Program-made: the position numbers and the translations under genes | Source: Actinomycetota bacterium | GTDB lineage: Bacteria; Actinomycetota; CADDZG01; WHSQ01 | Length of the DNA stretch: 64,000 nt | NCBI GenBank assembly: GCA_036258555.1 | Contig: DATADL010000250.1 | Location: forward strand, 1,226-65,225 | Direction of reading: 5' to 3' | Notes under the pieces: generated by a model | Databases searched by the model: none | Told to the model about the DNA's origin: nothing | Seen by the model: only the letters and a program-made list of their open reading frames with translations | Part shown: piece by piece, positions 1 to 64,000 of the stretch | How the letters are laid out: every line of letters starts with the position of its first letter | How positions within the stretch are numbered: position 1 is the first letter of the stretch

Positions 1-2247
1 CCCTTCGACGAGCTACGCCGCGCGATCAATGTCCACCGCGTCGACGTCACTTCCACGGACAGCGGTGCAGACGATCCTGTGGCCTGCGGTGGATCGGGGG
101 CGACGGCGCGCACTTTCTTCGACGCCACGTTCTGTGGCGGTGGAATCCAACGGCTTCTCGTGGTGGACAACGCCACTGCCCTGAGCACTGCAGGCGCCCA
201 AGTGCCTCAATGGGACGTGGTTCTGGTACTCGTCAACTCGACGATCTACGGCGGAGCGGGCGGCGCCGTGGCGACCTTCTCGCTCGCCGCGGGCGCCGAG
301 CAGATCGCACTCCACGAGCTGGGCCACACGGCTTTCGGACTCGCCGACGAGTACGAAACCCTCCGAGGGTGCGCCAGCGGGGAGACCGACCGCAACAACC
401 ATCCGGCTACTGCAGAACTTGCCCAGGCGAATGTCACGATCAACACCGATCGGGCGACCCTGAAGTGGCGCCATCTGGTTCGGGCAGCCACCCGCATCCC
501 GACCACTGAGAACGCAAACTGTGCGCAGTGCGATCCGCAGCCGAGCCCGGTGCCGGCCGGCACCGTCGGTCTCTTCGAAGGAGCCGACTCCTACCACTGC
601 GACGGCTACCGGCCGGAGTTCAACTGCATGATGCGAACTCTCGGCAGCCCCTTCTGCGCAGTCTGCCGCGAGCGGATCTCCGCAGTACTGACGCGGCACC
701 TGCCCGAGGCACTCGAGGACAAGGTCGTCCTCAGCGACAGCAGCGGGCGGGGGCCGGCCCTCGCCTCCCACGATGGGCGCCTGTTCTTGGCCTGGAGGGG
801 ATCGGGCAACCCGCAGCTGAACCTGATGTTCTCCGACGACAACGGGGCGACGTTCCGCGGCAAGAAGGTCTTTGGCGACACCAGCCCCCACAGCCCCGCC
901 CTCGCTTCCCACGGCGGGCGCCTGTTCTTGTCCTGGGCGGGTCGGGGGAACGAGAACCTCCACGTCGCGAAGGTAAGGTTCTTCGCCAATACGGCGGGGG
1001 GATTCGGCATCGACGGGCTAGAGGACAAGGTCGTCCTGAGCGACAGCAGCGGGCGGGGGCCGGCCCTGGCCTCCCACGATGGGCGCCTGTTCTTGGCCTG
1101 GAGGGGATCGGGCAACCGGCAGCTGAACCTGATGTTCTCCGACGACAACGGGGCGACGTTTCGCGGCAAGAAGATCTTGGGCGAAACCAGCCCGCACAGC
1201 CCCGCCCTCGCTTCTCACGGCGGGCGCCTGTTGTTGTCCTGGGCCGGAGAGGGGGACGAGAATCTCAACGTCGCCAAGGTCAGGTTCTTCGCCAATACAG
1301 CCGGGGGATTCGGCATCGACGGGCTAGAGGACAAGGTCATCCTCAGCGACTCCAGCGGGAGCGGGCCGGCCCTGGCCTCGTACCAGCGCTCTCGCTGCCG
1401 GCGCCTGTCCTTGGCCTGGAAGGGATCGGGCAACCCGCAGCTGAACCTGATGTTCTCCGACGACAACGGGGCGACGTTCCGCGGCAAGAGGGTCCTGGGC
1501 GACAGCAGTCCCCACAGCCCCGCCCTCGCTTCCCATGGCGGGCGCCTGTTGTTGTCCTGGGCCGGGGAGGGAGACGAGAACCTCAACGTCGCCAAGGTCA
1601 GGTTGTCGCTGTTGACAGAGATCTTGTGGCCGCGGCGAGTGCTCGCGTCGCACGGCGGCGGTAGCCCCGACGAAGACCCAAGGCGCGTCCTCGGCGACCC
1701 CAATGGAACGGTGTACGTGGTCATACCGGGCGCAGTCACCGGGACGGTCGGCGCGACTTTCGGAGATTTTGGAGAGTCCCGTGGCAGGTACTATCCGCGC
1801 CTCGTCGAGCTGCTGGGCGCGAGCCCTCCCGTGACTCACAACCCCGTGCGGCCGGAGGACTTTGCACGCGCCGACGTCGTGGCCTTCGAGCGCAACGGAC
1901 CAGGCCCGGCGCCGAGCGGAGGCTGGGAGAGGTGCGACTTCGTCTTCACGGACGCCGTCACCAGCGTTTCGGTGAGCGTCGACGACAGCGCCGGCGCGGC
2001 GCTCGACCCACACGTCCTGGGGAACGGCAGCATCACCGGGTCGGCGTACAAGAACTACTTCGGCGTGACGAGCGGCGACCCCATCGCGGACGGCGAGGTC
2101 ATCTCGTTCCTGTTGTTTGCACTGCCAGAGCTGAACAAAGACCACCCGAATTTCACCGTCGAAGTGAGGGGTCGGGCCCCCGGAGAGACGGCGTCCTTTA
2201 CACCTGACATCGATGCCATCGGCCTGCTGCGCTGCGCAGATTTTTGA
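1..2247 (+). CDS. Peptidase M64 (IgA-peptidase-like) zinc metalloprotease fused to three ~102-aa Asp-box repeats plus a C-terminal domain; 5' end lies outside the window
   Basis: The frame of the 79..2247 ORF is open back to nt 1. HELGHTAFGLADEY gives HExxH plus the ADEY signature I recall for family M64. Each repeat carries SDDNGATF (SxDxGxTF Asp-box/BNR-like). Confidence 0.8.
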   Translation, partial: PFDELRRAINVHRVDVTSTDSGADDPVACGGSGATARTFFDATFCGGGIQRLLVVDNATALSTAGAQVPQWDVVLVLVNSTIYGGAGGAVATFSLAAGAEQIALHELGHTAFGLADEYETLRGCASGETDRNNHPATAELAQANVTINTDRATLKWRHLVRAATRIPTTENANCAQCDPQPSPVPAGTVGLFEGADSYHCDGYRPEFNCMMRTLGSPFCAVCRERISAVLTRHLPEALEDKVVLSDSSGRGPALASHDGRLFLAWRGSGNPQLNLMFSDDNGATFRGKKVFGDTSPHSPALASHGGRLFLSWAGRGNENLHVAKVRFFANTAGGFGIDGLEDKVVLSDSSGRGPALASHDGRLFLAWRGSGNRQLNLMFSDDNGATFRGKKILGETSPHSPALASHGGRLLLSWAGEGDENLNVAKVRFFANTAGGFGIDGLEDKVILSDSSGSGPALASYQRSRCRRLSLAWKGSGNPQLNLMFSDDNGATFRGKRVLGDSSPHSPALASHGGRLLLSWAGEGDENLNVAKVRLSLLTEILWPRRVLASHGGGSPDEDPRRVLGDPNGTVYVVIPGAVTGTVGATFGDFGESRGRYYPRLVELLGASPPVTHNPVRPEDFARADVVAFERNGPGPAPSGGWERCDFVFTDAVTSVSVSVDDSAGAALDPHVLGNGSITGSAYKNYFGVTSGDPIADGEVISFLLFALPELNKDHPNFTVEVRGRAPGETASFTPDIDAIGLLRCADF
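712..1604 (+). repeat. Three near-identical in-frame tandem repeats with a 306-nt period (copies start at 712, 1018 and 1324); the third copy carries a 12-nt insertion and diverges after 1604
   Basis: Direct comparison of nucleotides and peptides: LEDKVVLSDSSGRGPALASHDGRLFLAWRGSGN.QLNLMFSDDNGATFRGKK... occurs three times. Confidence 0.9.
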
Positions 2248-2358
2248 CGAGAGGGGCCTGGTCTCCTTCGGCAGCAGCCGACCCGTCGCGCTGCGAGAAG
2301 ACTCTCAGGCCGCGCCCCGAGAGTCTTCTCGCTCGCCTTGCCGGTCGGCTGTTCCTCG

Positions 2359-2949
2359 CTAGTTCAGACGTTCGAACTTCAGGCGATCCACGACGACCGT
2401 CCCGTAGGCCGTGGTGTTCGTCAGGTTCGCGCGGACGTGCACGTCGACGGCGCCCGTGCTCGACGGCAGTTGGTACGACTTCTGGATCGTCTGGAACCCC
2501 GTCCCGGTTGCACACAGGAACGCGTTCCGCTCGCCCAGGAACGTCCCGCCGACGCTCGTGTACGCGTGGATCGTGAGCCTCGCCCGGAAGTCGCAGATGT
2601 TGTTCTGCGTCACGTTCTGCAGCTTCACGTCTGCCGTCGCCTCGTAGGTCTGGTTCGGACTCGCGCTGAAGTTCTTGTACATGCCGGCGTCGCCGGTGTT
2701 GTCCGCCTCCTGCTTGATCTTGAAGTACTGATGGTTGTCCTGCGTCCACAGGTCGCGCTCGTTGCTGGAGAAGTCGTTCGTGCCCTGCAGATAGCGGTCG
2801 TCGACCCCGTCGGCGTCGCCTCCGTCCGTGAACAAGTCGTGGTTGAAGATCACGCCGATGCTGGGATCCGCAGTGGCCGGAGAAGCCAGGGCGGCGACCA
2901 GCACTGCCAGGATCGCGATCGCGGTCGATCGCCTGATCACATGCGTCAT
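2359..2949 (-). CDS. Secreted hypothetical protein, possibly a jelly-roll/carbohydrate-binding-module-like fold
   Basis: N-terminal signal peptide (AIAILAVLVAALASPATA). Asn/Thr/Gln/Tyr-rich composition unlike its neighbours. Clean ORF with an ATG start at 2949. Confidence 0.7.
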   Translation of the reverse strand: MTHVIRRSTAIAILAVLVAALASPATADPSIGVIFNHDLFTDGGDADGVDDRYLQGTNDFSSNERDLWTQDNHQYFKIKQEADNTGDAGMYKNFSASPNQTYEATADVKLQNVTQNNICDFRARLTIHAYTSVGGTFLGERNAFLCATGTGFQTIQKSYQLPSSTGAVDVHVRANLTNTTAYGTVVVDRLKFERLN

Positions 2950-3133
2950 GATGCAACTCGTTTCTCTCGCGCGTTGACGAGCGTAATGAAGCGGTTGACA
3001 GCTCTACGCCTCCGGTTCGAGGCGGTCACACCGCGCGATGCACCTGCTAGTACATGTCCCCGTCAAGAGAACGGTCAAGAGGGTTACGGAGATCCTGGCT
3101 CCAACCGGCCGTGGCACTCGCGCCCGCAATGGA

Positions 3134-4696
3134 TCACCGCTGGCAACCGTGCGACCCGGGCGCGACGTCGCGGGTCTCACCCCCACGCACGGAGACGCAA
3201 TCGCGAGTTCCGTCGGGCCAGAGCACCTCGACCGTCGCGGTCTCTCGAAGCCCAAGCCCGAAGTGGACAGGGTTGGTCTGAGATTGGCTCGTGAACGCCA
3301 CGCCGTCCGTCACCTGATGCCAGCGCCGGAGGTCGTCGCTTCTCAACAAGAGGCGGGCGCCATAGGCATACGGGTTCTTCGGCCCGCCCAGCAGCCTCAC
3401 CGCGACCCAATTGCCTGCGACGGTCCGATTCGCGAGCAGCATCGACCGGCCAAAGACGTCGAGGTACCCGTTCGTGACGAACAGATCCATCGCACCATCC
3501 CCGTCGAAGTCCGCGACCGAAGCGGAGTCCCCGTTGCCCCGGCTCGGTCCGCCGAGTGACGGCACAGCGGTCCTGACGAGTCTCCCTGCGGTGTTCAGCC
3601 ACAGCGAGTCCTCGTGGTTACGGGCGCCGGGGCGGGGGGGATCGCCGGTCGCGCCCTCCACCAGGAAGAGGTCGAGGTCCCCGTCGTTCTCCACGTCCAG
3701 CCACTGCGCCACCCGTCCCGCGCGCAGTCGCGTGTCGATCGTCACGGTCGTCTCCGCGCGTCCGCGCCGCAGGACGAGCAATCGTTCCTCGGATACGAGC
3801 GCCAGGTCGGGGTACGCATCGGACGCGAGCTCCCCCCACGATGCCGACAACCAGGAACGGCCCGTGACGCGCGGCAGGTCGATCTCGTGAAAGGTCCCGC
3901 CTCGGTTCTCGTACGCGCGAGACCCGACGAACCCATGACCCAGGACCAACAGGTCGGGATCGCCGTCCACGTCCCAATCGCTCCAGGTAGAGCTCCTGGT
4001 CGCGATCTCCGACGACGCTTCGGATTCCACCGCGACGAAGCCGTCACCGGTGTTCTCGTACAGGCGGTTCGGAACCCCGCTCCTGATCTCGTTCGCGACG
4101 TACAGATCGAGGTCCTCGTCCGAGTCGTAGTCCAGCCAGTGGACCGACCGCGCGCGACCTAGTGGGTCGTCCACCCGAAGGTCGCGGGCATGGTCGGCCA
4201 GGCCCCCGTTCGCGGAGAGCCACAGCCTGTTGGGTCCGGAGCCCTGTCCGTCCTGCGCCCCCGAGCCACAGTAGAGATCGGGAAGGCCGTCGCCGTCGGC
4301 TTCGCCCCAGGCGCAACCGTGCCTGTCGTAGATGAGCCTCCCCGGGGCGGGCTCGTTGAGAGACGACTCCATCTCCAGCCCCCGCTCGAACGTGGCTCCG
4401 GAGCTCGTGAAGTAGCGCGCATGTCTCTTGTGGCGGTTGATCAGCAGATCGGGCGACCCGTCCAGATCCGCGTCCACGAAAGTGGATCCCCAGCTCGGGG
4501 TCGCCGGCAGATCCAAACCGACGCGCTTCGTCACGGGGACGAAAGTGATGCGACCCGGGGATCCGGCGATCGGAGGAGGGGTGGGCGGCTCGGGCGACGA
4601 TCCGGTGCACGCCGCCGCACTCGAGACCGCCAACAACATCACGGGGGCAAGAGCTCTAATGCGCACGAAGGGGACCGACCTCGCGTCAGCCGTCAC
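3134..4696 (-). CDS. FG-GAP/VCBS-repeat lipoprotein with a C-terminal ASPIC/UnbV-like domain (CRTAC1-like family)
   Basis: Lipobox-like AVSSAAAC. Repeated DxDGDGxxDL motifs (DADLDGSPDLL, EADGDGLPDLY, DVDGDPDLL, DFDGDGAMDLF). The tail resembles ASPIC/UnbV. The start may lie slightly downstream. Confidence 0.75.
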   Translation of the reverse strand: MTADARSVPFVRIRALAPVMLLAVSSAAACTGSSPEPPTPPPIAGSPGRITFVPVTKRVGLDLPATPSWGSTFVDADLDGSPDLLINRHKRHARYFTSSGATFERGLEMESSLNEPAPGRLIYDRHGCAWGEADGDGLPDLYCGSGAQDGQGSGPNRLWLSANGGLADHARDLRVDDPLGRARSVHWLDYDSDEDLDLYVANEIRSGVPNRLYENTGDGFVAVESEASSEIATRSSTWSDWDVDGDPDLLVLGHGFVGSRAYENRGGTFHEIDLPRVTGRSWLSASWGELASDAYPDLALVSEERLLVLRRGRAETTVTIDTRLRAGRVAQWLDVENDGDLDLFLVEGATGDPPRPGARNHEDSLWLNTAGRLVRTAVPSLGGPSRGNGDSASVADFDGDGAMDLFVTNGYLDVFGRSMLLANRTVAGNWVAVRLLGGPKNPYAYGARLLLRSDDLRRWHQVTDGVAFTSQSQTNPVHFGLGLRETATVEVLWPDGTRDCVSVRGGETRDVAPGSHGCQR

Positions 4697-6308
4697 GCGA
4701 GCACGCTTTCAGCTCCGAGTAGGTGAGCGCGGTCGAGAAGACGTTCTTCTCCCGCTCTGCAGCGGGCGGTTGGTCGTCCGGCGCGTTGTCGCCGATCGTG
4801 TAGGCGCGCAGATACTCGGCCACGTCGGCTCGCTCGAAACCCGCGTCCGCGAGAACGGCCTCGTCGAGGAGCAGCTGGAACCCGCGATTCGCCAGCACGA
4901 CCTCCTCGCCGTCGGGGCTGAACCGTCGATTGACGTCCCTCGTGACCTCGGCGACGTCGATCGGCCATCCCCCTCTCGTCTCGGGATAGGGCGCCATCCC
5001 GTGGTCGGCCGTCAGCGCGAGGACGTAGCGTCCCCTCCCGACCAGCTCGTCCAACGCGCGCACCAGTCGCCCGAGCTCGGCGTCCTGTTGCTCGAGGTTC
5101 TCGCGGACCTGGGGCTCTTCCATGTTCCATGCGTGACCCGCCAGATCGGTGCTCTTGTAGTTCGTGAAGAAGAGATCCGCGACGGAATCCGATCCGAAGC
5201 CTTCCCGGCGCAGCAACTGGACGATCTTGTCGGTCTGCAGGATGTTCCACGGAGGCATCGCGCGGATCAAACCGTCCTGAGGGTTGAGCGGGGTGCCGAG
5301 CCACATCCCGTCGGCCAACCCGTCTCGACCGTCTACCTCGGCGATAGCGGCCTCGAGACCCGATACGTCGTGTACGTATCCCGGAAGCCGGTAGAAGTCG
5401 TGGTTCGTCGTGAAAGAGGTAGGAGTCGAGAGATCGTCCAGAACCGCGATGTCCTTGTCGCCCTCCACCTGGGACCCGTGGCCGATCATGCCTACGTGCC
5501 AGAAATCGTGTGCGACGACGGCGACCTCCGCACGATCACGGTTCGCAGAGTCCCAGAGGTCCGCAAGTGCCCGCTTCTCGAGCAGGCGAGGCGAACCGTC
5601 CTCCCACGGATCGACGACGACGCCCTCGAGCTGGATCTTCACGTCCGGAAGCCCGTGCGTCGCGGCGAAGAACCCCGTGCCCAGCGTCGCGTGGACGGCA
5701 GGCGTGACCGACGGCGACGACCCGGCGGTCGCTTTCGTGTACGTGGTCCCGCGCCTCTGCAGGTCGCGCAGATTGGGCCACGCTCGAGACCATCGCCGGA
5801 GGACGTTGGTCCCCGCTCCGTCCCAGACCACCGTCACGATCAGGCGCGGAGCGGAATCGGTCCCTTCGACCAAGGCCTCGTCCAGCACGCGGCCATCGCG
5901 CTCTGGGAACCGGTGGAACCGGAGAAGCCGTGCGTAGGTCGGAGCGATGTCGGCGATCGTGACCGAACGAGAGGAACGGACTCCCGCTCGGATGTGTCCC
6001 GGGCCGAATAGGACCAGCGGAATGCGCTGCGTGAAACCCCACGGCGTGGAATGGATGGTGCCGAGCTGGTTCGGCGCATCCTCCACCATCACTACGTCGC
6101 CGGAGCGCCCCGCGAAGTACCCACGCATAACCCTTCCGAGAATCCGTGGGGGGACGTCGCACTTCGGCGACGAGCCGGCATCGGCGTGAACCGGCGGCAC
6201 GGCGACGCCCTGCCGCCGTCTACGCCCCGCCTCCTCGTTGCTCGACGCGTATACGGCGGCTACGGCCATCGAGAGGATCGCCAGGGCACCCGCGACGTAT
6301 GGTCTCAC
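4686..6308 (-). CDS. Alkaline-phosphatase-superfamily protein (type I phosphodiesterase/nucleotide pyrophosphatase-like), membrane-anchored and extracytoplasmic
   Basis: N-terminal hydrophobic anchor. Motifs SSPSVTPAVHATLGTG and LTADHGM are typical of the AP superfamily metal/nucleophile sites. Confidence 0.7.
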   Translation of the reverse strand: MRPYVAGALAILSMAVAAVYASSNEEAGRRRRQGVAVPPVHADAGSSPKCDVPPRILGRVMRGYFAGRSGDVVMVEDAPNQLGTIHSTPWGFTQRIPLVLFGPGHIRAGVRSSRSVTIADIAPTYARLLRFHRFPERDGRVLDEALVEGTDSAPRLIVTVVWDGAGTNVLRRWSRAWPNLRDLQRRGTTYTKATAGSSPSVTPAVHATLGTGFFAATHGLPDVKIQLEGVVVDPWEDGSPRLLEKRALADLWDSANRDRAEVAVVAHDFWHVGMIGHGSQVEGDKDIAVLDDLSTPTSFTTNHDFYRLPGYVHDVSGLEAAIAEVDGRDGLADGMWLGTPLNPQDGLIRAMPPWNILQTDKIVQLLRREGFGSDSVADLFFTNYKSTDLAGHAWNMEEPQVRENLEQQDAELGRLVRALDELVGRGRYVLALTADHGMAPYPETRGGWPIDVAEVTRDVNRRFSPDGEEVVLANRGFQLLLDEAVLADAGFERADVAEYLRAYTIGDNAPDDQPPAAEREKNVFSTALTYSELKACSRDG

Positions 6309-6461
6309 GCAATCCTCAGCCTTGATCCGAGGTCGGTTGTGAACGTCGCAGAGATTACCTACGTGGTCGACGTGAGCTCACCGCTCGGCCCGTCTGCAAG
6401 AAGTCCGCGAGAGTGGTCTCCCACAACGCCGATCGGAGCGGCCGGGCGCGGCCGCCGACCG

Positions 6462-6475
6462 CGGAGTACACTCCG
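6462..6475. promoter_or_regulatory. Short palindrome CGGAGT-AC-ACTCCG about 40 nt upstream of the first precursor gene (candidate operator or 5'-UTR hairpin)
   Basis: 6-bp arms are exact reverse complements. Lies in the 200-nt divergent intergenic region. Confidence 0.25.
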
Positions 6476-6512
6476 GGCAAACCGGGGATAACGGGCGACT
6501 CGGGAGGTGCCC

Positions 6513-6716
6513 ATGGCGGCTCGTGGGGGGCGCGGCAAACTCTCGTTGCACAAAGAGACTCTGCGCGCGCTGCAGGACGTCGATCTCGACGCGGTTGTCG
6601 GCGGAGGAGGCGCCACGATCACGTGCGAGCCGGCGACGATCGAGACGGCTGTTCGCACCGTGTGCGACCCACCCCCGTGGGTCAGCACCAGCCCACCCAC
6701 CCACATGTGTCAGTAA
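6513..6716 (+). CDS. RiPP (lanthipeptide-like) precursor peptide A, 67 aa
   Basis: GGGAGG RBS 5 nt before the ATG at 6513. Leader KLSLHKETLRALQDVDLDAVVGG ends in Gly-Gly. The 36-aa core GGATITCEPATIETAVRTVCDPPPWVSTSPPTHMCQ has 3 Cys and 9 Ser/Thr. Sits directly upstream of LanC. Confidence 0.7.
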   Translation: MAARGGRGKLSLHKETLRALQDVDLDAVVGGGGATITCEPATIETAVRTVCDPPPWVSTSPPTHMCQ

Positions 6717-6745
6717 CTCGATCTAGGGGACGCGAGGAGGTGGAA

Positions 6746-6922
6746 GTGGGGAACGAGATCAAGAAGCTCACGCTGGTCAAGGAGACGCTGCGCGACCTGA
6801 ACGAGCGCGAGCTGAAACGCGCCGCCGGCGGATACAGGGAGGTGCTCCCGCCGCCGACCGGGTGCGAGAACACCGGCATCATCTGCGAGTACTCCGAACG
6901 GACCTGTTGCTTCTCGGTCTGA
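6746..6922 (+). CDS. RiPP (lanthipeptide-like) precursor peptide B, 58 aa
   Basis: Hidden in the tail of track ORF 6413..6922. GAGGAGG RBS 5 nt before the GTG at 6746. Leader KLTLVKETLRDLNERELKRAAGG is paralogous to the leader of A. The 29-aa core YREVLPPPTGCENTGIICEYSERTCCFSV has 4 Cys and 5 Ser/Thr. Confidence 0.7.
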   Translation: MGNEIKKLTLVKETLRDLNERELKRAAGGYREVLPPPTGCENTGIICEYSERTCCFSV

Positions 6923-6997
6923 GAGCCGTCGGGTAAGGCGGGCGGCTCGACCGCTCGCCTTATCCCTCGTGTCGCGGCGTCGTGTCATCGTGACCCG

Positions 6998-8278
6998 GTG
7001 ACGACAACGTGGAGACCGCTGCTCGAAGGGCGGGCCGCGGCCAGAGCGGACGACGCCGTGACCGGCATCCTCGCCGCGCTGGAGCAACCACCTCGCGCAA
7101 GCGATCGCGACGACGTCGACGATGTTCAGCAACGGATAGACGAGCTGTCCTTGGCGCGGGGACGCGCGGGCTACGCGCTCTTGCTCGGTTCCAAAGCCTT
7201 GCTCGACGACGACCGAGACACCGAAGCGCGGTGCGCGGCCCTTCTCGGCGAGGCGATCGACGGCCTCGCGACGGTGCCGATGGGTCCTTCGTTGTTCATG
7301 GGTTTCTCGGGCGTCGCATGGGTCGCGGACGTCCTGGACCGGGCGTTGTTCCGTTCTCGCGAGGACCCGAACGAGGCGATCGACGAGGCCCTGGTCGCGT
7401 TGCTCGAGAGCGGGGACGTCCGAGGCTTCGACCTGATCAGCGGTCTCGTCGGGCTCGGCGTGTACCTGCTCCAGAGACTCCCGCGTCCCGCCGCCGTCGC
7501 GGGCTTGCAGCGAATCGTCGAGCTGCTCCGTCTCCGCGGCCGCGGCGCCCCCGACGGCGTCTCGTGGTTCGTCGCGGCCGAGGAGTTGCCGGCGGGGACG
7601 CGTGAGGTCTTCCGCAAGGGTTACTTCAACCTGGGGATGGCCCACGGGTGCGCCGGAGTGATCGCGCTGACGGCCGGCGTCGTCAGGAACGGCGTAGCGG
7701 TCGCCGGGGCCCGGGAGCTCCTCGACGAAGCCGTCTCGTGGCTGCTCGCACGCGAGACCCGCGACGCCGAGGATTCGGTGTTCCCTGCCGTGATCGGACC
7801 GGACGGCCGCGCCGACCCCGGCCGGACCGCGTGGTGCTACGGCGATCCGGGCGTCGCCGCGGCTCTCGCGCTAGCGGCGTCGGCCACGGGCGAACGGACC
7901 TGGCGCGCCGAGGCCCACAGGATCGCTCTCGGCGTCGCCCGACGCCCGGAACAGCGGTGCGGCGTTCGGGACGCGTGCCTCTGCCACGGATCTGCAGGCC
8001 TCGCCCACATCCTCAACCGTCTCGCGGTCGAGCTCGAGGACGAGGAGCTCGCCGACGCCGCTCGCAAGTGGTTCGACAGGACGCTGGACATGAGAGCCCC
8101 CGGCACCGGAGTCGGTGGGTTCCGGACCTACCGGGCGGGCCGGGACGCCGACGCGCGCTGGATCGACCATCCGGGCCTTCTCGCCGGATCGACCGGGATC
8201 GCACTGGCGCTGCTCTCGGCGATCCGTGACGACCCCCCGGTCTGGGACGGCGCGCTCCTGCTGTCCCACCCTGCGTAG
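6998..8278 (+). CDS. lanC: LanC-family lanthionine synthetase (cyclase) component, stand-alone
   Basis: All three LanC zinc/acid-base motifs are present: GMAHGCAG (GxAHG), TAWCYGDPG (WCxG) and LCHGSAGL (CHG). The size (426 aa) is typical of class I cyclases. Confidence 0.85.
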   Translation: MTTTWRPLLEGRAAARADDAVTGILAALEQPPRASDRDDVDDVQQRIDELSLARGRAGYALLLGSKALLDDDRDTEARCAALLGEAIDGLATVPMGPSLFMGFSGVAWVADVLDRALFRSREDPNEAIDEALVALLESGDVRGFDLISGLVGLGVYLLQRLPRPAAVAGLQRIVELLRLRGRGAPDGVSWFVAAEELPAGTREVFRKGYFNLGMAHGCAGVIALTAGVVRNGVAVAGARELLDEAVSWLLARETRDAEDSVFPAVIGPDGRADPGRTAWCYGDPGVAAALALAASATGERTWRAEAHRIALGVARRPEQRCGVRDACLCHGSAGLAHILNRLAVELEDEELADAARKWFDRTLDMRAPGTGVGGFRTYRAGRDADARWIDHPGLLAGSTGIALALLSAIRDDPPVWDGALLLSHPA

Positions 8279-8323
8279 ATGCGGGCGGGGTGAACCGGCG
8301 TCTCCGAACGAGCGTCTAAACGA

Positions 8324-9322
8324 ATGATGACGTCCCTCCACCGAGTGGCCACCGGGCTTGCGGTGTTGGTCGCGATCGTCGGAAGCGGCTGCGAGCCGGA
8401 CCGCCGGTCGATTTCGAGAGGCTCGCGAGAGCCGTCTCCCTTCGTCCGCGAACCGGAACCGCGTTGCAGCGACGAGCGCGTCCCCCACCGGAAACCTCAC
8501 GTCCGGGCGATGGCTTTCCCACGGGGGCCGGGGCCCGCCTACGTGGGTCTCGGAACGGGCGGCGTCGTGTACTACGCACGCGACGCGCGCGAGCACCGCG
8601 GCTGGTACTACAACAAGGTCCTGATCGGGATCTCGCCGGACTACCGCCTGGGCATGTCGGTCAACGGCCGGCGCCGGGACGGGCGCGAGATCGTGCGATG
8701 GCACAACGGTCGTTTCCCCGGCGAGCCGACCGTCGTGCTGGACATCCCCGCCGACGAAGGCGGAAGGGGGTGGCGCTTCGTGGCGGGAGACATCCTGATC
8801 CGCGCCCCGGGCTGCTACGTCATACGACTCGAGGGCAGCGACTTCCTGGAAGAGGTCCGCTTTCGGGCCGAACCGGCTCCGCGCTCCGGGATCCGGTGCC
8901 GCGCGCCGCGAGGCGCGTACGCGCCGGCGGTGACTCCTGCCGAGGGACCTGCCGGGTCCGAGGCGACGGTGTCCGGTCCGTTGCCCTTGTACGGCAAGTC
9001 CGGCCGCTATCGCGGTCCGGCAGGGAAGAAGGTCGAGCTGTGGTGGAACCTCGTCCCGAGTCGTTACACCACTGCCGTCTCGTTTGGATCCTCGTCTCCC
9101 GAACCACAAGCGGCACGCGACGGGAGGGCCCTCATGGTCGGGCGGACGCGTCTCCGGGGCGAGTGCAGGTTCGCGATCGATTTCGACGTCCCCGCGGTCG
9201 CGCCGGGCGCCTATCCGCTCGTCGCGATCGGTTACGGCGAACGCGGAGCGGCGAAGCTTCCACCGATGCGCTTTCGTGTGACGGCCGGCGGCGCAGAGCG
9301 CCCTCAGGGAGGAGGCGGCTGA
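8324..9322 (+). CDS. Lipoprotein of unknown function, probably co-transcribed with lanC (possible LanI-like immunity lipoprotein; speculative)
   Basis: Lipobox AIVGSGC after a hydrophobic N-terminus. Lies 45 nt downstream of lanC on the same strand. Confidence 0.65.
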   Translation: MMTSLHRVATGLAVLVAIVGSGCEPDRRSISRGSREPSPFVREPEPRCSDERVPHRKPHVRAMAFPRGPGPAYVGLGTGGVVYYARDAREHRGWYYNKVLIGISPDYRLGMSVNGRRRDGREIVRWHNGRFPGEPTVVLDIPADEGGRGWRFVAGDILIRAPGCYVIRLEGSDFLEEVRFRAEPAPRSGIRCRAPRGAYAPAVTPAEGPAGSEATVSGPLPLYGKSGRYRGPAGKKVELWWNLVPSRYTTAVSFGSSSPEPQAARDGRALMVGRTRLRGECRFAIDFDVPAVAPGAYPLVAIGYGERGAAKLPPMRFRVTAGGAERPQGGGG

Positions 9323-9504
9323 TCTCGGTCCGGCCTCACCGCGGCGGGAGGGACCCAAGCGAGCGGAACGATCGTTCGCCGGGAACGAGGTTGACCTCCC
9401 GGGACACGCAGCCGCCGTCGCGGTCCAGGGCGTCTCCACGTACGAGTGGCTGACAAAGGAAAGCCCCGCGAGTCTGTAGTCGCCGCGTAAGGGCGGGCCG
9501 TGAA

Positions 9505-10437
9505 CTATGCCGGGGATCGTCCGAGAAGTGCCGGCTCGGATGCCGCCGGCGCGGGTGATCCTTCGTCCCAGTTCTCCCACGTCTGGATCAGCCAGAAGAC
9601 AGCGAACAGCACGATCTCGTAGGCCTCGACGACGAACGTCTCGTGGTCGCCGCCGATCCCGAGGACGGTTATCGCGATCCCGCCGACCGGCATGAGGAAC
9701 GCGAGCACCGCGTAGAGCACGAAGTACGTGCGCGATTCGCCGTCGCGATTGGAGAGTGCCTTCGCGATCACGGCGCCCGTGAGGAAGACGAACATGAAGA
9801 GCGCCGCCAGACCGTGGACCTGCTTGTAGAACCCGCTCCAGGTCTCGATCAGCCACCACCCGAACGCCAGCGCTGCGGCGGTGAAGGCAAGCGACACCAG
9901 AGTTCCCGTGTCGACCGTCTGGATCGTCCCGCGGACCCCTCGATTCACGAAGAGCGCGACGACGGCCGCGATCGCGAGCCCGAAGGCGCCGGCAAGAAGA
10001 AGCGCGTCGAAGTTGTTCTCCACGTTCGCGATGACCCAGTCCGCGAGCTTCCCGTTCTGTATCGGCAGCGGGTTCGGCGGGATCGACCAGCACTTGCCGA
10101 CGCCGGTGATCGGGACGATGGCGACGACGGGGGCGAGCATGCCCGCGATGTTGAGGCACACGTCCTCGAACGAGGTGCGGCCCTTTATGACGATCAACGC
10201 CAGGCCGATGGCGATCAGCGCGCCGACGAATATCGCGCGCGCGGGCGTGTAGTAGTAGGCGCTGATCGACGTCTGCCAGCACCCGACCTTGTCGTGCTCG
10301 ATCGCGACCGCGGCCGCGAGGAAGAAGACCGCACCGACCATCCCGATACGGAGATAGCGATACGTCTTGATCGCGTCGTCTCGCGTCAGCCGTTCTGGAC
10401 CCTCGAACAGCGTCCTCACCGTCGTCCCCCTCCCCAC
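9505..10437 (-). CDS. Polytopic integral membrane protein, unknown function
   Basis: At least 7 hydrophobic segments. Coding-like composition. No recognised motif. Confidence 0.7.
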   Translation of the reverse strand: MGRGTTVRTLFEGPERLTRDDAIKTYRYLRIGMVGAVFFLAAAVAIEHDKVGCWQTSISAYYYTPARAIFVGALIAIGLALIVIKGRTSFEDVCLNIAGMLAPVVAIVPITGVGKCWSIPPNPLPIQNGKLADWVIANVENNFDALLLAGAFGLAIAAVVALFVNRGVRGTIQTVDTGTLVSLAFTAAALAFGWWLIETWSGFYKQVHGLAALFMFVFLTGAVIAKALSNRDGESRTYFVLYAVLAFLMPVGGIAITVLGIGGDHETFVVEAYEIVLFAVFWLIQTWENWDEGSPAPAASEPALLGRSPA

Positions 10438-10553
10438 GCGGCCCGCAGCGACTCGTGCCCCGGGCTCAGCCCGGCCCTTCGTAACACTCGGTCAGCCGGG
10501 TCGTCCAGGAACGCTCCGCAGTGCTAGACGACCGGGGGCAAACCGACGGCAGT

Positions 10554-11561
10554 TCAGCTCTTCTTCGCCCGGCTCCTGGAGACGCGCGGCGGCTCGTCCG
10601 GCTGCTTCGGGTAGACGGGCGGCCACGGCGCGTCCATGAGGCCGTTCGCCCGGTCACGCTCGTGCATCTCGAGGAACGGCTCCAGCGATTGCGGGCGCTC
10701 GTTCATGTCCAGCCACGGGTCCTCGCCGTCCGGCAGCCGCTCGGGCAGCGACGCGATCGTCAGCTCGTCGGGATGGACCTCGTCTACGTCCTCCCACCGG
10801 AGCGGCGTCGACACCTGGGCTCCCGGGCGCGCCCTCACGCACCAGGCCCCGAACACGGTCTTGTGAGGCGCGTTCTGGTTGAAGTCGACGAACACCCGCT
10901 CGCCGCGGTCCTCCTTCCACCACTGCGCCGTGACGACGTCGGGACGCCGCCGCTCGAGCTCGCGGGCGACGGCGACCGCCGCGGCACGGACCTGGTACGA
11001 GTCCCAGCGCGGCTCCAGCCGGACGTACACGTGCATCCCCTTGTTCCCCGTCGTCTTCGGGTAGCCGACGACGCCGAGCTCGTCGAGGAGACCCCGCAGC
11101 TCGTGTGCCGCCGCGCGTACGTGCGTGAAGTCCGTGCCGGGCTGTGGATCGAGGTCCAGCCGGAGCTCGTCCGCGACCTCCGGCTCGGCCGCGAGGTACG
11201 GCCACACGTGGAACCCGAGGCAGCCGAGGTTGACCGCCCACGCGACGTGCGCGAGATCGGCGGCGACGAGGGCACGCGACTGCGTCCCGTTCGGGGTGCT
11301 GACGATCGTCGTCTGCAACCATTCCGGTGCGGACTCGGGGATGCGCTTCTGGAAGAACGACGACCCGGTCGCGCCGTTCGGGAAGCGCTGCAGCAACAGG
11401 GGACGGCCCCCCATCGTGCGCATCAGCGGATCGGCGAAACGCAGGTAGTGCCGGACGAGGTCGAGCTTCGTGTCCCCGCGCTCCGGAAAGAACACCTTGT
11501 CGGGGCTGGTGATCCTTACCTCGCGGCCCCCGATGACCACTACCTCGCTCTCGCGCGCCAC
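10554..11561 (-). CDS. LigD-type polymerase/primase (PolDom, AEP superfamily) stand-alone protein for NHEJ
   Basis: Only the last 335 codons of track ORF 10554..13367 look coding. GTG start at 11561, 9 nt after the ligase stop. Contains VRITSPDKVFFP, FFQKR, PNG..S, GNKGMHVYV and VFVDFNQN, which are typical of LigD Pol domains. Confidence 0.85.
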   Translation of the reverse strand: MARESEVVVIGGREVRITSPDKVFFPERGDTKLDLVRHYLRFADPLMRTMGGRPLLLQRFPNGATGSSFFQKRIPESAPEWLQTTIVSTPNGTQSRALVAADLAHVAWAVNLGCLGFHVWPYLAAEPEVADELRLDLDPQPGTDFTHVRAAAHELRGLLDELGVVGYPKTTGNKGMHVYVRLEPRWDSYQVRAAAVAVARELERRRPDVVTAQWWKEDRGERVFVDFNQNAPHKTVFGAWCVRARPGAQVSTPLRWEDVDEVHPDELTIASLPERLPDGEDPWLDMNERPQSLEPFLEMHERDRANGLMDAPWPPVYPKQPDEPPRVSRSRAKKS

Positions 11562-11569
11562 GGCCCTCG

Positions 11570-13105
11570 TCAGCCCCTCGCGCTCGCCGGCAGGAGACGG
11601 CGGAGATCGTCGAGCGTGTCCGCTTCGTCGGCCCGCTTGTCCGGCCGGTACCGCTTCACCCGCGCGAAGCGGAGCGCGATCCCGCCGGGGTACCGCGTCG
11701 AGGTGTGGACGCCGTCCAGCGCGATCTCGACGACCAGCTCGGGCCGAACCAGGACCGCGATCCCCTCGCGCCCCACCTCGCGCTCGAGCAATGCGTTCGT
11801 CTGCCACCTGAGGAGGTCGTCGGTGAGGCCCTTGAAGCACTTCCCCACCATCGCGAACTCGTCCGTGCCGGGCACCCGTGCACCGAGGTGAAGGTTGGAG
11901 AGCCATCCCTGCCGGCGGCCGTGCCCCCACTCCGCACCGAGCACGACGAGGTCGTAAGTCTGCACGGGCTTCACCTTCCGCCACGCCTTGCCGCGACGAC
12001 CTGCGGCGTACGGCGAGGCGGCGTCCTTCACCACGACGCCCTCGTGCCCCGCCTGCAGCGCGTCGTCGAGCACGCGCTGGGCCTCGCCCGGATCGGACGT
12101 GAGCACCGACGGGATCCTGAGCTCCGGTGCGAGCGCGTCGAGCCTCGCCGCGCGGTCCGCGAGCGGCGTGTCGAGCAGGTCCTCGCCGTCGACGTGGAGG
12201 AGGTCGAAGACGAACGTCACGACCCCCTCCGGGGGCGCGTCGGCGTCGATGCGGGACATCGTCTCCTGGAACGGCGCGGGTCCCCCCACGTCCATCCACA
12301 GCGCCTCTCCGTCCAGGACGACCTGGCTGACGGGAAGCCGCCTCACGGCGTCGGCTATGCCCCCCAGCGCGTGAGTGATGTCGTTCAGGTTGCGCGTGTA
12401 GATGCGGACGTCTTCGTCGCGACGATGGATCTGGATGCGGATGCCGTCGAGCTTCCACTCGACCGACGCGCGTTCGAAGCCGGCAACGGCCTCGCCCACG
12501 CCGGCGGCGGACGAGGCGAGCATGGGCAGGATCGGACGGAAGATCTCGAACCCGACGGCGCGGAGCCCCGCCTCGCCCTCCGTGAGCGCGACCGCGGCCG
12601 TGCGCGGGACGTCGCCCGAGAGCATCGACGCCCGCCGGACGACGTCGGCCGCCACCCCCGCCGCCGACGCGATCCCCTCGAGCATCAATCCGGTGAGGGC
12701 CCCCTGTCGGAGCTCGCCGGTGAACAGCCGCCTCAGGAAGCCGGACTCCGCCTCGGTCGCGCGACCGAACAGGTCCTCGACGATCTGCCGGCGAAGCCCT
12801 GCGGAGCCTGCGCCGGTCGCTTCCTGCACCGCCGTGATCGCGCGGTCGACGTCGTGGACCGCGAGCGACGCCGCGGAGGCGGGCGGTGCGTCGATCCCGT
12901 AGGCGAGCGCGTAGCCCACGCCGACGCGTCCCTGTCGCGGCACGCCGGACAGGAAGCCGACCGCGATCGGGACCTCGTCCGCGTCGAGCCTCCGCAGGAG
13001 ATCCGCGAGGGTCGCGACCTTCCGGGAACGCGACGCAGTCCGCGCGAGCTCGTCGGACGCGGCGACGACCTCGGCGAACAACGTCATCGCCGGAAAATAC
13101 GGCAT
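11570..13105 (-). CDS. ATP-dependent DNA ligase (three-domain Lig1/LigB-like: DNA-binding, adenylation and OB domains)
   Basis: Adenylation motif I EWKLDGIR, plus VLDGEAL, EGVVVK and WRKVKP motifs. An alternative ATG lies at 13087. Confidence 0.85.
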   Translation of the reverse strand: MPYFPAMTLFAEVVAASDELARTASRSRKVATLADLLRRLDADEVPIAVGFLSGVPRQGRVGVGYALAYGIDAPPASAASLAVHDVDRAITAVQEATGAGSAGLRRQIVEDLFGRATEAESGFLRRLFTGELRQGALTGLMLEGIASAAGVAADVVRRASMLSGDVPRTAAVALTEGEAGLRAVGFEIFRPILPMLASSAAGVGEAVAGFERASVEWKLDGIRIQIHRRDEDVRIYTRNLNDITHALGGIADAVRRLPVSQVVLDGEALWMDVGGPAPFQETMSRIDADAPPEGVVTFVFDLLHVDGEDLLDTPLADRAARLDALAPELRIPSVLTSDPGEAQRVLDDALQAGHEGVVVKDAASPYAAGRRGKAWRKVKPVQTYDLVVLGAEWGHGRRQGWLSNLHLGARVPGTDEFAMVGKCFKGLTDDLLRWQTNALLEREVGREGIAVLVRPELVVEIALDGVHTSTRYPGGIALRFARVKRYRPDKRADEADTLDDLRRLLPASARG

Positions 13106-13170
13106 CGCCCAGACGCTCTCTCGCGAGTCGGGTGCGGATCCGAGCGCGGGTTCCGCGGTACACCAGTGCG

Positions 13171-13800
13171 ATGAGGCGGTACTGGGCGGTAGCAGGCGTC
13201 ACGTTCGCGGCGTTCACGGTCGTCTTCGTCGCCGTCGAGGCGGCCGGGGTCTCGCTCCTGACCGACCCGCGGTCGGCGATGGACGGCGGCGGGTGGGCCG
13301 CCGGAGCGATCGGCGTCTCGCTCCTCGCGGTCGACGCCTTGCTGCCCGTCCCGTCGAGCGTGGTCATGGTCCTGCACGGAGCGCTCTACGGAGCCGTCGC
13401 GGGCGCGGCCCTCAGCCTCGCCGGCAGGATCGCGGCCGCCGCCGTCGGGTTCGCCCTCGGACGGCGCGGGGGCCCGGCCGTCGACCGGTACGTGGGCGCC
13501 GGCGAGCGTCTGCGTTCGCAAGAGCTCCTGGACCGCTGGGGCGTCCTCGGGATCGTCGCGTCTCGCCCGGTGCCCCTGGTCGCGGAGACGGTGATGGTCC
13601 TCGCGGGCGCGGCGCGCATGCCCTGGGGCGCGGCGCTCGCGGCCGCCGTCGCGGGCTCGCTCCCCGAGGTCGTCGTCTATGCGCTTGCAGGGTCCGTCGC
13701 GGCGAGCTTCGGCAACACGGCCGCAATCTTCCTCTCGCTGCTGGCGGTCGTCGCCGTCGCGTGGGTCGTCGTCGAGAGAAGAGCCCGCGTCCGGGCCTAG
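13171..13800 (+). CDS. DedA/VTT (SNARE-associated) family membrane protein
   Basis: Only the distal 209 codons of ORF 12886..13800 look coding (ATG at 13171). Hydrophobic, with the LLPVPSS..V motif typical of DedA. Confidence 0.65.
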   Translation: MRRYWAVAGVTFAAFTVVFVAVEAAGVSLLTDPRSAMDGGGWAAGAIGVSLLAVDALLPVPSSVVMVLHGALYGAVAGAALSLAGRIAAAAVGFALGRRGGPAVDRYVGAGERLRSQELLDRWGVLGIVASRPVPLVAETVMVLAGAARMPWGAALAAAVAGSLPEVVVYALAGSVAASFGNTAAIFLSLLAVVAVAWVVVERRARVRA

Positions 13801-14726
13801 CCCGGCTCGAACGGGATCGACAGGTCCCCGCGCATGTAGCCGACCATGAGGTCCCCGTCCCAGCCTCCGAACCAGAACCGCACGTGCCAGGGCTGGTCGA
13901 CCGCAGCCTCGCCCCCGAGGTCACCCTCGACGCTCTGAGGCCCGTTGACGTCGAACTCCCACGCGAGGCGGAAGCCGAGCTTGTTGATCACCCGGTCGCC
14001 CCAGAACTCGAGCTGGTAGAGGCGCGACGTCGCCTCCTGGATCGCCTGCTCGACGTCACGGCCTTTGGCCCTCTCGGCCTGCAGCCGCGCGATCTCGTCC
14101 TGGAGGAACGCGCGCCGGCCGCGGAAGTACGCGTAGCCGTCGAAGACCGATATCGCCTGCATCGCCTCGAGCGAGCTCCCGTCGAACGACACCGGAAGAC
14201 GCCGCGCGTAGGTCGCCGGGTCCGCGATCTCCCACAGCTGCTGGTCCGGCTTCGCGGGGTTCACGTAGTCCACGGCCCGCAGCGACAGCAGCGACCCCCC
14301 GTCCGCGGTCTGCTTGTCGAGCGCGAGCTCGAACGGCGCGATCACGAACGCCATGGTGTCGTCCGAGCCGATGACGTTGTTGCGGCTGACGAACACGGGC
14401 CCCGAGAAGACGTCGCCGCGCCCGAGGAGCCGGACGTGCGCGCCGAGCAGGTTCGGCGACCCCGTCCACGGCTTCCCGTCGAACGTGACGGACGTGACGT
14501 CCACGCCGACGGATATCCCGATCTTGTCTGCGGGCGCGCGCAGGTTCTTCCGCACGTAGTCGTCGGGCTGCAGACGGATCACCTGGTCGAGTGGGTCCTC
14601 GCTCGGCAGCGCCATCGTGTACCCGCTGCGGCCGCGGGGCTCGTTCGTCGGATCCGGGTCGACCGCGATGCGGCACATGAAGTAGCCCTGGAAGCGTGCG
14701 GTCAGCAACTTGGCAGGTGCGGTCAT
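13797..14726 (-). CDS. Hypothetical protein (309 aa), last gene of the VioB-like/ferritin-like operon
   Basis: GAGGGGG RBS. Starts 10 nt after the upstream stop. No motif recognised. The N-terminal ARFQGYF...DPDP weakly echoes the N-terminus of the 902-aa protein. Confidence 0.7.
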   Translation of the reverse strand: MTAPAKLLTARFQGYFMCRIAVDPDPTNEPRGRSGYTMALPSEDPLDQVIRLQPDDYVRKNLRAPADKIGISVGVDVTSVTFDGKPWTGSPNLLGAHVRLLGRGDVFSGPVFVSRNNVIGSDDTMAFVIAPFELALDKQTADGGSLLSLRAVDYVNPAKPDQQLWEIADPATYARRLPVSFDGSSLEAMQAISVFDGYAYFRGRRAFLQDEIARLQAERAKGRDVEQAIQEATSRLYQLEFWGDRVINKLGFRLAWEFDVNGPQSVEGDLGGEAAVDQPWHVRFWFGGWDGDLMVGYMRGDLSIPFEPG

Positions 14727-14736
14727 CGCGGCCCCC

Positions 14737-16116
14737 TCAAGTCGACACGAACTTCGGATAGGCGCCGGCCTGGTAGATCTGGCGCAGGTTGAGCCCGATG
14801 CGATGGCTCGTCTGCCGGATGTACTCGAGCGACGAGCGCGTCTGGGGGTCCGGAGCGGCGGCGACGAGCCGCGCGATGCGCGCCGTCAGCTCCTCCCAGC
14901 GCGTGAGCATGGTCCGGATGTCGCCCAGCTTGGCGTCGAGCGGGTTCGCCAGCAGCGCCTGGTCACCTTCCGGGATGAAGTAGCTGGAGCCGACGCTGTA
15001 TTCGCTCCCCCGGTCGATCGGCAGCTCGACGAGGACCTCGTTCAGCGGCCGGATGATCATCGTCATCGCCGGGGCGAACGCCATCTGGCTGAGCGCCGTC
15101 GCGAAGTGCGGGTAACGGTCCTGGGACGCGGGGACCGCACGCGCGTACAGGCCTGCGAGCATTAGCAGCAGCACCACGTACGCGTCGTTCGCGGTGTCGA
15201 AGAGCTCGCGTACGAATCCGTCGCGGATGTCGCCGGAGAGCGGGTTCGTCATCAGCTTGTACGCAGGGTCGAATCCGCGATCGGCGGTCAGGAGCCGCTG
15301 ATACTCGTAGTAGATCTCCATGAAGCGGCGGAAGTGGCTGTCGAGGTTCCAGGGATCGCCGAGACCCTCGCCCTGCTTCAGGATCAGGTCCACCGCGGCG
15401 AGGGCCGAAGCGCGGTCCGTCACCGGGAAGACGAAGACGTTGTACTCGACCGGGATCTCGACCTCGGCCGGGTCGGTCACGAAGATGCCGTCGAGCGTGC
15501 GGAACGCGTCGGCGATCGCCTCGTAGAGCTCCTGCACGTTCCCCGCGGCGATCTCCATGTGCTCGTTCCGGTCGGCGTGCAGCCGCGCCGGCAACGTCTT
15601 CGGCTCGTCCTCTTGCTCCAGGCGGAAGCCGGCCGCATCGGGGCAGTCGAAGCACCAGAACGGATCGACGCCGTGCGGGAGGTCCGCGTACGGAGGGCTC
15701 TCGCCGCATACGAATCGTGCGACCGTTCTCACCGAGAAACGGTTGAAGGCGTACCGCAGCGAGATCGGCACGAGGTCGCCCTCGCTCGCCTCCCGAGCGA
15801 GGGTCGCCGCGCTGAAGTACGGCGACTGCAGGCCCTCCTTGCCGATGTTCTCGCGGTTGAAGTGAGGCGGGGCGCCGATCGCGGTGAGCATCTCGTTGAC
15901 GAACGAGAGGTGCTCCATCTCTTGGCGGGCGATCATGAACAGCGTCGAGGACCAGCGCCGGACGTGCTCGTACTGGGCGGGCGTGCACTTTCCGGGCATG
16001 GGATCGCGCCGCAGAGAGAACCCGGCGTACAGGTACTGGACCATCAGCTGGTGCTCGACGTCGCCTGCGTCCATGAGAGCGTCGACGAGCTGCTCCCGCG
16101 TCCGGATCGGATCCAT
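14737..16116 (-). CDS. Ferritin-like domain protein (VioB/RebD-type four-helix-bundle family), 459 aa
   Basis: The real start is the ATG at 16116 (GGGAG RBS); the rest of track ORF 14737..18348 is a shadow frame. Motifs GDVEHQLMVQYLYAGFSL and QEMEHLSFVNEMLTAIGA give a paired xEH / EMxH metal-site pattern. Confidence 0.8.
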   Translation of the reverse strand: MDPIRTREQLVDALMDAGDVEHQLMVQYLYAGFSLRRDPMPGKCTPAQYEHVRRWSSTLFMIARQEMEHLSFVNEMLTAIGAPPHFNRENIGKEGLQSPYFSAATLAREASEGDLVPISLRYAFNRFSVRTVARFVCGESPPYADLPHGVDPFWCFDCPDAAGFRLEQEDEPKTLPARLHADRNEHMEIAAGNVQELYEAIADAFRTLDGIFVTDPAEVEIPVEYNVFVFPVTDRASALAAVDLILKQGEGLGDPWNLDSHFRRFMEIYYEYQRLLTADRGFDPAYKLMTNPLSGDIRDGFVRELFDTANDAYVVLLLMLAGLYARAVPASQDRYPHFATALSQMAFAPAMTMIIRPLNEVLVELPIDRGSEYSVGSSYFIPEGDQALLANPLDAKLGDIRTMLTRWEELTARIARLVAAAPDPQTRSSLEYIRQTSHRIGLNLRQIYQAGAYPKFVST

Positions 16117-16136
16117 CGTTCTCCCTTCTTCGGGGC

Positions 16137-18845
16137 CTAGAGAGCGGGGACGGGCAGGCCCTTGTGCTCTAGCGGCTTGCGCCGCAGGGCCGGGCTCGAC
16201 GGGGGTGGCGACGGAGCGGCCAGGGCCGGCGGACGCTCGAAGGAAGGTCCGGCCGTCGCGTCCGACCCCGGCGCGAGCGGCGTCTGCATCAGCCCCTTTG
16301 CGGCTACCTCGAGAGAGAACATCAGCTCGATGGCCGCGGTCAGCTTCGTGTCCGGGTCGGTGTTGAACGCGTCGTGGAGGCTCGCCAGCAGGTCCCAGTA
16401 CATGGCGTTGAAACGCTGCGCCAGGTTGTAGACGTAGGAGCCCTCGACGAGCGCGGCCGTCGACGGGTTGTCGGCCATGGGCCACACGCCGTCGGGGTCG
16501 AAGTGGATCGGCGCCCCGCTGAAGTCGTAGCCCCCCGGCTTCACGACGAGCTCGCGTCCGCGGACGATCTCCTCGAACTTGTAGTAGTGCGCGAGCTCTC
16601 CCTCCGTGTCGTCCGGATCCGTAGCAGAGCTGCCCTCGCCCTGCTCGACGATCTCGTCGATCGCCTGGAACGCCGTCTCGAGGTCGTGGACGACGACGAT
16701 CTCGCCCGGCCCCCTCCACTTCGTCAGCTGGGGCGACTGGGCGACGAACAGGTCGCCTCGTCCCGCAAGGCGCTCGAACCCTCTGCGGATCTCGTCGTAG
16801 AACCAGCCGATCGTGAGCCGGTGGTGCTCGAGCGGGTCGATCGTCTCGTCCGGCTCCTCGATCGCCATGAAGACGTCGCGGATGTGCTCGATCGACGCCT
16901 TCTTCAGCGAGACGGTGAGGTGGGGACGGAGCCCGCCCGGCAGCCGCCCCGGGTACGAGGGGACGAAGTCGCGGTGGCCGATCGAGGGGCTCCCGCCGAT
17001 CGCGTTCAAGAGGTTGCACGCGAGGGCCATGTGGAGCATCTCCTCCACGACGACGCCCTGGATGATGCGGGCGACGCGGCGGTTGTGCCCGTCCTTGATC
17101 GAGAACAGCGACGTGAGGTACGTCGGGATCGTCGCGTGCTCGAGCTCGATCGCGTGCTGCAGCGCGCGCTTCAGGTCGTCGACCGTGTCGATCCGCATGT
17201 AGATCGGGTTGGCGAGCCACTGCTGGATCGCGGTCCGCTTCGCGGTCGAGAGGTCGCGCGTGACCGGCATGTAGTTGGGATGGGTCGCGGGAAGGCCGAA
17301 CACGACCTGCAAGGACAGCAGGTGCTCGAGGCAGCTCTCGTAGCTCGTCAGGTCGAGCACACGCGCCATCACGGGGTACAGCCGTGCGTACTGGTAGAAG
17401 ACCGGCTCGACGTGGTCGATCCACGTAGGTGCACCACCGGTGGCGAAGCCGCTCCACAACAGCACGCTGAGGACGTTCGTGGTCTCGGGCGCGAAGGCGC
17501 TCAGGTCCGCGCCCCGCCAGTCGTAACGCACGCCGTACACCTGGCCGTCGATGTACTTGCGCGGGTTCCCGGGGTCCGCCCCGACAAGCTCGACCTCCGC
17601 CGTCCCGTCCGGCCCCGTCGTCACGCTCGGGGGGAAGGCGACGGCGCCCGCGGGCTTGCCGACCTCGGGTCCCGGCACTGCCCCCTGCTGGACCTGTCCC
17701 TCCATCGCGGAGTTGTCCACGACGAGGTCGATCACCTGACCGGACGCGGGCGCGCCGAACGCGCGGGCGTACAGCGTCGTGGTCTGCGGCGCGCCCGGGT
17801 CGAGCCGGAAGACGAAGTCGTCGGCCTGCACCCAGGACCCGAGCGCGTCCTCTTCGAGGACGGGCTTCCCGCCCGACACGACCGCGAGACGCGTCGTCGT
17901 CGCGATCTGCAGCTGTTCCGCCGTCAGGCGGAACGCCTGGATGCCCGCGTCCTGATACCAGCTGCGGCGCAGGTAGTCGACGGTCCCGATCGGAACGGGG
18001 GGACCGTCCGTCGGGAGCAGCGCGACCTCGAGCAGGCCGACGTCCGCCTGGCTCCCGCCCGGTCCGGTCGTCGGGAGGCTGTTGGCGAGGTCGACGAACA
18101 GGACGCCGTCGGCGATGGTCGCAATCGCGAAGTTGAAGGGCGTCTTCGGACGGGGCCGCAGACGCCTGCCGGCGACGAAGTGGTGGGGCTCGCCGTCGAC
18201 GTACGGGCCGATCGCGCCGGAGACCCTCCCGAGCGTGAACGTGGACGAGGTCCGGTCGTCGTCGAAGCCGTCGACGGTGAACTTGATGCTCAGCGTGTCC
18301 GGCCGCCCGAGGGCGTCGAGGAAGCGCGACGAGATCGTCGCCGGCCACTGCACCGACTGCAGCACCGACTGGTACGTGGCGCTGAAGAACGAGTCGGGCT
18401 GCCCCGCGGGGAAGCGGGTCCAGATGTCACCGAAGGCCGCCGGCTCGAAGGCGCCCGAGAACCCGTTCCCGGCGGCGGCCGAGCCGACGACGACCTCGAG
18501 TCCCCAGATCTGGGAGACCATCTGCTGCTCGGGGTCGAGGTCCACGAGCTTTGCCGACACCTGGTCGTCGGCAGCCGCGAAGCCCGCTCCGACCAGGGGG
18601 TCCGATTGGGGGTCGTCGCAGTAGGACCCGTCGGCGTAGCAGACGCTGGTGACCGCGCAGTCGAAGAACCTCCACGCGCCCGTCCCCTGCGGGTTCCACC
18701 AGCCGTTCGTCGCGCCGGCGCCGGGCCGGTGCCACGACGGCACGTATCTCGCCACGTCGAAGTGGGACGGGTCGTTGTTCACGGTCGACATGTCCGCCTG
18801 GAAGCTGCCGAAGAAGTGCATGCGCGGCCAGCCGAGATACGCCAT
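16137..18845 (-). CDS. VioB/RebD/StaD-like large protein (902 aa): N-terminal ~530-aa domain plus a C-terminal ferritin-like domain
   Basis: The N-terminus GWPRMHFFGSFQADMSTVNNDP resembles my recollection of VioB (FPRIHFRG...TANRDP) and RebD (LPRLHFAG). The C-terminal half has IELEHATIPTYLTSLFSI and VEEMLHMALACNLLNAIGG. Confidence 0.8.
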   Translation of the reverse strand: MAYLGWPRMHFFGSFQADMSTVNNDPSHFDVARYVPSWHRPGAGATNGWWNPQGTGAWRFFDCAVTSVCYADGSYCDDPQSDPLVGAGFAAADDQVSAKLVDLDPEQQMVSQIWGLEVVVGSAAAGNGFSGAFEPAAFGDIWTRFPAGQPDSFFSATYQSVLQSVQWPATISSRFLDALGRPDTLSIKFTVDGFDDDRTSSTFTLGRVSGAIGPYVDGEPHHFVAGRRLRPRPKTPFNFAIATIADGVLFVDLANSLPTTGPGGSQADVGLLEVALLPTDGPPVPIGTVDYLRRSWYQDAGIQAFRLTAEQLQIATTTRLAVVSGGKPVLEEDALGSWVQADDFVFRLDPGAPQTTTLYARAFGAPASGQVIDLVVDNSAMEGQVQQGAVPGPEVGKPAGAVAFPPSVTTGPDGTAEVELVGADPGNPRKYIDGQVYGVRYDWRGADLSAFAPETTNVLSVLLWSGFATGGAPTWIDHVEPVFYQYARLYPVMARVLDLTSYESCLEHLLSLQVVFGLPATHPNYMPVTRDLSTAKRTAIQQWLANPIYMRIDTVDDLKRALQHAIELEHATIPTYLTSLFSIKDGHNRRVARIIQGVVVEEMLHMALACNLLNAIGGSPSIGHRDFVPSYPGRLPGGLRPHLTVSLKKASIEHIRDVFMAIEEPDETIDPLEHHRLTIGWFYDEIRRGFERLAGRGDLFVAQSPQLTKWRGPGEIVVVHDLETAFQAIDEIVEQGEGSSATDPDDTEGELAHYYKFEEIVRGRELVVKPGGYDFSGAPIHFDPDGVWPMADNPSTAALVEGSYVYNLAQRFNAMYWDLLASLHDAFNTDPDTKLTAAIELMFSLEVAAKGLMQTPLAPGSDATAGPSFERPPALAAPSPPPSSPALRRKPLEHKGLPVPAL

Positions 18846-18860
18846 CCCCCGTCCCCTTCC

Positions 18861-18882
18861 GTCACCCGTGTTAACGGGTGAC
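18861..18882. promoter_or_regulatory. Inverted repeat GTCACCCG-N6-CGGGTGAC, 16 nt upstream of the 902-aa gene start and downstream of glyA (operator, 5'-UTR hairpin or glyA terminator stem)
   Basis: 8-bp arms are perfectly complementary. Located in the 90-nt glyA/VioB-like intergenic region. Confidence 0.4.
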
Positions 18883-18935
18883 TTTACGCGAGCGCCCCCG
18901 AACCTTCAAAACGCGGCGCAAGGGCGCGGCGGGGC

Positions 18936-20204
18936 TCAGAGATGCGGGAGTGGGAAGCCGCGCGTGAGCTCGAGGACCTCGCCGCCGACGCTCGAGATCG
19001 TCTGCTCGTCGTCTCGCTCGACGGCCTGGACGACGCGGTCGATCCACGCCGCGATCGACTCCATCTCGGCCTCTTTCATCCCGCGCGTGGTCGCGGCCGC
19101 CGTTCCCAGCCGGAGACCGGACGGGTCGAACGGCTTGCGCGGGTCGAAGGGGACGGTGTTGTAGTTGGTCGTGAGGCGCGCGCGGTCGAGTGCCTGCGCG
19201 ACCGGCTTTCCGGGGACGCCCTTGTTCGTGAGGTCGACCAGGATCAGATGGTTGTCGGTGCCCCCCGACACGAGGTCGTAGCCGCGCTGGACCAGCCCCT
19301 CGGCGAGCGTTTGCGCGTTGCGCACGATCTGGTGCGCGTAGGCGCGGAAATCGGGCTGGGCCGCCTCGTGCAGCGCAACCGCGATCGCCGCGGTCGTGTG
19401 GTTGTGCGGTCCGCCCTGCAGCCCCGGGAAGACCGCACGGTCGATCGCCCGCGCGTGCTCCTCCCGGCACATCAACATCGCCCCCCGGGGGCCGCGCAGG
19501 GTCTTGTGGGTGGTAGTCGAGACGACGTCGGCGTGTCCGACCGGCGTGGGGTGGGCGCCTCCGGCGACGAGTCCGGCCACGTGCGCGATGTCGGCGACGA
19601 GGACGGCGTCGACCTCCGAGGCGACCTCGGCGAAGCCCGCGAAGTCGATCTGCCTCGGTATCGCCGTGCCCCCGCAGAAGATGACCTTCGGGCGTTCCCT
19701 CTTCGCGAGGTCGCGCACCTGGTCGAGGTCGGCGCGGCCGGTGTCCTTCCGGACGTCGTACGCGACGGAGCGGAACCACTTGCCGGTCACCGACACGTTC
19801 CAGCCGTGCGTCAGATGTCCCCCCATCGGAAGCGACATCCCCATCACGGCGTCGCCCGGCTCGAGGAACGCGAGGTAGATCGCGAGGTTCGCGGGAGACC
19901 CGGAGTACGGCTGGACGTTCGCGTGGTCGACGCCGAAGAGGCTCTTCGCGCGCTCGACCGCGAGCGTCTCGACCTCGTCCACGACCTGCTGGCCCTCGTA
20001 GTAGCGCTTGCGCGCGTATCCCTCGGAGTACTTGTTCGTTAGGACGGAGGAATACGCGTCGAGGACCGCGCGCGAGACGTGGTTCTCGGAGGCGATGAGG
20101 CAGATGGTCTCGGACTGCCGGGTGATCTCGCCGCGCAGCAGGTCGGCGACGGCGGGATCGGACTCTGCCACGACCTCGTGGGCCGTCGTCGTTTCGACGT
20201 TCAT
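18936..20204 (-). CDS. glyA: Serine hydroxymethyltransferase
   Basis: LIASENHVS, NKYSEGY, YYEG, VQPYSGSPAN, GGHLTHG and TTHKTLRGPRG are all canonical SHMT motifs. Confidence 0.95.
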   Translation of the reverse strand: MNVETTTAHEVVAESDPAVADLLRGEITRQSETICLIASENHVSRAVLDAYSSVLTNKYSEGYARKRYYEGQQVVDEVETLAVERAKSLFGVDHANVQPYSGSPANLAIYLAFLEPGDAVMGMSLPMGGHLTHGWNVSVTGKWFRSVAYDVRKDTGRADLDQVRDLAKRERPKVIFCGGTAIPRQIDFAGFAEVASEVDAVLVADIAHVAGLVAGGAHPTPVGHADVVSTTTHKTLRGPRGAMLMCREEHARAIDRAVFPGLQGGPHNHTTAAIAVALHEAAQPDFRAYAHQIVRNAQTLAEGLVQRGYDLVSGGTDNHLILVDLTNKGVPGKPVAQALDRARLTTNYNTVPFDPRKPFDPSGLRLGTAAATTRGMKEAEMESIAAWIDRVVQAVERDDEQTISSVGGEVLELTRGFPLPHL

Positions 20205-20358
20205 GCCTCTCGCCTCCAGACAGCATGGCGGCCGGCCTGAACGACGCGCTCGGGGGCCGCGGGGAAGACCTCAGGGACTGCTCGGAGGCTAGCACCCAGC
20301 TCTGCTGTCACACTCGGATGCGCCGCGCCGCCCACCGCCGGTCCACGAGGAGGTATCC

Positions 20359-20748
20359 GTGCCCCCGCAGATCAGATTCGACCACTGTGTCGTCCACGTC
20401 TCCGACTGGGAGCGCTCGAACGCGTTCTACCGCGACGTCGTCGGGGCCGAGGTCGTCGAGACGCCCGGCGGGCAGTGGGCATACCGCTTCGGCGAGCAGC
20501 AGCTGAACCTCCACGGGCCCGGCATCGACGTCGGCTCGAACGTCGCACGCATCCCGGTCGCCCCGGGCAACAGCGACCTCTGCTTCGTGTGGGCGGGTCC
20601 GATCGAGGGCGCAGCCGCGCACCTGCGGGAGCACGGCGTCGAGGTCGAGACGGGCCCGGTCGAGCGCTTCGGCGCCGGCGGGACCGGGACGAGCGTGTAC
20701 TTCCGCGACCCCGACGGAAGCCTGCTGGAGTTCATCTCCTACGACTGA
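20359..20748 (+). CDS. VOC (glyoxalase/bleomycin-resistance/dioxygenase) family protein
   Basis: 129 aa. FDHCVVHVSD...YFRDPDGSLLEF is the typical VOC-fold pattern. Confidence 0.8.
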   Translation: MPPQIRFDHCVVHVSDWERSNAFYRDVVGAEVVETPGGQWAYRFGEQQLNLHGPGIDVGSNVARIPVAPGNSDLCFVWAGPIEGAAAHLREHGVEVETGPVERFGAGGTGTSVYFRDPDGSLLEFISYD

Positions 20749-21194
20749 GGGGGATTCCGGGTCTCGAGGATCTTCTTCAGCGACTTCAGGTCGACCTCGT
20801 TCGCGCGGCGCATGGCCCGCGCCATCAGCGGGGCGGCCACGCTGCCGAATCCCGAGGGCCGGCCCCGGTTGCGCAGCGTCATCCGCGTGCCGCCCGACGG
20901 CTCGTCCGACCACGCATACGTCGTCTCCATCGGGAACGGACCCTCCGAGGTCGCCATCACGAAGCGCTCGCCCGGGACCCACTCCTTCACCTCGTAGGTG
21001 TACGCGATCGTGCGGCCCAGAAAACGGGCCACGAACGCGACCCGTGTCCCGACCCCCAACGGCTTCGGCGACCGCCACTCGACGCTCCGGATGTTCCGGT
21101 ACCACGCGGTCGCGTTGTCGGGATCGGAGGCGTAGGCCGCGACGCCGGCGCGCGGGCGCTCGATCACGACCTCGGTGAGGACGTCGACGTCCAT
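20739..21194 (-). CDS. SRPBCC (polyketide cyclase/dehydrase-like) family protein
   Basis: ATG at 21194; the upstream part of track ORF 20739..21548 is a shadow frame. The 151-aa size and sequence are typical of SRPBCC ligand-binding proteins. Confidence 0.7.
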   Translation of the reverse strand: MDVDVLTEVVIERPRAGVAAYASDPDNATAWYRNIRSVEWRSPKPLGVGTRVAFVARFLGRTIAYTYEVKEWVPGERFVMATSEGPFPMETTYAWSDEPSGGTRMTLRNRGRPSGFGSVAAPLMARAMRRANEVDLKSLKKILETRNPPQS

Positions 21195-21196
21195 CG

Positions 21197-21634
21197 TCAC
21201 CCACCCGGGGCGTTCGGCCCGGGATCGCGTCCGTCCGCAACCGCTGCGAGACGCGAGGCGTAGTGCTCCCACCCGTAGCGGTGGACCTCGACCTGCTCGT
21301 CGGGCAGCCCCTTGTGCGTGAGACGGACGAGCGTCCCGTCCCCGTCCGGGAAGAGCTCGATCACCACCGTCGTGGAGCCGGGCGCGACCGGCGGCCCCTC
21401 CTCCCATCCCCACGTGAACGCCACCCGGCGGTTCTCGACGACCTCTACGACACGGCCCGACGCGAAGCCGTCGCCGGTGACGTTGACACGCCACGTCCCG
21501 CCCTCGACGAGCTCGATCTCGGCGTCTGTCCCCTGCCACCGCATCCATCGCTCGGCGTCGGCGAAGTACGAGAACACGGTCGCGGGCGGGGCCCCTACGC
21601 GTCGCTCGACGACGAGGTCCTCGCCGACGGTCAT
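21197..21634 (-). CDS. SRPBCC/Aha1-domain (AHSA1-like) protein
   Basis: ATG at 21634 overlaps the ArsR stop (ATGA). Contains VF..F.D.E....W and TLV.LTH.G patterns typical of the Aha1-like START fold. Confidence 0.75.
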   Translation of the reverse strand: MTVGEDLVVERRVGAPPATVFSYFADAERWMRWQGTDAEIELVEGGTWRVNVTGDGFASGRVVEVVENRRVAFTWGWEEGPPVAPGSTTVVIELFPDGDGTLVRLTHKGLPDEQVEVHRYGWEHYASRLAAVADGRDPGPNAPGG

Positions 21635-21942
21635 CGCCTCGTCTCCTCCTCGGCCAGCTGCGCGAGCCTGTCGAGCGAACCGGTCCACATCTTCTCGAGC
21701 ACCGTACGCAGGGGGCCGAGGGCGTCGGGGTCGGCCCTGTAGAGGCGCGTCCTGCCCTCGCGCCGGACCGAGACGAAGCCCGCGTCCCGCAGGACGGCGA
21801 GGTGCTGCGATACCGCCGGGAAGCTGACGTCGAAGCGGCTCGCGATGTCGCCCGCGGGAAGCTCTCGGTCCCACACGAGGCGGAGTATGGCGCGCCGCCG
21901 GGGCTCGGCCACGACCTGCAGGGGATCCACCTTTGACGTCAC
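21631..21942 (-). CDS. ArsR/SmtB-family winged-helix transcriptional regulator
   Basis: AEPRRRAILRLV...GDIASRFDVSFPAVSQHLAVLRDAGFV is a canonical ArsR HTH. The GTG start at 21942 was chosen by frame and position. Confidence 0.8.
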   Translation of the reverse strand: MTSKVDPLQVVAEPRRRAILRLVWDRELPAGDIASRFDVSFPAVSQHLAVLRDAGFVSVRREGRTRLYRADPDALGPLRTVLEKMWTGSLDRLAQLAEEETRR

Positions 21943-21958
21943 TCTCCGCTCGTGATAT

Positions 21959-21974
21959 TTAAGTCTCACCTTAA
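21959..21974. promoter_or_regulatory. AT-rich divergent promoter/operator with inverted repeat TTAAG-N6-CTTAA, between arsR-like and the SRPBCC gene
   Basis: A locally AT-rich island (gatatttaagtctcaccttaatcgaat) in a very GC-rich background. Short imperfect dyad. Confidence 0.4.
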
Positions 21975-21990
21975 TCGAATGGAGGCTCTC

Positions 21991-22419
21991 GTGCCAACGA
22001 TCCTGCTGCGCATGCCCGTCGAGGCCGAACCGAAGGCGATCTACGAGGCGGTGGCCACTGCCGACGGCGTCACCGGGTGGTGGAGCAACCACACCGAAGG
22101 TCCTGCGGGAGTCGGCTCGACGATGAAGGTCGCGTTCCCCGACGCCCCGATGACGTTCGACTTCGACGTCACCGAGGACGTGCCGGGCGAACGCGTCGCC
22201 TGGCGCTGCCTCGCCGGCCCGCCGGAATGGGTGGGGACCGACGTGCGGTTCGACGTCGAGACCGACCGGGACGGGGGCACGAGCGTGCTGTTCGCGCACG
22301 ACGGCTGGGCCACGACCGACGAGTCCTTCCCGTTCATCGCGTACTCGTGGGCGCAGATCCTCCCGCGCCTCAAGAAGCTCTCCGAGACGGGCGAACGCGA
22401 CCCCTTCTTCAGCTTCTAG
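21991..22419 (+). CDS. SRPBCC/Aha1-like family protein
   Basis: The GTG at 21991 is preceded by GGAGG (an alternative ATG lies at 21979). The sequence is typical of START-fold proteins adjacent to ArsR. Confidence 0.7.
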   Translation: MPTILLRMPVEAEPKAIYEAVATADGVTGWWSNHTEGPAGVGSTMKVAFPDAPMTFDFDVTEDVPGERVAWRCLAGPPEWVGTDVRFDVETDRDGGTSVLFAHDGWATTDESFPFIAYSWAQILPRLKKLSETGERDPFFSF

Positions 22420-23053
22420 AAGGGCGCTCGAAGGCGCGGCGCTCGGCCTCGACCTCGTCGCGCAGGTCGCACGCGTCGAGGTGGTCGTTCACGAGGCCCA
22501 TCGCCTCCATGAACGCGTACACGGTCGTGGGCCCGACGAACGACCACCCGCGGCGCTTGAGGTCTTTGCTCATCGCGGTCGACTCCGCGCTCGTCGGGTT
22601 CGCCGCGAGCGTGGGCCAGTCGAGCCGGGAAGGTCGCGCGGCCGCGTCTGGCTCGTACGACCACACGTAGGCGGCGAGGCTGCCGAACTCCTCGACCAGC
22701 TCGAGACACCGCCGCGCGTTGTTGATCGTCGACTCGATCTTGCCGCGGTGGCGGACGATCGACGCGTCGCCGAGAAGGCGGTCGACGCTGCGGACGTTGA
22801 AGCGCGCGACCCTGGCGAAGTCGAACGAGGCGAAGGCGCGGCGGAAGCCCTCCCTCTTGCGAAGGATCGTCAACCAGCTGAGGCCGGACTGGAACCCCTC
22901 GAGGCAGAGCTTCTCGAAGAGCCTGCGGTCGTCCCGAAGTGGCCTGCCCCACTCGCGGTCGTGGTACCGGACGTACAGCGGGTCGGTGCCGCACCACCAG
23001 CAGCGCGTGACGCCGTCGTCGCCGGCGAGGACGCCCGAGTCGGGGACCTTCAC
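22409..23053 (-). CDS. tag: DNA-3-methyladenine glycosylase I
   Basis: RCWW...DPLYVRYHDREWG.P..DDR.LFE.L.LEGFQSGLSW.TIL.KRE.FR.AF is a canonical Tag sequence. The GTG at 23053 overlaps the upstream stop. Confidence 0.9.
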   Translation of the reverse strand: MKVPDSGVLAGDDGVTRCWWCGTDPLYVRYHDREWGRPLRDDRRLFEKLCLEGFQSGLSWLTILRKREGFRRAFASFDFARVARFNVRSVDRLLGDASIVRHRGKIESTINNARRCLELVEEFGSLAAYVWSYEPDAAARPSRLDWPTLAANPTSAESTAMSKDLKRRGWSFVGPTTVYAFMEAMGLVNDHLDACDLRDEVEAERRAFERPSRS

Positions 23054-23616
23054 GGCGCAGTCTTCCGGCGCCGTCCGGCGTAGTGGCGCGCGACGCGCGC
23101 CCGGGTCCCGCACTGCGTCGAGCACCATCTCTGTGACGGCCGGGTGCTCAGGTAGAACATCCCGCACGACGGCGCCGGGCAGCGGCGCAACCTCTCCGAC
23201 TCGTCCGCGACGAGCTCCATGGCCGAACGCGCATAGCGCGCGAGGACCCTCTCGAGACCTCCGGCCGTCGTGACCGGGCGCAACGCCGCCTCCGCCGGAT
23301 CGATCTCGAGCCACTCGGGCGCGCCGCGGCTCACCCGGTTGAGCTCGGCGAGGAGCCGGCGGGGGGGCCTCTCCCCCGCGGCGACGGTCCCGAGGACCTC
23401 CCTCACTACGGCGCGGAGATCCATGAGCTCTCTGCGGCCCTTGCACAGGACCGCGAAGGACCCCTCCGGGAGGAGCTCCGCCTCGAGCCGGGCCCAGCGC
23501 GCGTACTCCCCTTCCGGCGCGAGGAGGTCGTGCTCCTCACCGTCGACGATCGTGACGGTGTCGGCCAGGTCCAGGGCGGGTCCCTGGCCCAGCCACTCCC
23601 ACGTCACGCGCAGCAC
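23050..23616 (-). CDS. CGNR zinc-finger domain protein (ABATE-like N-terminal domain)
   Basis: The C-terminal RRCPAPSCGMFYLSTRPSQRWCSTQCGTRARVARHY matches the CGNR zinc-finger pattern. Confidence 0.8.
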   Translation of the reverse strand: MLRVTWEWLGQGPALDLADTVTIVDGEEHDLLAPEGEYARWARLEAELLPEGSFAVLCKGRRELMDLRAVVREVLGTVAAGERPPRRLLAELNRVSRGAPEWLEIDPAEAALRPVTTAGGLERVLARYARSAMELVADESERLRRCPAPSCGMFYLSTRPSQRWCSTQCGTRARVARHYAGRRRKTAP

Positions 23617-23640
23617 GCGTTCCCTTGCTCCTCTCGACCT

Positions 23641-23674
23641 GACTAACGGGTATTAGCGGACTATCGCGTTAGTC
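23641..23674. promoter_or_regulatory. Inverted repeat GACTAACG-N18-CGTTAGTC in the lower-GC region upstream of the CGNR-tag operon
   Basis: 8-bp arms are exact reverse complements. Sits 25-58 nt upstream of the start at 23616. Confidence 0.35.
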
Positions 23675-23758
23675 GCTGCGGCCTGTCAAGAAACGACGAC
23701 GGTCGCCGTCGGGCCCGCGTTGCAGGACCGCGGCCCCCGCCGCCTAACCACCCGTCCC

Positions 23759-24577
23759 ATGAAGAGACTCTGCGCCGTCCTCGCCCTCGCCTGTGTCGCC
23801 CTCGCCGGGCTCCCCGGCACCGCCCTCGCCGACCACGACGACGGCATCTACGAGATCCCGACGAGGGACTTCTGGGACAAGACCAAGCTCACGGTCCTCG
23901 TCGTCCCGCCCGAGCACGGCCAGCTCTACAACGCCTACGGCCCCCTCGCCGGCGGGAACCCCGAGGAGGTCACCCCGTTCGAGAACAGCTACATCCGTGC
24001 GATGGAGGACTCGATCGAGGAGTGGCGCAACGGCGTGAGGAAGTTCGGGTCGGCGCTCCTCCGGAAGAAGCTGAAGTTCCCGACCTACGTCCTCGGCCGC
24101 GACGACGTGCCGCCGGAGGTCCTGCAGAACCCCGACATCCTCGTCGTGACCGACGAGAACAAGGGGCCCGTCCTCGGGTTCGCCTATTACAGCAAGCCGT
24201 GCATCGTGAACAACTCGCGCATGTTCACGCGGAGCTTCACCTACGCCGACATGTTCAACGTCATGGGCCAGGAGTTCGGCCACTGCCTCGGGCTCGGCCA
24301 CGTCGGCAGCCAGGGCGGCGTCGAGCCGACCTCGTCCCAGAAGCACCCCGAGCACGACGTCATGAACGGGTTCTACGCGGACCCGATCGGCGGCGAGGGC
24401 GTCCACCTCCACTGCGTGAGCACCCTCGACGTGGCGGCGCTCGACTGGACGTTCAAGAAGGCGTCGGGCAGCGACAAGAACAAGACGATCTACATGCTGG
24501 TCGACGACTACGAGACCACCTGCGGCGGCGACGGTCGCGTGTCCCCGCAGGACAGGTCGGAGCGCTTCGTCTTCTAG
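23759..24577 (+). CDS. Secreted metzincin-like protein with a degenerate zinc motif (QEFGHCLGLGH)
   Basis: Signal peptide MKRLCAVLALACVALAGLPGTALA. The motif matches HExxHxxGxxH except that the first His is Gln. Confidence 0.7.
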   Translation: MKRLCAVLALACVALAGLPGTALADHDDGIYEIPTRDFWDKTKLTVLVVPPEHGQLYNAYGPLAGGNPEEVTPFENSYIRAMEDSIEEWRNGVRKFGSALLRKKLKFPTYVLGRDDVPPEVLQNPDILVVTDENKGPVLGFAYYSKPCIVNNSRMFTRSFTYADMFNVMGQEFGHCLGLGHVGSQGGVEPTSSQKHPEHDVMNGFYADPIGGEGVHLHCVSTLDVAALDWTFKKASGSDKNKTIYMLVDDYETTCGGDGRVSPQDRSERFVF

Positions 24578-24580
24578 CTC

Positions 24581-26041
24581 TCAGGGGCAGTCGCCGGCGG
24601 GCGCCGGCTCGGCGAGCTCGTTCGCGCCGAAGACCACGCCGCGCAGCTGCTGGTCGGCCTCGTACTGCGCGTCGGCGAGCGGGCGCTCCGGCATCTCCGC
24701 CTCACCCCGCAGCACCTCGTATCCCGCCGCGACCGAGTGCTCGTTGATCCCGCCGTACCCGAGCACCGAGTACGCGTCGGCGGCGGCGGGCATCGTCTTC
24801 CAGGCGACCGGCGTCGTCGTGCAGCCCACGCAGAACGGGTTGCCGCCGGGGCCGTACTCCACGTAGTCCGGGGGCCGCGGCTCCCCTGCCCAATGGACGT
24901 CACCGTCGTCGCGGCCCTCCGACGGTAGGCCCTCCGCGGTGTGGAGGAAGACGTCTCTCAGCTCCTCGAGCGTGAACGCACCGTCGGCGAGCGGGCCCTT
25001 GGCCACGACCCCCTCGCGCCCGCACGCGACGAGGCCGTCGCGCACCCCGGTGAAGTCCGATCGCAGCAGCCGCCGCGCCTCGGCCACGAGCGCGGCCGCG
25101 CCTCCCGCCGCATACGGAGACGCCGCGCTCGTGCAGCACGCGATCGGGTCGGGCCTCATCTCTTCGACCGACCGCGCGATCGCGGTCATGCCCGCGTACG
25201 CGTCGGCGACGACGTGCGGCGGCGACCCCGACCACAACGTCGCCTTCCCGTTGTCGTGGCCGCCGACGAGCACCACGCCCGGCGGCGCCGTCGAGAGGAG
25301 GTAAGTCGGCGTGGGGGCCGCTCCGGCGAGATACGCCGTCCCGTTGCCCGAGGCCGCGAGCGTCAGCATCTTGGCCGCGGCGGCGGAGAAGGCCTCGGTG
25401 GTCGCGCCCGGGACCGGCGGCGGGACGAGGTTGATCCACGAGTTGGACTGGACGTCGATCCACCCTTGCTCGGCGGCCCACTCGACGCTGCGAGCACCCA
25501 GCCCCTCGATGGCGACGATCCGCGCCGTCGGAGCGAGCGAGCTCGGCGACCCTGCCGCACGCGAGGCGGTCATCGTGCCGTGCCCGTGGTCGTCCAGGAT
25601 GTTGTGCTCGGCGCAGTCCTCCTGGAGGTAGGCGGCCGCCGGCGGCACCTGGATGGGCGACTCGCAGCTCGTGCCGCCGTCGCCGAACGAGATCGCGCCG
25701 GCGATCCGGGTCCCCGGGATCCAGTACAGCTTGCCGGGCTTCACCGCCCGCCACACCGCCTCGTCGCGCTCGAACGCCTCGTCGTACGGCGCCCCGAGCG
25801 TGAGCTTCAGCGCCTCGGCGTCCTCGGGGAACCCCGGGAGGTAGGTCGACGGGTGCCGCCGCGCCAGCGGGGACGTGTCGCGGAACGCGGGGCTGTAGGG
25901 GTTGATCCCCGTGTCGATGAGCGCCACGACGGCCTGCGGCGTGCGGGGGCGTGCGGCGGCCTTCGCGGCCCCCGGCGCGCCCAGCGCTCCGCCGACGAGA
26001 GCGAGGCACAGCGTGGGTGCGGCGACTCGCGAGGTCTTCAC
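24581..26041 (-). CDS. Secreted S8 (subtilisin-family) serine peptidase
   Basis: Signal peptide. Catalytic-triad contexts ALIDTGI (Asp), HGHGTMTAS (His) and CCTSAASPYAAG (Ser). GTG start at 26041. Confidence 0.8.
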   Translation of the reverse strand: MKTSRVAAPTLCLALVGGALGAPGAAKAAARPRTPQAVVALIDTGINPYSPAFRDTSPLARRHPSTYLPGFPEDAEALKLTLGAPYDEAFERDEAVWRAVKPGKLYWIPGTRIAGAISFGDGGTSCESPIQVPPAAAYLQEDCAEHNILDDHGHGTMTASRAAGSPSSLAPTARIVAIEGLGARSVEWAAEQGWIDVQSNSWINLVPPPVPGATTEAFSAAAAKMLTLAASGNGTAYLAGAAPTPTYLLSTAPPGVVLVGGHDNGKATLWSGSPPHVVADAYAGMTAIARSVEEMRPDPIACCTSAASPYAAGGAAALVAEARRLLRSDFTGVRDGLVACGREGVVAKGPLADGAFTLEELRDVFLHTAEGLPSEGRDDGDVHWAGEPRPPDYVEYGPGGNPFCVGCTTTPVAWKTMPAAADAYSVLGYGGINEHSVAAGYEVLRGEAEMPERPLADAQYEADQQLRGVVFGANELAEPAPAGDCP

Positions 26042-26083
26042 CCCGGATGTCTTCGGCGCTGGAGGGCCGGGGACCTTCCGCGG

Positions 26084-26716
26084 CTAGCAGCCGGAGTCGC
26101 GCGGCGGCGCCTCGCGGAGCGCCAGCTCCATCGCCCGGGCGAGGCGCAGGAGCTTGAAGCCCTCGAACGACCCGGAGAGACCGTACGTGCCCGTGTGTCC
26201 GTGCGGCCTTACCGGCCACACGAGCAGGCTGGAGCGATCGTAGGTCCACAGGAGCGCGGGCTCCCCCAGCACCTTCGTCGGGACCGCGGTGTCGCGGCCC
26301 CCGCATCCGTCCGGCGACGCGTACCCGTAGTAGATCCACAGGTCGTTGCGCCGGCTGACGAGCCTGAGCGATCCGACCATCCGACCGCCCCGGCGTCGCC
26401 AGTCGAGATGGCGCGGGTCCGCGAGCCATCCGCGGTAGCTCCTGATCCCCGCGAGCCGGTCGCGCGGGAGGACCACCGGGAAGTCGATGCGGCGCGCGAG
26501 CCGCTCGACCGCCACGCGGACCGGCACGTAGTGCGGCTCCCGCCAGCCCCGCCGCGGCTCCGGTGTGGGGGCAGGGGTCTCCTCCGGCGCAGCCGACGCC
26601 ATCGCGTCCGGGGAGGCCGTCGCCCGCGCCCGGGTCACGTCGGCTCCTCTGCCCGGCGAGCAGCCGGCCAGGAGAAGGGCCCCCGCGGCGAGCATCGCAA
26701 TCCGTCGCACGCCCAT
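26084..26716 (-). CDS. Lipoprotein, unknown function
   Basis: ATG at 26716. Lipobox LLLAGC. The rest of track ORF 26084..27889 is a shadow frame. Confidence 0.6.
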   Translation of the reverse strand: MGVRRIAMLAAGALLLAGCSPGRGADVTRARATASPDAMASAAPEETPAPTPEPRRGWREPHYVPVRVAVERLARRIDFPVVLPRDRLAGIRSYRGWLADPRHLDWRRRGGRMVGSLRLVSRRNDLWIYYGYASPDGCGGRDTAVPTKVLGEPALLWTYDRSSLLVWPVRPHGHTGTYGLSGSFEGFKLLRLARAMELALREAPPRDSGC

Positions 26717-26797
26717 CAGACGCCGCGACCCGCGCCGGCGTTCTCCCGCAAGGGCGCGAGACTGGCGTCTCGTCGTCGGACCGAGTGGGGGGTCGCC

Positions 26798-27835
26798 ATG
26801 CGGCGTTGGGTCGTAGGGATCGTGCTGTCGTCCGCGTTCGGAGGCCTGTGGGGTCCGCAGGCAACGGCCCTCCAGCCGCAAGGCGAGATCGCCCAGGACC
26901 GTATCGAGTACGGCGAGCTCCCGAGCGTCGCCGTCGCCGCCGCGGGTCGCATGTGGGTGCTCGACCGGTGGGGAGAGGCGATCGCCGAGATCGACCCCGC
27001 GACGAACGAGGTCGTGGGAGAGATCGACCTCGCCGAGCTCGGCCTCCGGAGCGCGTGGGACCTCGTCACCGTACGCGGCTCGCTGTGGATCTCGGCCGGA
27101 CGGCACCGGTACGTCGAGCTCGATCCCGCCACGGGCGAGATCGCGTCGGACGTGCGCCGGCGGCGCAGCTCGAGTGAGCTCCAGGCAGCGCGCGGATCGC
27201 TCTGGCTCACGGAGAGCACCAGGCGCAAGGTGTGGTTGGTGCGGATGGACCCGCGCTCCGGCAAGACGGTCGCGCGCTTCAGGCTCGGCCGGACGAACAC
27301 GCACGCGGGCAAGGTCGTCGCCTTCGACGGCTCGATATGGGCCCTGCGGGAGCACGGCCGGCACGTCGCCGGCACCGGCCCCAGCCCGACGTTCTACGTC
27401 ACCGCGTCGCTGTGGAGGATCGACCCGCGCTCGAACGAGATCGTCGACAAGATGCCGCTCGGGTCGACGTATACGCGCGGCCCCGTGAACCCCGTCATCG
27501 GCGACATCGCGGTCGCGGACGGCGGGCTGTGGATGTCGCGCGTCCACGAGCGCCGCCTCGTCCTCGTCAACCCGCGCACGGGCCGCGTCCGCGACGTGCA
27601 GCCCGTGGCGGAGTTCCGTCTCCCCTGGGAGATCGAGGTCCTCGGCGAAGACGTCTGGGTGGGCGAGCTGAACGAGACGCGCATCGCCAGGGTCGAGCCT
27701 GCGACCGACGGCCGGACGTTCGTCGACGTCGACGCGCCGACGTCTTACATCGCGGCCGGGTTCGGATCGGTGTGGGCGCCGGTCGCGTCCGGGCCCGAGC
27801 CGCGCGGCGAGGTCGTCCGGCTGACCCCGAGGTAG
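26798..27835 (+). CDS. Secreted beta-propeller-like repeat protein, unknown function
   Basis: ATG at 26798 followed by a signal-like segment. Recurrent ...G.LW(V/I/L)... and IDP.TNEVV / LDPATGEI / IDPRSNEIV blade-like repeats. Confidence 0.65.
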   Translation: MRRWVVGIVLSSAFGGLWGPQATALQPQGEIAQDRIEYGELPSVAVAAAGRMWVLDRWGEAIAEIDPATNEVVGEIDLAELGLRSAWDLVTVRGSLWISAGRHRYVELDPATGEIASDVRRRRSSSELQAARGSLWLTESTRRKVWLVRMDPRSGKTVARFRLGRTNTHAGKVVAFDGSIWALREHGRHVAGTGPSPTFYVTASLWRIDPRSNEIVDKMPLGSTYTRGPVNPVIGDIAVADGGLWMSRVHERRLVLVNPRTGRVRDVQPVAEFRLPWEIEVLGEDVWVGELNETRIARVEPATDGRTFVDVDAPTSYIAAGFGSVWAPVASGPEPRGEVVRLTPR

Positions 27836-27848
27836 TACGCCGGCGGCG

Positions 27849-28058
27849 TCAGGCTTCGACGAGCTCCGGCGAGTAGCCGGCGCCCGCAACGGCGCGCAGC
27901 AGCTCTTCGCCCGAGGTCGTGCCGTCGTGTCGGACGACGAGCGTCTTCGACTCGAGGTCGAGCGCCGCCTCCTTCACGCCGCCGACGTTCCCCACGGCGC
28001 GTTCGACGGTCTGCTTGCAGTGGCCGCACGTGGCGTCCGGCACCCGTAGGGTCGTCAT
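27849..28058 (-). CDS. copZ: Copper chaperone, heavy-metal-associated (HMA) domain
   Basis: 69 aa. Metal site ATCGHC (MxCxxC-type). AGGAGGGG RBS. It is the tail of the spurious 759-aa track ORF. Confidence 0.85.
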   Translation of the reverse strand: MTTLRVPDATCGHCKQTVERAVGNVGGVKEAALDLESKTLVVRHDGTTSGEELLRAVAGAGYSPELVEA

Positions 28059-28066
28059 GTCCCCTC

Positions 28067-28336
28067 CTATGACTTCACGAGCCGCTCGATCGCGGCGGTG
28101 GCCTCGCGGACCATGTCCTTGCCTTCCTCGGTCCCTTGCGTCACGCAGTGCCTGATGTGCTGGTCGAGCAATCCGACGGCGACCTTCTTCAGCGCATTCG
28201 ACGCCGCCGTGATCTGCGTGAGTATGTCGATGCAGTACTCGTCCTCGGCGACCATCCGCTGGAGCCCGCGCACCTGCCCCTCGATCCTCCTCAGACGAGC
28301 GAGCACGTCGTCCTTGTCGGCGTAGTAACCCCTCAT
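28067..28336 (-). CDS. csoR: CsoR-family copper-sensing transcriptional repressor
   Basis: RL.RIEGQVRGL.RM...D.YC.DILTQ..A...AL and HIRHC give the C-H-C ligand pattern. ATG at 28336 preferred. Confidence 0.85.
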   Translation of the reverse strand: MRGYYADKDDVLARLRRIEGQVRGLQRMVAEDEYCIDILTQITAASNALKKVAVGLLDQHIRHCVTQGTEEGKDMVREATAAIERLVKS

Positions 28337-28362
28337 CGGCGAGCTCCTTTCGTGGCGGGGGC

Positions 28363-28393
28363 TTGACACCTATATACCCTAGGGGGGTATGGT
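28363..28393 (+). promoter_or_regulatory. Divergent promoter with a CsoR-type operator: TTGACA (28363-28368), dyad ATACCC-TAGGG-GGGTAT (28374-28390) and TATGGT (28388-28393)
   Basis: The dyad is nearly identical to the B. subtilis copZA CsoR operator as I recall it (ATACCCTACGGGGGTAT). It overlaps a sigma-70-like -35/-10 pair for the ATPase gene. Confidence 0.7.
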
Positions 28394-28421
28394 TGGTCAA
28401 GCCCGCCGAGAGGAGATCGCG

Positions 28422-30479
<2,058 letters not shown>

Positions 30480-30494
<15 letters not shown>

Positions 30495-30911
30495 CCCGCT
30501 GGCGTATGCGAGCGCCCTCGGGAGCTCGTCGTGCGCGAGCGCGACTATGCGCGTCGCGCCCTCGATCTCGGCGAGCGTGTAGACCGCGTGGAAGTCGTAG
30601 ACGTCGGCCCCGCTCGCGTCCCGCAGCTGCCAGTGGACGACCGCGTGCTCGACCCGCGGCGAGACCTCGATCGAGCGCGCGGCGAGCATCTGCGCCGTCG
30701 TGACGCCGACGTCCCCGTAGAAGGAGACCAGCCGCGCGATCTCCTCGCGCCACTCGTCCGGTCCGGCGATCGACGACAGGCCGACCGGCTCGCCGTCGCT
30801 CGTCATGTGCAGGGGGAAGCTGAAGTGCCCCGCGACGTCGCCGGGGTCCATCCGCTCGAAGGCGGAGAGGTACGACTCGAAGAACGCGGAGGCGCGGGGC
30901 GACAGGTCCAC
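30480..30911 (-). CDS. Hypothetical protein, NTF2/SnoaL-like in size and pattern
   Basis: Clean 143-aa ORF with coding-like composition. No firm motif. Confidence 0.55.
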
Positions 30912-30924
30912 GACGACACCCTAC

Positions 30925-31019
30925 CGACCCGCTCTGTTCCCGCGTCCCGCCGAGGCGACCCGCTCTGTTCCCGCGTCCCGCCGAGGCGACCCGCTTGTCC
31001 CCCGCGTCCCGCGAACGGG
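30925..31019. repeat. 31-nt direct tandem repeat: two identical copies (30925-30955, 30956-30986) plus one degenerate copy
   Basis: CGACCCGCTCTGTTCCCGCGTCCCGCCGAGG occurs twice back to back, followed by a diverged third unit. Lies 14-108 nt upstream of the start at 30911. Confidence 0.9.
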
Positions 31020-31040
31020 CCCCCGCCGGAGCGGGGGCCC
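31017..31040 (-). terminator. GC-rich hairpin (10-bp perfect stem, GGGCCCCCGC-CGGA-GCGGGGGCCC) downstream of the DUF2339 gene
   Basis: Perfect stem 26 nt after the stop at 31066. No clear U-tract, so intrinsic-terminator function is uncertain. Confidence 0.45.
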
Positions 31041-31065
31041 GTCTTGCGGGCGAAGCGCGACTGCG

Positions 31066-32703
31066 CTACGCAGGCGACCTGTCCTCGACGATCAGGTCCC
31101 TGAACCGGTGGTACATCACGGAGCACGCGAGGAAGATGCCCCCGAGCCCGATGAACACGATCGTCCGGTACAGGGTGTCGAGCATCCAGACGTCGTGCAG
31201 CAGGAGCTTGCCGGCCGTCACGCCGAAGACCCCGAGGGCGAGGAAGCGCGCGCCCGCTATGCGCGCGGCGATGCCGACCGCGAGCAGCACCGCCGCGTAG
31301 ACGCCCCAGATGCCGTTCAGCGTGAAGTGCAGCGACTGGGACGCGCGTGCGCCGGCGCCGGGGCCGAAGTACGCGACGGCCTCGAGGCTTAGCCACAGCA
31401 GCGTCATCGTCGACGCGACCACCGCGGCCGCTCCCCCGAGCAGGCGCTCGTCCTCGGAGACGTTCCGCAGGCCGTACGAGGCGACGTACAACGACGCGAC
31501 GTGGACGGCGAACGCGGCCGACTCACGCGAGAGCAGGATCCGCTCCGGGTCGTAGAACCCCGGGTCGGAGAAGAGCCCGACGAGGTAGACGAGCGAGAGG
31601 CCGAGCAGGACGTAGGCCGGGAGCCGCGCCGCCGTGAGCGTCGTGCGATCCGCTACGACGATCATGCAGGCCGCGAGCGCCGCCCACGCGGCGGGCACCG
31701 CGAACGGGTCGATCTGCACGGGGACCCACACGGCGGCGAGCATCGCCGCCGACGCCAGCGCGGCCCCCGCGACGGGATCGTCGGCGTTGCGGCCGCGGAC
31801 GATCAGCCCCGCGACGAGGTTTACGCCGGCGGCGACGAGGATCACCGGACCGCGTAGCTCGTCCGAGCTCGCCCACGGGATCGTGCCCTCCTCGGTCAGC
31901 AACGCCATCGCCGTGAGCACGTAGATCCCGCAGTTGGCGAGCAACAGGAAGAGCTCCGACGCCGCCGACCGCTCGTTCGAGCCCACCCGGCGCGCGACCG
32001 CGAGAGCGGAGAACACGGAGAAGTAGACGGTGGCGTAGGCGAGCACCAGGCCCGTCTGCGGCTCCTCGCCGGAAAGGTCCGCGAGCATCGACGACGCCGC
32101 GCCTCCCAGCAGGAGGAACCCCCACGTCGCGACGAACGCCACGTGGTCGAGGAGGCGCCACCCGCGCACGTAGGCGAGACCCAGGACGACGCAGTCGAGC
32201 ACGAGGACGTACCCGAAGAGCGCAGAGGGACGTTCGAAGCCCTCACCGATCAGCAGCGCGTTGCCGAACCCTCCGACGGTCGAGAGGACGGCGAGCGCGC
32301 GGGAGTCGTATCTGAGCGCGAGATATCCGCCGCCGGCCGCGACGGCCGTGAGCGCGGCGAACGCTTCGAGGCCGCTGATCAGCTCGTAGAGCTGGAAGGC
32401 GCTCCAGATGGTGAGATACAGGAGGGCGACCCCTCCCCCGCTGACCGCTTGCGCGAGGCGCGGCCATCCGCGCGCCTGCGACCACTCACCCCAGGTCACG
32501 AGCGCGAGCCCCGCGGCGATGCCGAGGAGGACCCGCAGGCCCGGGCCGATGATCCCTTCGTCCACGCCGTACTTGAACCCGAACCCCGCGCCGATCAAGA
32601 GCGCGAGCGCGCCGAGGCGCGCGAACCACGCGCCGAGGACGTTCGCCTCGACCTCGGAGTCGTGCGGATCGAACCTCGGGTCGAGGTCGTGTGTCGCAGC
32701 CAT
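31066..32703 (-). CDS. DUF2339-family polytopic membrane protein
   Basis: 545 aa with more than 12 hydrophobic segments. Layout is typical of DUF2339 as I recall it. Confidence 0.7.
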   Translation of the reverse strand: MAATHDLDPRFDPHDSEVEANVLGAWFARLGALALLIGAGFGFKYGVDEGIIGPGLRVLLGIAAGLALVTWGEWSQARGWPRLAQAVSGGGVALLYLTIWSAFQLYELISGLEAFAALTAVAAGGGYLALRYDSRALAVLSTVGGFGNALLIGEGFERPSALFGYVLVLDCVVLGLAYVRGWRLLDHVAFVATWGFLLLGGAASSMLADLSGEEPQTGLVLAYATVYFSVFSALAVARRVGSNERSAASELFLLLANCGIYVLTAMALLTEEGTIPWASSDELRGPVILVAAGVNLVAGLIVRGRNADDPVAGAALASAAMLAAVWVPVQIDPFAVPAAWAALAACMIVVADRTTLTAARLPAYVLLGLSLVYLVGLFSDPGFYDPERILLSRESAAFAVHVASLYVASYGLRNVSEDERLLGGAAAVVASTMTLLWLSLEAVAYFGPGAGARASQSLHFTLNGIWGVYAAVLLAVGIAARIAGARFLALGVFGVTAGKLLLHDVWMLDTLYRTIVFIGLGGIFLACSVMYHRFRDLIVEDRSPA

Positions 32704-32828
32704 CGGTTACCTCCTGTGCCTCAGGGGACGTGTCGTCTCACCTTCGGCGAGGGGGCTGCGACGATCTATCGGACGTCGTCACCGAATCGGGGGCAGGAAC
32801 TCCTCAAACCGACCTGGGCACTTCAGGC

Positions 32829-32864
32829 AAAGAAGAAGGCGCAGGGGACATCCCCTGCGCCTTC
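32829..32864 (-). terminator. Intrinsic terminator for the small peptide gene
   Basis: 14-bp perfect stem GAAGGCGCAGGGGA / TCCCCTGCGCCTTC with a short loop. On the minus strand it is followed by a T-rich run (CTTCTTCTTTG). Lies 15 nt after the stop at 32879. Confidence 0.75.
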
Positions 32865-32878
32865 TGCACGACCGTCTG

Positions 32879-33040
32879 CTAGAGGCACTTCCCGGTGAGG
32901 TAGCACCACTGGTTCATGACCTCCTGACACGTCTCGGCGAACTTGCCGTGGCAGTTCGCGGAGGCGGGCGAGGCCGTGATCGTGAGGGCCGCGACGAGAC
33001 CCACCAGGAGCGTCGCGACGCGCATGCGGTTCCTCTTCAT
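32879..33040 (-). CDS. Small secreted cysteine-rich peptide (53-aa precursor; predicted 25-aa mature NCHGKFAETCQEVMNQWCYLTGKCL)
   Basis: It is the tail of spurious track ORF 32879..33904. ATG at 33040 with an AAGGA RBS. Sec signal MKRNRMRVATLLVGLVAALTITASPASA. The mature part has 4 Cys. It has its own terminator. Confidence 0.65.
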   Translation of the reverse strand: MKRNRMRVATLLVGLVAALTITASPASANCHGKFAETCQEVMNQWCYLTGKCL

Positions 33041-33194
33041 GACCGTGTCCTTTCGTCCTTGCCTGCGAGCTCGACCGAAGGGGCTTTCTAGGCCGGTAGC
33101 CGGTCTCCTTCCCGGCCCCGCCGCTCCCCCGGCGGATCTTTTCGCGTTTGACCGCTGCAGGGCGCGTTGCGATGCTCGTCTGCTCGCGAGACCA

Positions 33195-34676
33195 GTGGGA
33201 GGGGTGAGGACCACGGAGACCAACGAGGGTCGGTCCGCCGGCGTCGACTTCCGTGCGCACGAGGGCAGGCGGAGCTCGCAGGCCGTCGGCAAGACCGTGT
33301 TCGCCGAGGCGGCCGGATCGGTCGACGCGTCGCTGGCGGCCTCGATCGAACGGCAGAAGGACTGGCGCAAGACGTACCTGAGGCCGGTGCGGCAGCTCGT
33401 CGAGGCGGGGGCGCGGTCGGGCAAGGACGCTCTGCGGATCGCGGGAGAAGGCCTCGGCGCAGTCCACCGGAACCTCGTGTTCCGCCACGGCGACGCCGAG
33501 ACCGCGCTTCTCGAGGCCGTCGAGCCCGGGCGCGGAGAGCGGTTCGAGACGGGGGTCGTCTCGGGCAAGGGGACCGCCGAGCGGGACGTGGCCGTCCCGT
33601 ACCGCGGCGAGGTGCTGCGGGGCGACGCGCTCCGCCGGCAGCTCGACGCGTGGGCCACCGCCGGGGTGATCGAGGAGTCCTGCGCGGCAGCGGTGGGCGA
33701 GGTGATCGCGCACGCGGAGTGGCTCGACCTTTCCGGGACGAAGTTCGTGCTCTTGGGCGCGGCGGCGGAGATGGGGCCGCTCGAGTCGCTGTGCCGGTGG
33801 GGGGCCGACGTCGTGGCGGTAGACCTCGACCGTCCCGCGGTATGGGAGAGGATCCTCGGCTTCGCGACCGGGGGCGCGGGGACCGTGCGGTTCCCCGAGC
33901 GCAACGGGAGGGCGGGTGCCGACCTCCTGTCGGAGACCCCCGCGATATCCGCGTGGCTCGGGACGTTCGACGGCCCTCTCGTCGTCGGCAGCTACGCGTA
34001 CGCCGACGGCTCTACGTTCCTCAAGCTCGCCGGCGCGCTCGACGCGCTGACGGTCGCGCTGCAGCGAGCGGAGGCCGACGTCTCGCTCGCGTTCCTCGCT
34101 ACGCCTACCGACGTGTTCGCCGTTCCCGCCGCGGTCGTCGAACGTTCGCGCCGGCGCCGAACCTCGCCGTTCGGTCACGCGGCACGGGCGGTGACGCGAA
34201 AGAAGCTGTACGCCGCGAACTACCCCGCAACGGTCGAGGGCGAAGGCGGGCGCACGTGGGGGCTCGCAGACGCGCTCGTCCCGCAACAGGGCCCGAACTA
34301 CGCGCTGGCGAAGATGCTGCAGCGCTGGCGCGCGGTCACGGCGCGCGAGGAAGGCACGCTCGTGTCGGCGAACGTCGCCCCGGCGACGCGCACGCGATCG
34401 GTCCTCAAGAACAAGGTGCTCGCGGCCGCGTACCGCGGCGCGCACGCGTTCGACGTCGAGGTGTTCGAGCCCGAGACGAGCCGCGCGCTGATGGCGGCCC
34501 TGCTCGTACACGATCTCCGCGCGCCGGGGGCCGCGGGACGTCCGGAGACGCGGCTGGACCATCCCTACGACCTCTTCGTGGACGGAGCCGCGCACGGAGG
34601 GCTGTGGACCGCTGCCTACTCGCCCCGGTCGGTGCTGCCGCTCGCGGCCGCGCTGGGGGCCGTCAAGCGCGGGTAA
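33195..34676 (+). CDS. Hypothetical protein (~490 aa) with a possible Rossmann-like segment (VLLGAAAEMGP...VAVDL)
   Basis: Only the part downstream of about 33195 (GTG) can be coding, because the peptide gene occupies the opposite strand. The start is uncertain. Confidence 0.55.
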   Translation: MGGVRTTETNEGRSAGVDFRAHEGRRSSQAVGKTVFAEAAGSVDASLAASIERQKDWRKTYLRPVRQLVEAGARSGKDALRIAGEGLGAVHRNLVFRHGDAETALLEAVEPGRGERFETGVVSGKGTAERDVAVPYRGEVLRGDALRRQLDAWATAGVIEESCAAAVGEVIAHAEWLDLSGTKFVLLGAAAEMGPLESLCRWGADVVAVDLDRPAVWERILGFATGGAGTVRFPERNGRAGADLLSETPAISAWLGTFDGPLVVGSYAYADGSTFLKLAGALDALTVALQRAEADVSLAFLATPTDVFAVPAAVVERSRRRRTSPFGHAARAVTRKKLYAANYPATVEGEGGRTWGLADALVPQQGPNYALAKMLQRWRAVTAREEGTLVSANVAPATRTRSVLKNKVLAAAYRGAHAFDVEVFEPETSRALMAALLVHDLRAPGAAGRPETRLDHPYDLFVDGAAHGGLWTAAYSPRSVLPLAAALGAVKRG

Positions 34677-34680
34677 CGGG

Positions 34681-34845
34681 CTAGCCGGGGGCGCCTCCGC
34701 CGCTGTTCTTCGACCAGAGCTTCGACTTCGATTGACCCTCGCGCGAGTCCCAGGACGGGTCCCGCCACTTGAGAAGCCAGCGCACGAGCCATACGCCTCC
34801 GCCCACGGCCGCCGCGATGATCCCGATCCCCCATATGCCGAACAT
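34681..34845 (-). CDS. Small single-pass membrane protein (54 aa), translationally coupled to the ferritin-like gene
   Basis: Not in the track (under 60 aa). MFGIWGIGIIAAAVGGGVWLVRWLLKW... with GGAGG 5 nt before the ATG at 34845. Starts 9 nt after the upstream stop. Confidence 0.55.
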   Translation of the reverse strand: MFGIWGIGIIAAAVGGGVWLVRWLLKWRDPSWDSREGQSKSKLWSKNSGGGAPG

Positions 34846-34854
34846 GCGTGCCTC

Positions 34855-36153
34855 CTAGCGCGACCTGGCCGAAGCTCCTATGTCACGGTCGCGCAACCGC
34901 TCCATCTTCGCCACCAGCTTCTCCTCGAGCCGGTCCACCGCCGCGGCCACCTGGACGAGGACGTCCGGCGCCCCGGGCTCCCGGGCGGTCTTGACCAGGA
35001 ACGCCTCGAGCTCGGCCAGGCGCTCGTGCAACAGCACCCAGGCCTGCCAGGTGTGCGGCAGGAGGTAGCCGCTGGCGTGGAAGAGCTCGAACGCGGGTCC
35101 CGCGGTCTTCCCGGGAGAATCCTCGCCCACGGGTAGCTCGGTCAGAGCCATCCCCAGAGGCCGGATGACCTGGATCATCAGGCCGACCGCCACGTCCGCG
35201 AGCGTGTCCAGCTGCTCGCGCGTCTCGTGCCCGTGCGCGAAGTACCGCGCGAGCGAATAGAGGAGGACCTCGTAGGAGACGTTGAACGCGTCCATGACCC
35301 TGGCCGTCAGCGGATCCGTGATCAGCTCGAACGTGTCGGTGTCCACCGGCGGGCGGCAGTGCGCGGCTATGACCGGACGCGACGGGTCGAAGGCGGGGTC
35401 CTCCCGCTTCATCGTCAGGTACTCGCCGAGGATGACGAGGAGGCGCCCGTAGTGCGCGTCCCTCCAGTGGCCCCTCGGCCCCTCGCCCTGCTCGACGACG
35501 ACGTCGATCGCCTGCCTCGCCGTCTTCAGGTCGGTCACCGCGACGAGCTCGGGCCACTGGAAGGTCTCGGGCGTCGCCTGTGACCACTCGTCTCCGATGA
35601 AGACCCACTCCTCGCCGTACCGGTCGACGAGCCGTTCGAACCCCTCTTCGATCGAGCGATAGAGCTCGCCCACGGTGCTGAAGTCCTGCGGACGCGGGAC
35701 GATGTCCTCGGGGTCCAGGACGGGCTCGGCCTCGCGCAACGACTCGAACCCCTCCGCGTCGACGAGCGTGATGCCCTCGGGCCGCTCGAGGAACAGGAAG
35801 TGCCGCAGCGCCGGCTCGCCGAACGGCAGCAGCGCGAACTGGACCCCGGGCGGGTAGTGCCGGCCCTGGACGGGGAGGTTCGGACGCCCGACCCGGGGCG
35901 CCGCGCCGACCGCAGCCAGGAGGTTGTTGACGAGGGCGAAGTGCAGCATCTCCTGCGCCGCGATCTCGAGGATCGTGGCGCGCCATCCCTCGATCGCGCG
36001 CAGCTGGCGCTCGGTCACCCCTTCGTCGACGGACTGCTTCAGCCCGAACGCCGCGAACAGGTACTGACAGCAGATCGCGTGCTCGATCTCGGCGGCCTCG
36101 ACGAGCATGTAGACGAGCGCGTCGCGGTTCTCGATGACGATGCGCCGGTCCAT
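34855..36153 (-). CDS. Ferritin-like domain protein (third VioB/RebD-type ferritin-like paralogue), 432 aa
   Basis: EAAEIEHAICCQYLFAAFGL and AQEMLHFALVNNLLAAVGA show the same paired motifs as the two proteins at 14.7-18.8 kb. Confidence 0.8.
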   Translation of the reverse strand: MDRRIVIENRDALVYMLVEAAEIEHAICCQYLFAAFGLKQSVDEGVTERQLRAIEGWRATILEIAAQEMLHFALVNNLLAAVGAAPRVGRPNLPVQGRHYPPGVQFALLPFGEPALRHFLFLERPEGITLVDAEGFESLREAEPVLDPEDIVPRPQDFSTVGELYRSIEEGFERLVDRYGEEWVFIGDEWSQATPETFQWPELVAVTDLKTARQAIDVVVEQGEGPRGHWRDAHYGRLLVILGEYLTMKREDPAFDPSRPVIAAHCRPPVDTDTFELITDPLTARVMDAFNVSYEVLLYSLARYFAHGHETREQLDTLADVAVGLMIQVIRPLGMALTELPVGEDSPGKTAGPAFELFHASGYLLPHTWQAWVLLHERLAELEAFLVKTAREPGAPDVLVQVAAAVDRLEEKLVAKMERLRDRDIGASARSR

Positions 36154-36163
36154 GCCGGCCGTC

Positions 36164-36688
36164 CTACTGGAAGAACAGCTGGCTTAGCGGCGTGAGCATC
36201 TCGGTCACGGAGCGAGTCGCCGCAAGGCGCTCGGCGGCGCAGAACCTCGCCTCCGCGCCCCGGGTGCCGGGGAACACGGAGAGCTGCATGCCGCCGGTGT
36301 CGATCGTCATGGCGGGGGCCGCGATCGAGACGTCCGCCCCGAACGTGAGACGGAGCTCGTCGCAGGACAGCTCCTGGATCGATACCGGGACGCTCGTGCG
36401 CGTGCCCTCGGGGACGACCGTCTTCGCGCTGCCGATCGTGCAGGTCCCGGCGACCGTCGCCGTGCCCGTGAGCTGGCTGCCGTCGAGCGCGAACCCCGTG
36501 AGGGTGACGGATCCCAGGAAGTCCCCGCTGCCGGAGCCCACCTGGCAGTCGGCCTCGATCACGTGGATCGAGAGGTTCTTGGGGGCCCAGGCGACACCGG
36601 TCATAGACCCGACGAAGCCCGCTACCGCGACGGCGAACGCCGCCGCTCTCGTCGATCCTGAAAACCTCACCGCAGACACCTCGCTCAC
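36164..36688 (-). CDS. Secreted hypothetical protein (174 aa)
   Basis: Signal peptide ending AWA. Gly/Thr/Ser-rich beta-type sequence. Its stop lies 10 nt before the ferritin-like gene start. Confidence 0.6.
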   Translation of the reverse strand: MSEVSAVRFSGSTRAAAFAVAVAGFVGSMTGVAWAPKNLSIHVIEADCQVGSGSGDFLGSVTLTGFALDGSQLTGTATVAGTCTIGSAKTVVPEGTRTSVPVSIQELSCDELRLTFGADVSIAAPAMTIDTGGMQLSVFPGTRGAEARFCAAERLAATRSVTEMLTPLSQLFFQ

Positions 36689-36736
36689 GTAGTCGACCCT
36701 CTCGGGACCTTGTTACCGGCCGCGGGCCTGGAAAGA

Positions 36737-36746
36737 AATACGTATT
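36737..36746. promoter_or_regulatory. Perfect 10-bp palindrome AATACGTATT in an AT-rich patch about 50 nt upstream of the secreted-protein/ferritin-like operon
   Basis: Self-complementary. It is the only AT-rich stretch in the 74-nt gap between the ABC permease and gene 36164..36688. Confidence 0.35.
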
Positions 36747-36762
36747 CCGGGCGGCCCTCGGC

Positions 36763-37512
36763 TCAGACCATCTCGCGGCGCCGGAAGAACCACAGCGCCA
36801 GCAGGAACATCCCCGCCGCGTACGCGCCCAGCAGCACGGCCGCCTCGGTCGTCGTACGGCTCTGCAACGTCGCGTCCGCCGAGCCCTCGATCACCCGGAC
36901 CATGTTCGTGCTGAGGAGCCAGTCGGACCACGAGGGCTTGTACGCCCGCACGAGCGACTCGACGATCAGCAGGTAAGCCATCCCGCCCCCCAGCGCGGCC
37001 CCCGTGTTCTTGCCGATGGTCGCGAGGCCGAACCCCAGGAGCGAGGCCACGACGGCGACCAGGACGATCCGGCCCCCCAGCTCGGCGTACTCCCCCCACG
37101 AGAAGGCGGGGGTGGGGCCGAAAGCGCTCTCTCCCGTCGCGGTCGGAAGCAGGACGGCCGTGAACACGATCTGGAGCGCGACGACCCACAGGACCGTGCA
37201 GACGGAGGCCGCGGCGGCCTTGGCCACGAGGACCCTCGACCGGCGGGGCTCCCAGGTCAGGAGCGCCGAGACGGTCCTGTGGCCCCACTCCGCACCGATG
37301 GCGCTGGCGCCGACGAGCCAGCCGAACATGAGCAACGGGAAGGCGAGGCCCAACATGGCGTCGCTCATCTCGGCCCGCGTGAACGCGCCGTCGTCGTTGA
37401 CGTAGATCAGCACGCCGATCAGCACGAGGCCCCCGATGAACAGGATCAGGAGCCAGCGGAAGAGCCGCCGCGACGCCAGCCGCGTCATCTCCGACCCGAA
37501 CAGCCTGGTCAC
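36763..37512 (-). CDS. ABC-2-type transporter permease
   Basis: Six hydrophobic segments. 4-nt overlap with the upstream ATPase gene. Confidence 0.75.
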   Translation of the reverse strand: MTRLFGSEMTRLASRRLFRWLLILFIGGLVLIGVLIYVNDDGAFTRAEMSDAMLGLAFPLLMFGWLVGASAIGAEWGHRTVSALLTWEPRRSRVLVAKAAAASVCTVLWVVALQIVFTAVLLPTATGESAFGPTPAFSWGEYAELGGRIVLVAVVASLLGFGLATIGKNTGAALGGGMAYLLIVESLVRAYKPSWSDWLLSTNMVRVIEGSADATLQSRTTTEAAVLLGAYAAGMFLLALWFFRRREMV

Positions 37513-38426
37513 GGCGCCTGCTCCCCGGTCAGCTCGAGGAACACGGTCTCGAGGTCGACCTCGTCCGGCCGGAGCTCGTACGGGTAGAGCCCACTGCCGG
37601 CGAGCGTCCGGGCGACGCCCGCGGCCTCGCGCGGCGGGATCGCGACGCGGAGCGCGCCGTCAGACTCCGTGGTCTCCATCCCGGCCGCCCGCAGGACCTC
37701 GGCCCCCCGGGCGGGATCGTCGAGCCTCACGAGGACACCGCTCCCCTGGGCGCGCCTCAGCAGGTCGTCGACGTCTCCCTGGGCGACGAGCCTGCCGCGC
37801 GACACGATCGCGACCCGGTCGCACATGAGCTGGACCTCGCTGAGGATGTGGCTCGAGACCACGACCGTCCGGCCCTCCCGCGCGAGCGAGCGCAGCAGCT
37901 CGCGAACCTCCCTGATGCCCGCCGGGTCCAGACCGTTCGCGGGCTCGTCCAGGAGCAGCAGCTCGGGGTCCTTCAGGAGAGCGCCGGCGAGCGCCAGCCG
38001 CTGGCGCATGCCCAGCGAATACGTCTTGACCGCGTGCCGCGCGCGGTCGGCCAGTCCCACGCTCTCGAGGACCTCCTCGACCCGCGTGTCGGGGAGGTCG
38101 TGGAGCGCCGCCAGGAGCTCGAGGTTCCTCCGTCCCGAGAACGTCGGGAACAGCGCCGGGGTCTCGACGATCGACCCCACGCGGGCGACGACCCGGTGCA
38201 GGTCCCTCTGCGAGTCGGCGCCGAGGATCCGGCACGTCCCCGAGGTCGGCCGGGCGAGCCCGAGCAGGCACCGGAACGTCGTCGTCTTGCCGGAGCCGTT
38301 CGGACCGAGGAACCCGAAGACGCCACCTGCTTCGACCTCGAGGTCGAGGCCGTCGAGTGCCCGCGTCGTGCCGCCGCGCAGGCGCCGGTAGTCCTTCTTC
38401 AGCCCTCGCACCTCGATCACCGCCAC
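37509..38426 (-). CDS. ABC transporter ATP-binding protein
   Basis: Walker A GPNGSGKTT, signature YSLGMRQR and Walker B LLLLDEP. Confidence 0.9.
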   Translation of the reverse strand: MAVIEVRGLKKDYRRLRGGTTRALDGLDLEVEAGGVFGFLGPNGSGKTTTFRCLLGLARPTSGTCRILGADSQRDLHRVVARVGSIVETPALFPTFSGRRNLELLAALHDLPDTRVEEVLESVGLADRARHAVKTYSLGMRQRLALAGALLKDPELLLLDEPANGLDPAGIREVRELLRSLAREGRTVVVSSHILSEVQLMCDRVAIVSRGRLVAQGDVDDLLRRAQGSGVLVRLDDPARGAEVLRAAGMETTESDGALRVAIPPREAAGVARTLAGSGLYPYELRPDEVDLETVFLELTGEQAP

Positions 38427-38436
38427 GCCGTAACGA

Positions 38437-38466
38437 TGTCACGACTCGGGAGGCCACGGCTACAAT
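38437..38466 (+). promoter_or_regulatory. Candidate sigma-70-type promoter (TGTCAC-N18-TACAAT) for the TenA/CADD-like gene
   Basis: Hexamers identified by eye only. Confidence 0.25.
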
Positions 38467-38555
38467 CCCCGCGCAGCCCTCTTCTCCCGTCGATCCCTCC
38501 CGTTTTTCGGGACGGGACGACGTGAGAAGCATCGCGGGACGACCTGGGAGGAGCC

Positions 38556-39227
38556 ATGCACGCCACTTCGGAGATCGCAGCACGCCTCGACCGCCGCACG
38601 GCGGACGACCGGCTCCTCGACCACCCCTTCTACCGGGCCTGGGCGGACGGGACGCTGACGCTCGACGACCTCCGCTTCTACTCCGCGCAGTACTTCAACC
38701 AGGTCGAGGCGTTCCCGGGCTACCTCGAGGCGCTCGCGGGGCGTCTGCCGGAGTCGCGGGCGCGCACGAGCGTCGCCGAGAACCTCGCCGACGAGCGCGA
38801 CGGCGACCACCCCGGGCTGTGGCTGCGCTTCGCCGCGGCGGTGGGCGCGGACGAGAGAACGGTTCGCGACACGCCCGCGGAGCAGGAGACGCTCGCGTGC
38901 ATCGCGGCGTTCGAGACCGCGGCGCGCGAGCGGTCGCCGCTGTTCGCGCTCGGGATGATCTACGGGTACGAGTCGCAGACCCCCGGCGTGTCCGCCACGA
39001 AGATCGCCGGGCTGCGCGAGCGGTACGGCGTCGGCGGCGCGGGCCTCGACTACTTCGAGCTGCACGGCGAGCTCGACGTCGAGCACGCGGGCGAGCTCGC
39101 GGCCGCGATCGCGGAGCTGAGCGAGTCCGAGGACGACCTGCGCGAGGCCGAGGAGGGGGCCGCGGCCGGAGCGCGCGCCGTCAGTGGTCTCCTCGACGGA
39201 GTCGCGCGTGTGCGCGGCATCGCCTGA
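38556..39227 (+). CDS. Heme-oxygenase-like-fold protein of the TenA/PqqC/CADD family (iron-containing redox enzyme family)
   Basis: HPFY.AW..G.L....L..Y..QY...V..FP, E.L.DE and YGYESQ patterns are typical of CADD/PqqC-like proteins. Confidence 0.7.
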   Translation: MHATSEIAARLDRRTADDRLLDHPFYRAWADGTLTLDDLRFYSAQYFNQVEAFPGYLEALAGRLPESRARTSVAENLADERDGDHPGLWLRFAAAVGADERTVRDTPAEQETLACIAAFETAARERSPLFALGMIYGYESQTPGVSATKIAGLRERYGVGGAGLDYFELHGELDVEHAGELAAAIAELSESEDDLREAEEGAAAGARAVSGLLDGVARVRGIA

Positions 39228-39969
39228 GCCGGCACGGGCACGCCGGCTAGCGGCGCTGTACGACCTGCACGGCAACGTCTTCGCGCTCGACGCGGTGCTC
39301 GCGGAGGCGCGCTCAGAAGGCGTCGACCTCGTGGTCTTCGGGGGCGACCTCGCGTGGGGCGCGTTCCCGCACGAGACCGTCGAGCGCGCGTTCGACCCCG
39401 GCCTCCCCGCGGCCTACGTCCGCGGGAACGGCGACCGCGAGATGGCGGCGCCGGTCGCCGACGGCGACGACTGGGTGAGCGAGATAACGCGCTGGTGCGC
39501 GGCGCGGCTGGACGAGCGGCAGCGCGCGGCGCTCGGCGCGCAGCCCGCGCACGCGACCGTGCGGGTCGACGGGCTCGGCGACGTGCTCTTCTGTCACGGC
39601 TCGCCGCGGAGCGACGAGGAGAGCCTGACGTTCCTGACCCCGGAGGAACGGCTCGGGGAGGCGACGGCCGGCGTCGACGCGCCCGTCGTCGTCTGCGGCC
39701 ACACGCACATGCAGTTCGACCGGACGTGCGGCGGGATCCGTGTCGTGAACGCCGGCAGCGTGGGGATGCCCTACGAGGGCAGGCCCGGCGCCTACTGGTG
39801 CCTGCTCGACGCGTCCGGGATCACGCTGCGGAGGACGGAGTACGACTTCGAGGCCGCGGCAGCCGCGATCGCGGGCTCGGGTGTCCCGTACGCCACCGAG
39901 ATGGCGCGGGACGTGCTGTCGCCCCCGGGAAGAGACGAGACCGCGGCGCAGTTCGAGGGCGGCGGCTAG
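39208..39969 (+). CDS. Metallophosphoesterase (calcineurin-like phosphoesterase) family protein
   Basis: LYDLHGN, VFGGDL, GNGD, CHGSP and VCGHTH metal-ligand motifs. The start (GTG at 39208) is uncertain. Confidence 0.8.
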   Translation: MCAASPEPARARRLAALYDLHGNVFALDAVLAEARSEGVDLVVFGGDLAWGAFPHETVERAFDPGLPAAYVRGNGDREMAAPVADGDDWVSEITRWCAARLDERQRAALGAQPAHATVRVDGLGDVLFCHGSPRSDEESLTFLTPEERLGEATAGVDAPVVVCGHTHMQFDRTCGGIRVVNAGSVGMPYEGRPGAYWCLLDASGITLRRTEYDFEAAAAAIAGSGVPYATEMARDVLSPPGRDETAAQFEGGG

Positions 39970-39972
39970 CGC

Positions 39973-41094
39973 CTACTTCGAGATCGAGAACGATCCCTTC
40001 ACGTCGCCCTGCTTGTCGGGCAGGAGCTCGATCCACGTCGTCCCCGCGTGCAGCACGAACGCGTCGCCCTTGCTCGTCTCGAAGCGCACGGGCTCGTCCA
40101 CGCTCTCACGAGTCCACTTGCCCGCGAACACCCTGCCGTCACGGAAGAGGAACGCCCGGCCCGACCCCGTGACGTCCTCGATCTCGGGGGACGGGGTGCC
40201 GAGCACGTCGCCGAGCTCGGCCGAGTGGTTCACCGTGTGCTCCTCGATGATCACGTTGTCGACCTCGATCTGCTCGCCGGACTCGTTGACGAGCGGGGCC
40301 TCGCCGTCGCTCCTCGCCCAGCGTTCGCCCGTCCACTCGTACGTGACGACCGCACCGGCGCTGAACGTCAGCGTCACCGACCGGGCGCGGCGGCCGACGC
40401 CGGGAAGGTCGCCGAACTCGAAGAGGTCGTCCGGAGGGGGGTCCTCGAACTGCCTGCGTCCGAGCTTGCGGATCGACGCGGTGTCCGCGTAGAGCGTGTG
40501 CTCGGAAGTGATCCCGGGGCGGTCCACGCGCGTCATCGCGTCGCCGGCGCCCGTCTCGTCGATCAGCACGACCTCCGCGTCGCGGAGCGCGTCGAGCACG
40601 ACGTCGTTCCCGCCGGCGGCGCCGAGGATCCGCGTGTACGGCGACATGATCGGCGGGTCCACGATGCGCGCGCTGCGCACCGGTCCGGCCTGGGCCGAGT
40701 CGGTGCAGTGGTAGATCGCCATGAACCGCGTCAGGCCGCCCTCGACGGGCTCCTCGTAGACGATCTCGGCGTCCTCTAGGCCCGACAGCGGGTAGGCGAC
40801 CGGATTGTTCTCGATCTTGACCGCGACCGCGGGACGCTCGACCCGGGACTCGGTCGCGGGATCCCGAGACGTGAGCGGGCATTCCGGGTCCGGCGCCAGC
40901 TCGTTGAGGACGGGCACGTCCGCGATGACGTCGCGGTTCGTCAGCACGTAGAAGATGCCGCCCGCCAGCACGAGGACGCTGCCGCCTATGGCCGCAGCGC
41001 GCTTCGCGTTCCTCGTCAACGATTCCTCCTCGGGGTTCGGATCGGGGGCACCGGGGGGCGCGTCGGCGGCCCCGCGCCACGGGACGGGGCGCAA
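39973..41094 (-). CDS. DUF3048-domain membrane-anchored protein (YerB-like)
   Basis: AVKIENNPVAYPLSGLEDAEIVYEEPVEGGLTRFMAIY closely resembles the DUF3048 core as I recall it. N-terminal transmembrane anchor. Confidence 0.8.
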   Translation of the reverse strand: MRPVPWRGAADAPPGAPDPNPEEESLTRNAKRAAAIGGSVLVLAGGIFYVLTNRDVIADVPVLNELAPDPECPLTSRDPATESRVERPAVAVKIENNPVAYPLSGLEDAEIVYEEPVEGGLTRFMAIYHCTDSAQAGPVRSARIVDPPIMSPYTRILGAAGGNDVVLDALRDAEVVLIDETGAGDAMTRVDRPGITSEHTLYADTASIRKLGRRQFEDPPPDDLFEFGDLPGVGRRARSVTLTFSAGAVVTYEWTGERWARSDGEAPLVNESGEQIEVDNVIIEEHTVNHSAELGDVLGTPSPEIEDVTGSGRAFLFRDGRVFAGKWTRESVDEPVRFETSKGDAFVLHAGTTWIELLPDKQGDVKGSFSISK

Positions 41095-41150
41095 CGATCC
41101 GGCGCCCGTCGGCGCACGACGGTATCACGGCGCGCGCGGCAAATCGCGGA

Positions 41151-42746
41151 TTGATCGCACCGGTTGCGGCCTTCCGCTGCAGTCTTGCTACTCTCTCGAC
41201 GGTGCTGTGGCTTCGAGGGGTAGCAAGCAAGAAGGTTGCGTTCGTCGCGCTCTCCGCCGCGGTCGCGGGCCTCGTCGTGCTCCCGCCCGGAGGCGGGACC
41301 GGAGCGGCCTCGCGCGAGCGATACAGGATCCGTAAGGAGCGGATCGCCCCGGGGCTCACCCTCCTGCGCGTGCACGACCGCAGGGGGCCCAACAGGATCC
41401 GCGCGTTGCGCGTCGACGCGTCGCGCGAGCTGTCGCTCGACACCGTCCTCGCCAACGACAAGATCCCGGGTCACGAGACCACCAGCTCGATGGCGGAACG
41501 GAAGGGCGCGATCGCGGCGATCAACGGCGACTACACGTTGGTGCCGTCGGATCCCGGCGCCGGCCGTCCCGTCAACCTCTTCGCGACCGACGGCGAGCTG
41601 ATCACGTCGTCGTTGATCTGGGGACGCAACTTCGCCGTCTCGCACGACGAGCAGAGCGCGTACGTCGGTCATCCGAGCGTGTCGATCACGGCGCTCCAGC
41701 ACGACTCCGGCGCGCTGTGGCGGATCCGCGACTGGAACGAGCAACAGGTCGAGCCGAGCGGGTACTCCGTGTACACGCCGGAGGGAGGCTCGCTGTTCCG
41801 GCCGCCCGAGGACGCGTGCTCCGTCCGTCTCGCCGCGCCGGCAGCCGTCGAGTGGAACGAGGACGGGACCGGCGTCCAGCAGGACCTGCTCGTCGAGACC
41901 TTCCGTTGCTCCGAGCGCCGGATGGCGCGCCGCGGCGGGATCGTCTTGTCGGCTCCCCAGGGGTCGCGACAGGCGGCCGCGATGGAGCGGTCGCTCGCGG
42001 TCGGCGAGACGATCAGCCTGACGTGGTCGGCGGGGTGGCCGGGCGTCCTCGACACGATCGGCGGGAACCCCACCCTGCTGGAGGACGGCGTGATCACCGC
42101 CGAGGACTGCGATACCTCGTACTTCTGCGATCGCAACCCGCGCACCGGCGTCGGCGTCACGGAGAGCGGCAGGATCCTCCTGGTGACGGTCGACGGGCGC
42201 CAGGAGAAGTCCGTGGGGATGACGCCCGTCCAGTTCGCGAAGCTGATGCGGTACCTCGGCGCGACCTGGGCCCTCAACCTCGACGGAGGAGGCTCGACCG
42301 CCATGTGGGTCGAGGGCGAGCTCGTCAACCGTCCTTCGGACGTGCCGGAGCGTGCGGTGGGATCCGCCCTGCTCGTTCTGCCGGGCCCGGACGTGGAGGA
42401 GCCCGTGCCGGTGCCGCACACGCCGCCGAGCCCGGCCCCCTCACCCTCGCCGTCGCCGTCGGCGTCGGTCTCCCCGTCGCCGTCGGTCTCGCCCAGCGCC
42501 GGGGCGGACGTCACGCCGGTCGTTCCGCTCAGCGGCTTCGAGCGCACGTTGTCGCGGGCGGCGCCGGCCTCGCCGCGCTGCCGCGCCCTGCACGATCCCG
42601 CGTCGACCGGCGGCATGCTCGACGCGCTCGCCCGCGGCGACCTCGGGCGCCGCCCACCGCGGCTCCCACGGCTGCTCGAGCGCGCGCTCGACGTCTATCG
42701 CGGGCAACTCACCTGCCGGCAGTTCGTCGCACGGGCGCTCCCTTAG
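41151..42746 (+). CDS. Phosphodiester glycosidase (NAGPA-domain) family protein with a Pro/Ser-rich linker and C-terminal tail
   Basis: AINGDY, NPRTGVG and ALNLDGGGST motifs. The PSPAPSPSPSPSASVSPSPSVSPS linker is low complexity. The start is uncertain (possibly near 41202). Confidence 0.75.
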   Translation: MIAPVAAFRCSLATLSTVLWLRGVASKKVAFVALSAAVAGLVVLPPGGGTGAASRERYRIRKERIAPGLTLLRVHDRRGPNRIRALRVDASRELSLDTVLANDKIPGHETTSSMAERKGAIAAINGDYTLVPSDPGAGRPVNLFATDGELITSSLIWGRNFAVSHDEQSAYVGHPSVSITALQHDSGALWRIRDWNEQQVEPSGYSVYTPEGGSLFRPPEDACSVRLAAPAAVEWNEDGTGVQQDLLVETFRCSERRMARRGGIVLSAPQGSRQAAAMERSLAVGETISLTWSAGWPGVLDTIGGNPTLLEDGVITAEDCDTSYFCDRNPRTGVGVTESGRILLVTVDGRQEKSVGMTPVQFAKLMRYLGATWALNLDGGGSTAMWVEGELVNRPSDVPERAVGSALLVLPGPDVEEPVPVPHTPPSPAPSPSPSPSASVSPSPSVSPSAGADVTPVVPLSGFERTLSRAAPASPRCRALHDPASTGGMLDALARGDLGRRPPRLPRLLERALDVYRGQLTCRQFVARALP

Positions 42747-42760
42747 CTAACCTCTCCGGC

Positions 42761-43681
42761 GTGAGCCGGCCGATTCTCGTCACGGGGTCCCACCGATCGG
42801 GGACCACGTGGGTCGGACGGATGCTGTGCGCGTCGCGTGAGGCCGGCTACGTGCACGAGCCGTTCAACCCCAACCGGTCGCCGGGATGGTTCCCCGAGCG
42901 CCTCCCCTACTGGTTCATGTACCTCACCGAGGAGAACGCGGCCCCCTACGAGCGCGCGGTCGAGGATCTCCTCGCGCTGCGATACCCCTTCGGGTCGCTC
43001 CTGCGCGCACGCAGCGCTAGAGGGCTCGCGCAGCAGGTACCCGAGGCGGCGCGGAGCGTCGCGTACCGGCTGGGGCGCCGCCGGACGCTCGTGAAGGACC
43101 CCATGGCGCTGTTCTCGGCCGAGTGGCTCGCGCGGCGGTTCGGGGCCGACGTGGTCGTGATGATCCGTCACCCCGCCGCATTCGTGAGCAGCATCAAGAA
43201 ATTGAGCTGGGGCTTCGACTACGAACGGAACTGGCTCGCCCAGGACCTGCTGATGCGCGACCTGCTCGGGGCGTGGGCGGAGTCGTTCCGCGGATACGAG
43301 GGCGAGGTCGACCTCGTCGGCGAGGGGATCGTGATGTGGAACGCGATGTACGACGTCGTCCGCGGCTACCGCGATCGCCACCCCGACTGGCACTTCGTGA
43401 GATATGACGACCTCGCCGACTATCCCGTGGACGGGTTCCGCGACCTCTACGCGCGCCTCGGCCTGCGCTGGGACGCGAGGGTGGCGCGCGAGGTCGAGCG
43501 GTCGACGCAGGAGTCGAACGTCAAGGAGGTCCCGGCGTGGCGCCGGCGCGCGATCAACCGCGACAGCCGCGCGGCGAAGAGGACGTGGACGAAGCGCCTG
43601 ACGCCCGGCGAGGTGGAGCGGGTCCGGCGCGGCGTCGCGGAGGTGGCGGCATCCTTCTACGCCGACGAGGAGTGGGGTTAG
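42761..43681 (+). CDS. Sulfotransferase family protein
   Basis: GTG at 42761. 5'-PSB-like loop ILVTGSHRSGTTWVG and a later VMIRHP..FV.S segment (3'-PB-like). The upstream part of track ORF 41717..43681 is a shadow frame. Confidence 0.7.
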   Translation: MSRPILVTGSHRSGTTWVGRMLCASREAGYVHEPFNPNRSPGWFPERLPYWFMYLTEENAAPYERAVEDLLALRYPFGSLLRARSARGLAQQVPEAARSVAYRLGRRRTLVKDPMALFSAEWLARRFGADVVVMIRHPAAFVSSIKKLSWGFDYERNWLAQDLLMRDLLGAWAESFRGYEGEVDLVGEGIVMWNAMYDVVRGYRDRHPDWHFVRYDDLADYPVDGFRDLYARLGLRWDARVAREVERSTQESNVKEVPAWRRRAINRDSRAAKRTWTKRLTPGEVERVRRGVAEVAASFYADEEWG

Positions 43682-45288
43682 GCCTTCGAGCGCGCGAAGC
43701 GGTCCCCTACCAGGCTCCTCACGAACTGCATCTCCTCCACCCGCAGAAGCGACGCGAACCAGAGATACGACGCGGCCCCCACGGCGACGAGGCCGCCCAC
43801 CGCGACGACCGACGCCGCGTCCGAGAGGTCTTCTGCCAGGCGGGCGAGCGCGAACACGACGGCCGCCATCCCCGCCGCGGCCGCGGACGCCTTCAGCGCG
43901 CTGCGTCCGATCCGCCGGAGGTCCAACCCCGGCAGCTCGCGCGCGACGACCCGGCCCTGCAGCACGACCGCGACCGTGTACGCGAGCGCGTGTCCGGCAG
44001 CCAGCCCCTCGGGGCCGATCCACGAGAACATCGCGAGGTTCACCGCGATGTTGACGGCGATCACGACCGCGTTCACGAGGAACGGTGAACGGGCGTCCTC
44101 CATCGCGTACGACGCGCGCATCAGCACCTGGAACAGTGCGAACTGCACCAGGCCGAGGACGAGGAACGACAGGATGCTGACCACGAGGTCGGTCGAACGC
44201 GCCGTCACGACGCCGTGCTGCAGCAGCACCTCGACCACCGGCCGGGCGAGCACGAGGAAGCCCGCCGCACAGGGGACGATCAGGAACAGCGTCGACCTCA
44301 GCGCGAGCGACAGCACGTCGTCCATCCCCTCCCGCCCCGGCTGCAGCGCCGTCCGGCTCAACGACGGCGCCAGCGCGGTCGTCAACGACCACACGAAGAG
44401 ACCGACGGGGAGCAGGAAGAACGTGAACGCCGCGGTGTAGGCGGTGAACGCGCCCTGCGTCTCGTTGGCGATCTTCTGGACGGCGAGGAAGCCGATCTGG
44501 TTCGCCGCGACGAAGCCGACCGCGTAGCCGGACAGCCTCGCGACCCGGCGCCACAGCTCGCGGTCGAACCTCCACTCCCAGCGGTAGCCGAGGCGGCGCA
44601 ACGACGGCAGGAGCAGAAGGCCCATCGGCGCGACGCTCGCGGTCGTGCCGATCCCGAGCAGCGCGAGCTGGGCCGTCGTCACGTGCTCGAGGTCGACCTT
44701 CCCGTAGAGCACGGCGAACGCCACGAGCACCGCGATCAGCACGAGGTTGTTGACGATCGGCGTGAACATCGGGAGCACGAACTTCCTGCGGACGTTCATG
44801 AACGCGCTCCCGAGGAAGTAGAGGCCGTACAGCGGGATCTGCGGGAGGAAGAAGCGCAACAAGGTCGTGATCGCGCGCTGCTGCGCCTCTGCCTCGGCCC
44901 CCGAGAGGCTGGTCGAGTAGAAGCGCGCGATCAGGGGGGCCGCGAGGATGCCGAGCAGCGCGATGACGGTCAGCCCCACGAGGCAGACGTTCACGATCCC
45001 GCTGACGTCGCGCTCGCCCTCTTTCCGTCCGTCGAGGATCTCGACGAAGATCGGGACGAAGACCGCGGTGATGACGCCGCCGAGGACGAGCTCGTAGAGG
45101 ACGTTCGGCGTGGAGTTCGCCAGGTTGTAGGTGTCGGTCATGCGCGTCTCGGCCACGCCGAGCGTCCACGTGAGGAGACCTATCCGCGCGACCCCGGTGA
45201 CGCGCGACAGGACCGTGCCCAGCGTCATCAGCGCCGTAGCGCGTCCGAGCCGCGGCTCCTCCACCGTGGCCGCCGCCCCTGCGATCAC
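43678..45288 (-). CDS. murJ: Lipid II flippase MurJ/MviN
   Basis: 536 aa, about 14 transmembrane segments. N-terminal TLGTVLSRVTGVARI....LG......D.Y..AN..PN.LYEL..GG...A.FVP is canonical MurJ. Confidence 0.85.
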   Translation of the reverse strand: MIAGAAATVEEPRLGRATALMTLGTVLSRVTGVARIGLLTWTLGVAETRMTDTYNLANSTPNVLYELVLGGVITAVFVPIFVEILDGRKEGERDVSGIVNVCLVGLTVIALLGILAAPLIARFYSTSLSGAEAEAQQRAITTLLRFFLPQIPLYGLYFLGSAFMNVRRKFVLPMFTPIVNNLVLIAVLVAFAVLYGKVDLEHVTTAQLALLGIGTTASVAPMGLLLLPSLRRLGYRWEWRFDRELWRRVARLSGYAVGFVAANQIGFLAVQKIANETQGAFTAYTAAFTFFLLPVGLFVWSLTTALAPSLSRTALQPGREGMDDVLSLALRSTLFLIVPCAAGFLVLARPVVEVLLQHGVVTARSTDLVVSILSFLVLGLVQFALFQVLMRASYAMEDARSPFLVNAVVIAVNIAVNLAMFSWIGPEGLAAGHALAYTVAVVLQGRVVARELPGLDLRRIGRSALKASAAAAGMAAVVFALARLAEDLSDAASVVAVGGLVAVGAASYLWFASLLRVEEMQFVRSLVGDRFARSKA

Positions 45289-45551
45289 CTCGGCGCGTCG
45301 GACGGTGCCGCGTCCTCCTCGGCGACCCGGCTACGCAGCTCGTGGAGCCGCTGGAGGTCGTCGATGCCGATGGGGGCGAGCAGCCTGGCACCCGCGGCGG
45401 TCTTCGAGCCGTCGCCGATCTCGTGGACGCCGTGCGACGAGAACAGCCTCGCGACGTCGCCCCGGAGGCCCGGGGGCCAGGACTGCTCGTCGCTCGCGCC
45501 GGCCCGCGCCGCGCCGTCACCCGTGGAGCGGGCGGGTCCCGTGTCGGCCAT
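45285..45551 (-). CDS. Hypothetical protein (88 aa), translationally coupled (ATGA) to murJ
   Basis: It is the tail of spurious track ORF 45285..46922, with ATG at 45551. No motif recognised. Confidence 0.4.
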   Translation of the reverse strand: MADTGPARSTGDGAARAGASDEQSWPPGLRGDVARLFSSHGVHEIGDGSKTAAGARLLAPIGIDDLQRLHELRSRVAEEDAAPSDAPR

Positions 45552-45571
45552 GGCGCAATGGTGCCACGGGC

Positions 45572-46993
45572 TCAGGAAGCGGCCCGAGGCCGCCTCATCG
45601 TGACGGTCCGGCCGGTCAGGCGCGTGCGGACGGCCTCGAGCGCCGAGGCGCCGTCCACCCATTCGTGCGGCCGGATCTGCGCGCCGAACCCGTCGGAGCC
45701 GTAGAGGTCGACGGTCCCGTCGGGCCACGACGCGGCCGCCTCGCACGCGTCGAACCGGATCGTCACCCGCCGGGCCCCGCGGGTCATCGAGACGCCCTCC
45801 TCGCCCACGACGAGCGACGCGGAGGCATCTCCGTCCGCGCGGGCATAGGCGTTGCCTTCGATCGCGCCCGGCGACGAGCGCGGCAGGTGGTGGTACTCCG
45901 AGGGCATCCCGGCCCCGGGAGGCAGCAGGTAGAGCGAGGTCGACGCAAACTCGCGCGCGGCCTCTGCAGCGGCCTCTGGAGCGGGTGGGTCGGTCTCGTC
46001 GAGCGCGTCGGGGGTCGCCCCCGACGGGTCGAGGACGTGTCGCTGCGGCGCCCACTCCAACCGCGAGTACACCGACTCCGGCGAGGCGCGCCACTCGCGC
46101 AACCGTTCGTGGCGCGCGGCGATCTCGCCGGCGGTCGGACCGTCGGAGGCGAGGTCTTCGACGACGGCGACGTACGCGTCGGGGACGTCCTCGCCCGACC
46201 CTCCCGGGAACGTGCAGTGGATCGCGACGTGGTCGAGCCCGGGCCACAGCCGAACGGCTGCGACGCCCACCTCGTATCCGGCGCCGAGGCGTCGCCTCAA
46301 CCGCTCCGCGGCGGCCGAGGCGAAGGCGTCCGCGGCACCGGTGCCGGGGAGGATCGACGCTGCGGCCGCGTCTCCGGCGCGGTCCTCGGACCAGGCGGGC
46401 AGCGGCACCCTCGCCGTGCCCGGTCCGGGGGGAGGCTGCCACTCGCCCTGACTTCGCGAGGGCAGGCGCACGTCGTCGGGCGACACGTTCACGAGCGCGA
46501 GCGCGGCGTTCCGGGGGACGAAGAAGCGTTCGGTCCACGCGCCGACGGCCTCCCAGTCGACATGGTGCAGCCCGAGCTCGGGCTGTCCTGCGAGGCCCGC
46601 GCCCCGGGGGCCGAACCGCAGGGCGAGGAGCTGGTCGATGCCGTCCGGGACGCGCCAGCCGGAGTACCTGATCTCGCGCTCGCGCGTGGGTTCGAGCGAC
46701 GCCGCGCGAGGCGAAGCCAGACGACCCCACACGTGCCGCAGGACCGAGATCACCTCGTCCCGCGTGCCGTCCAGCTCGAAGGTCGTCGTGGGGACGCCCG
46801 CGAAGGAGCCGTACGCGGCGCTGCCGTCGTCGACGCCTTCGAGCGCGACGCCGGCGGCCAGACGCGAGATGCCGCGGGTCAGCAGGGTCTCGTCGAGCGC
46901 GCCCACGCGGAAAACGAGCCATGCCCGAGCGGGACCGTCTCCCTCGGCCCAGAAGGTCTCCAGCCCGTCGAGGTCCGTCCGCCGGATGTCCAT
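45572..46993 (-). CDS. Hypothetical protein (473 aa); faint resemblance to inactive M16/pitrilysin-like proteins, no HxxEH motif
   Basis: ATG at 46993; the upstream part of track ORF 45572..47305 is a shadow frame. The family assignment is not secure. Confidence 0.5.
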   Translation of the reverse strand: MDIRRTDLDGLETFWAEGDGPARAWLVFRVGALDETLLTRGISRLAAGVALEGVDDGSAAYGSFAGVPTTTFELDGTRDEVISVLRHVWGRLASPRAASLEPTREREIRYSGWRVPDGIDQLLALRFGPRGAGLAGQPELGLHHVDWEAVGAWTERFFVPRNAALALVNVSPDDVRLPSRSQGEWQPPPGPGTARVPLPAWSEDRAGDAAAASILPGTGAADAFASAAAERLRRRLGAGYEVGVAAVRLWPGLDHVAIHCTFPGGSGEDVPDAYVAVVEDLASDGPTAGEIAARHERLREWRASPESVYSRLEWAPQRHVLDPSGATPDALDETDPPAPEAAAEAAREFASTSLYLLPPGAGMPSEYHHLPRSSPGAIEGNAYARADGDASASLVVGEEGVSMTRGARRVTIRFDACEAAASWPDGTVDLYGSDGFGAQIRPHEWVDGASALEAVRTRLTGRTVTMRRPRAAS

Positions 46994-46998
46994 CGACG

Positions 46999-47424
46999 CT
47001 AGGTGCGCTCGAGCCTCGCGACGTTGCCGGCCTCGGCCGGGTCGGGCTCTGCCGAGAACCACGCGTCGAGCATCTCCTTCGCCACCTCGGGTGACGTCAG
47101 GCGCAGCCCCATCACGAGCACGTTCGCGTCGTTGTAGCGGCGCGCTCCCTCGGCGGTCGAGGCGTCGGTGCAGAGCGCGGCCCTCACGCCCGGGACCTTG
47201 TTCGCGGCGATCGACGCGCCCGTGCCGGTCCAGCAGAACAGCACGCCCGTGTCGGCCTCGCCCCCGGCGACGGCCGTCCCCACTTTCTGCCCGACCTCGG
47301 CCCACTCGATGTCCTGCCCGGCGGGGGGACCTACCAGGGCGACGTCGTGGCCGCGCTCCTCGAGCTCGCGCGCGACCGCGTCGGTGAGGGGGGTCTTCAT
47401 GTCGGAGCCCAGCACGACGCGCAT
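46999..47424 (-). CDS. rpiB: Ribose-5-phosphate isomerase B (RpiB/LacA/LacB family)
   Basis: G.LFCWTGTGASIAANKVPGVRAA....S.A...R..NDANVL..G.R is a canonical RpiB core. Confidence 0.85.
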   Translation of the reverse strand: MRVVLGSDMKTPLTDAVARELEERGHDVALVGPPAGQDIEWAEVGQKVGTAVAGGEADTGVLFCWTGTGASIAANKVPGVRAALCTDASTAEGARRYNDANVLVMGLRLTSPEVAKEMLDAWFSAEPDPAEAGNVARLERT

Positions 47425-47449
47425 GGGCCCAATCTACAGAGCGGAGGAG

Positions 47450-48145
47450 CTAGCGGTCCGCGTAGCGCTCCTTGACGAGGACCACCTCGTCCATGGAGTC
47501 GAGGAACAGGTCGAGCAGCTCGGCGTCGAAATGCGCCCCGCGGCCCTCTCGCATGATCTCGATCGCCTGCGGCAGCGGAGAGGCCTTCTTGTAGACCTTG
47601 TTCGAGGTGAGGGCGTCGAACACGTCCGCGATCGCGGCCATCCGGCCCTCGACCGGGATGTCCTCGCCGGCGAGGCGTCGCGGATACCCGTTGCCGTCGA
47701 CGCGCTCGTGGTGCGTCCACGCGATCTGCGCCGCAAGCGTGAGCAGCTGCGAGCGCGAGCCCGACAGGATGCGGTAGCCGATCTCGCTGTGCTGCTCCAT
47801 GATCCGGCGCTCCTCCGGCGTGAGCTTGCCCGGCTTGAGGAGGATGCTGTCGGGGATCCCGATCTTGCCCACGTCGTGCATGACGGCGGCGATCCGGACC
47901 TGCTCCGCGCGATCGGGGGTCGCTCCCGCCCGGCGGGCCAGCAGCGCGGTGTAGCGGCTCATCCTCTGGACGTGCCGCGCCGTCTCGTCGTCGCGGAACT
48001 CGGCCGCGATCGAGAGCCTCTCCACGACGGCGTCCTGCGTCAGGCGCAGCTCGCTCTCGGCCATGTGGAGCCGGTCGACCTCGGCCGCGAGCTCCGCGTT
48101 GCCGCGGACACCCGACTGCTCGGGGCCGTCTTGCCGAAGGCCCAT
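47450..48145 (-). CDS. HD-GYP domain protein (putative c-di-GMP phosphodiesterase) with no receiver domain
   Basis: H..RM, MHDVGKIGIPD, HHERVDGNGYP and DVFDAL motifs. Confidence 0.85.
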   Translation of the reverse strand: MGLRQDGPEQSGVRGNAELAAEVDRLHMAESELRLTQDAVVERLSIAAEFRDDETARHVQRMSRYTALLARRAGATPDRAEQVRIAAVMHDVGKIGIPDSILLKPGKLTPEERRIMEQHSEIGYRILSGSRSQLLTLAAQIAWTHHERVDGNGYPRRLAGEDIPVEGRMAAIADVFDALTSNKVYKKASPLPQAIEIMREGRGAHFDAELLDLFLDSMDEVVLVKERYADR

Positions 48146-48266
48146 CTCGGGACTGTTGATGATCCGTCTCCTCTGCGTCGACGGCGCGGTTGCACCGGTG
48201 ACCTCTTCCTACCCATCGGGTCGATCACGCCCGGAATTGAGGAAGTGCGGGCGAAAGTTTGGGTCG

Positions 48267-49964
48267 CTAGCCGGCGACGTCGGAGCTCTGCGCCGGGGCC
48301 GGGGCCTCGCCCCACTCCGCGAGGTCGAGCTGCGGACCCGCCGGGGTCGCGCCCGGGCCGAGGCCGCGTTGTGCGAGCCGGGCGGCGGCTGCCGCAGTGC
48401 GCGTGCTCCCGCGCTCGAACGCCCACGCCCCCTGCTTGCACAGCTCGGCGCACGCGACGGTCCTTCCCACGGCCAGGGCGAGCTCCCGCGCGCCCTCCTC
48501 GCCCACCTCGGGCGCGAGCGAGGCGATCCGCGCCGCAGCGGTCGCGACGGCCCGGGCGGGCTCGCCCACCCCGGGGTGGTCGGACAGCGGTCCGGCGCCC
48601 TCGGTGACGTCGGCGATCAGCGCGTCGAGGGCCGCCGAGCGCGCGATGGCACGGCGCAGGTCCAGCGCGAGGACGTTCGTGGTGCCCTCCCAGATCGGCA
48701 TCACGTGCGTGTTGCGGACGAGCGCGGGCAGGCCCGAGTCCTCGCAGTACCCCACGCCGCCCAGGCACTCCATGGCCTCGGTCACGCCGGCGACGGCCCA
48801 GCGCGCCGTGGCGAGCTTCGTCACCGGCGTGAGCCCGCGCAGCATGCGCTCCTCGTCCGAGGTCGCGGTGCCGTGCTCGACGCGGCCGGTGAGCTCGCAG
48901 CACTTGAGGACGAGGGCCAGCGCCGCCGCGTGGTCGACCGCGAGGTCAGCGAGCGTCGATCGGTGCGCGGGCAGCGCCGCCAGCGGCCGCCCGCCGACCT
49001 CCCGCACCTCCGCGAACGCGCGTGCCCACGCGAGCCCACGCGCCAGCGCACCGGCGGCGTGGAGGGCGTTGTGGATGCGGGTGAGGTTCAGCATCGTCGC
49101 GATCCGGCGGAGGCCCCCCCCGTCCGGCTCTCCGACGGGCCAGGCGACGGCGCCCTCCAGCTCGAGCTCCGCCGTGGGCAGCGCGCGCGTGCCGAGCTTG
49201 TCCTTCAGACGCCGGACGACGATCCCGTTCGGCCGGCCGTCGTCTCCGCGGCGGTGCACGCGGAAGAGCGACAGGCCGCGCGACCCGTCGGGCGCGCCCT
49301 CGGGACGCGCGAGCGTCAGCGCGATCTCCGACGTGGTCGCGCTCGTGAACCACTTCGTGCCGTACAGGCGCCACGTCCCGTCGCCGTCGCGGCGCGCGAC
49401 GGTCTCGGTGCGGCCGACGTCGGATCCCCCGGTGGTCTCGGTCATCCACTGTCCGCTCGTCCAGGCCCGGCCCGGGTCGCGCGACACCAGGCGCTCGACG
49501 ACGGGGACCTCGGAAGGGCCGCCGTGCACGAGCAGCGTGCGCGCGGCCGCATCCGTCATCGCGACCGGACAGCTGTAGAGCGCCGAAGACGGTCCCCACA
49601 GCGCGACCAGCGCGCCCCAGACCAGGCGGGCGGCGGGACCGTAGGGGCCGTCCTCGTACGGAAGGGCAGTCACGCCGGCGCGCACCCCGTCCGCACCGAG
49701 TGACAGATACGCGTCGGAGACGCGTATCTCGTCGACGCGCTCGCCCCATGCGGAGTAGGGAACGTGGACGGGCGGCTCCTGCTCGGCCCGCAGCGCGAGC
49801 TCGAGGGTCTCGTCTCGGACCGCCCACGCGCCCATCGCGGCGAGGTCGGCCTCGGCCGCCCCGAACGCGTCGTCACCGAGTCGCCACAACAGCGCCTCGC
49901 GCAGCGTCGCGTCGGAGCGCCACGCGTCCGGGAGACGCGGCGGATCCTGGAGGAAGCCGCTCAT
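48267..49964 (-). CDS. Acyl-CoA dehydrogenase family protein (AidB-like)
   Basis: TE..GGSDV, G.KWF.S and IWEGT.NV motifs. 565 aa with an AidB-type N-terminal extension. Confidence 0.8.
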   Translation of the reverse strand: MSGFLQDPPRLPDAWRSDATLREALLWRLGDDAFGAAEADLAAMGAWAVRDETLELALRAEQEPPVHVPYSAWGERVDEIRVSDAYLSLGADGVRAGVTALPYEDGPYGPAARLVWGALVALWGPSSALYSCPVAMTDAAARTLLVHGGPSEVPVVERLVSRDPGRAWTSGQWMTETTGGSDVGRTETVARRDGDGTWRLYGTKWFTSATTSEIALTLARPEGAPDGSRGLSLFRVHRRGDDGRPNGIVVRRLKDKLGTRALPTAELELEGAVAWPVGEPDGGGLRRIATMLNLTRIHNALHAAGALARGLAWARAFAEVREVGGRPLAALPAHRSTLADLAVDHAAALALVLKCCELTGRVEHGTATSDEERMLRGLTPVTKLATARWAVAGVTEAMECLGGVGYCEDSGLPALVRNTHVMPIWEGTTNVLALDLRRAIARSAALDALIADVTEGAGPLSDHPGVGEPARAVATAAARIASLAPEVGEEGARELALAVGRTVACAELCKQGAWAFERGSTRTAAAAARLAQRGLGPGATPAGPQLDLAEWGEAPAPAQSSDVAG

Positions 49965-49988
49965 TGCCCCAGCTTATGCTCGGCCACG

Positions 49989-50885
49989 ATGCCCGAGCCC
50001 GCCATAGAGGTACGCAACCTCACCAAGTCCTACGGCGACGTCGCCGCCGTGAAGGGGATCGACCTCCGCGTCGAGCGGGGCGAGATCTTCGCCCTTCTCG
50101 GCCCGAACGGGGCGGGCAAGACGACGACGGTGGAGATCCTCGAGGGCCACCGGAAACGCTCGGGTGGCGAGGTGTCGGTCCTCGGTCACGATCCGGGCCG
50201 CGGCGAGCGCGCGTTCAAGGAGCGCATCGGGATCGTCCTCCAGGAGACCGGCGTCGAGCCCTACCTGACCGTCGCGGAGGTCGTCGACCTGTTCCGCGGC
50301 TACTACCCGAGCCCGCGCCCGGTCGACGAGATCGTCGAGCTCGTAGGGCTGTCGGAGAAACGGGACGAGCGCGTGAGCAAGCTCTCCGGCGGCCAGCAGC
50401 GACGCCTCGACGTCGCCATCGGGCTCGCAGGCGACCCGGAGCTGTTGTTCCTCGACGAGCCCACGACCGGGTTCGACCCGTCGGCGCGGCGCGGGGCGTG
50501 GAAGATCGTGAAGGACCTCGCGGGGGCCGGTAAGACGATCTTCCTCACGACCCACTACATGGACGAGGCGCAGTTCCTCGCCGACCGGGTCGCGATCATC
50601 GTCGGAGGCGAGATCATCGCCGAGGGACCGCCCTCGACCCTGGCCACCCACGACCTCGCGACGACGCGGATCAGCTTCGCGCTGCCGGACGGGCGGTCCC
50701 TGCCGGAGTCCCTCGCGTCCGCGACGGTCGACGGGGAGCTCGTCGAGATCGGCACGACGGAGCCGATGCGGACCTTGAACGAGCTCACGGGCTGGGCGCT
50801 GGCAGAGGGCATCGAGCTGCAGGGCATCACCGTGTCGCGGCCCTCGCTCGAAGACGTGTACCTCGATCTCACGAGCGCGTCGTGA
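49989..50885 (+). CDS. ABC transporter ATP-binding protein (DrrA/ABC-2 type)
   Basis: ATG at 49989. GPNGAGKTT, LSGGQQRRL and LLFLDEP motifs. Confidence 0.9.
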   Translation: MPEPAIEVRNLTKSYGDVAAVKGIDLRVERGEIFALLGPNGAGKTTTVEILEGHRKRSGGEVSVLGHDPGRGERAFKERIGIVLQETGVEPYLTVAEVVDLFRGYYPSPRPVDEIVELVGLSEKRDERVSKLSGGQQRRLDVAIGLAGDPELLFLDEPTTGFDPSARRGAWKIVKDLAGAGKTIFLTTHYMDEAQFLADRVAIIVGGEIIAEGPPSTLATHDLATTRISFALPDGRSLPESLASATVDGELVEIGTTEPMRTLNELTGWALAEGIELQGITVSRPSLEDVYLDLTSAS

Positions 50886-51664
50886 GCACCGCGGCGCTCA
50901 CGTTCAGACAGGTCGGCTTCGAGAACCGGAGCTTCTGGAGGAACCCGCCCGCCGCGTTCTTCACGTTCGTGTTCCCGCTGATGTTCCTGGTGATCTTCAA
51001 CCTGATCTTCGGCGGCGACGACATCCCGATCGGACGGGGCCGGACGATCAGCGGCTCGACGTTCTACGTCCCCGCGATCGCGGCGTTCTCCGTGATCACC
51101 GCGTGCTACACGAACATCGCCATCTCCGTCGCGACGGCGCGCGACCTCGGCATCCTCAAGAGGGTCCGGGGAACCCCGCTGCCGTCCTCGGCCTACCTAC
51201 TCGCACGCGTGATCCACGCGAGCGTGATCGCGCTGCTCCTCGTCGGGGTCGTGACCCTCGCGGGGGCCGCGTTCTACGGCGTCGACGCGCCGACCGGCGA
51301 CCTCCCGCTGTTCGCGCTCACGATCGTCGTCGGCGCGGCCGCTTTCTCCGCGCTCGGGCTGGCCCTCACCGCGGTGATCCCGACGGCGCAGGCGGCGCCC
51401 GCGGTCGTCAACGCGTCGATCCTGCCGCTTCTGTTCATCTCGAACATCTTCATCCCGGTGAACCAGGCGCCGGAATGGCTGGAGACGTTCTCGAAGGTGT
51501 TCCCCGTCCGTCACTACGCGGACGCGATGGCGGCCTCGTTCGTCCCGGACGAGCTCGGCGTCGAGTACGTCTTCGACTGGACGAGCCTCCTCGTCGTGGC
51601 GGCGTGGGGCATCGCGGGCCTGGCGCTGGCGAACCGGTTCTTCTCGTGGGAGCCGCGCCGGTGA
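50882..51664 (+). CDS. ABC-2-type transporter permease
   Basis: Six hydrophobic segments. GTGA overlap with the ATPase gene. Confidence 0.8.
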   Translation: MSTAALTFRQVGFENRSFWRNPPAAFFTFVFPLMFLVIFNLIFGGDDIPIGRGRTISGSTFYVPAIAAFSVITACYTNIAISVATARDLGILKRVRGTPLPSSAYLLARVIHASVIALLLVGVVTLAGAAFYGVDAPTGDLPLFALTIVVGAAAFSALGLALTAVIPTAQAAPAVVNASILPLLFISNIFIPVNQAPEWLETFSKVFPVRHYADAMAASFVPDELGVEYVFDWTSLLVVAAWGIAGLALANRFFSWEPRR

Positions 51665-52737
51665 GCGCCGTCGCCGTGGCGGGTCCGGAGGTCCTCGAAG
51701 ACGTCGTGGTCTTCTCGCTCCCCGACCCCGACCGCGCCCTGCAGGGCGTGCGGCTGCTCCAGGAGATCAGGAGGCCGCGCAACGGGCCCGAGTTCCAGCG
51801 CGACGCCAACGCCGACGTGTGGAAGGCGGCGTTCCTCCGGCCGAGGGCCGACCGGATGGAGTACCAGCTGGAGCTCCAGCACCCCGACGGGCGATACGAG
51901 GTGATCACCGATCCGGGGAACCCGCTGACCGCCCCGGGCCCGTTCGGCGACAAGTCCGTGCTCGAGCTCCCGGGTTACGCGCCGCCGGCGTGGCTCGACG
52001 AGGAGGCGCCGCCGGGAACGGAGACACCAGCGCTGATACCGAGCAGGATCCTGCGCGACCGCGTCCCCGCCCTCGTCTGGTCCCCTCCCGACACCGACCC
52101 GGAGGAGCCGCTGCCGTTGCTCGTCGCCCACGACGGCCCCGAGTTCGCGAGCTACTCCGCGTTGACGCGGTATCTCTCCGTGATGGTGACGCGGCAAAGG
52201 CTGCCGCGGATGCGGGCCGGGCTCGTCGGGCCGGTCGACCGCGACAACACGTACTCCGCGTCGGCCGCGTACTCGCGCGCGATGGCGCACGAGATCCTGC
52301 CGGCGCTCGACCGGCTCGCGCCCACACGGCACGGACGCAGCGCGCGCATCGGCATGGGGGCGAGCCTCGGGGCACTCGCGATGCTCGTGCAGCACCGGCG
52401 CGCGCCGGCCACGTTCGGAGGTCTGTACCTCCAGTCAGGCAGCTTCTTCCGACAGCGCTTCGACCGGCACGAGGCGGGGTTCCCCCGGTTCCGCCGCATC
52501 TCCCGTTTCGTCGGGGGCGTCCTGACGGCCGACGACTGGGCGCACCCGATCCCGGTGACGATGACGTGCGGGACCGTCGAGGAGAACCTGGCGAACAACC
52601 GGGCGGTCCGCGACGCGCTCGAGGCGCAGGGCTACGACGTCTACCTCTTCGAGAACCGCGACGGGCACAACTGGGTGGGCTGGCGCGACACGTTCGACCC
52701 GCACCTCACGAACCTGCTCACGAAGGTGTGGGGATGA
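51661..52737 (+). CDS. Esterase-family protein (enterochelin-esterase-like alpha/beta hydrolase with an N-terminal beta domain)
   Basis: The GTG at 51661 overlaps the permease stop. GASLGAL nucleophile-elbow-like motif. DGHNW near the C-terminus. Confidence 0.7.
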   Translation: MSAVAVAGPEVLEDVVVFSLPDPDRALQGVRLLQEIRRPRNGPEFQRDANADVWKAAFLRPRADRMEYQLELQHPDGRYEVITDPGNPLTAPGPFGDKSVLELPGYAPPAWLDEEAPPGTETPALIPSRILRDRVPALVWSPPDTDPEEPLPLLVAHDGPEFASYSALTRYLSVMVTRQRLPRMRAGLVGPVDRDNTYSASAAYSRAMAHEILPALDRLAPTRHGRSARIGMGASLGALAMLVQHRRAPATFGGLYLQSGSFFRQRFDRHEAGFPRFRRISRFVGGVLTADDWAHPIPVTMTCGTVEENLANNRAVRDALEAQGYDVYLFENRDGHNWVGWRDTFDPHLTNLLTKVWG

Positions 52738-53474
52738 GGCGCGACCACGTCTCGCTCCCGGCCCCCGCCATCGGGGGGCACGGCGACGTCATCGCGTACG
52801 GGGACTGGGGCCGTCCGTTGCTCGTGTTCCCGTCGCAGCAGGGGCGCTCCTGGGACTACGAGAACAACGGGATGATCGGCGCGCTCGGGTCGTTGATCGA
52901 GGCGGGCCGTCTCAAGGTCTACTGCGTCGACAGCTTCGACGCCGGAAGCTGGGACGTCCCCCACCTCTCCCTGGAGGAGCGGGCGGAGCGCCACGGCGGC
53001 TACGAGGACTGGATCGTGAACCACGTCGTGCCGTTCGTCCACCTCGACTGCGGTGGCGCCGTCGAGATCATGACGACCGGCTGCAGCTTCGGCGCGTACC
53101 ACGCCGCGAACTTCGCCCTCAAGCGGGCGGACCTGTTCCCGCTCGCGATCTGCCTCAGCGGCGTCTACGACGTCTCGCGCGTCGGCCACGGCCACCGCGG
53201 CGACGCGTTCTACTTCAACAACCCGATGGACTACGTCTCGAACATGGACGGGGACCACCTCGAGTGGCTGCGGGACCGCGTCAGCCTGCTGCTCGTGTGC
53301 GGGCAGGGTCAGTGGGAGGACACGACGAACGCGCTGCAGAGCACGAAGCAGTTCGCCGCCGTGCTCGAGAGCAAGGGGATAAGGCACGAGCTCGACCTGT
53401 GGGGCCACGACGTTCCCCACGACTGGCCATCCTGGAGGAGGCAGATAGCCCATCACGTTCCGAGATTCTGTTGA
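52734..53474 (+). CDS. Esterase-family alpha/beta hydrolase
   Basis: The ATG at 52734 overlaps the upstream stop (ATGA). GCSFGAYHA nucleophile elbow. HDW near the C-terminus. Confidence 0.7.
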   Translation: MRRDHVSLPAPAIGGHGDVIAYGDWGRPLLVFPSQQGRSWDYENNGMIGALGSLIEAGRLKVYCVDSFDAGSWDVPHLSLEERAERHGGYEDWIVNHVVPFVHLDCGGAVEIMTTGCSFGAYHAANFALKRADLFPLAICLSGVYDVSRVGHGHRGDAFYFNNPMDYVSNMDGDHLEWLRDRVSLLLVCGQGQWEDTTNALQSTKQFAAVLESKGIRHELDLWGHDVPHDWPSWRRQIAHHVPRFC

Positions 53475-53523
53475 CGGCCGTCGCCGGAGGCGGCGACGTC
53501 GGACGAGGAAGATTCCGCATGGG

Positions 53524-53545
53524 ACGGGATCGCTTGCGATCCCGT
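53524..53545. promoter_or_regulatory. Perfect 22-nt palindrome ACGGGATCGC-TT-GCGATCCCGT between esterase 2 and the ATP-grasp gene (attenuator, terminator or operator)
   Basis: All 10 arm positions pair. Lies 20 nt upstream of the GTG at 53565. Confidence 0.4.
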
Positions 53546-53564
53546 TAGAACGAAAGGGGCGGTC

Positions 53565-54794
53565 GTGACCACACATCTCATCGGGTTGTTGTTGGGAACC
53601 GAGGAGGACTGGCCCGGCGCGTTCGAGGGCATCATGCGGCGGCTCGCGCCCAAGATCGAGTTCAAGGGCGAGACCTACACGTTCGAGACCGAGCGCGTGA
53701 CGATCGAGCCGTTCGACCTCCGCGCCGTCCCCCGCCACTCGCTCGTCATCGACCGGCTCGCCCACTGGTACTACGTCCCGCGCGAGTGGCTGAAGAAGGT
53801 CGCGTTGATGAACGACGTCTACCTGATGAACAACCCCTTCACGTTCCAGTCGATGGAGAAGCACGCCGCGTACTGCGCCATGATCCGGCTCGGCCTCAAG
53901 GTCCCCGAGACGTGGATGATCCCGACGAAGAAACCGCCGGAGAACCCGCGCTTCCCCTACACCGCCGAGCGCTACAACCAGCCGTTCGACCTGTCGGAGG
54001 TCGCCGACAAGGTCGGGTACCCGCTGTTCATGAAGCCGTTCGACGGCGGCGCGTGGGTCGGCGTGACCCGCATCGCCGACGACATCGAGCTCCACCACTG
54101 GTACGACCAGTCGGGCGAGAGGCTCATGCACCTCCAGCAGGCGATCGAGGACTTCGACGTCTTCTCGCGGTCCCTGTCGATCGGAGCCGAGACGATGGTG
54201 ATGCGCTTCGAGCCGTCGCGCCCGATGCACGACCGCTACCAGGTGTCGCACGGGTTCCTCTCCCCGGACGTGGGCCGGGAGGTCGTGAACATCGGACGCA
54301 TCGTGAACTCGTTCTTCCGGTGGGAGTTCAACTCGTGCGAGACGCTCGTGAAGGGACGGGACGTCTTCCCCATCGACTACGCGAACGCGTGCCCCGACAT
54401 CTCGATAATCAGCCTGCACTACTACTTCCCGTGGGCGATCAAGGCCCTGGTGAAGTGGGCGGTGTACTGCACGGTCACGGGACGGCGCATGCGCGTCGAC
54501 CTCGACCCCCGGCCGTTCTTCGACGTCGCGGACCGGACGGACCTGACGTACGAGGAGAAGATCGACGAGTACGGCCGGCTGGCCGACGAGTACTTCGAGA
54601 CGGCGGCGTACCACGAGTTCTGCGCCGAGCACCTGCCGCACGTCGACGAGGTCGTCCTGGAGTACTTCGAGAGCCCCGAGTTCGACACGCTGCTGGTCGA
54701 CACGGTCCGCGCGACGTTCCCCGAGCACGAGCACGACCACTTCGTGCCGCACTACCGGGGCCTGCTGGGGGCCTGGGCGAAGGACCAGCGCTAG
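53565..54794 (+). CDS. ATP-grasp-fold protein (RimK/glutathione-synthetase-like ligase), unknown substrate
   Basis: The central YPLFMKPFDGGAWVGV...L..QQ and surrounding pattern resemble the ATP-grasp core. 409 aa. Confidence 0.6.
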   Translation: MTTHLIGLLLGTEEDWPGAFEGIMRRLAPKIEFKGETYTFETERVTIEPFDLRAVPRHSLVIDRLAHWYYVPREWLKKVALMNDVYLMNNPFTFQSMEKHAAYCAMIRLGLKVPETWMIPTKKPPENPRFPYTAERYNQPFDLSEVADKVGYPLFMKPFDGGAWVGVTRIADDIELHHWYDQSGERLMHLQQAIEDFDVFSRSLSIGAETMVMRFEPSRPMHDRYQVSHGFLSPDVGREVVNIGRIVNSFFRWEFNSCETLVKGRDVFPIDYANACPDISIISLHYYFPWAIKALVKWAVYCTVTGRRMRVDLDPRPFFDVADRTDLTYEEKIDEYGRLADEYFETAAYHEFCAEHLPHVDEVVLEYFESPEFDTLLVDTVRATFPEHEHDHFVPHYRGLLGAWAKDQR

Positions 54795-54846
54795 CCGGCT
54801 CAGGCGGGCCGAGCTCAGTCGAAGGCCGGAAGATCCCGGCGGGCCC

Positions 54847-56496
54847 TCAGCTGCTCCAGAGGAGCTCGCCGGAAGCGCCGTCCAGGACCAGCTCGACGTC
54901 TCCGGCCCCACCCGGGAGGTCGAGGAACAGGAGGTCGGGCCCGGTCTCGGTCCGGACGACCTCGACACCCCACGTGCACGGCTTGGAGCGCGGGTCGACC
55001 GGGAGCCGCGTCGTCCACAGCACGTCCCCGGAGCCGCCGTCGAGACCCGACACACTGAGCCCCCGGGCCCTTCTGTGGAACTCGACCGCGTCGCTGGTCG
55101 CGCCGGTGAACGAGCCTTCGAGGGGGAAGTACGTCGACCCCGCGCGGACGACGTCTCCCGTCCTGCCGTCCACGAGGTGCTGACGGCTGCCACGGATCCA
55201 CAAGCTGTCGCCGTCGTCGTCGAGGAGCTCGACGTCCACGCGGACGTCGGCGGCGCCGTCGCCGGTCGCATCTCCCACCGAATAGCTCCATCCCCACCCC
55301 CAGGGTGAGTGGTGGAAGCGCCCGGAGTACGCGAAGGACCGCTCCCACGACCACCCCGAACGGGCGCCCGTGCGCAGCACGTCGTGCACGATCGTCCCGT
55401 CGCGGTGCACGGTCGTGTCGCCCATCAGGACGTCCGCCCCGCGCTCCCCCGGGACGATGGCGTCGGCGTAGCCCCCGGCCGACCACGAGGTCTCCCCCGT
55501 CGCCCCGTCCAGGGCCGCGAGCCGGAGGGGCCGGGCCTGCTGCACCAGCAACTCCGCGCGCTCGTCGCCGACGACGTCGGCCGAGTCCGGGACGTGCAGG
55601 AAGCCCCAGGGCGGCCGCAGGGGGATGCTCCACGCCGGGTCGGAGGAGACGTCGTGCCGGAGCTCCATCGTCACGTCGTCCGCCGCGTAGGTGGAGGTCT
55701 GGACCACGAAGTCGATCGCTCGCGGTCCCGAGACCCCGCGCACGGCATCGACCGCGACCTCGTCCACGCCGTCGGTGACGTAGGTCCCGAGCTCGACCGT
55801 CGCTCCCGTAACCCCGGAGATCCGTTCCAGCGCGACGACCGACGAGGTCTTCAGGGAATAGGCGCTCTTCGTCGTCGCGACGACGAGGTCGGTGGGACCG
55901 CCGCCCTCCTCGAAGACCTCGACGGAATGGACGCCCAGGGCGGCCGACGCGTTCGGGACCCAGTGGGTCACCCGATCCCATCTCCGCCGCCACAGGGAGA
56001 TCCCCCGCCGGTCGATCGCGCCGATCGTGAGACTGTCCTCGGGCCACCCCGCGAACGACGACGACAGGTAGAAGATGCCCGCGCCGTGCGGGCCGAGGTC
56101 GGCGCCGGTCGCGTAAGCCCACCCGGGGACCTCGACGGGCGCACGGAAGAGCGGTTCACCGGTTCTGCCGTCCAGGATCGCGAGCTCGGTCGCGTAGGCA
56201 GGGCTGGTCGTGTACCGAGCGTGGAGGACGTCGTCGGTCCCGTCGCCGTCGACGTCGCCGACCGGGTAGGCCGAGTCACACTCGCACGCGTCCCGGCCGC
56301 GCATCTCGTCCACCTGCTCGAGGAAGGCCGGCCCGTGCGGGAGCTTCTCGATGCTCCGCACGACTCCCGGTGACCCGAACGACGGCCGGTCGTGTGCTGG
56401 GACGGCGGGAGCCGCACCTGCGACGTCCGCCAAGGAGCACAGCAGCACGCCCGCTACGACCGCGCCGCCCCTCCTGCCGCGAGCTGCTCGCACCAT
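54847..56496 (-). CDS. Secreted FG-GAP/PQQ-like beta-propeller protein
   Basis: Signal peptide. VGDVDGDGTDDVL and VGDATGDGAADV calcium-loop-like motifs. Recurrent DG.TG...W blades. Confidence 0.65.
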   Translation of the reverse strand: MVRAARGRRGGAVVAGVLLCSLADVAGAAPAVPAHDRPSFGSPGVVRSIEKLPHGPAFLEQVDEMRGRDACECDSAYPVGDVDGDGTDDVLHARYTTSPAYATELAILDGRTGEPLFRAPVEVPGWAYATGADLGPHGAGIFYLSSSFAGWPEDSLTIGAIDRRGISLWRRRWDRVTHWVPNASAALGVHSVEVFEEGGGPTDLVVATTKSAYSLKTSSVVALERISGVTGATVELGTYVTDGVDEVAVDAVRGVSGPRAIDFVVQTSTYAADDVTMELRHDVSSDPAWSIPLRPPWGFLHVPDSADVVGDERAELLVQQARPLRLAALDGATGETSWSAGGYADAIVPGERGADVLMGDTTVHRDGTIVHDVLRTGARSGWSWERSFAYSGRFHHSPWGWGWSYSVGDATGDGAADVRVDVELLDDDGDSLWIRGSRQHLVDGRTGDVVRAGSTYFPLEGSFTGATSDAVEFHRRARGLSVSGLDGGSGDVLWTTRLPVDPRSKPCTWGVEVVRTETGPDLLFLDLPGGAGDVELVLDGASGELLWSS

Positions 56497-56630
56497 TCCC
56501 GGTCCCGCCTCGCTCGACTCAGTGCCCGTAGTCGAGACTCCCGGGGCCCGCCAGGGGTTCCGGCCGGTTCTTTGGTCGATTACTCCCGTATTCCGGGAGC
56601 TCTCGACCGGAGAAACGGTGCGAGCGGCGG

Positions 56631-57587
56631 CTAGCTCGCCTTGCGGATCGCCTTCACCAGCTGGTCCTTGCCCATCTTCGACCGGCCCGCGATCTCGAGC
56701 TCCTTCGCTCGGTCCAGCAGCTCCTGCTTCGACAGGCCCGACAGGTCCTCGTCGCCGGACGAGGCCTTCGCGCCGGCGGCTTTCTTCGGCAGGGTCGGCT
56801 TCTTGCCCTGACGAGCGGCGTCCACCGACGCTCGCAGGGCCTCCATCAGGTCGACGACCTGGCCCGTCGGCTCCGGCTCCGGCGGGACGACGATCTCGTC
56901 ACCCTTGATCTTCTTGTCGATCAGCTTCTTGAGGGCCTTGTGGTACTCGTCCTTGAACTCCTTCGGGTCGAAGTCCGACGAGAGGTGCTGGATGAGCTGG
57001 CGCGCCATCTTGCGCTCGCGGTCGTCGACTTTCGGCCTCTTGCGGAGCTGGTCGAACTTCGCGTCGCGGATCTCCTCGGGCCAGTGCATGGTCTGCAGCA
57101 CGAGCGTCCCGTCCTTCACGCGCATCGCCGCGAGGTGCTCGCGCTCGCGCAACGCGACCTTGCAGACGCCGACGAGGTGCTCGTCCTCGAGCGCGTCGAC
57201 GATGAGCCGGTACGCCTTCACGGCCTGCTCGTCGGGGACCATGTAGTAGCTCTTGTCGAAGAAGATCGGGTCGATCTGCTCGCTCGGCGCGAACGTAACG
57301 ACGTCGATCGTCCGCAGCGACTCGAGCTCGAGGGCCTCGAGGTCGTCGTCGGTGATCGTGACCCACTTCCCCTTCTTGTACTCGTAGCCCTTGACGATCT
57401 CGTCCCAGTCGATGTCCTTGTGACCCTTGTCGCACTTCCGCTCGTAGTGGATGCGCGCGCCGTCTTTCTCGTGGAGGAGGTGGAAGTCGAACTTCTCCTC
57501 CTCCCTGCCGACGGCCGAGTAGAGCCCGACCGGGATCGTTATCAGGCCGAACGTGATGGAACCCTTCCAGATCGCCCTGGGAGCCAT
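56631..57587 (-). CDS. ku: Ku protein (NHEJ DNA-end binding) with a C-terminal HeH/Rho_N-like motif
   Basis: ATG at 57587. RAIWKGSITFGLITIPVGLYSA is the canonical bacterial Ku N-terminus. The tail is SKQELLDRAKELEIAGRSKMGKDQLVKAIRK. Confidence 0.9.
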   Translation of the reverse strand: MAPRAIWKGSITFGLITIPVGLYSAVGREEEKFDFHLLHEKDGARIHYERKCDKGHKDIDWDEIVKGYEYKKGKWVTITDDDLEALELESLRTIDVVTFAPSEQIDPIFFDKSYYMVPDEQAVKAYRLIVDALEDEHLVGVCKVALREREHLAAMRVKDGTLVLQTMHWPEEIRDAKFDQLRKRPKVDDRERKMARQLIQHLSSDFDPKEFKDEYHKALKKLIDKKIKGDEIVVPPEPEPTGQVVDLMEALRASVDAARQGKKPTLPKKAAGAKASSGDEDLSGLSKQELLDRAKELEIAGRSKMGKDQLVKAIRKAS

Positions 57588-57663
57588 GCCGCAGCCGTAC
57601 CCGGTGGGGGGCCGCGAAAAACGCCGGAGGGTGGCCCTGGGTGCCCGTGGGAAAGGAAGGAGC

Positions 57664-58854
57664 ATGTGGTCTCGCGGCGCGCTGGCCTTCGTCCTCCTGG
57701 TGGTCACGGCTGATCTCCGAACTGCCGTCGCGCAGGAGGACGTCCGCTGCTTCGGTGCTGCACCCACGATCGCGGGCACGCCCGGCGACGACGTGCTCAC
57801 CGGGACGGAGGGCGACGACGTCATCCACGGGCTCGGCGGCGACGACGTCGTCGAGGGACGCGGCGGCGACGATGCGATCTGCGGCGGCGACGAGGACCCC
57901 GACGAGGAGAACACGGGCGACGACGTGTCCGGCGGTCCGGGCGCGGATCGCATCGACGGCGGGTACGGCCACGACGTTGCGGCGGGCAACGCCGGCGACG
58001 ACCTCCTGCGCGACCCCGACGGGATCGACGCGCTGGACGGCGGGGACGGCGACGACACGATCAAAGGCGGCAACGACCCCGACAGGCTCGCGGGGGGGCG
58101 AGGTGACGACGTGATCGACGGCGGGAGGCGCGGCGGCGACGGGGACGACGACGTCGTGGTCCACCCCGAAGCGCCGCGCGGTGTCACCGTCGACCTCGAA
58201 GCACAGACCGTCCGAGGCGAGGGACGCGACGTCCTGGACGACGTCGAGCACGCCGTGGGCGGGCCTCACGACGACGTGATCCGCGGGACCGTGGAGCCCA
58301 ACACCCTGTCCGGGGGGAACGGCCACGACGTCGTGAGGGGGAGAGGCGGGCCGGACAACGTCTCGGGAGGACCGGGCAACGATCTCGTCGGGGGCGGGGA
58401 AGGGAGCGACACGGTCTCGTTCCACGGACCGTTCGGCCCGGTGACGGTCGACCTCGCCGGCGGGACCGCGCGCGGGTTGGGGCGTGATCGGCTACGGCAG
58501 ATCGAGTCGGTCCGCGGAACGTCGCGGGACGACCGCATCTACGGGGGCCGCGGCCGGAACGTCCTCGCGCCCGGGCTCGGCAGTGACGTCGTCCGCGCCC
58601 GGGGCGGGCGCGACCACGTCTACGGCGATCGCGGCCGCGACGTCCTATACGGGGGCCGCGGCGACGACGAGGTCGTCGACGACGACGGCGCCGACCGGTT
58701 CTTCGGCGGCGACGGCGACGACACGCTGCGGGACTACTTCCACGAGGGAGAGCGGGGGGACGACACGATGGACGGAGGTCGCGGCCGCGACACCTGCGTC
58801 AACGGCGAGACGAGACGGAGGTGCGAGCGGAACCTGGCTTCGGCCCCCGCCTGA
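57664..58854 (+). CDS. Secreted calcium-binding RTX-like repeat protein (hemolysin-type GGxGxD repeats)
   Basis: Signal peptide. Many G(T/G/R)xGDD repeats, e.g. GTPGDDVLTGTEGDDVIHGLGGDDVVEGRGGDD. Confidence 0.8.
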   Translation: MWSRGALAFVLLVVTADLRTAVAQEDVRCFGAAPTIAGTPGDDVLTGTEGDDVIHGLGGDDVVEGRGGDDAICGGDEDPDEENTGDDVSGGPGADRIDGGYGHDVAAGNAGDDLLRDPDGIDALDGGDGDDTIKGGNDPDRLAGGRGDDVIDGGRRGGDGDDDVVVHPEAPRGVTVDLEAQTVRGEGRDVLDDVEHAVGGPHDDVIRGTVEPNTLSGGNGHDVVRGRGGPDNVSGGPGNDLVGGGEGSDTVSFHGPFGPVTVDLAGGTARGLGRDRLRQIESVRGTSRDDRIYGGRGRNVLAPGLGSDVVRARGGRDHVYGDRGRDVLYGGRGDDEVVDDDGADRFFGGDGDDTLRDYFHEGERGDDTMDGGRGRDTCVNGETRRRCERNLASAPA

Positions 58855-58889
58855 CGGGAGAGCGATACACGATCGAGAGGAGGCAGGAG

Positions 58890-59156
58890 ATGGCGAAGGA
58901 CCACGGACCGTCGGTCAAGAACGACGAGCAGTACGAGGCGCTCCGCGACGAGGGCATGTCGAAGGAGAAGGCCGCCCGCATCGCGAACGCGTCGGCGAAC
59001 GAAGGGAAGTCCGAGGTGGCGCGGCGCGGTGGCGAGTCCGGCAGCTACGAGGACTGGTCCAAGGAGGACCTCTACGAGAAGGCGAAAGAGGTCGGCATCG
59101 AGGGCCGCGCCGACATGGACAAGGACGAGCTGATCTCGGCCCTGCGCAACCACTGA
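58890..59156 (+). CDS. Small hydrophilic protein (88 aa) with a C-terminal HeH/Rho_N-like motif
   Basis: ATG at 58890 with a GAGAGGAGG RBS. The tail SKEDLYEKAKEVGIEGRADMDKDELISALR parallels the Ku tail. Confidence 0.7.
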   Translation: MAKDHGPSVKNDEQYEALRDEGMSKEKAARIANASANEGKSEVARRGGESGSYEDWSKEDLYEKAKEVGIEGRADMDKDELISALRNH

Positions 59157-59800
59157 TCCGGCCGCGTAGCGGCACGCCACCACTCCCTGGGGTCGCACTC
59201 GGTCTCGAGCACGAACCTGACGGCCGCGACTATGCCGCCGTTCGCGTCGACGGGGAGGTCGCGGCCGAACACCGTCCCCTCCGCGCTCATCCGCCGGTAG
59301 ACGCCGCGTCCCTCGCCCTCGCGGGCGTCGCAGCCTTCGGTTCGGTGATAGGTCCCGGGTAGGAACTCGAACGGGCGCTCGACTGCGTCGTACGCGGTCC
59401 AGTCCGCGCTGTGCTCGACGCCGCGGGCTCCGAACGCCACCGACGCGCTCGAGAGGTCGTGGGCGAACTCGAACCTCGACGGCTTGCCGCGAGCGTGCTC
59501 GTAGGGCCCCATGTCGCTGCTGCACGTCAGCCCGTCGCCCTCGCGCCGGCAGTCCATCCGGTCGGCGGTGGCGAAGTAGAGCACCTCGCCGGACTCGAGG
59601 TCCTCGTACCGGGCGGCGTCTATCATGAAGACCCGGTAACGGCCCTCGCGGCGCTGCGGGATCTCCCACCACGCGCTCACGTCGTCGACGAGGTAGCGGC
59701 GCGGTTCGTCGACCGTCCCCGCGGCGGGACCGGCCGCCCCCGCGACCAGCAGCAACGAGGCGACCAGCGCCATCCCCCGAGTCCGCCGCATACGGATCAT
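59072..59800 (-). CDS. Secreted hypothetical protein (242 aa)
   Basis: Signal peptide MALVASLLLVAGAAGPAAG. Its 3' end overlaps the convergent gene by 85 nt, so the true C-terminus is uncertain. Confidence 0.55.
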   Translation of the reverse strand: MIRMRRTRGMALVASLLLVAGAAGPAAGTVDEPRRYLVDDVSAWWEIPQRREGRYRVFMIDAARYEDLESGEVLYFATADRMDCRREGDGLTCSSDMGPYEHARGKPSRFEFAHDLSSASVAFGARGVEHSADWTAYDAVERPFEFLPGTYHRTEGCDAREGEGRGVYRRMSAEGTVFGRDLPVDANGGIVAAVRFVLETECDPREWWRAATRPDQWLRRAEISSSLSMSARPSMPTSFAFS

Positions 59801-59904
59801 GTTCGCCGCGGCCGGGCGCAGACCTCCGGTCGTAATCCGGCTTTCCGGGGACGACGCTGGATAGCCTCAGAGGCCCGGCGGCACGAGGACGAAACGGAGG
59901 ACGG

Positions 59905-60558
59905 ATGGCAGGCGCGGTGCTCATGACTCTCGTGCTCACGGTGATCGTGGGTGTCACGGCTTATCTCGTCGGGACGCTGATCAAGAGCATCCAGAACGAG
60001 AAGAAGACGCGCATGCGGCTGTGGAAGAACTTCGGGCTCAGCCTCGGGTTCTGCCTTCTCTTCTTCGTCAGCTGGGCGGCTCACGGCGTCGCCGAGTGGC
60101 AGAGCTTCACGGACGAGCAGAGGTCGCACGGCGAGAAGCCGGAGGTCGGCGACTTCGTCGCGCAGTTCTCGCGGGCGACGCTCGAGAACTGGCAGTCCGA
60201 GTTCCTGCAGCTCTTCTCGTTCACGGTGATGGCGGCGGTCCTCATCCACAAGGGCAGCGCCAAGTCGCGCGACTCGGACGACGGCATCCAGGCCGCGCTC
60301 AAGCGGATCGAAGACAAGCTGGGGACCGAGCCGACCGCCCGCGACGAGCCCCTCCGCCAGGGGAAGGACCTCCACGTCGTGCCCGACGACTTCGAGGGCT
60401 GGGCGCTCAAGGACGAGTCCGCCACCGAGCCCGAGGGCTACTATGACAAGCAGGAGGAAGCGATCGCCGCGGGGCGCGAGCTCGCGCGCAAGAACGGCGT
60501 GAAGCTGCTCGTCCACGGGCAGGACGGCCTGGTCCGGGACGAGGCACGCTCGGGTTAG
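59905..60558 (+). CDS. Fusion protein: N-terminal membrane domain (NWQSEFLQ motif) plus a C-terminal DUF2188-like domain
   Basis: Three hydrophobic segments. The C-terminal HVVPDDFEGWALKDE....EGYYDKQEEAIAAGRELARKNGVKLLVHGQDGLVRDE matches the DUF2188 pattern as I recall it. Confidence 0.7.
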   Translation: MAGAVLMTLVLTVIVGVTAYLVGTLIKSIQNEKKTRMRLWKNFGLSLGFCLLFFVSWAAHGVAEWQSFTDEQRSHGEKPEVGDFVAQFSRATLENWQSEFLQLFSFTVMAAVLIHKGSAKSRDSDDGIQAALKRIEDKLGTEPTARDEPLRQGKDLHVVPDDFEGWALKDESATEPEGYYDKQEEAIAAGRELARKNGVKLLVHGQDGLVRDEARSG

Positions 60559-60590
60559 GCCTCGCTGCGCGTCTTTACTTTTGCCCTCGG

Positions 60591-61145
60591 GTGCCGCATG
60601 CTCGGTCCGCTGTGGCGACCAACGACCAGACGCTACGTCCTCACCCGGCGTCGGGTGACGTCACGATCACGGGTGAGGTGAGCTCCGTCCAGCAACGCAC
60701 GGAGTGGATGAACGAGGGCTCGCGGAGCATCTGGACGTTCCGGCTCGAGGGCACCGACCAGAACGGGGTCCGCCGCGGCCCGGTCCAGGTCGAGATGCGC
60801 GGGATCTCGTTCGAGGGCAGCCTGACGAACGGCGATTCTGTGCGCGTGACCGGACGATGGCGCCGCGGCGCCATACGGGCGAACGAGGTCGAGAACCTGA
60901 CGACGGGCGCGCTCGTCCGCGCGAAGAACTACACCGGGCTCAAGGTCGCGGCCATCGTCGTGTTCGTCGGGGTCGCCGGGACGATCGCGTTCTTCGCCGT
61001 CGGCTCGGCGCGCGACGCCGCGGAGAGGCGCGAGCAGATACAGCAGCGACAGCAGGAGCTGATGAACCAGCAGGGTGACGTCTCCGAGGAGTTCTGCGAG
61101 ACGGCGAAGGAAGCGGGTCTTGCTCCTCCTCAGTGCGAGGAGTGA
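60591..61145 (+). CDS. Hypothetical single-pass membrane protein (184 aa)
   Basis: One transmembrane segment (LKVAAIVVFVGVAGTIAFFAV) after a soluble beta-type N-domain. The start is uncertain. Confidence 0.5.
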   Translation: MPHARSAVATNDQTLRPHPASGDVTITGEVSSVQQRTEWMNEGSRSIWTFRLEGTDQNGVRRGPVQVEMRGISFEGSLTNGDSVRVTGRWRRGAIRANEVENLTTGALVRAKNYTGLKVAAIVVFVGVAGTIAFFAVGSARDAAERREQIQQRQQELMNQQGDVSEEFCETAKEAGLAPPQCEE

Positions 61146-62392
61146 GGCTCTCCCTGCCGGTAGCGTCGTAGCTGGGGGAACGCGGCGGCCACGGCGCCGG
61201 TTCCCAGCAGACACGCAGCCCCTCCGAGGACGACGGATGCAGGCGCGCCCACGAGCGACGCGGCGATCCCGGCCTCGACGTCGCCGAGCCGAGGCCCTCC
61301 CGCGACGACCATCAGGTTCACGGCGGTGACCCGGCCGCGCAGGGCGTCGGGCGTGTTCTCCTGCAACATCGTGCCGCGGAAGACCGCGCTCGCGACGTCG
61401 GCCGCGCCCGCGACCGCGAGGAACGTCATCGTGAGCGCCAGCGAGAACAACGTCAGACCGGCCAGCGTGATCGCGGCTCCCCAGATCGTCACGGCAACCA
61501 ACACGGCCATGCCCTGGGAGCGGACCCGCGTCACCCACCCGGACGTCAGGGCGCCGGCGAGCGCGCCGGCGGAGACCGACGCGTACAGGAGGCTCAGGGT
61601 CCCTGCGCCCCCGTCGAACGTCCGCTCGGCGAGGGCGGGGAAGACCGCGCGCGGCATCCCGAAGATCATCGCCACGAGATCGATCACGAAGATGGACAGG
61701 ATGAACGGTGTCCGGAACGAGAACCGCAGGCCCTCCTTCACGGCGTCGAGCGCGCCCTGCGCCACGGCCCCCTCCGGCGGCGCCGGCGGGACCCAACGCA
61801 GCGCGACGAGGGCCCCGACGAACGTGCACGCGTCGACGACGTAGGCCCATCCGATCCCGGCTCCGGCGATCAGCACGCCGGCGACGAGCGGGCCCACGAT
61901 CATCGTCACCTGGAACACCACCTGGCGCAGCGCCATGGCGGCCGCCATCTGTCCGGGCGCGACCAGCGACGGGATCATCGCCGAGCGTGCGGGCCGGTCG
62001 ATCGCGTCGAACGTCGATGCAACCGCGGTGAGCGCGTAGATCGCGGCCAGCGACGGGCTACCGGCGAACGTCACCGCCGCGAGCGCGAGCGACGTCGCCA
62101 TCATCGCGAGCTGCGTCCGGGCGATCAGAGCGCGGCGATCGGTTCGGTCCGCCCAGGCGCCGCCGAGGATCGAGAACGCGATCAGCGGCACCACCTCTGC
62201 CAGGCCGATCATGCCGACCGCCAGCACGGACCCCGTGATCTGGAAGACCTGGTACGGAACGGCGACGTAGCGGATCTGAGAACCGAGCAGGGACACCATC
62301 TGCCCGATCCACAGCGCGCGGTACGGGACGGACTCGCGCAGCAGCGATACGTCGAGCGCCAGCCGCCGGGCGGCTGCGAAGCGGCGGGCCAA
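61130..62392 (-). CDS. MFS transporter (EntS/MFS_3-like)
   Basis: 12 predicted transmembrane segments. N-terminal YRALWIGQMVSLLGSQI....VPYQV...TGS and GGAWADR.DRR motifs. Confidence 0.8.
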   Translation of the reverse strand: MARRFAAARRLALDVSLLRESVPYRALWIGQMVSLLGSQIRYVAVPYQVFQITGSVLAVGMIGLAEVVPLIAFSILGGAWADRTDRRALIARTQLAMMATSLALAAVTFAGSPSLAAIYALTAVASTFDAIDRPARSAMIPSLVAPGQMAAAMALRQVVFQVTMIVGPLVAGVLIAGAGIGWAYVVDACTFVGALVALRWVPPAPPEGAVAQGALDAVKEGLRFSFRTPFILSIFVIDLVAMIFGMPRAVFPALAERTFDGGAGTLSLLYASVSAGALAGALTSGWVTRVRSQGMAVLVAVTIWGAAITLAGLTLFSLALTMTFLAVAGAADVASAVFRGTMLQENTPDALRGRVTAVNLMVVAGGPRLGDVEAGIAASLVGAPASVVLGGAACLLGTGAVAAAFPQLRRYRQGEPHSSH

Positions 62393-62400
62393 CTAGAGCG

Positions 62401-63396
62401 TCAGTAGGCGGCGGAGAACTTCTTGAGCTTCTCCATGCGGTGGAGCGCGTCGATCAGACGCACCGTTCCCGAGCGCGAGCGCATGACGATCGACTGCGTG
62501 ATCGCGGCGCCCTCCCGGTAGCGGACGCCGTTGATCAGGTCGCCGTCCGTGACGCCCGTGGCCGCGAAGAAGACGTCCTCGCCCGAGACGAGGTCGTCGG
62601 TCGTCAGCACGCGGTCCAGGTCGTACCCCGCCTCGACCGCCGCATCCCGCTCCTGCTCGTTGCGGGGCCACAGCCGTCCCTGGATCACGCCACCTAGGCA
62701 CTTGATCGCGCACGCCGCGATGACGCCCTCGGGCGTGCCCCCGGTGCCCATGAGGAGGTCGACCGACGTACCCGAGCGTGCCGCGGATATCGCCCCCGCG
62801 ACATCGCCGTCGGTGATGAACCGGATGCGCGCGCCGGCCTCGCGCACCTCCTTCACGAGCTGCTCGTGGCGGGAGCGGTCGAGGATCGTCACCGTCACGT
62901 CGGAGACGTCCGACCGCTTCGCCTTCGCGACGCGCTTGACGTTCTCGGCCACCGGCGCCTCGATGTCCACGACGTCCGCGGCCTCCTCGCCGGCGGCGAT
63001 CTTCTCCATGTAGACGCACGGCCCGGGGTCGAACATCGTCCCGCGCTCGGCGAGCGCGACGACCGCCAGCGCGCCGTTCATCCCCTTCGACGTCAACGTC
63101 GTCCCGTCGATGGGGTCGACGGCGATGTCCACGACGGGGGGCTCGCCGTTGCCGATCCGCTCGCCGTTGTAGAGCATCGGCGCGTTGTCCTTCTCGCCCT
63201 CGCCGATCACGACGACGCCGTCCATCGGGACCGTGTCCATGAGCAGCCGCATCGCGTCGACGGCGGCCTGGTCCGCTGCCTCCTTGTCCCCGCGCCCCAT
63301 CCAGCGGGCCGCCGCCAGTGCCGCGGCCTCGGTCACGCGCACGAGCTCCAGCGCCAGGTTCCGGTCGGGAGCCTCGCCCGCGCGGGCTTGGGACAT
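62401..63396 (-). CDS. glpX: Class II fructose-1,6-bisphosphatase
   Basis: ATG at 63396 with a [59 protein letters not shown] and TGGTPEG are canonical GlpX motifs. Confidence 0.9.
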
Positions 63397-63462
63397 CGGG
63401 TGCCTCCAGTCTGGGGACGGTGGGGTTGGTTGGGGGACGACCTTACCGGGAAGCATTCGGGC

Positions 63463-64000
63463 ATGCCGCGCCTGAGAAGAGCAGACTGCTCGGGCCCGGG
63501 CCTCACGCGACGCCGCCGGGGCAAGGGCTTCGAGTACCTCGACGAGGACGGGAACCGGATAACCGATCCCGAAACCCTGTCGCGCATCCGGACCCTCGTG
63601 ATCCCTCCGGCGTGGACGGACGTCTGGATCTGCCCGCTCCCGAACGGCCATATCCAGGCGGTGGGGACCGACGCGGCGGGCCGGAAGCAGTACATGTACC
63701 ACGAGGACTGGCGCAGGAGGAGGGACGCCGAGAAGTTCGAGCACATGCTCGAGTTCGCCGAGGCACTGCCCGTCATGCGCCGGCGCTGCTCGAGGGACCT
63801 GATGCGCGAGGGATTCCCGAAGGAGCGCGTGCTCGCCTGCGCGGTGAGGCTGCTCGACCGCGGCTTCTTCAGGATCGGGACCGAAGGCTACGCCGAGCAG
63901 AACGAGACCTACGGTCTCGCGACGATGCAGAAGCGGCACGTGACGGTCTCCGGCGACGTCATCACGTTCGACTACGTCGCGAAGAGCGGGAAGCAGAGGA
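63463..64000 (+). CDS. DNA topoisomerase IB (bacterial poxvirus-like type), N-terminal 179 codons; 3' end lies outside the window
   Basis: Absent from the ORF track because no stop is reached. My translation is [83 protein letters not shown]..., which matches the bacterial TopIB N-terminus as I recall it. Confidence 0.8.

Follow-up and report, generated by a model that had tools for sequence, protein, structure and literature searches.

A conserved class I lanthipeptide precursor and cyclase cassette without a neighboring dehydratase gene in a soil actinobacterium

A soil actinobacterial MAG encodes two class I lanthipeptide precursors, preA and preB, followed by a LanC cyclase, all on the + strand (Table 1). 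The window that we analyzed, i.e., the whole 64,000-nt stretch of DNA, contains no recognizable LanB dehydratase, leader protease, or exporter. Nevertheless, the cassette has its origin in a canonical class I cluster, and LanC and preB are still subject to purifying selection. We put the probability at about one half that this is a functional satellite (split) module of a class I pathway, with a dehydratase and an exporter that would act in trans. Either the dehydratase gene is in another part of the genome or the module has a mode of action that has not yet been described.

Table 1. Features of the cassette and of the ORF that follows it, by position in the window
Feature	Position	Strand	Description
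preA	6513..6716	+	Class I lanthipeptide precursor; 67 aa, ATG start
preB	6746..6922	+	Class I lanthipeptide precursor; 58 aa, GTG start at 6746
GC-rich hairpin	6931..6965	+	15-bp stem, between preB and lanC
LanC	6998..8278	+	Class I lanthionine cyclase; 426 aa; PF05147
332-aa ORF	8324..9322	+	Possible lipoprotein; N-terminal signal-like segment, Cys23

The precursor genes are preceded by the ribosome-binding sites GGGAGG (6502-6507, preA) and GAGGAGG (6734-6740, preB), and each encodes an L1a leader and a core that is rich in Cys and Ser/Thr. In preA, the leader (...KLSLHKETLRALQDVDLDAVVGG) is followed by the core GGATITCEPATIETAVRTVCDPPPWVSTSPPTHMCQ, with 3 Cys and 9 Ser/Thr; in preB, the leader KKLTLVKETLRDLNERELKRAAGG is followed by the core YREVLPPPTGCENTGIICEYSERTCCFSV, with 4 Cys and 5 Ser/Thr. 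Both cores include PPP. The leaders are paralogous (KLSLHKETLRALQDVDLDAVVGG versus KLTLVKETLRDLNERELKRAAGG), and each has Gly-Gly at its end. The initial annotation had described strong ribosome-binding sites, paralogous Gly-Gly leaders, and the composition of the cores, along with the coordinates and lengths of the genes, and every item was confirmed in the sequence. It had also suggested comparing the leaders to families of RiPP precursors. Both leaders score above the curated cutoff of 22 bits for NF038153 (lant_leader_L1a, the class I lanthipeptide leader L1a of NCBIfam): preA has 22.4 bits across residues 8-31 and preB has 25.3 bits across residues 6-29. For TIGR04149 (cutoff 25 bits), the family of GG-leader, radical-SAM-modified RiPPs of Bacteroidota, preB falls below the cutoff at 24.2 bits and preA has no match; also, the radical SAM partner of that family is absent from the window ORFs that we scanned with Pfam.

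The same pair of peptides is found beside LanC in at least seven further loci, and in the preB core, dN (about 0-0.04) is far below dS (0.3-1.1), so preA and preB are real genes rather than the unconserved short ORFs that the initial annotation had warned of. The preB core is nearly unchanged between loci with and without LanB. For example, between the window and the LanB-less locus L008, there are 7 codon differences and 0 amino-acid differences over 21 conserved codons. Among the LanB-less members there are 0-2 amino-acid changes per 5-7 changed codons, with dS at 0.3-0.7, and every Ser, Thr, and Cys of the core is retained in the window, L007, L008, and L003. The orthologues of preA in L001, L003, L005, L008, and L171 keep the C-terminal motif TVC..PPPWVSTSPPTH[ML]CQ. 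The first Cys of the preA core (in TITC) is present in the window copy only. In L007, preA has a frameshift as well as substitutions within PPPWVSTSPP, which is otherwise invariant.

LanC begins 75 nt after preB, as had been annotated, and it matches all of PF05147 (E = 8.5e-40); it agrees with the NCBI call (HEX2295716.1, 426 aa). Among proteins of solved structure, its best relatives are two class I cyclases, MadC (8BYK, E = 2e-19) and NisC (2G02). The alignments to these proteins preserve D145 (FDLISG), H216 (GMAHG), R276, W279-C280-Y281 (AWCYG), and C329-H330 (CHG), and these residues are invariant in 19 relatives. C280, C329, H330, H216, and D145 each match the MadC and NisC residues, so the active site is of the standard type, with the catalytic and zinc set intact. 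We considered whether this could be a LanCL-type protein from outside of RiPP biosynthesis, as the initial annotation had cautioned, but it groups with the class I cyclases of RiPP pathways: the precursors are directly upstream, and its closest relatives are the LanCs of clusters that include LanB. In a scan of the GTDB species genomes with the LanC alignment, the best match was 62% identical, and among the metagenome matches listed, identity was at most 48%, with no member of the window's clade.

The gap between preB and lanC contains a hairpin (for the fold of 6915-7000, the minimum free energy is -44.1 kcal/mol, z = -3.2). In L001, L003, L005, L007, L008, L171, and L172, an equivalent hairpin, GCGGGCGGC...GCCGCCCGC, comes after the last precursor gene. 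Consensus scans for sigma-70 promoters and for terminators over 6200-9600 gave no match; the hairpin is not called as a terminator because its U-tract is weak. It resembles an attenuator or terminator, which would keep the precursor transcript in excess of the enzyme transcript.

The origin of the cassette is clear from its relatives. LanCs at 53-64% identity belong to canonical precursors-LanC-LanB clusters that encode the same pair of peptides; in L001, L005, L170, L171, and L172, lanB is directly adjacent to the stop codon of lanC or overlaps it. LanB is full length (1042-1061 aa, with PF04738 and PF14028) in four of these, and L171 has an 881-aa ORF in the LanB position that is cut by the end of the contig. 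L172 has a C39-ABC exporter as well; L001 and L005 have none within 7-10 kb. In a tree of LanC, the window clusters with two further LanB-less loci, L007 and L008. L003 is LanB-less too, and it nests beside L001, L170, and L171, which have LanB (dN of 0.12-0.15). Given these two positions in the tree, there have been at least two separations of LanB from the cassette, in the clade of the window, L007, and L008 and in L003. Within the window's clade, parsimony places a single loss at the base. In all four LanB-less loci, LanC is uninterrupted and has kept every catalytic residue, and dN/dS for LanC is 0.195-0.236 within the LanB-less clade and 0.22-0.26 within the group that has LanB. The description of the locus as a minimal, atypical RiPP system thus needs to be amended: the precursor-precursor-LanC unit is genuine, but it is not independent, as it stems from a canonical LanB cluster.

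The claim that the 64 kb contain no dehydratase, leader protease, or exporter was upheld by each search. In Pfam scans of about 50 window ORFs (all predicted genes of at least 100 aa), we found no PF04738 or PF14028, no LanM, no Pkinase-LanC, no Peptidase_C39, and no radical SAM domain. When the whole window was translated in six frames, an HMM that we built from 33 related LanBs had no hits at E <= 0.01, and with the two closest LanBs as queries, tblastn detected no remnant in the window, including downstream of LanC. Neither a split LanB nor a C39-ABC, LanP, or LanT protein was found in the window. At 16-43 kb from the cassette, the window does encode one S8 subtilase (24581-26041) and two pairs of generic ABC-2 transporters (36763-38426 and 49764-51664).

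The 332-aa ORF that starts 45 nt after LanC is probably not part of the lanthipeptide system. The initial annotation proposed that it was a lipoprotein and a LanI-like partner. We rejected this because the ORF has no match in Pfam or NCBIfam and is not conserved with the cassette: among about 170 related loci, the only homologue (99% identical) is in L009, a near-identical strain and the same organism's own contig. Its lipobox, IVGSGC, is imperfect. So the precursors and LanC are conserved in other genomes, and the lipoprotein is not. More generally, the flanking genes differ among the window, L007, and L008, and the genes 3' of LanC are not alike among L003, L007, and L008. PD40/Tricorn proteins lie beside LanC in both L007 and L008, but we do not consider this to be shared synteny, as the similarity is at the level of the repeats (26%) and they are on opposite strands. 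In this region of the window, GC3 is lower than elsewhere on the contig, and the stretch around it is variable. L173 has an M64 peptidase that is 83% identical to the one at the window's left edge, but it lacks the genes that adjoin M64 in the window, and it has no synteny with the cassette.

If the cassette is a split module, then a single transcription unit would give two different LanA precursors with L1a-type leaders that end in Gly-Gly, and the stem-loop after them would probably reduce read-through into lanC. The ancestor would have been a precursors-LanC-LanB(-exporter) cluster, and the ancestor of the window's clade would have lost the adjacent lanB. Both peptides would still be produced. 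A glutamyl-tRNA-dependent LanB from elsewhere in the genome would recognize the KLxLxKETLRxL leader and dehydrate Ser/Thr, the local LanC would serve as the module's dedicated zinc cyclase and form the thioether rings, and an unlinked C39-peptidase ABC exporter would cleave after Gly-Gly and export the product. That product would be a lanthipeptide, possibly of the two-peptide kind. The leader motif is common to loci with and without LanB, so one leader-reading dehydratase could act on several cyclase-substrate modules.

We favor the split module because both leaders pass NF038153; because in relatives the same peptides and the orthologous LanC directly precede LanB; because each of the separations from LanB (at least two) left the cassette intact; because LanC evolves under similar constraint with and without LanB and has intact catalytic and zinc residues; and because the core of preB is under constraint in the members without LanB. 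Also, unlinked parts seem to be normal in this family (L001 and L005 have LanB without a nearby C39-ABC), and many related loci lack LanB and keep an L1a peptide, as described below. On the other hand, the frameshift in L007 implies a degree of decay in the clade. NisB, NisC, and NisT reportedly work together in a complex, and their genes are normally found side by side. Finally, among the 120 closest relatives, none of the NCBI-named LanBs that we checked has a HEX229... accession, the mark of this MAG, although this is a weak test.

LanB-less loci are common among the relatives of this LanC. We examined up to 10 kb on each side of 80 related LanC loci, each with at least 5 kb of sequence on both sides: 42 lacked LanB, and 19 of these 42 had an L1a-leader peptide within 2.5 kb. 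Several MAGs have 2-4 LanB-less LanC loci each, and none of the loci that we retrieved from those MAGs has LanB. The large neighbors are not cryptic or divergent LanBs: ten such ORFs belong to other families (OPT transporter, PhoD, S8, amylase, kinase-TPR, PCAT, MacB, sulfatase, and others). The LanB-less acidobacterial LanCs have conserved neighbors (CNNM, alpha/beta hydrolase, M23 peptidase, and glycosyltransferase), none of which is a dehydratase, and in the LanB-less actinobacterial loci the neighbors vary in every case, with no conserved candidate enzyme beside the cassette. We found no paper that describes class I cassettes lacking LanB. The family of lanthiphages (bioRxiv 2024.06.26.600839) is not a match, as it always carries LanB-like and LanC-like enzymes along with accessory proteins.

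The cassette could instead be a relic: lanB (and lanT) would have been deleted from a class I cluster, and the leftovers, which have yet to decay, would be nonfunctional because lanthionine cannot form without dehydration. There is some chance of this, but we consider it unlikely. In sister lineages, LanB comes directly after LanC, and here unrelated genes take its place; the low GC3, the variable stretch, and the gene content of L173 fit with this, as does the damaged preA of L007. Because the flanks differ among the window, L007, and L008, the losses could be separate and recent, and if there were three such losses, then dN/dS would mostly reflect the time with LanB. But the parsimonious history has one loss in this clade, LanC is complete in the window, L003, L007, and L008, its dN/dS within the LanB-less clade is the same as in relatives that have LanB, and in the preB core, most of the codon changes are silent. 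It is very unlikely that this is an ordinary cluster that was interrupted by the edge of the window, with lanB and lanT in the remaining sequence. The source contig does have 72,036 nt, or about 8 kb beyond the window, and the left edge of the window truncates the M64 gene, so the contig extends leftward. But lanB abuts or overlaps the lanC stop in every relative that we examined; at least 6.5 kb of unrelated genes, mostly for secreted enzymes on the opposite strand, separate the cassette from the left edge, with 55 kb to the right; and the 680 nt upstream of M64 in L173 hold a 160-aa gene that is not LanB.

A LanB-independent function, with either a dehydratase of an unrecognized type or a LanC that does something other than ring closure, seems improbable to us. 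It would fit with the LanB-less half of the related loci, many with L1a-leader Cys/Ser/Thr-rich peptides, and with the MAGs that yielded several such loci and none with LanB. In RefSeq, Walker et al. (2020, PMC7268733) left 1392 LanC-like proteins with no known dehydratase nearby aside as unexplained, and stand-alone LanC genes have been reported from Bacteroidales genomes without any LanB (PMC10352776). Yet canonical LanB clusters contain orthologues of the window's peptides and LanC, and the preB core is identical; the active site is standard; no candidate enzyme is conserved with the cassette; and "no LanB" holds for neighborhoods only. Of the three options in the initial annotation, a dehydratase and exporter encoded elsewhere is the most likely, and a different LanC chemistry is the least likely because of that orthology. 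Still, the many LanC/L1a loci of soil Acidobacteriota and Actinomycetota that lack LanB could generally function in this LanB-independent way. The broadest version is that modules of an L1a precursor and LanC are widespread and under selection in uncultured members of these groups and use, instead of a canonical LanB, an unrecognized dehydroamino-acid enzyme or a different LanC thiol chemistry; we are quite doubtful of this.

The closest known systems are canonical class I clusters of the nisin type (LanA, LanB, LanC, and LanT/P), with the uncharacterized actinobacterial clusters L001, L005, L170, L171, and L172 as the nearest. The window shares the leader and Cys/Ser/Thr-rich core, the L1a leader family, and the NisC/MadC-type zinc cyclase with class I systems in general, and with the actinobacterial clusters it also shares the two peptides, the orthologous LanC, and the hairpin after the structural genes. 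Unlike them, it has no LanB beside LanC and no exporter or protease. None of these peptides, including those in the window, has been chemically characterized. As in two-peptide lantibiotics, dissimilar cores with paralogous leaders are co-encoded and co-conserved. However, characterized two-peptide lantibiotics are class II and usually have one LanM per peptide, whereas here there is one LanC for both, and synergy between the two peptides is pure conjecture. In the prochlorosins (class II; PMC7268733), precursors are scattered and one ProcM modifies them, so components lie outside of one cluster, and a shared leader lets a single enzyme serve unlinked substrates. But there only the precursors are scattered and a bifunctional LanM does both steps, while here the precursors and a cyclase of their own form the scattered unit, and it is the dehydratase that is missing. 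Stand-alone LanC-like genes (PMC7268733, PMC10352776) similarly have no recognizable dehydratase nearby. The window's LanC differs in having class I precursors upstream and in its descent from LanB-containing clusters, so it is neither LanCL-type nor endoglucanase-like.

Genome-mining pipelines call class I clusters by requiring LanB and LanC to be neighbors, and the remainder are "unclassified" (PMC7268733). Our results show that in a well-defined peptide family, selection can continue to maintain the precursors and the cyclase once the dehydratase gene has left the neighborhood. If the dehydratase acts in trans, then class I pathways are modular, with one leader-reading LanB and several cyclase-substrate cassettes, and the mining and refactoring of such clusters would change. 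If instead there are genomes without any LanB, then lanthionine must arise by an unknown route or LanC must have a new function. Either way, the strongly conserved preB core, VLPPPTGCENTGIICEYSERTCCFSV, points to an uncharacterized product that is worth making.

The preA-preB-LanC cassette, two short precursor genes followed by a lanthionine cyclase (LanC), represents the first half of a canonical class I lanthipeptide cluster, because related genomes carry peptides of the same family in the order preA-preB-LanC-LanB, where LanB is the class I dehydratase. As the initial annotation had described, both short genes have strong ribosome-binding sites, their Gly-Gly leaders (KLSLHKETLRALQDVDLDAVVGG and KLTLVKETLRDLNERELKRAAGG) are paralogous, and their cores are rich in Cys and Ser/Thr (3 and 9 in preA, 4 and 5 in preB) and contain PPP. 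When checked against precursor families, both leaders exceed the curated cutoff (22 bits) of NF038153, "lant_leader_L1a, class I lanthipeptide", with 22.4 bits for preA and 25.3 bits for preB. Across the window and related loci, the preB core VLPPPTGC[ED]NTGIICEYSERTCC is nearly invariant and the preA C-terminus TVC..PPPWVSTSPPTH[ML]CQ is conserved. Between HEX2295711.1 (M64 peptidase, at the window's left edge) and HEX2295716 (LanC), the accession numbering has three larger genes and leaves space for only one short annotated gene; the public record therefore probably leaves one of the precursors unannotated.

The window LanC matches PF05147 along its whole length (E = 8.5e-40). Among solved structures it is closest to the class I cyclases MadC (8BYK) and NisC (2G02), with which the active-site Asp, His, Arg, Trp-Cys-Tyr, and Cys-His all align; these residues are invariant in 19 relatives. 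The reported spacing of LanC and the next gene also holds. That next gene had been noted as a lipoprotein gene. We do not support it as a LanI-type immunity protein: it has no family assignment, its lipobox is imperfect, and among about 170 related loci its only homologue is on the contig of a near-identical strain.

No dehydratase, leader protease, or exporter had been noticed in the 64 kb, and our searches agree. A Pfam scan of about 50 ORFs, including every predicted gene of at least 100 aa, found neither Lant_dehydr_N nor Lant_dehydr_C, and likewise no LanM-type dehydratase domain, LanC fused to a kinase, Peptidase_C39, or radical SAM. We also made a LanB profile from 33 sequences in related loci; it matched nothing in any of the six reading frames across the window, and tblastn with the two closest LanBs found no LanB remnant there. 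The only loosely lantibiotic-like genes, an S8 subtilase and two ABC-2 transporter pairs, are 16-43 kb away and generic.

Features of the window and of related loci (L numbers)
Sequence	Feature	Position	Strand	Details
Window	preA	6513-6716	+	67 aa; ATG start, GGGAGG 6 bases upstream
Window	preB	6746-6922	+	58 aa; GTG start, GAGGAGG 5 bases upstream
Window	GC-rich hairpin, 15 bp	6931-6965		between preB and lanC
Window	LanC	6998-8278	+	426 aa; starts 75 nt after preB; HEX2295716.1
Window	332-aa ORF	8324-9322	+	starts 45 nt after LanC, same strand
Window	LigD primase-polymerase domain (NHEJ)	within ORF 10554-13367	-	
Window	ATP-dependent DNA ligase (NHEJ)	11570-13105	-	
Window	PF12902 Ferritin-like domain protein	16137-18845	-	902 aa
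Window	S8 subtilase	24581-26041		
Window	PF12902 Ferritin-like domain protein	34855-36153	-	432 aa
Window	ABC-2 pairs	36763-38426, 49764-51664		
Window	Ku (NHEJ)	56631-58187	-	
Window	RTX calcium-binding repeat protein	57553-58854	+	HemolysinCabind, 6 stretches
L001	equivalent hairpin	~4214-4240		LanC 61% identical to window; preA-preB-LanC-LanB (1050 aa)
L003	equivalent hairpin	~9806-9835		
L005	equivalent hairpin	~9940-9962		LanC 61%; preA-preB-LanC-LanB (1042 aa)
L007	equivalent hairpin	~3392-3421		
L008	equivalent hairpin	~1098-1127		
L170				LanC 64%; LanC-LanB (1051 aa); contig begins just upstream of LanC, precursor region outside
L171	equivalent hairpin	~2258-2290		LanC 62%; preA-preB-LanC, then 881-aa ORF at LanB position, cut by contig end
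L172	equivalent hairpin	~3466-3493		LanC 53%; three precursors-LanC-LanB-183 aa-C39 ABC exporter
L014, L016, L018, L020, L025, L027, L057, L058, L062	SQSIQSGETYCWCSKTC[DN]CCE peptide	~11250-11500 in 21-kb loci		just downstream of LanC
L048, L060, L063, L074	CNNM transporter, alpha/beta hydrolase, M23 peptidase			second LanB-less group

A protein search with LanC returned hundreds of relatives, and we compared the contigs of the closest ones. The precursor-precursor-LanC unit recurs in related genomes, a check that the initial annotation had proposed. In L001, L005, L170, and L171, the LanB gene either adjoins the LanC stop codon or overlaps it, and PF04738 and PF14028 are present wherever the LanB product was looked up. 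No C39 exporter is nearby in L001 or L005, so unlinked components are usual in this family even where LanB is present. Directly after LanB there is a protein of about 200 aa from the MST/DinB_2 family (L001 8808-9431; L170 4512-5105), and L172 has a 183-aa protein without a Pfam match in the same position (8033-8584). The window has no such protein, which could be a candidate tailoring or thiol-transfer enzyme of the lanthipeptide family.

All seven relatives that we examined have a hairpin 3' of the last precursor gene and before lanC, equivalent to that of the window. Its core is GCGGGCGGC-loop-GCCGCCCGC, often with a short U-rich tail. It is likely an attenuator or terminator, which would fit the usual arrangement in which transcripts of structural genes exceed those of the enzymes.

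Of the relatives with usable contigs, the two nearest to the window, L007 (LanC 72% identical) and L008 (74%), have precursors and LanC followed by unrelated genes, as does L003 (62%); all three are LanB-less, that is, they lack a LanB gene around LanC. L007 and L008 also have a third, unrelated L1a-leader peptide upstream. In a neighbor-joining tree, the window, L007, L008, and two other LanC relatives (P0002 and P0004) form one clade, whose sister clade includes L005, which has LanB. L003 sits beside L001, L170, and L171, which have LanB (dN 0.12-0.15 from them). LanB thus parted from the cassette on at least two occasions. An ATP-dependent DNA ligase gene lies 0.5-2.3 kb from the cassette in both L003 and the window (the ligases are 74% identical), and L003 and L001 have upstream genes in common, which argues that the cassette was inherited vertically and lost genes by deletion, and against a mobile cassette.

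Selection on the cassette is not visibly relaxed. LanC dN/dS is 0.195-0.236 among three LanB-less clade members and 0.22-0.26 among L001, L170, and L171. Across 21 conserved codons of the preB core, the window and L008 differ at 7 codons with no amino acid changes; the window and L007 differ at 5, with two conservative changes; and every Ser, Thr, and Cys is kept.

LanB-less loci are numerous. When we scanned GTDB species genomes with the LanC alignment, we obtained 80 loci, mostly from Thermoanaerobaculia and other Acidobacteriota; 45 had no match to the LanB profile and one more had only a spurious weak match, with some flanks cut short by contig ends. Among all fetched loci that extend 5 kb or more on both sides of LanC, 38 had LanB and 42 did not, and 19 of those 42 still had an L1a-leader peptide within 2.5 kb. 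Several metagenome-assembled genomes (MAGs) contribute two to four LanB-less LanC loci each. In many Thermoanaerobaculia and Holophagales genomes, a LanB-less LanC is followed by an L1a-leader peptide with the core "...SQSIQSGETYCWCSKTC[DN]CCE...". Many LanB-less acidobacterial loci share a conserved neighborhood: CNNM, LanC, a peptide with "...SQSIQSGETYCWCSKTCDCCE...", alpha/beta hydrolase, and M23 peptidase. Ten large ORFs adjoining LanB-less LanCs, considered as divergent dehydratases, were all ordinary enzymes or transporters.

We put a probability of about 0.5 on the reading that the window cassette functions as a satellite to a class I pathway. A LanB encoded elsewhere in the genome would act on its peptides, an exporter that cuts Gly-Gly leaders (PCAT), also encoded elsewhere, would serve it, and the conserved L1a leader would be the common handle for these unlinked parts. 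The initial annotation's "minimal, atypical RiPP locus" is right in that a precursor-LanC unit stands without partners in the window, but the unit is not an independent system, since it derives from a canonical cluster. A relic left over after loss of lanB would explain why lanB is simply absent and why flanks differ within the window clade. Also, the preA orthologue of L007 (2880-3200) seems decayed: a frameshift splits leader from core, and the conserved motif PPPWVSTSPP reads PPARVSMSPP (with W to R and T to M), although this could be either decay of one precursor or misassembly of a Logan contig. On the other hand, the LanCs are intact and the selection data speak against a relic, which we consider unlikely.

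We are slightly more doubtful still about new chemistry or a route that does without LanB. It is favored by how many LanB-less LanC loci with L1a leaders there are, and unexplained stand-alone LanCs have been reported before (PMC7268733; PMC10352776). But canonical clusters contain orthologues of both the window's peptides and its cyclase, and the cassette is not accompanied by any conserved candidate enzyme. Finally, about 8 kb of the 72,036-nt source contig, which belongs to an NCBI third-party-annotation MAG, lies outside the window, and we would be surprised to find lanB there. A search by accession number for a LanB from the same MAG, which is a weak test, found none.

The cassette and its surroundings differ in composition from the rest of the window. 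Genes at 79-9322 have GC3 of 0.81-0.85, versus 0.89-0.98 for most other window genes, and bulk GC at 1-9400 is 65-68%, versus about 70% elsewhere. The relative L173 encodes an 83%-identical M64 peptidase, but the FG-GAP, phosphodiesterase, and lan genes do not adjoin it there. Both observations suggest that this region, with its many secreted enzymes (the M64 peptidase, which has BNR repeats, an FG-GAP/ASPIC protein, and an alkaline-phosphatase-family phosphodiesterase), is variable or was acquired. The L003 ligase (7317-8876) adjoins the cassette in a different relative orientation than in the window. The two PF12902 proteins appear to be unrelated to the cassette. The longest-ORF calls for the RTX protein and Ku overlap, so one of their start sites is over-extended.

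The window locus works like a class I lanthipeptide cluster and descends from one, but its neighborhood lacks two defining features, LanB and a protease or exporter, so we would class it as a split or satellite variant and not as a complete cluster. Our literature search found no paper on cassettes of precursors and LanC that are maintained with no LanB beside them, and standard genome-mining rules would discard them (PMC7268733). The locus is a concrete, testable case for the modularity of class I pathways. There is a small chance that it points to an unknown dehydration chemistry; an unlinked, ordinary LanB would be the most economical outcome.

Follow-up and report, generated by a model that had tools for sequence, protein, structure and literature searches.

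A VioB-like protein, a stand-alone ferritin-like protein and a conserved partner in an actinobacterial operon: a possible oxidative module with links to ebo clusters

VioB, RebD and StaD are the iminophenyl-pyruvate dimer and chromopyrrolic acid (CPA) synthases, which have heme b as cofactor and couple indole-3-pyruvate imine from C-beta to C-beta. Their N-terminal region is beta-rich, and behind it comes a helical domain of Pfam family PF12902. CPA synthases are heme-dependent (PMC10851217), and genuine indolocarbazole clusters carry a flavin Trp oxidase together with downstream genes. A literature search on the function of PF12902 returned only VioB-type enzymes and a remark on fungal lodA loci. 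The sole solved PF12902 structure that was found, PDB 3HL1, is a structural-genomics 'ferritin-like protein', CC_0557 of Caulobacter vibrioides.

A second described system is the ebo cluster (eboA-F). Its products are prenylated hydroxyquinolines derived from a cyclitol and aspartate, such as saccharoquinoline and thallusin (drimane-quinoline meroterpenoids), and thallusin is an algal morphogen or growth signal. The cluster has been assigned to thallusin/saccharoquinoline synthesis in a preprint (10.64898/2026.05.21.724671), according to which thallusin is a metal chelator and an oxidative rearrangement step of the pathway has no known enzyme. Hypothetical genes inserted in ebo clusters were explicitly left unanalysed in PMC5133447.

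The locus described here lies in a 64-kb stretch of DNA, referred to below as the window. It contains three minus-strand genes, A, B and C, and a convergent DedA gene. The features are as follows.

13171-13800, plus strand: gene for a DedA/VTT-domain membrane protein (PF09335), convergent with C and abutting it
13797-14726, minus strand: gene C, 309 aa, ATG start, highly conserved, without known family
14737-16116, minus strand: gene B, 459 aa, ATG start, a stand-alone PF12902 ferritin-like protein and a paralogue of the C-terminal domain of A
16137-18845, minus strand: gene A, 902 aa, ATG start, a VioB/RebD/StaD-like two-region protein of an uncharacterised family of 'ferritin-like proteins' of about 900 aa
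16221-17195, minus strand: PF12902 helical domain of A (residues 551-875), with E569, E602-x-x-H605, Q-G-E737-G and H753 conserved
17211-18845, minus strand: N-terminal region of A (residues 1-545), beta-rich, homologous to the VioB/RebD/StaD N-terminal region, no Pfam family
18861-18882: perfect 9-bp inverted repeat, GTCACCCGT/ACGGGTGAC, with a 4-nt spacer, just 5' of the ribosome-binding site of A
18936-20204: glyA, upstream of A
34858-36153: third PF12902 paralogue in the window (139.9 bits)

The three genes are separated by gaps of 20 nt (16117-16136) and 10 nt (14727-14736), and a purine-rich, Shine-Dalgarno-like run stands ahead of each ATG (A, GGAAGGGGA; B, AAGGGAG; C, GAGGGGG). The initial annotation of this DNA had described a tight operon in which every gene has its own ribosome-binding site, and the coordinates and upstream runs agree with that description. 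The peptides it quoted are found in A (GWPRMHFFGSFQADMSTVNNDP, IELEH and EEMLHMALACNLLNAIGG), in B (GDVEH and QEMEHLSFVNEMLTAIGA) and in C (ARFQGYF...DPDP), and it named the neighbours, glyA and DedA, correctly. Because GC at the third codon position is 0.90-0.93 in all three frames, these can be regarded as real coding sequences. The inverted repeat in front of A may form a hairpin in the leader or serve as an operator. A similar hairpin can be found at the same place in one relative (L160), with a compensating change from A-T to G-C. A promoter and terminator scan of the locus gave no useful signal, and none of A, B, C and DedA matched a PADLOC defence model.

Profile comparisons indicate that A is related to VioB, RebD and StaD over its full length, though very distantly, and is no orthologue of them. 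Collinear alignment of the A-family profile with a genuine RebD-type protein from a rebeccamycin-like cluster, that of Pseudonocardia pBCI2-2, covers 833 columns (hhalign Prob 99.7%, E 1e-26). The N-terminal region alone aligns over 492 columns with three N-termini from RebD, StaD and Nocardiopsis (Prob 96.7%, E 3.5e-10). These two alignments bear out the earlier proposal that the 902-aa protein has the full VioB architecture. Collinearity with VioB/RebD/StaD extends from residue 1 and includes a PRxHFxG-type N-terminal motif, and the E, EEMxH, QGEG and H residues of the helical domain are also held in common. In a predicted structure (AF2, pLDDT 84), the N-terminal region forms tandem beta-sandwiches, whose fold matches generic Ig-like domains only.

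Several features set A apart from the characterised enzymes. Identity to them is about 25%, and A is about 100-300 aa shorter. It belongs to a far larger, phylum-spanning family of about 900-aa proteins, whose full-length members, 47-100% identical to A, are spread over many phyla. Finally, no flavin Trp oxidase, P450, VioE or VioC/D gene lies next to A. The initial annotation had reported that a partner amino-acid oxidase is missing, and wider searches agree: neither the window nor any of 145 related loci has a homologue of VioA/RebO/StaO, RebC, RebP or LodA/LodB. The tblastn queries RebO, StaO, RebC, RebP and the oxidase of Nocardiopsis drew no hit there at E <= 1e-4.

The ferritin-like domain was correctly placed in the VioB/RebD-type family. 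PF12902 (gathering threshold 22.3 bits) matches residues 562-761 of A (E 9e-60, 202.7 bits) and residues 15-269 of B (E 6.5e-27, 95.3 bits). The B family aligns in turn with residues 551-875 of A (hhalign Prob 99.7%, E 5e-26), and B is thus homologous to the C-terminal domain of A. The paired motifs of a dimetal four-helix bundle that had been proposed for both proteins are partly present. A motif alignment shows that both the A and the B family share an E, an E-x-x-H, the Glu of QGEG and a His with true RebD/StaD; in B these residues are E21, E66, H69, E250 and H261. The first half of the bundle motif is conserved (E569 and E602xxH605 in A), and the second half reads QGE737G...H753 and not E...ExxH, so that the pattern differs from the classical pairing of diiron ferritins. 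CC_0557 (3HL1) matches the same domain of A both by sequence (E 8e-12) and by fold (TM 0.74). Unlike A, it is a single-domain protein of 317 aa without the N-terminal beta region and without a C-type partner, and it has a Trp where the ELEH motif of A has the helix-1 His.

The conserved unit of the locus is the B-C pair, in which B is the obligate upstream partner of C. B lies directly upstream of C in all 65 genome loci, which come from at least nine phyla, and the stop codon of B overlaps the start codon of C in many relatives. Four independent natural fusions join the two in one chain, in which PF12902 comes first and the C-domain last. Homologues of C form 488 representative clusters in 1.84 billion proteins, and 73 columns are invariant among 39 sequences. 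It is a beta-rich protein that includes a conserved N-terminal loop (residues 18-37) and a long helical hairpin at about residues 197-251; it is rich in Arg, Asp and Trp and has no invariant His. It has no match in Pfam, NCBIfam or the PDB. A search of the PDB with its predicted fold (AF2, pLDDT 87, pTM 0.87) gave no match (best E 0.15), and its profile found coiled-coil noise only among PDB sequences.

It had been suggested that the 459-aa and 309-aa proteins represent a split, order-swapped version of VioB. The part of this suggestion that stands is the unit itself, a ferritin-like domain followed by C, as the four fusions demonstrate. Reliable homology between C and the VioB N-domain is missing. 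BLASTP of C against A and against the N-termini of RebD and StaD found nothing, and the C and A families align with an hhalign Prob of 0.3%. Richer profiles (Neff 5) raise this to 2.3-4.8% (P 0.008-0.02), collinear with residues 1-245 of A. The alignment score exceeds one block-shuffled null (15.1 +/- 2.9) and not the other (24.0 +/- 2.0 vs 25.3), and adding DSSP strings to the profiles left it unchanged. With probabilities of 0.3-4.8% and a score not above the null in one of two set-ups, homology of C to the VioB N-domain is not claimed.

True split forms of A, with an N-domain protein and a separate PF12902 protein, do occur in Azospirillum, Mycetohabitans, Aureibacter and Gloeothece. They indicate that the A-type N-region and the ferritin-like domain are workable as separate polypeptides. 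An order-swapped split pair, with the ferritin gene first, can be found in Symploca (L061, 16484-19778). The non-ferritin partners in these pairs are clear homologues of the A N-region (HMM scores of 255-559 bits for most and 42 bits for the Symploca pair), whereas C is not detectably homologous to it.

The convergent DedA gene belongs to the same module, a membership that the initial annotation overlooked. Its product carries a PF09335 VTT domain (56.3 bits, E 6e-15; cut-off 33.9 bits), and its convergent position is kept in three relatives (L160, L161 and L015). Neighbours were counted by tblastn within 10 kb of the seed gene. By this measure DedA accompanies 7 of the 65 C-seeded and 8 of the 80 A-seeded loci, about 10% observed against about 1% per locus expected by chance, the latter being our own estimate from typical copy number. 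DedA proteins are common, and part of the adjacency is expected by chance.

Conservation of the trio as a general unit does not hold beyond the B-C pair. The full arrangement A-B-C with convergent DedA is kept only in near relatives, L160 and L161 among them, and rearranged versions occur in a few distant lineages, at four loci. In Acidimicrobiia (L006/L016), a stand-alone VioB-like N-domain is followed by DedA, B and C. Other rearranged co-locations can be found in Blastocatellia (L046), in Symploca L061 (B-C-A with DedA) and in Shewanella (L069).

Homologues of A, the B-C pair and DedA also recur in or beside ebo clusters, in Cyanobacteria, Shewanella (Gammaproteobacteria), Streptomycetaceae, Bacteroidota and Betaproteobacteria. 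For instance, the gene order is eboA-B-C-D-[B-C]-eboE in Spirulina (L065) and eboD-eboC-[B-C]-eboA-B-E-F in Shewanella L069. In Symploca L061 the B-C pair lies within the ebo cluster, and in Streptantibioticus (L073) it adjoins the cluster. A-like genes are ebo-linked in Undibacterium, Mycetohabitans, Aureibacter and Gloeothece, and in 12 of 80 metagenome loci. Shewanella L069 even encodes a DedA-EboD fusion protein; because this fusion is real, neighbour clustering placed DedA and EboD in one cluster. In the tree of C, ebo-linked homologues are spread over the deepest branchings, and the phyla with ebo core genes overlap those with B-C. The recurrent ebo link of all components was overlooked in the earlier reading of the locus. 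No literature linking eboC with DedA was found, and none of A, B and C, which lie outside the defined core, is named in the ebo literature examined.

The window itself lacks all six ebo core genes (tblastn). Within 10 kb, ebo genes are likewise absent from 59 of the 65 B-C loci and from most A loci. Thallusin producers that have been characterised, for example Bacteroidota carrying a plain six-gene operon, apparently do without A, B and C. Thus, the module cannot be a core step of the pathway.

Because all four components occur in or next to ebo clusters of distant bacteria, oxidative tailoring of an ebo-type metabolite is suggested as their most likely role. Tentatively, A, B, C and DedA are taken to be a metal-dependent oxidative tailoring module tied to ebo-type metabolites, a reading held with somewhat less than even confidence. 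Cytoplasmic metal-dependent redox enzymes would then act together with a membrane partner. A, distantly paralogous to VioB/RebD/StaD, which contain heme and couple imines, would need no flavin amino-acid oxidase of its own. B and C would form a two-subunit enzyme, with the ferritin-like catalytic bundle supplied by B. C, a novel beta-rich subunit rich in invariant Arg, Asp and Trp, may bind an anionic (carboxylated or phosphorylated) substrate or dock the complex. The reaction might be a hydroxylation, a coupling or a ring-opening, on an ebo-type or chemically related membrane-associated metabolite, and DedA may deal with an intermediate, lipid-linked or prenylated, inside the membrane or on its way across. 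A tie to ebo chemistry would presumably hold in the present organism as well, although its window carries no ebo genes.

Alternatively, as the initial annotation had it, the locus may be a self-contained VioB-type coupling system, which would dimerise or couple some imine or enol from primary metabolism and be unrelated to ebo chemistry. The full VioB/RebD/StaD architecture and conserved motifs of A point this way, as does the lack of ebo genes in the window and in most related loci. B also scores 59.1 bits on the VioB equivalog TIGR04492. However, A scores only 18.1 bits on that model, whose cut-off is 1250 bits, and both matches are confined to parts of the ferritin-like domain. Neither an amino-acid oxidase nor a downstream tailoring gene was detected in the window or the 145 related loci. 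Moreover, A-like and B-C genes are found embedded in ebo operons time and again, in five phyla, which is hard to explain without a functional link. A coupling system of this kind is therefore rather unlikely, though it deserves more weight than the two explanations that follow.

PF12902 proteins might instead handle peroxide or iron. They would be scavengers of the catalase or peroxidase kind, or would deal with iron, shielding the cell from reactive by-products or processing iron chelates. RebD reportedly has catalase activity, as described by Howard-Jones and Walsh in 2005. PF12902 genes can be found beside the H2O2-producing flavin Trp oxidases of indolocarbazole clusters, beside GMC oxidoreductases on Rhizobium plasmids, and beside LodA-type quinoprotein oxidases in fungi (PMC4417212) and Mycetohabitans. 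A-family proteins are named 'rubrerythrin' in some sources, and the description of thallusin as a metal chelator would fit as well. Such a role is nevertheless improbable here. The locus has no oxidase partner, and large conserved beta-rich partners (the A N-region and C) would be unexpected for a simple scavenger. In addition, the classical ferritin model PF00210 reaches 13.5 bits, below its threshold of 24.5.

Finally, A and B-C could be functionally unrelated, two paralogous ferritin-like systems juxtaposed by historical accident in an actinobacterial lineage; A is indeed missing beside B-C in about 60 of the 65 loci and stands alone in many genomes. In L015, where C shares 75% identity, B-C and DedA are present and the 1.7 kb upstream of B contains nothing A-like. 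Such an accident is nevertheless improbable, given that five widely separated lineages have an A-like or N-domain gene no more than 10 kb from B-C (about 0.4% of loci would be expected by chance for a single-copy gene, by our own estimate), that the 20-nt spacing between A and B is kept in relatives, and that A and B-C have the same secondary associations, DedA and ebo.

The tailoring module preferred here can also be put in a bolder form, for which the chances seem slim. A-type proteins and a B-C heterodimer would then be a new class of oxidase without a partner flavin oxidase, carrying out unassigned ebo-type oxidative chemistry, with C as a substrate-binding subunit of novel fold and DedA handling a prenylated intermediate in the membrane. 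One candidate step would be the rearrangement, by ring opening, that turns saccharoquinoline-type trihydroxyquinolines into thallusin-type products. A second would be C-C or C-N bond formation between the cyclitol and an aspartate-derived imine.

VioB, RebD and StaD are the only characterised members of a widespread architecture, of which more than 1000 full-length relatives from many phyla were scored. A-type relatives have been annotated merely as 'ferritin-like protein'. They are now given a testable biochemical context by three results: the lack of a tryptophan oxidase, the locking of a stand-alone domain to a novel partner, and the recurrence with DedA in ebo clusters. Since a late oxidative step of the ebo pathway has no known enzyme, the genes for A, B and C are concrete candidates. 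They may also lead to new metallo-enzyme chemistry, and one of them encodes a protein unmatched among solved structures.

The locus consists of three close genes on the minus strand, A, B and C, whose third-position GC of 0.90-0.93 marks them as true reading frames. The initial annotation described them accurately: the gaps are 20 and 10 nt, a purine-rich ribosome-binding site precedes each gene, all the cited peptide strings are found in the products, and the neighbours glyA and DedA were both located. The features of the window discussed here are as follows.

10554-13105, minus strand: ATP-dependent DNA ligase (511 aa) and an ORF resembling the LigD polymerase domain, downstream of DedA
13171-13800, plus strand: DedA/VTT-domain gene (PF09335), convergent with C, 3' ends abutting
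13797-14726, minus strand: C, ORF of 309 aa
14737-16116, minus strand: B, ORF of 459 aa
16137-18845, minus strand: A, ORF of 902 aa
18861-18882: perfect 9-bp inverted repeat (GTCACCCGT/ACGGGTGAC), between glyA and the ribosome-binding site of A
18936-20204: glyA, upstream of A-B-C
34858-36153, minus strand: third PF12902 ferritin-like gene, 432 aa (E 1.5e-40)
36164-38438, minus strand: ABC-2/ABC transporter genes and a 182-aa ORF, just upstream of the third PF12902 gene
38526-39227, plus strand: Haem_oxygenas_2 gene (PF14518)

The inverted repeat could be an operator or a structure in the leader. At about 420-446 of L160, the locus of a relative, there is a comparable hairpin carrying a compensatory A-T to G-C change. 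The ligase and LigD-like ORF form a non-homologous end-joining pair, probably unrelated to the A-B-C-DedA module. The third PF12902 gene has no C-type partner, and the 182-aa ORF has no Pfam match.

A had been proposed to share the full VioB architecture, and on profile alignment this holds: A is a full-length yet distant relative of VioB/RebD/StaD. Pfam places the ferritin-like domain PF12902 at residues 562-761 (E 9e-60). Reference RebD/StaD-type proteins were fetched by tblastn, with a VioB N-terminus serving only as bait; this recovered authentic genes of plasmid-borne indolocarbazole clusters in Pseudonocardia (pBCI2-2), S. clavuligerus and Nocardiopsis. The pBCI2-2 gene is surrounded by genes for an FAD oxidase, a monooxygenase, a P450, halogenases and a glycosyltransferase. 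From residue 1 onward, 833 columns of the A-family profile can be aligned with the Pseudonocardia protein (Prob 99.7%, E 1e-26). The N-region by itself (A 50-545) gives a 492-column alignment to the N-termini of the three RebD/StaD-type proteins (Prob 96.7%, E 3.5e-10). Pairwise BLASTP matches are only marginal. A is not an orthologue: its match to the VioB equivalog TIGR04492 (NCBIfam) is weak and partial, reaching 18 bits where the cut-off is 1250.

The protein database contains over 1000 proteins related to A. The best 120 are about 880-1070 aa long, share 47-100% identity, cover 74-100% of A (over 90% in all but two) and come from Acidobacteriota, Chloroflexota, Myxococcota, Bacteroidota, Betaproteobacteria and others; the best name given among them is 'ferritin-like protein'. 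The AF2 model of A (pLDDT 84) has tandem beta-sandwiches and then a helical domain, which matches PDB 3HL1 (TM 0.74; E 8e-12 by sequence). 3HL1 is a structural-genomics PF12902 protein resembling the helical domain only, and the PDB apparently holds no VioB-type structure. The partner amino-acid oxidase is indeed missing: tblastn searches of the window and 145 related loci found no homologues of VioA/RebO/StaO, RebC, RebP, LodA or LodB.

B also carries PF12902 (residues 15-269, E 6.5e-27) and matches TIGR04492 weakly and partially (59 bits against 1250). Its family aligns with residues 551-875 of A (Prob 99.7%, E 5e-26). When the ferritin-like domains of the A family, the B family, split A-type proteins, the window's third paralogue and RebD/StaD-type proteins are aligned, all share a helix-1 Glu (A E569), (E/Q)EMxH (A E602, H605), QGEG (A E737) and (A/S)H(Y/F) (A H753). 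The first half resembles one E + ExxH set of a dimetal bundle, but the second half does not, so the dimetal four-helix bundle suggested earlier for A and B is plausible but unproven.

The unit conserved most widely is the B-C pair. A genome scan seeded with C gave 65 loci in Actinomycetota, Acidobacteriota, Myxococcota, Bacteroidota, Chloroflexota, Planctomycetota, Cyanobacteria, Verrucomicrobiota, Gammaproteobacteria and Streptomycetaceae. In all 65, C is directly preceded by a B-family gene in the same orientation, often with overlapping stop and start codons. Natural fusions, with PF12902 N-terminal and the C-domain C-terminal, occur in four independent protein clusters (P0397, P0402, P0422, P0506). 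The two genes therefore make up an obligate unit, and their products very probably form a complex.

In Streptomycetaceae (L070, L073, L075, L076, L078, L079) a HAD hydrolase gene precedes a deep-branching B'-C' pair (28-35% identity) in every case. At L075 the pair lies among aldo/keto reductase, O-methyltransferase, glycosyltransferase, amino-acid permease and PKS genes, in what looks like a secondary-metabolite locus.

C matches no Pfam family, and its profile, searched exhaustively against 1.84 billion representative proteins, hit only 488 clusters. Across 39 sequences (53-89% identity to the window protein) 73 columns are invariant, including many Arg, Asp and Trp and no His. AF2 models C with confidence (pLDDT 87, pTM 0.87), apart from a conserved loop at residues 22-35, and predicts an N-terminal strand, a beta-rich core and a long helical hairpin. 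Foldseek found no match in the PDB (best E 0.15), and the family profile hit only coiled-coil noise among PDB sequences. Cluster P0428 (860 aa) combines a C-domain (residues 1-268) with a subtilase (Peptidase_S8, 479-733), an architecture at odds with the picture of C as an oxidase partner.

B and C had also been suggested to be a split, order-swapped VioB. That they act as a unit fits; homology of C to the VioB N-domain is not established. BLASTP and a first profile comparison gave nothing. With richer profiles (Neff 5), C is collinear with the first 245 or so residues of the N-region (P 0.008-0.02), pairing the FxGxF...DPxxN motifs near the N-termini as well as the final strands, at a score above one column-shuffled null but not a second (25.3 vs 24.0 +/- 2.0).

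Homologues of these genes can be found in ebo clusters. The ebo genes were first met beside A homologues in Undibacterium and Mycetohabitans, whose Ebo proteins were used in tblastn to find co-location with B-C:

Spirulina L065: eboA-B-C-D-[B-C]-eboE
Shewanella L069: eboD-eboC-[B-C]-eboA-B-E-F
Symploca L061: eboC-D-[PF12902 1234 aa]-[B-C]-[A]-eboE-[ferritin + N-domain]-DedA-eboF
Streptantibioticus L073: B-C adjoins an actinomycete-type ebo cluster
Two Planctomycetota loci: B-C with eboD-like genes nearby

A-like genes head the eboABCDEF operon of Aureibacter and adjoin eboB/eboD in Gloeothece, and ebo genes are present at 12 of the 80 metagenome loci found with A as seed, a set with many short contigs. 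In uncultured Shewanella sp. (L069, 5499-7466) a 655-aa fusion of DedA (VTT, 79-196) with the 3-dehydroquinate-synthase-like EboD (350-593) ties DedA proteins directly to the ebo pathway. One ebo cluster, that of Symploca sp. SIO1C2 (L061, 715-20972), holds C, DedA and four PF12902 genes. These encode the 1234-aa protein, B, A and a ferritin-like protein of 326 aa, whose gene comes just before one for an N-domain-like protein of 762 aa.

A 2026 preprint (10.64898/2026.05.21.724671) ties the ebo genes to the synthesis of thallusin/saccharoquinoline from a cyclitol and L-aspartate, with EboC adding a farnesyl group. By its account no enzyme is known for the step in which saccharoquinoline is oxidatively rearranged to thallusin, and the phyla it lists overlap the B-C carriers. 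The ebo literature examined makes no mention of ferritin-like, VioB-like or DedA genes, and hypothetical genes inserted in ebo clusters were explicitly left unanalysed (PMC5133447).

The best reading, held tentatively, is that A, B-C and DedA are one oxidative tailoring module acting on an ebo-type or related metabolite. Alternatively, they may be a stand-alone VioB-like coupling system with no tie to ebo, which we consider unlikely. In a neighbour-joining tree of C the ebo-linked members are scattered over the deepest splits. Yet tblastn detects no ebo core gene in the 64 kb of the window, and most B-C loci have none within 10 kb, so we infer a link to ebo chemistry in this organism from its relatives.

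A peroxide- or iron-handling role is distinctly less probable. In its favour, PF12902 genes are repeatedly paired with H2O2-forming oxidases. Short PF12902 genes adjoin GMC oxidoreductases on many Rhizobium plasmids (such as H11, H12, H27), fungal lodA loci carry PF12902 genes (2015 paper, PMC4417212), and in Mycetohabitans (L010, 3498-6559) a LodA/GoxA-type quinoprotein oxidase with a LodB-like partner lies about 4.5 kb from a split A-like pair.

Accidental adjacency of A and B-C is equally improbable: outside the window's own lineage, A-like genes and B-C are found no more than 10 kb apart in four distant ones, namely Acidimicrobiia (L006/L016), Blastocatellia (L046), Symploca (L061, order B-C-A) and Shewanella (L069), where by our own estimate chance would place a single-copy gene that close at about 0.4% of loci. 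The Acidimicrobiia form is a 640-aa stand-alone N-domain, starting VSVFDFPRINFSG and with YMPxTRDLS at its end, then DedA, B and C. Conservation of the trio as a unit is seen in close relatives, where A-B-C with convergent DedA is kept (L004/L005, L160, L161), but the set is missing from most other loci. DedA lies within 10 kb at 7/65 C-seeded and 8/80 A-seeded loci. A itself is split, with an N-domain gene and then a ferritin-like gene, in Azospirillum, Mycetohabitans, Aureibacter and Gloeothece; Symploca has such a pair in swapped order.

The association of A, B and C with ebo clusters and DedA appears unreported in the literature examined, as are the B-C pair and the predicted fold of C. 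A represents a new subfamily within an architecture that is already known. In the preferred reading of one tailoring module, A and B-C would be metal-dependent, possibly heme-dependent, oxidative enzymes with DedA as membrane partner, and the substrate would be an aromatic metabolite, prenylated or anionic, of the ebo type or chemically related to it. A would be a VioB-type enzyme independent of any flavin oxidase, and B-C its two-subunit version, in which the novel beta-rich protein C may take the place of the N-region.
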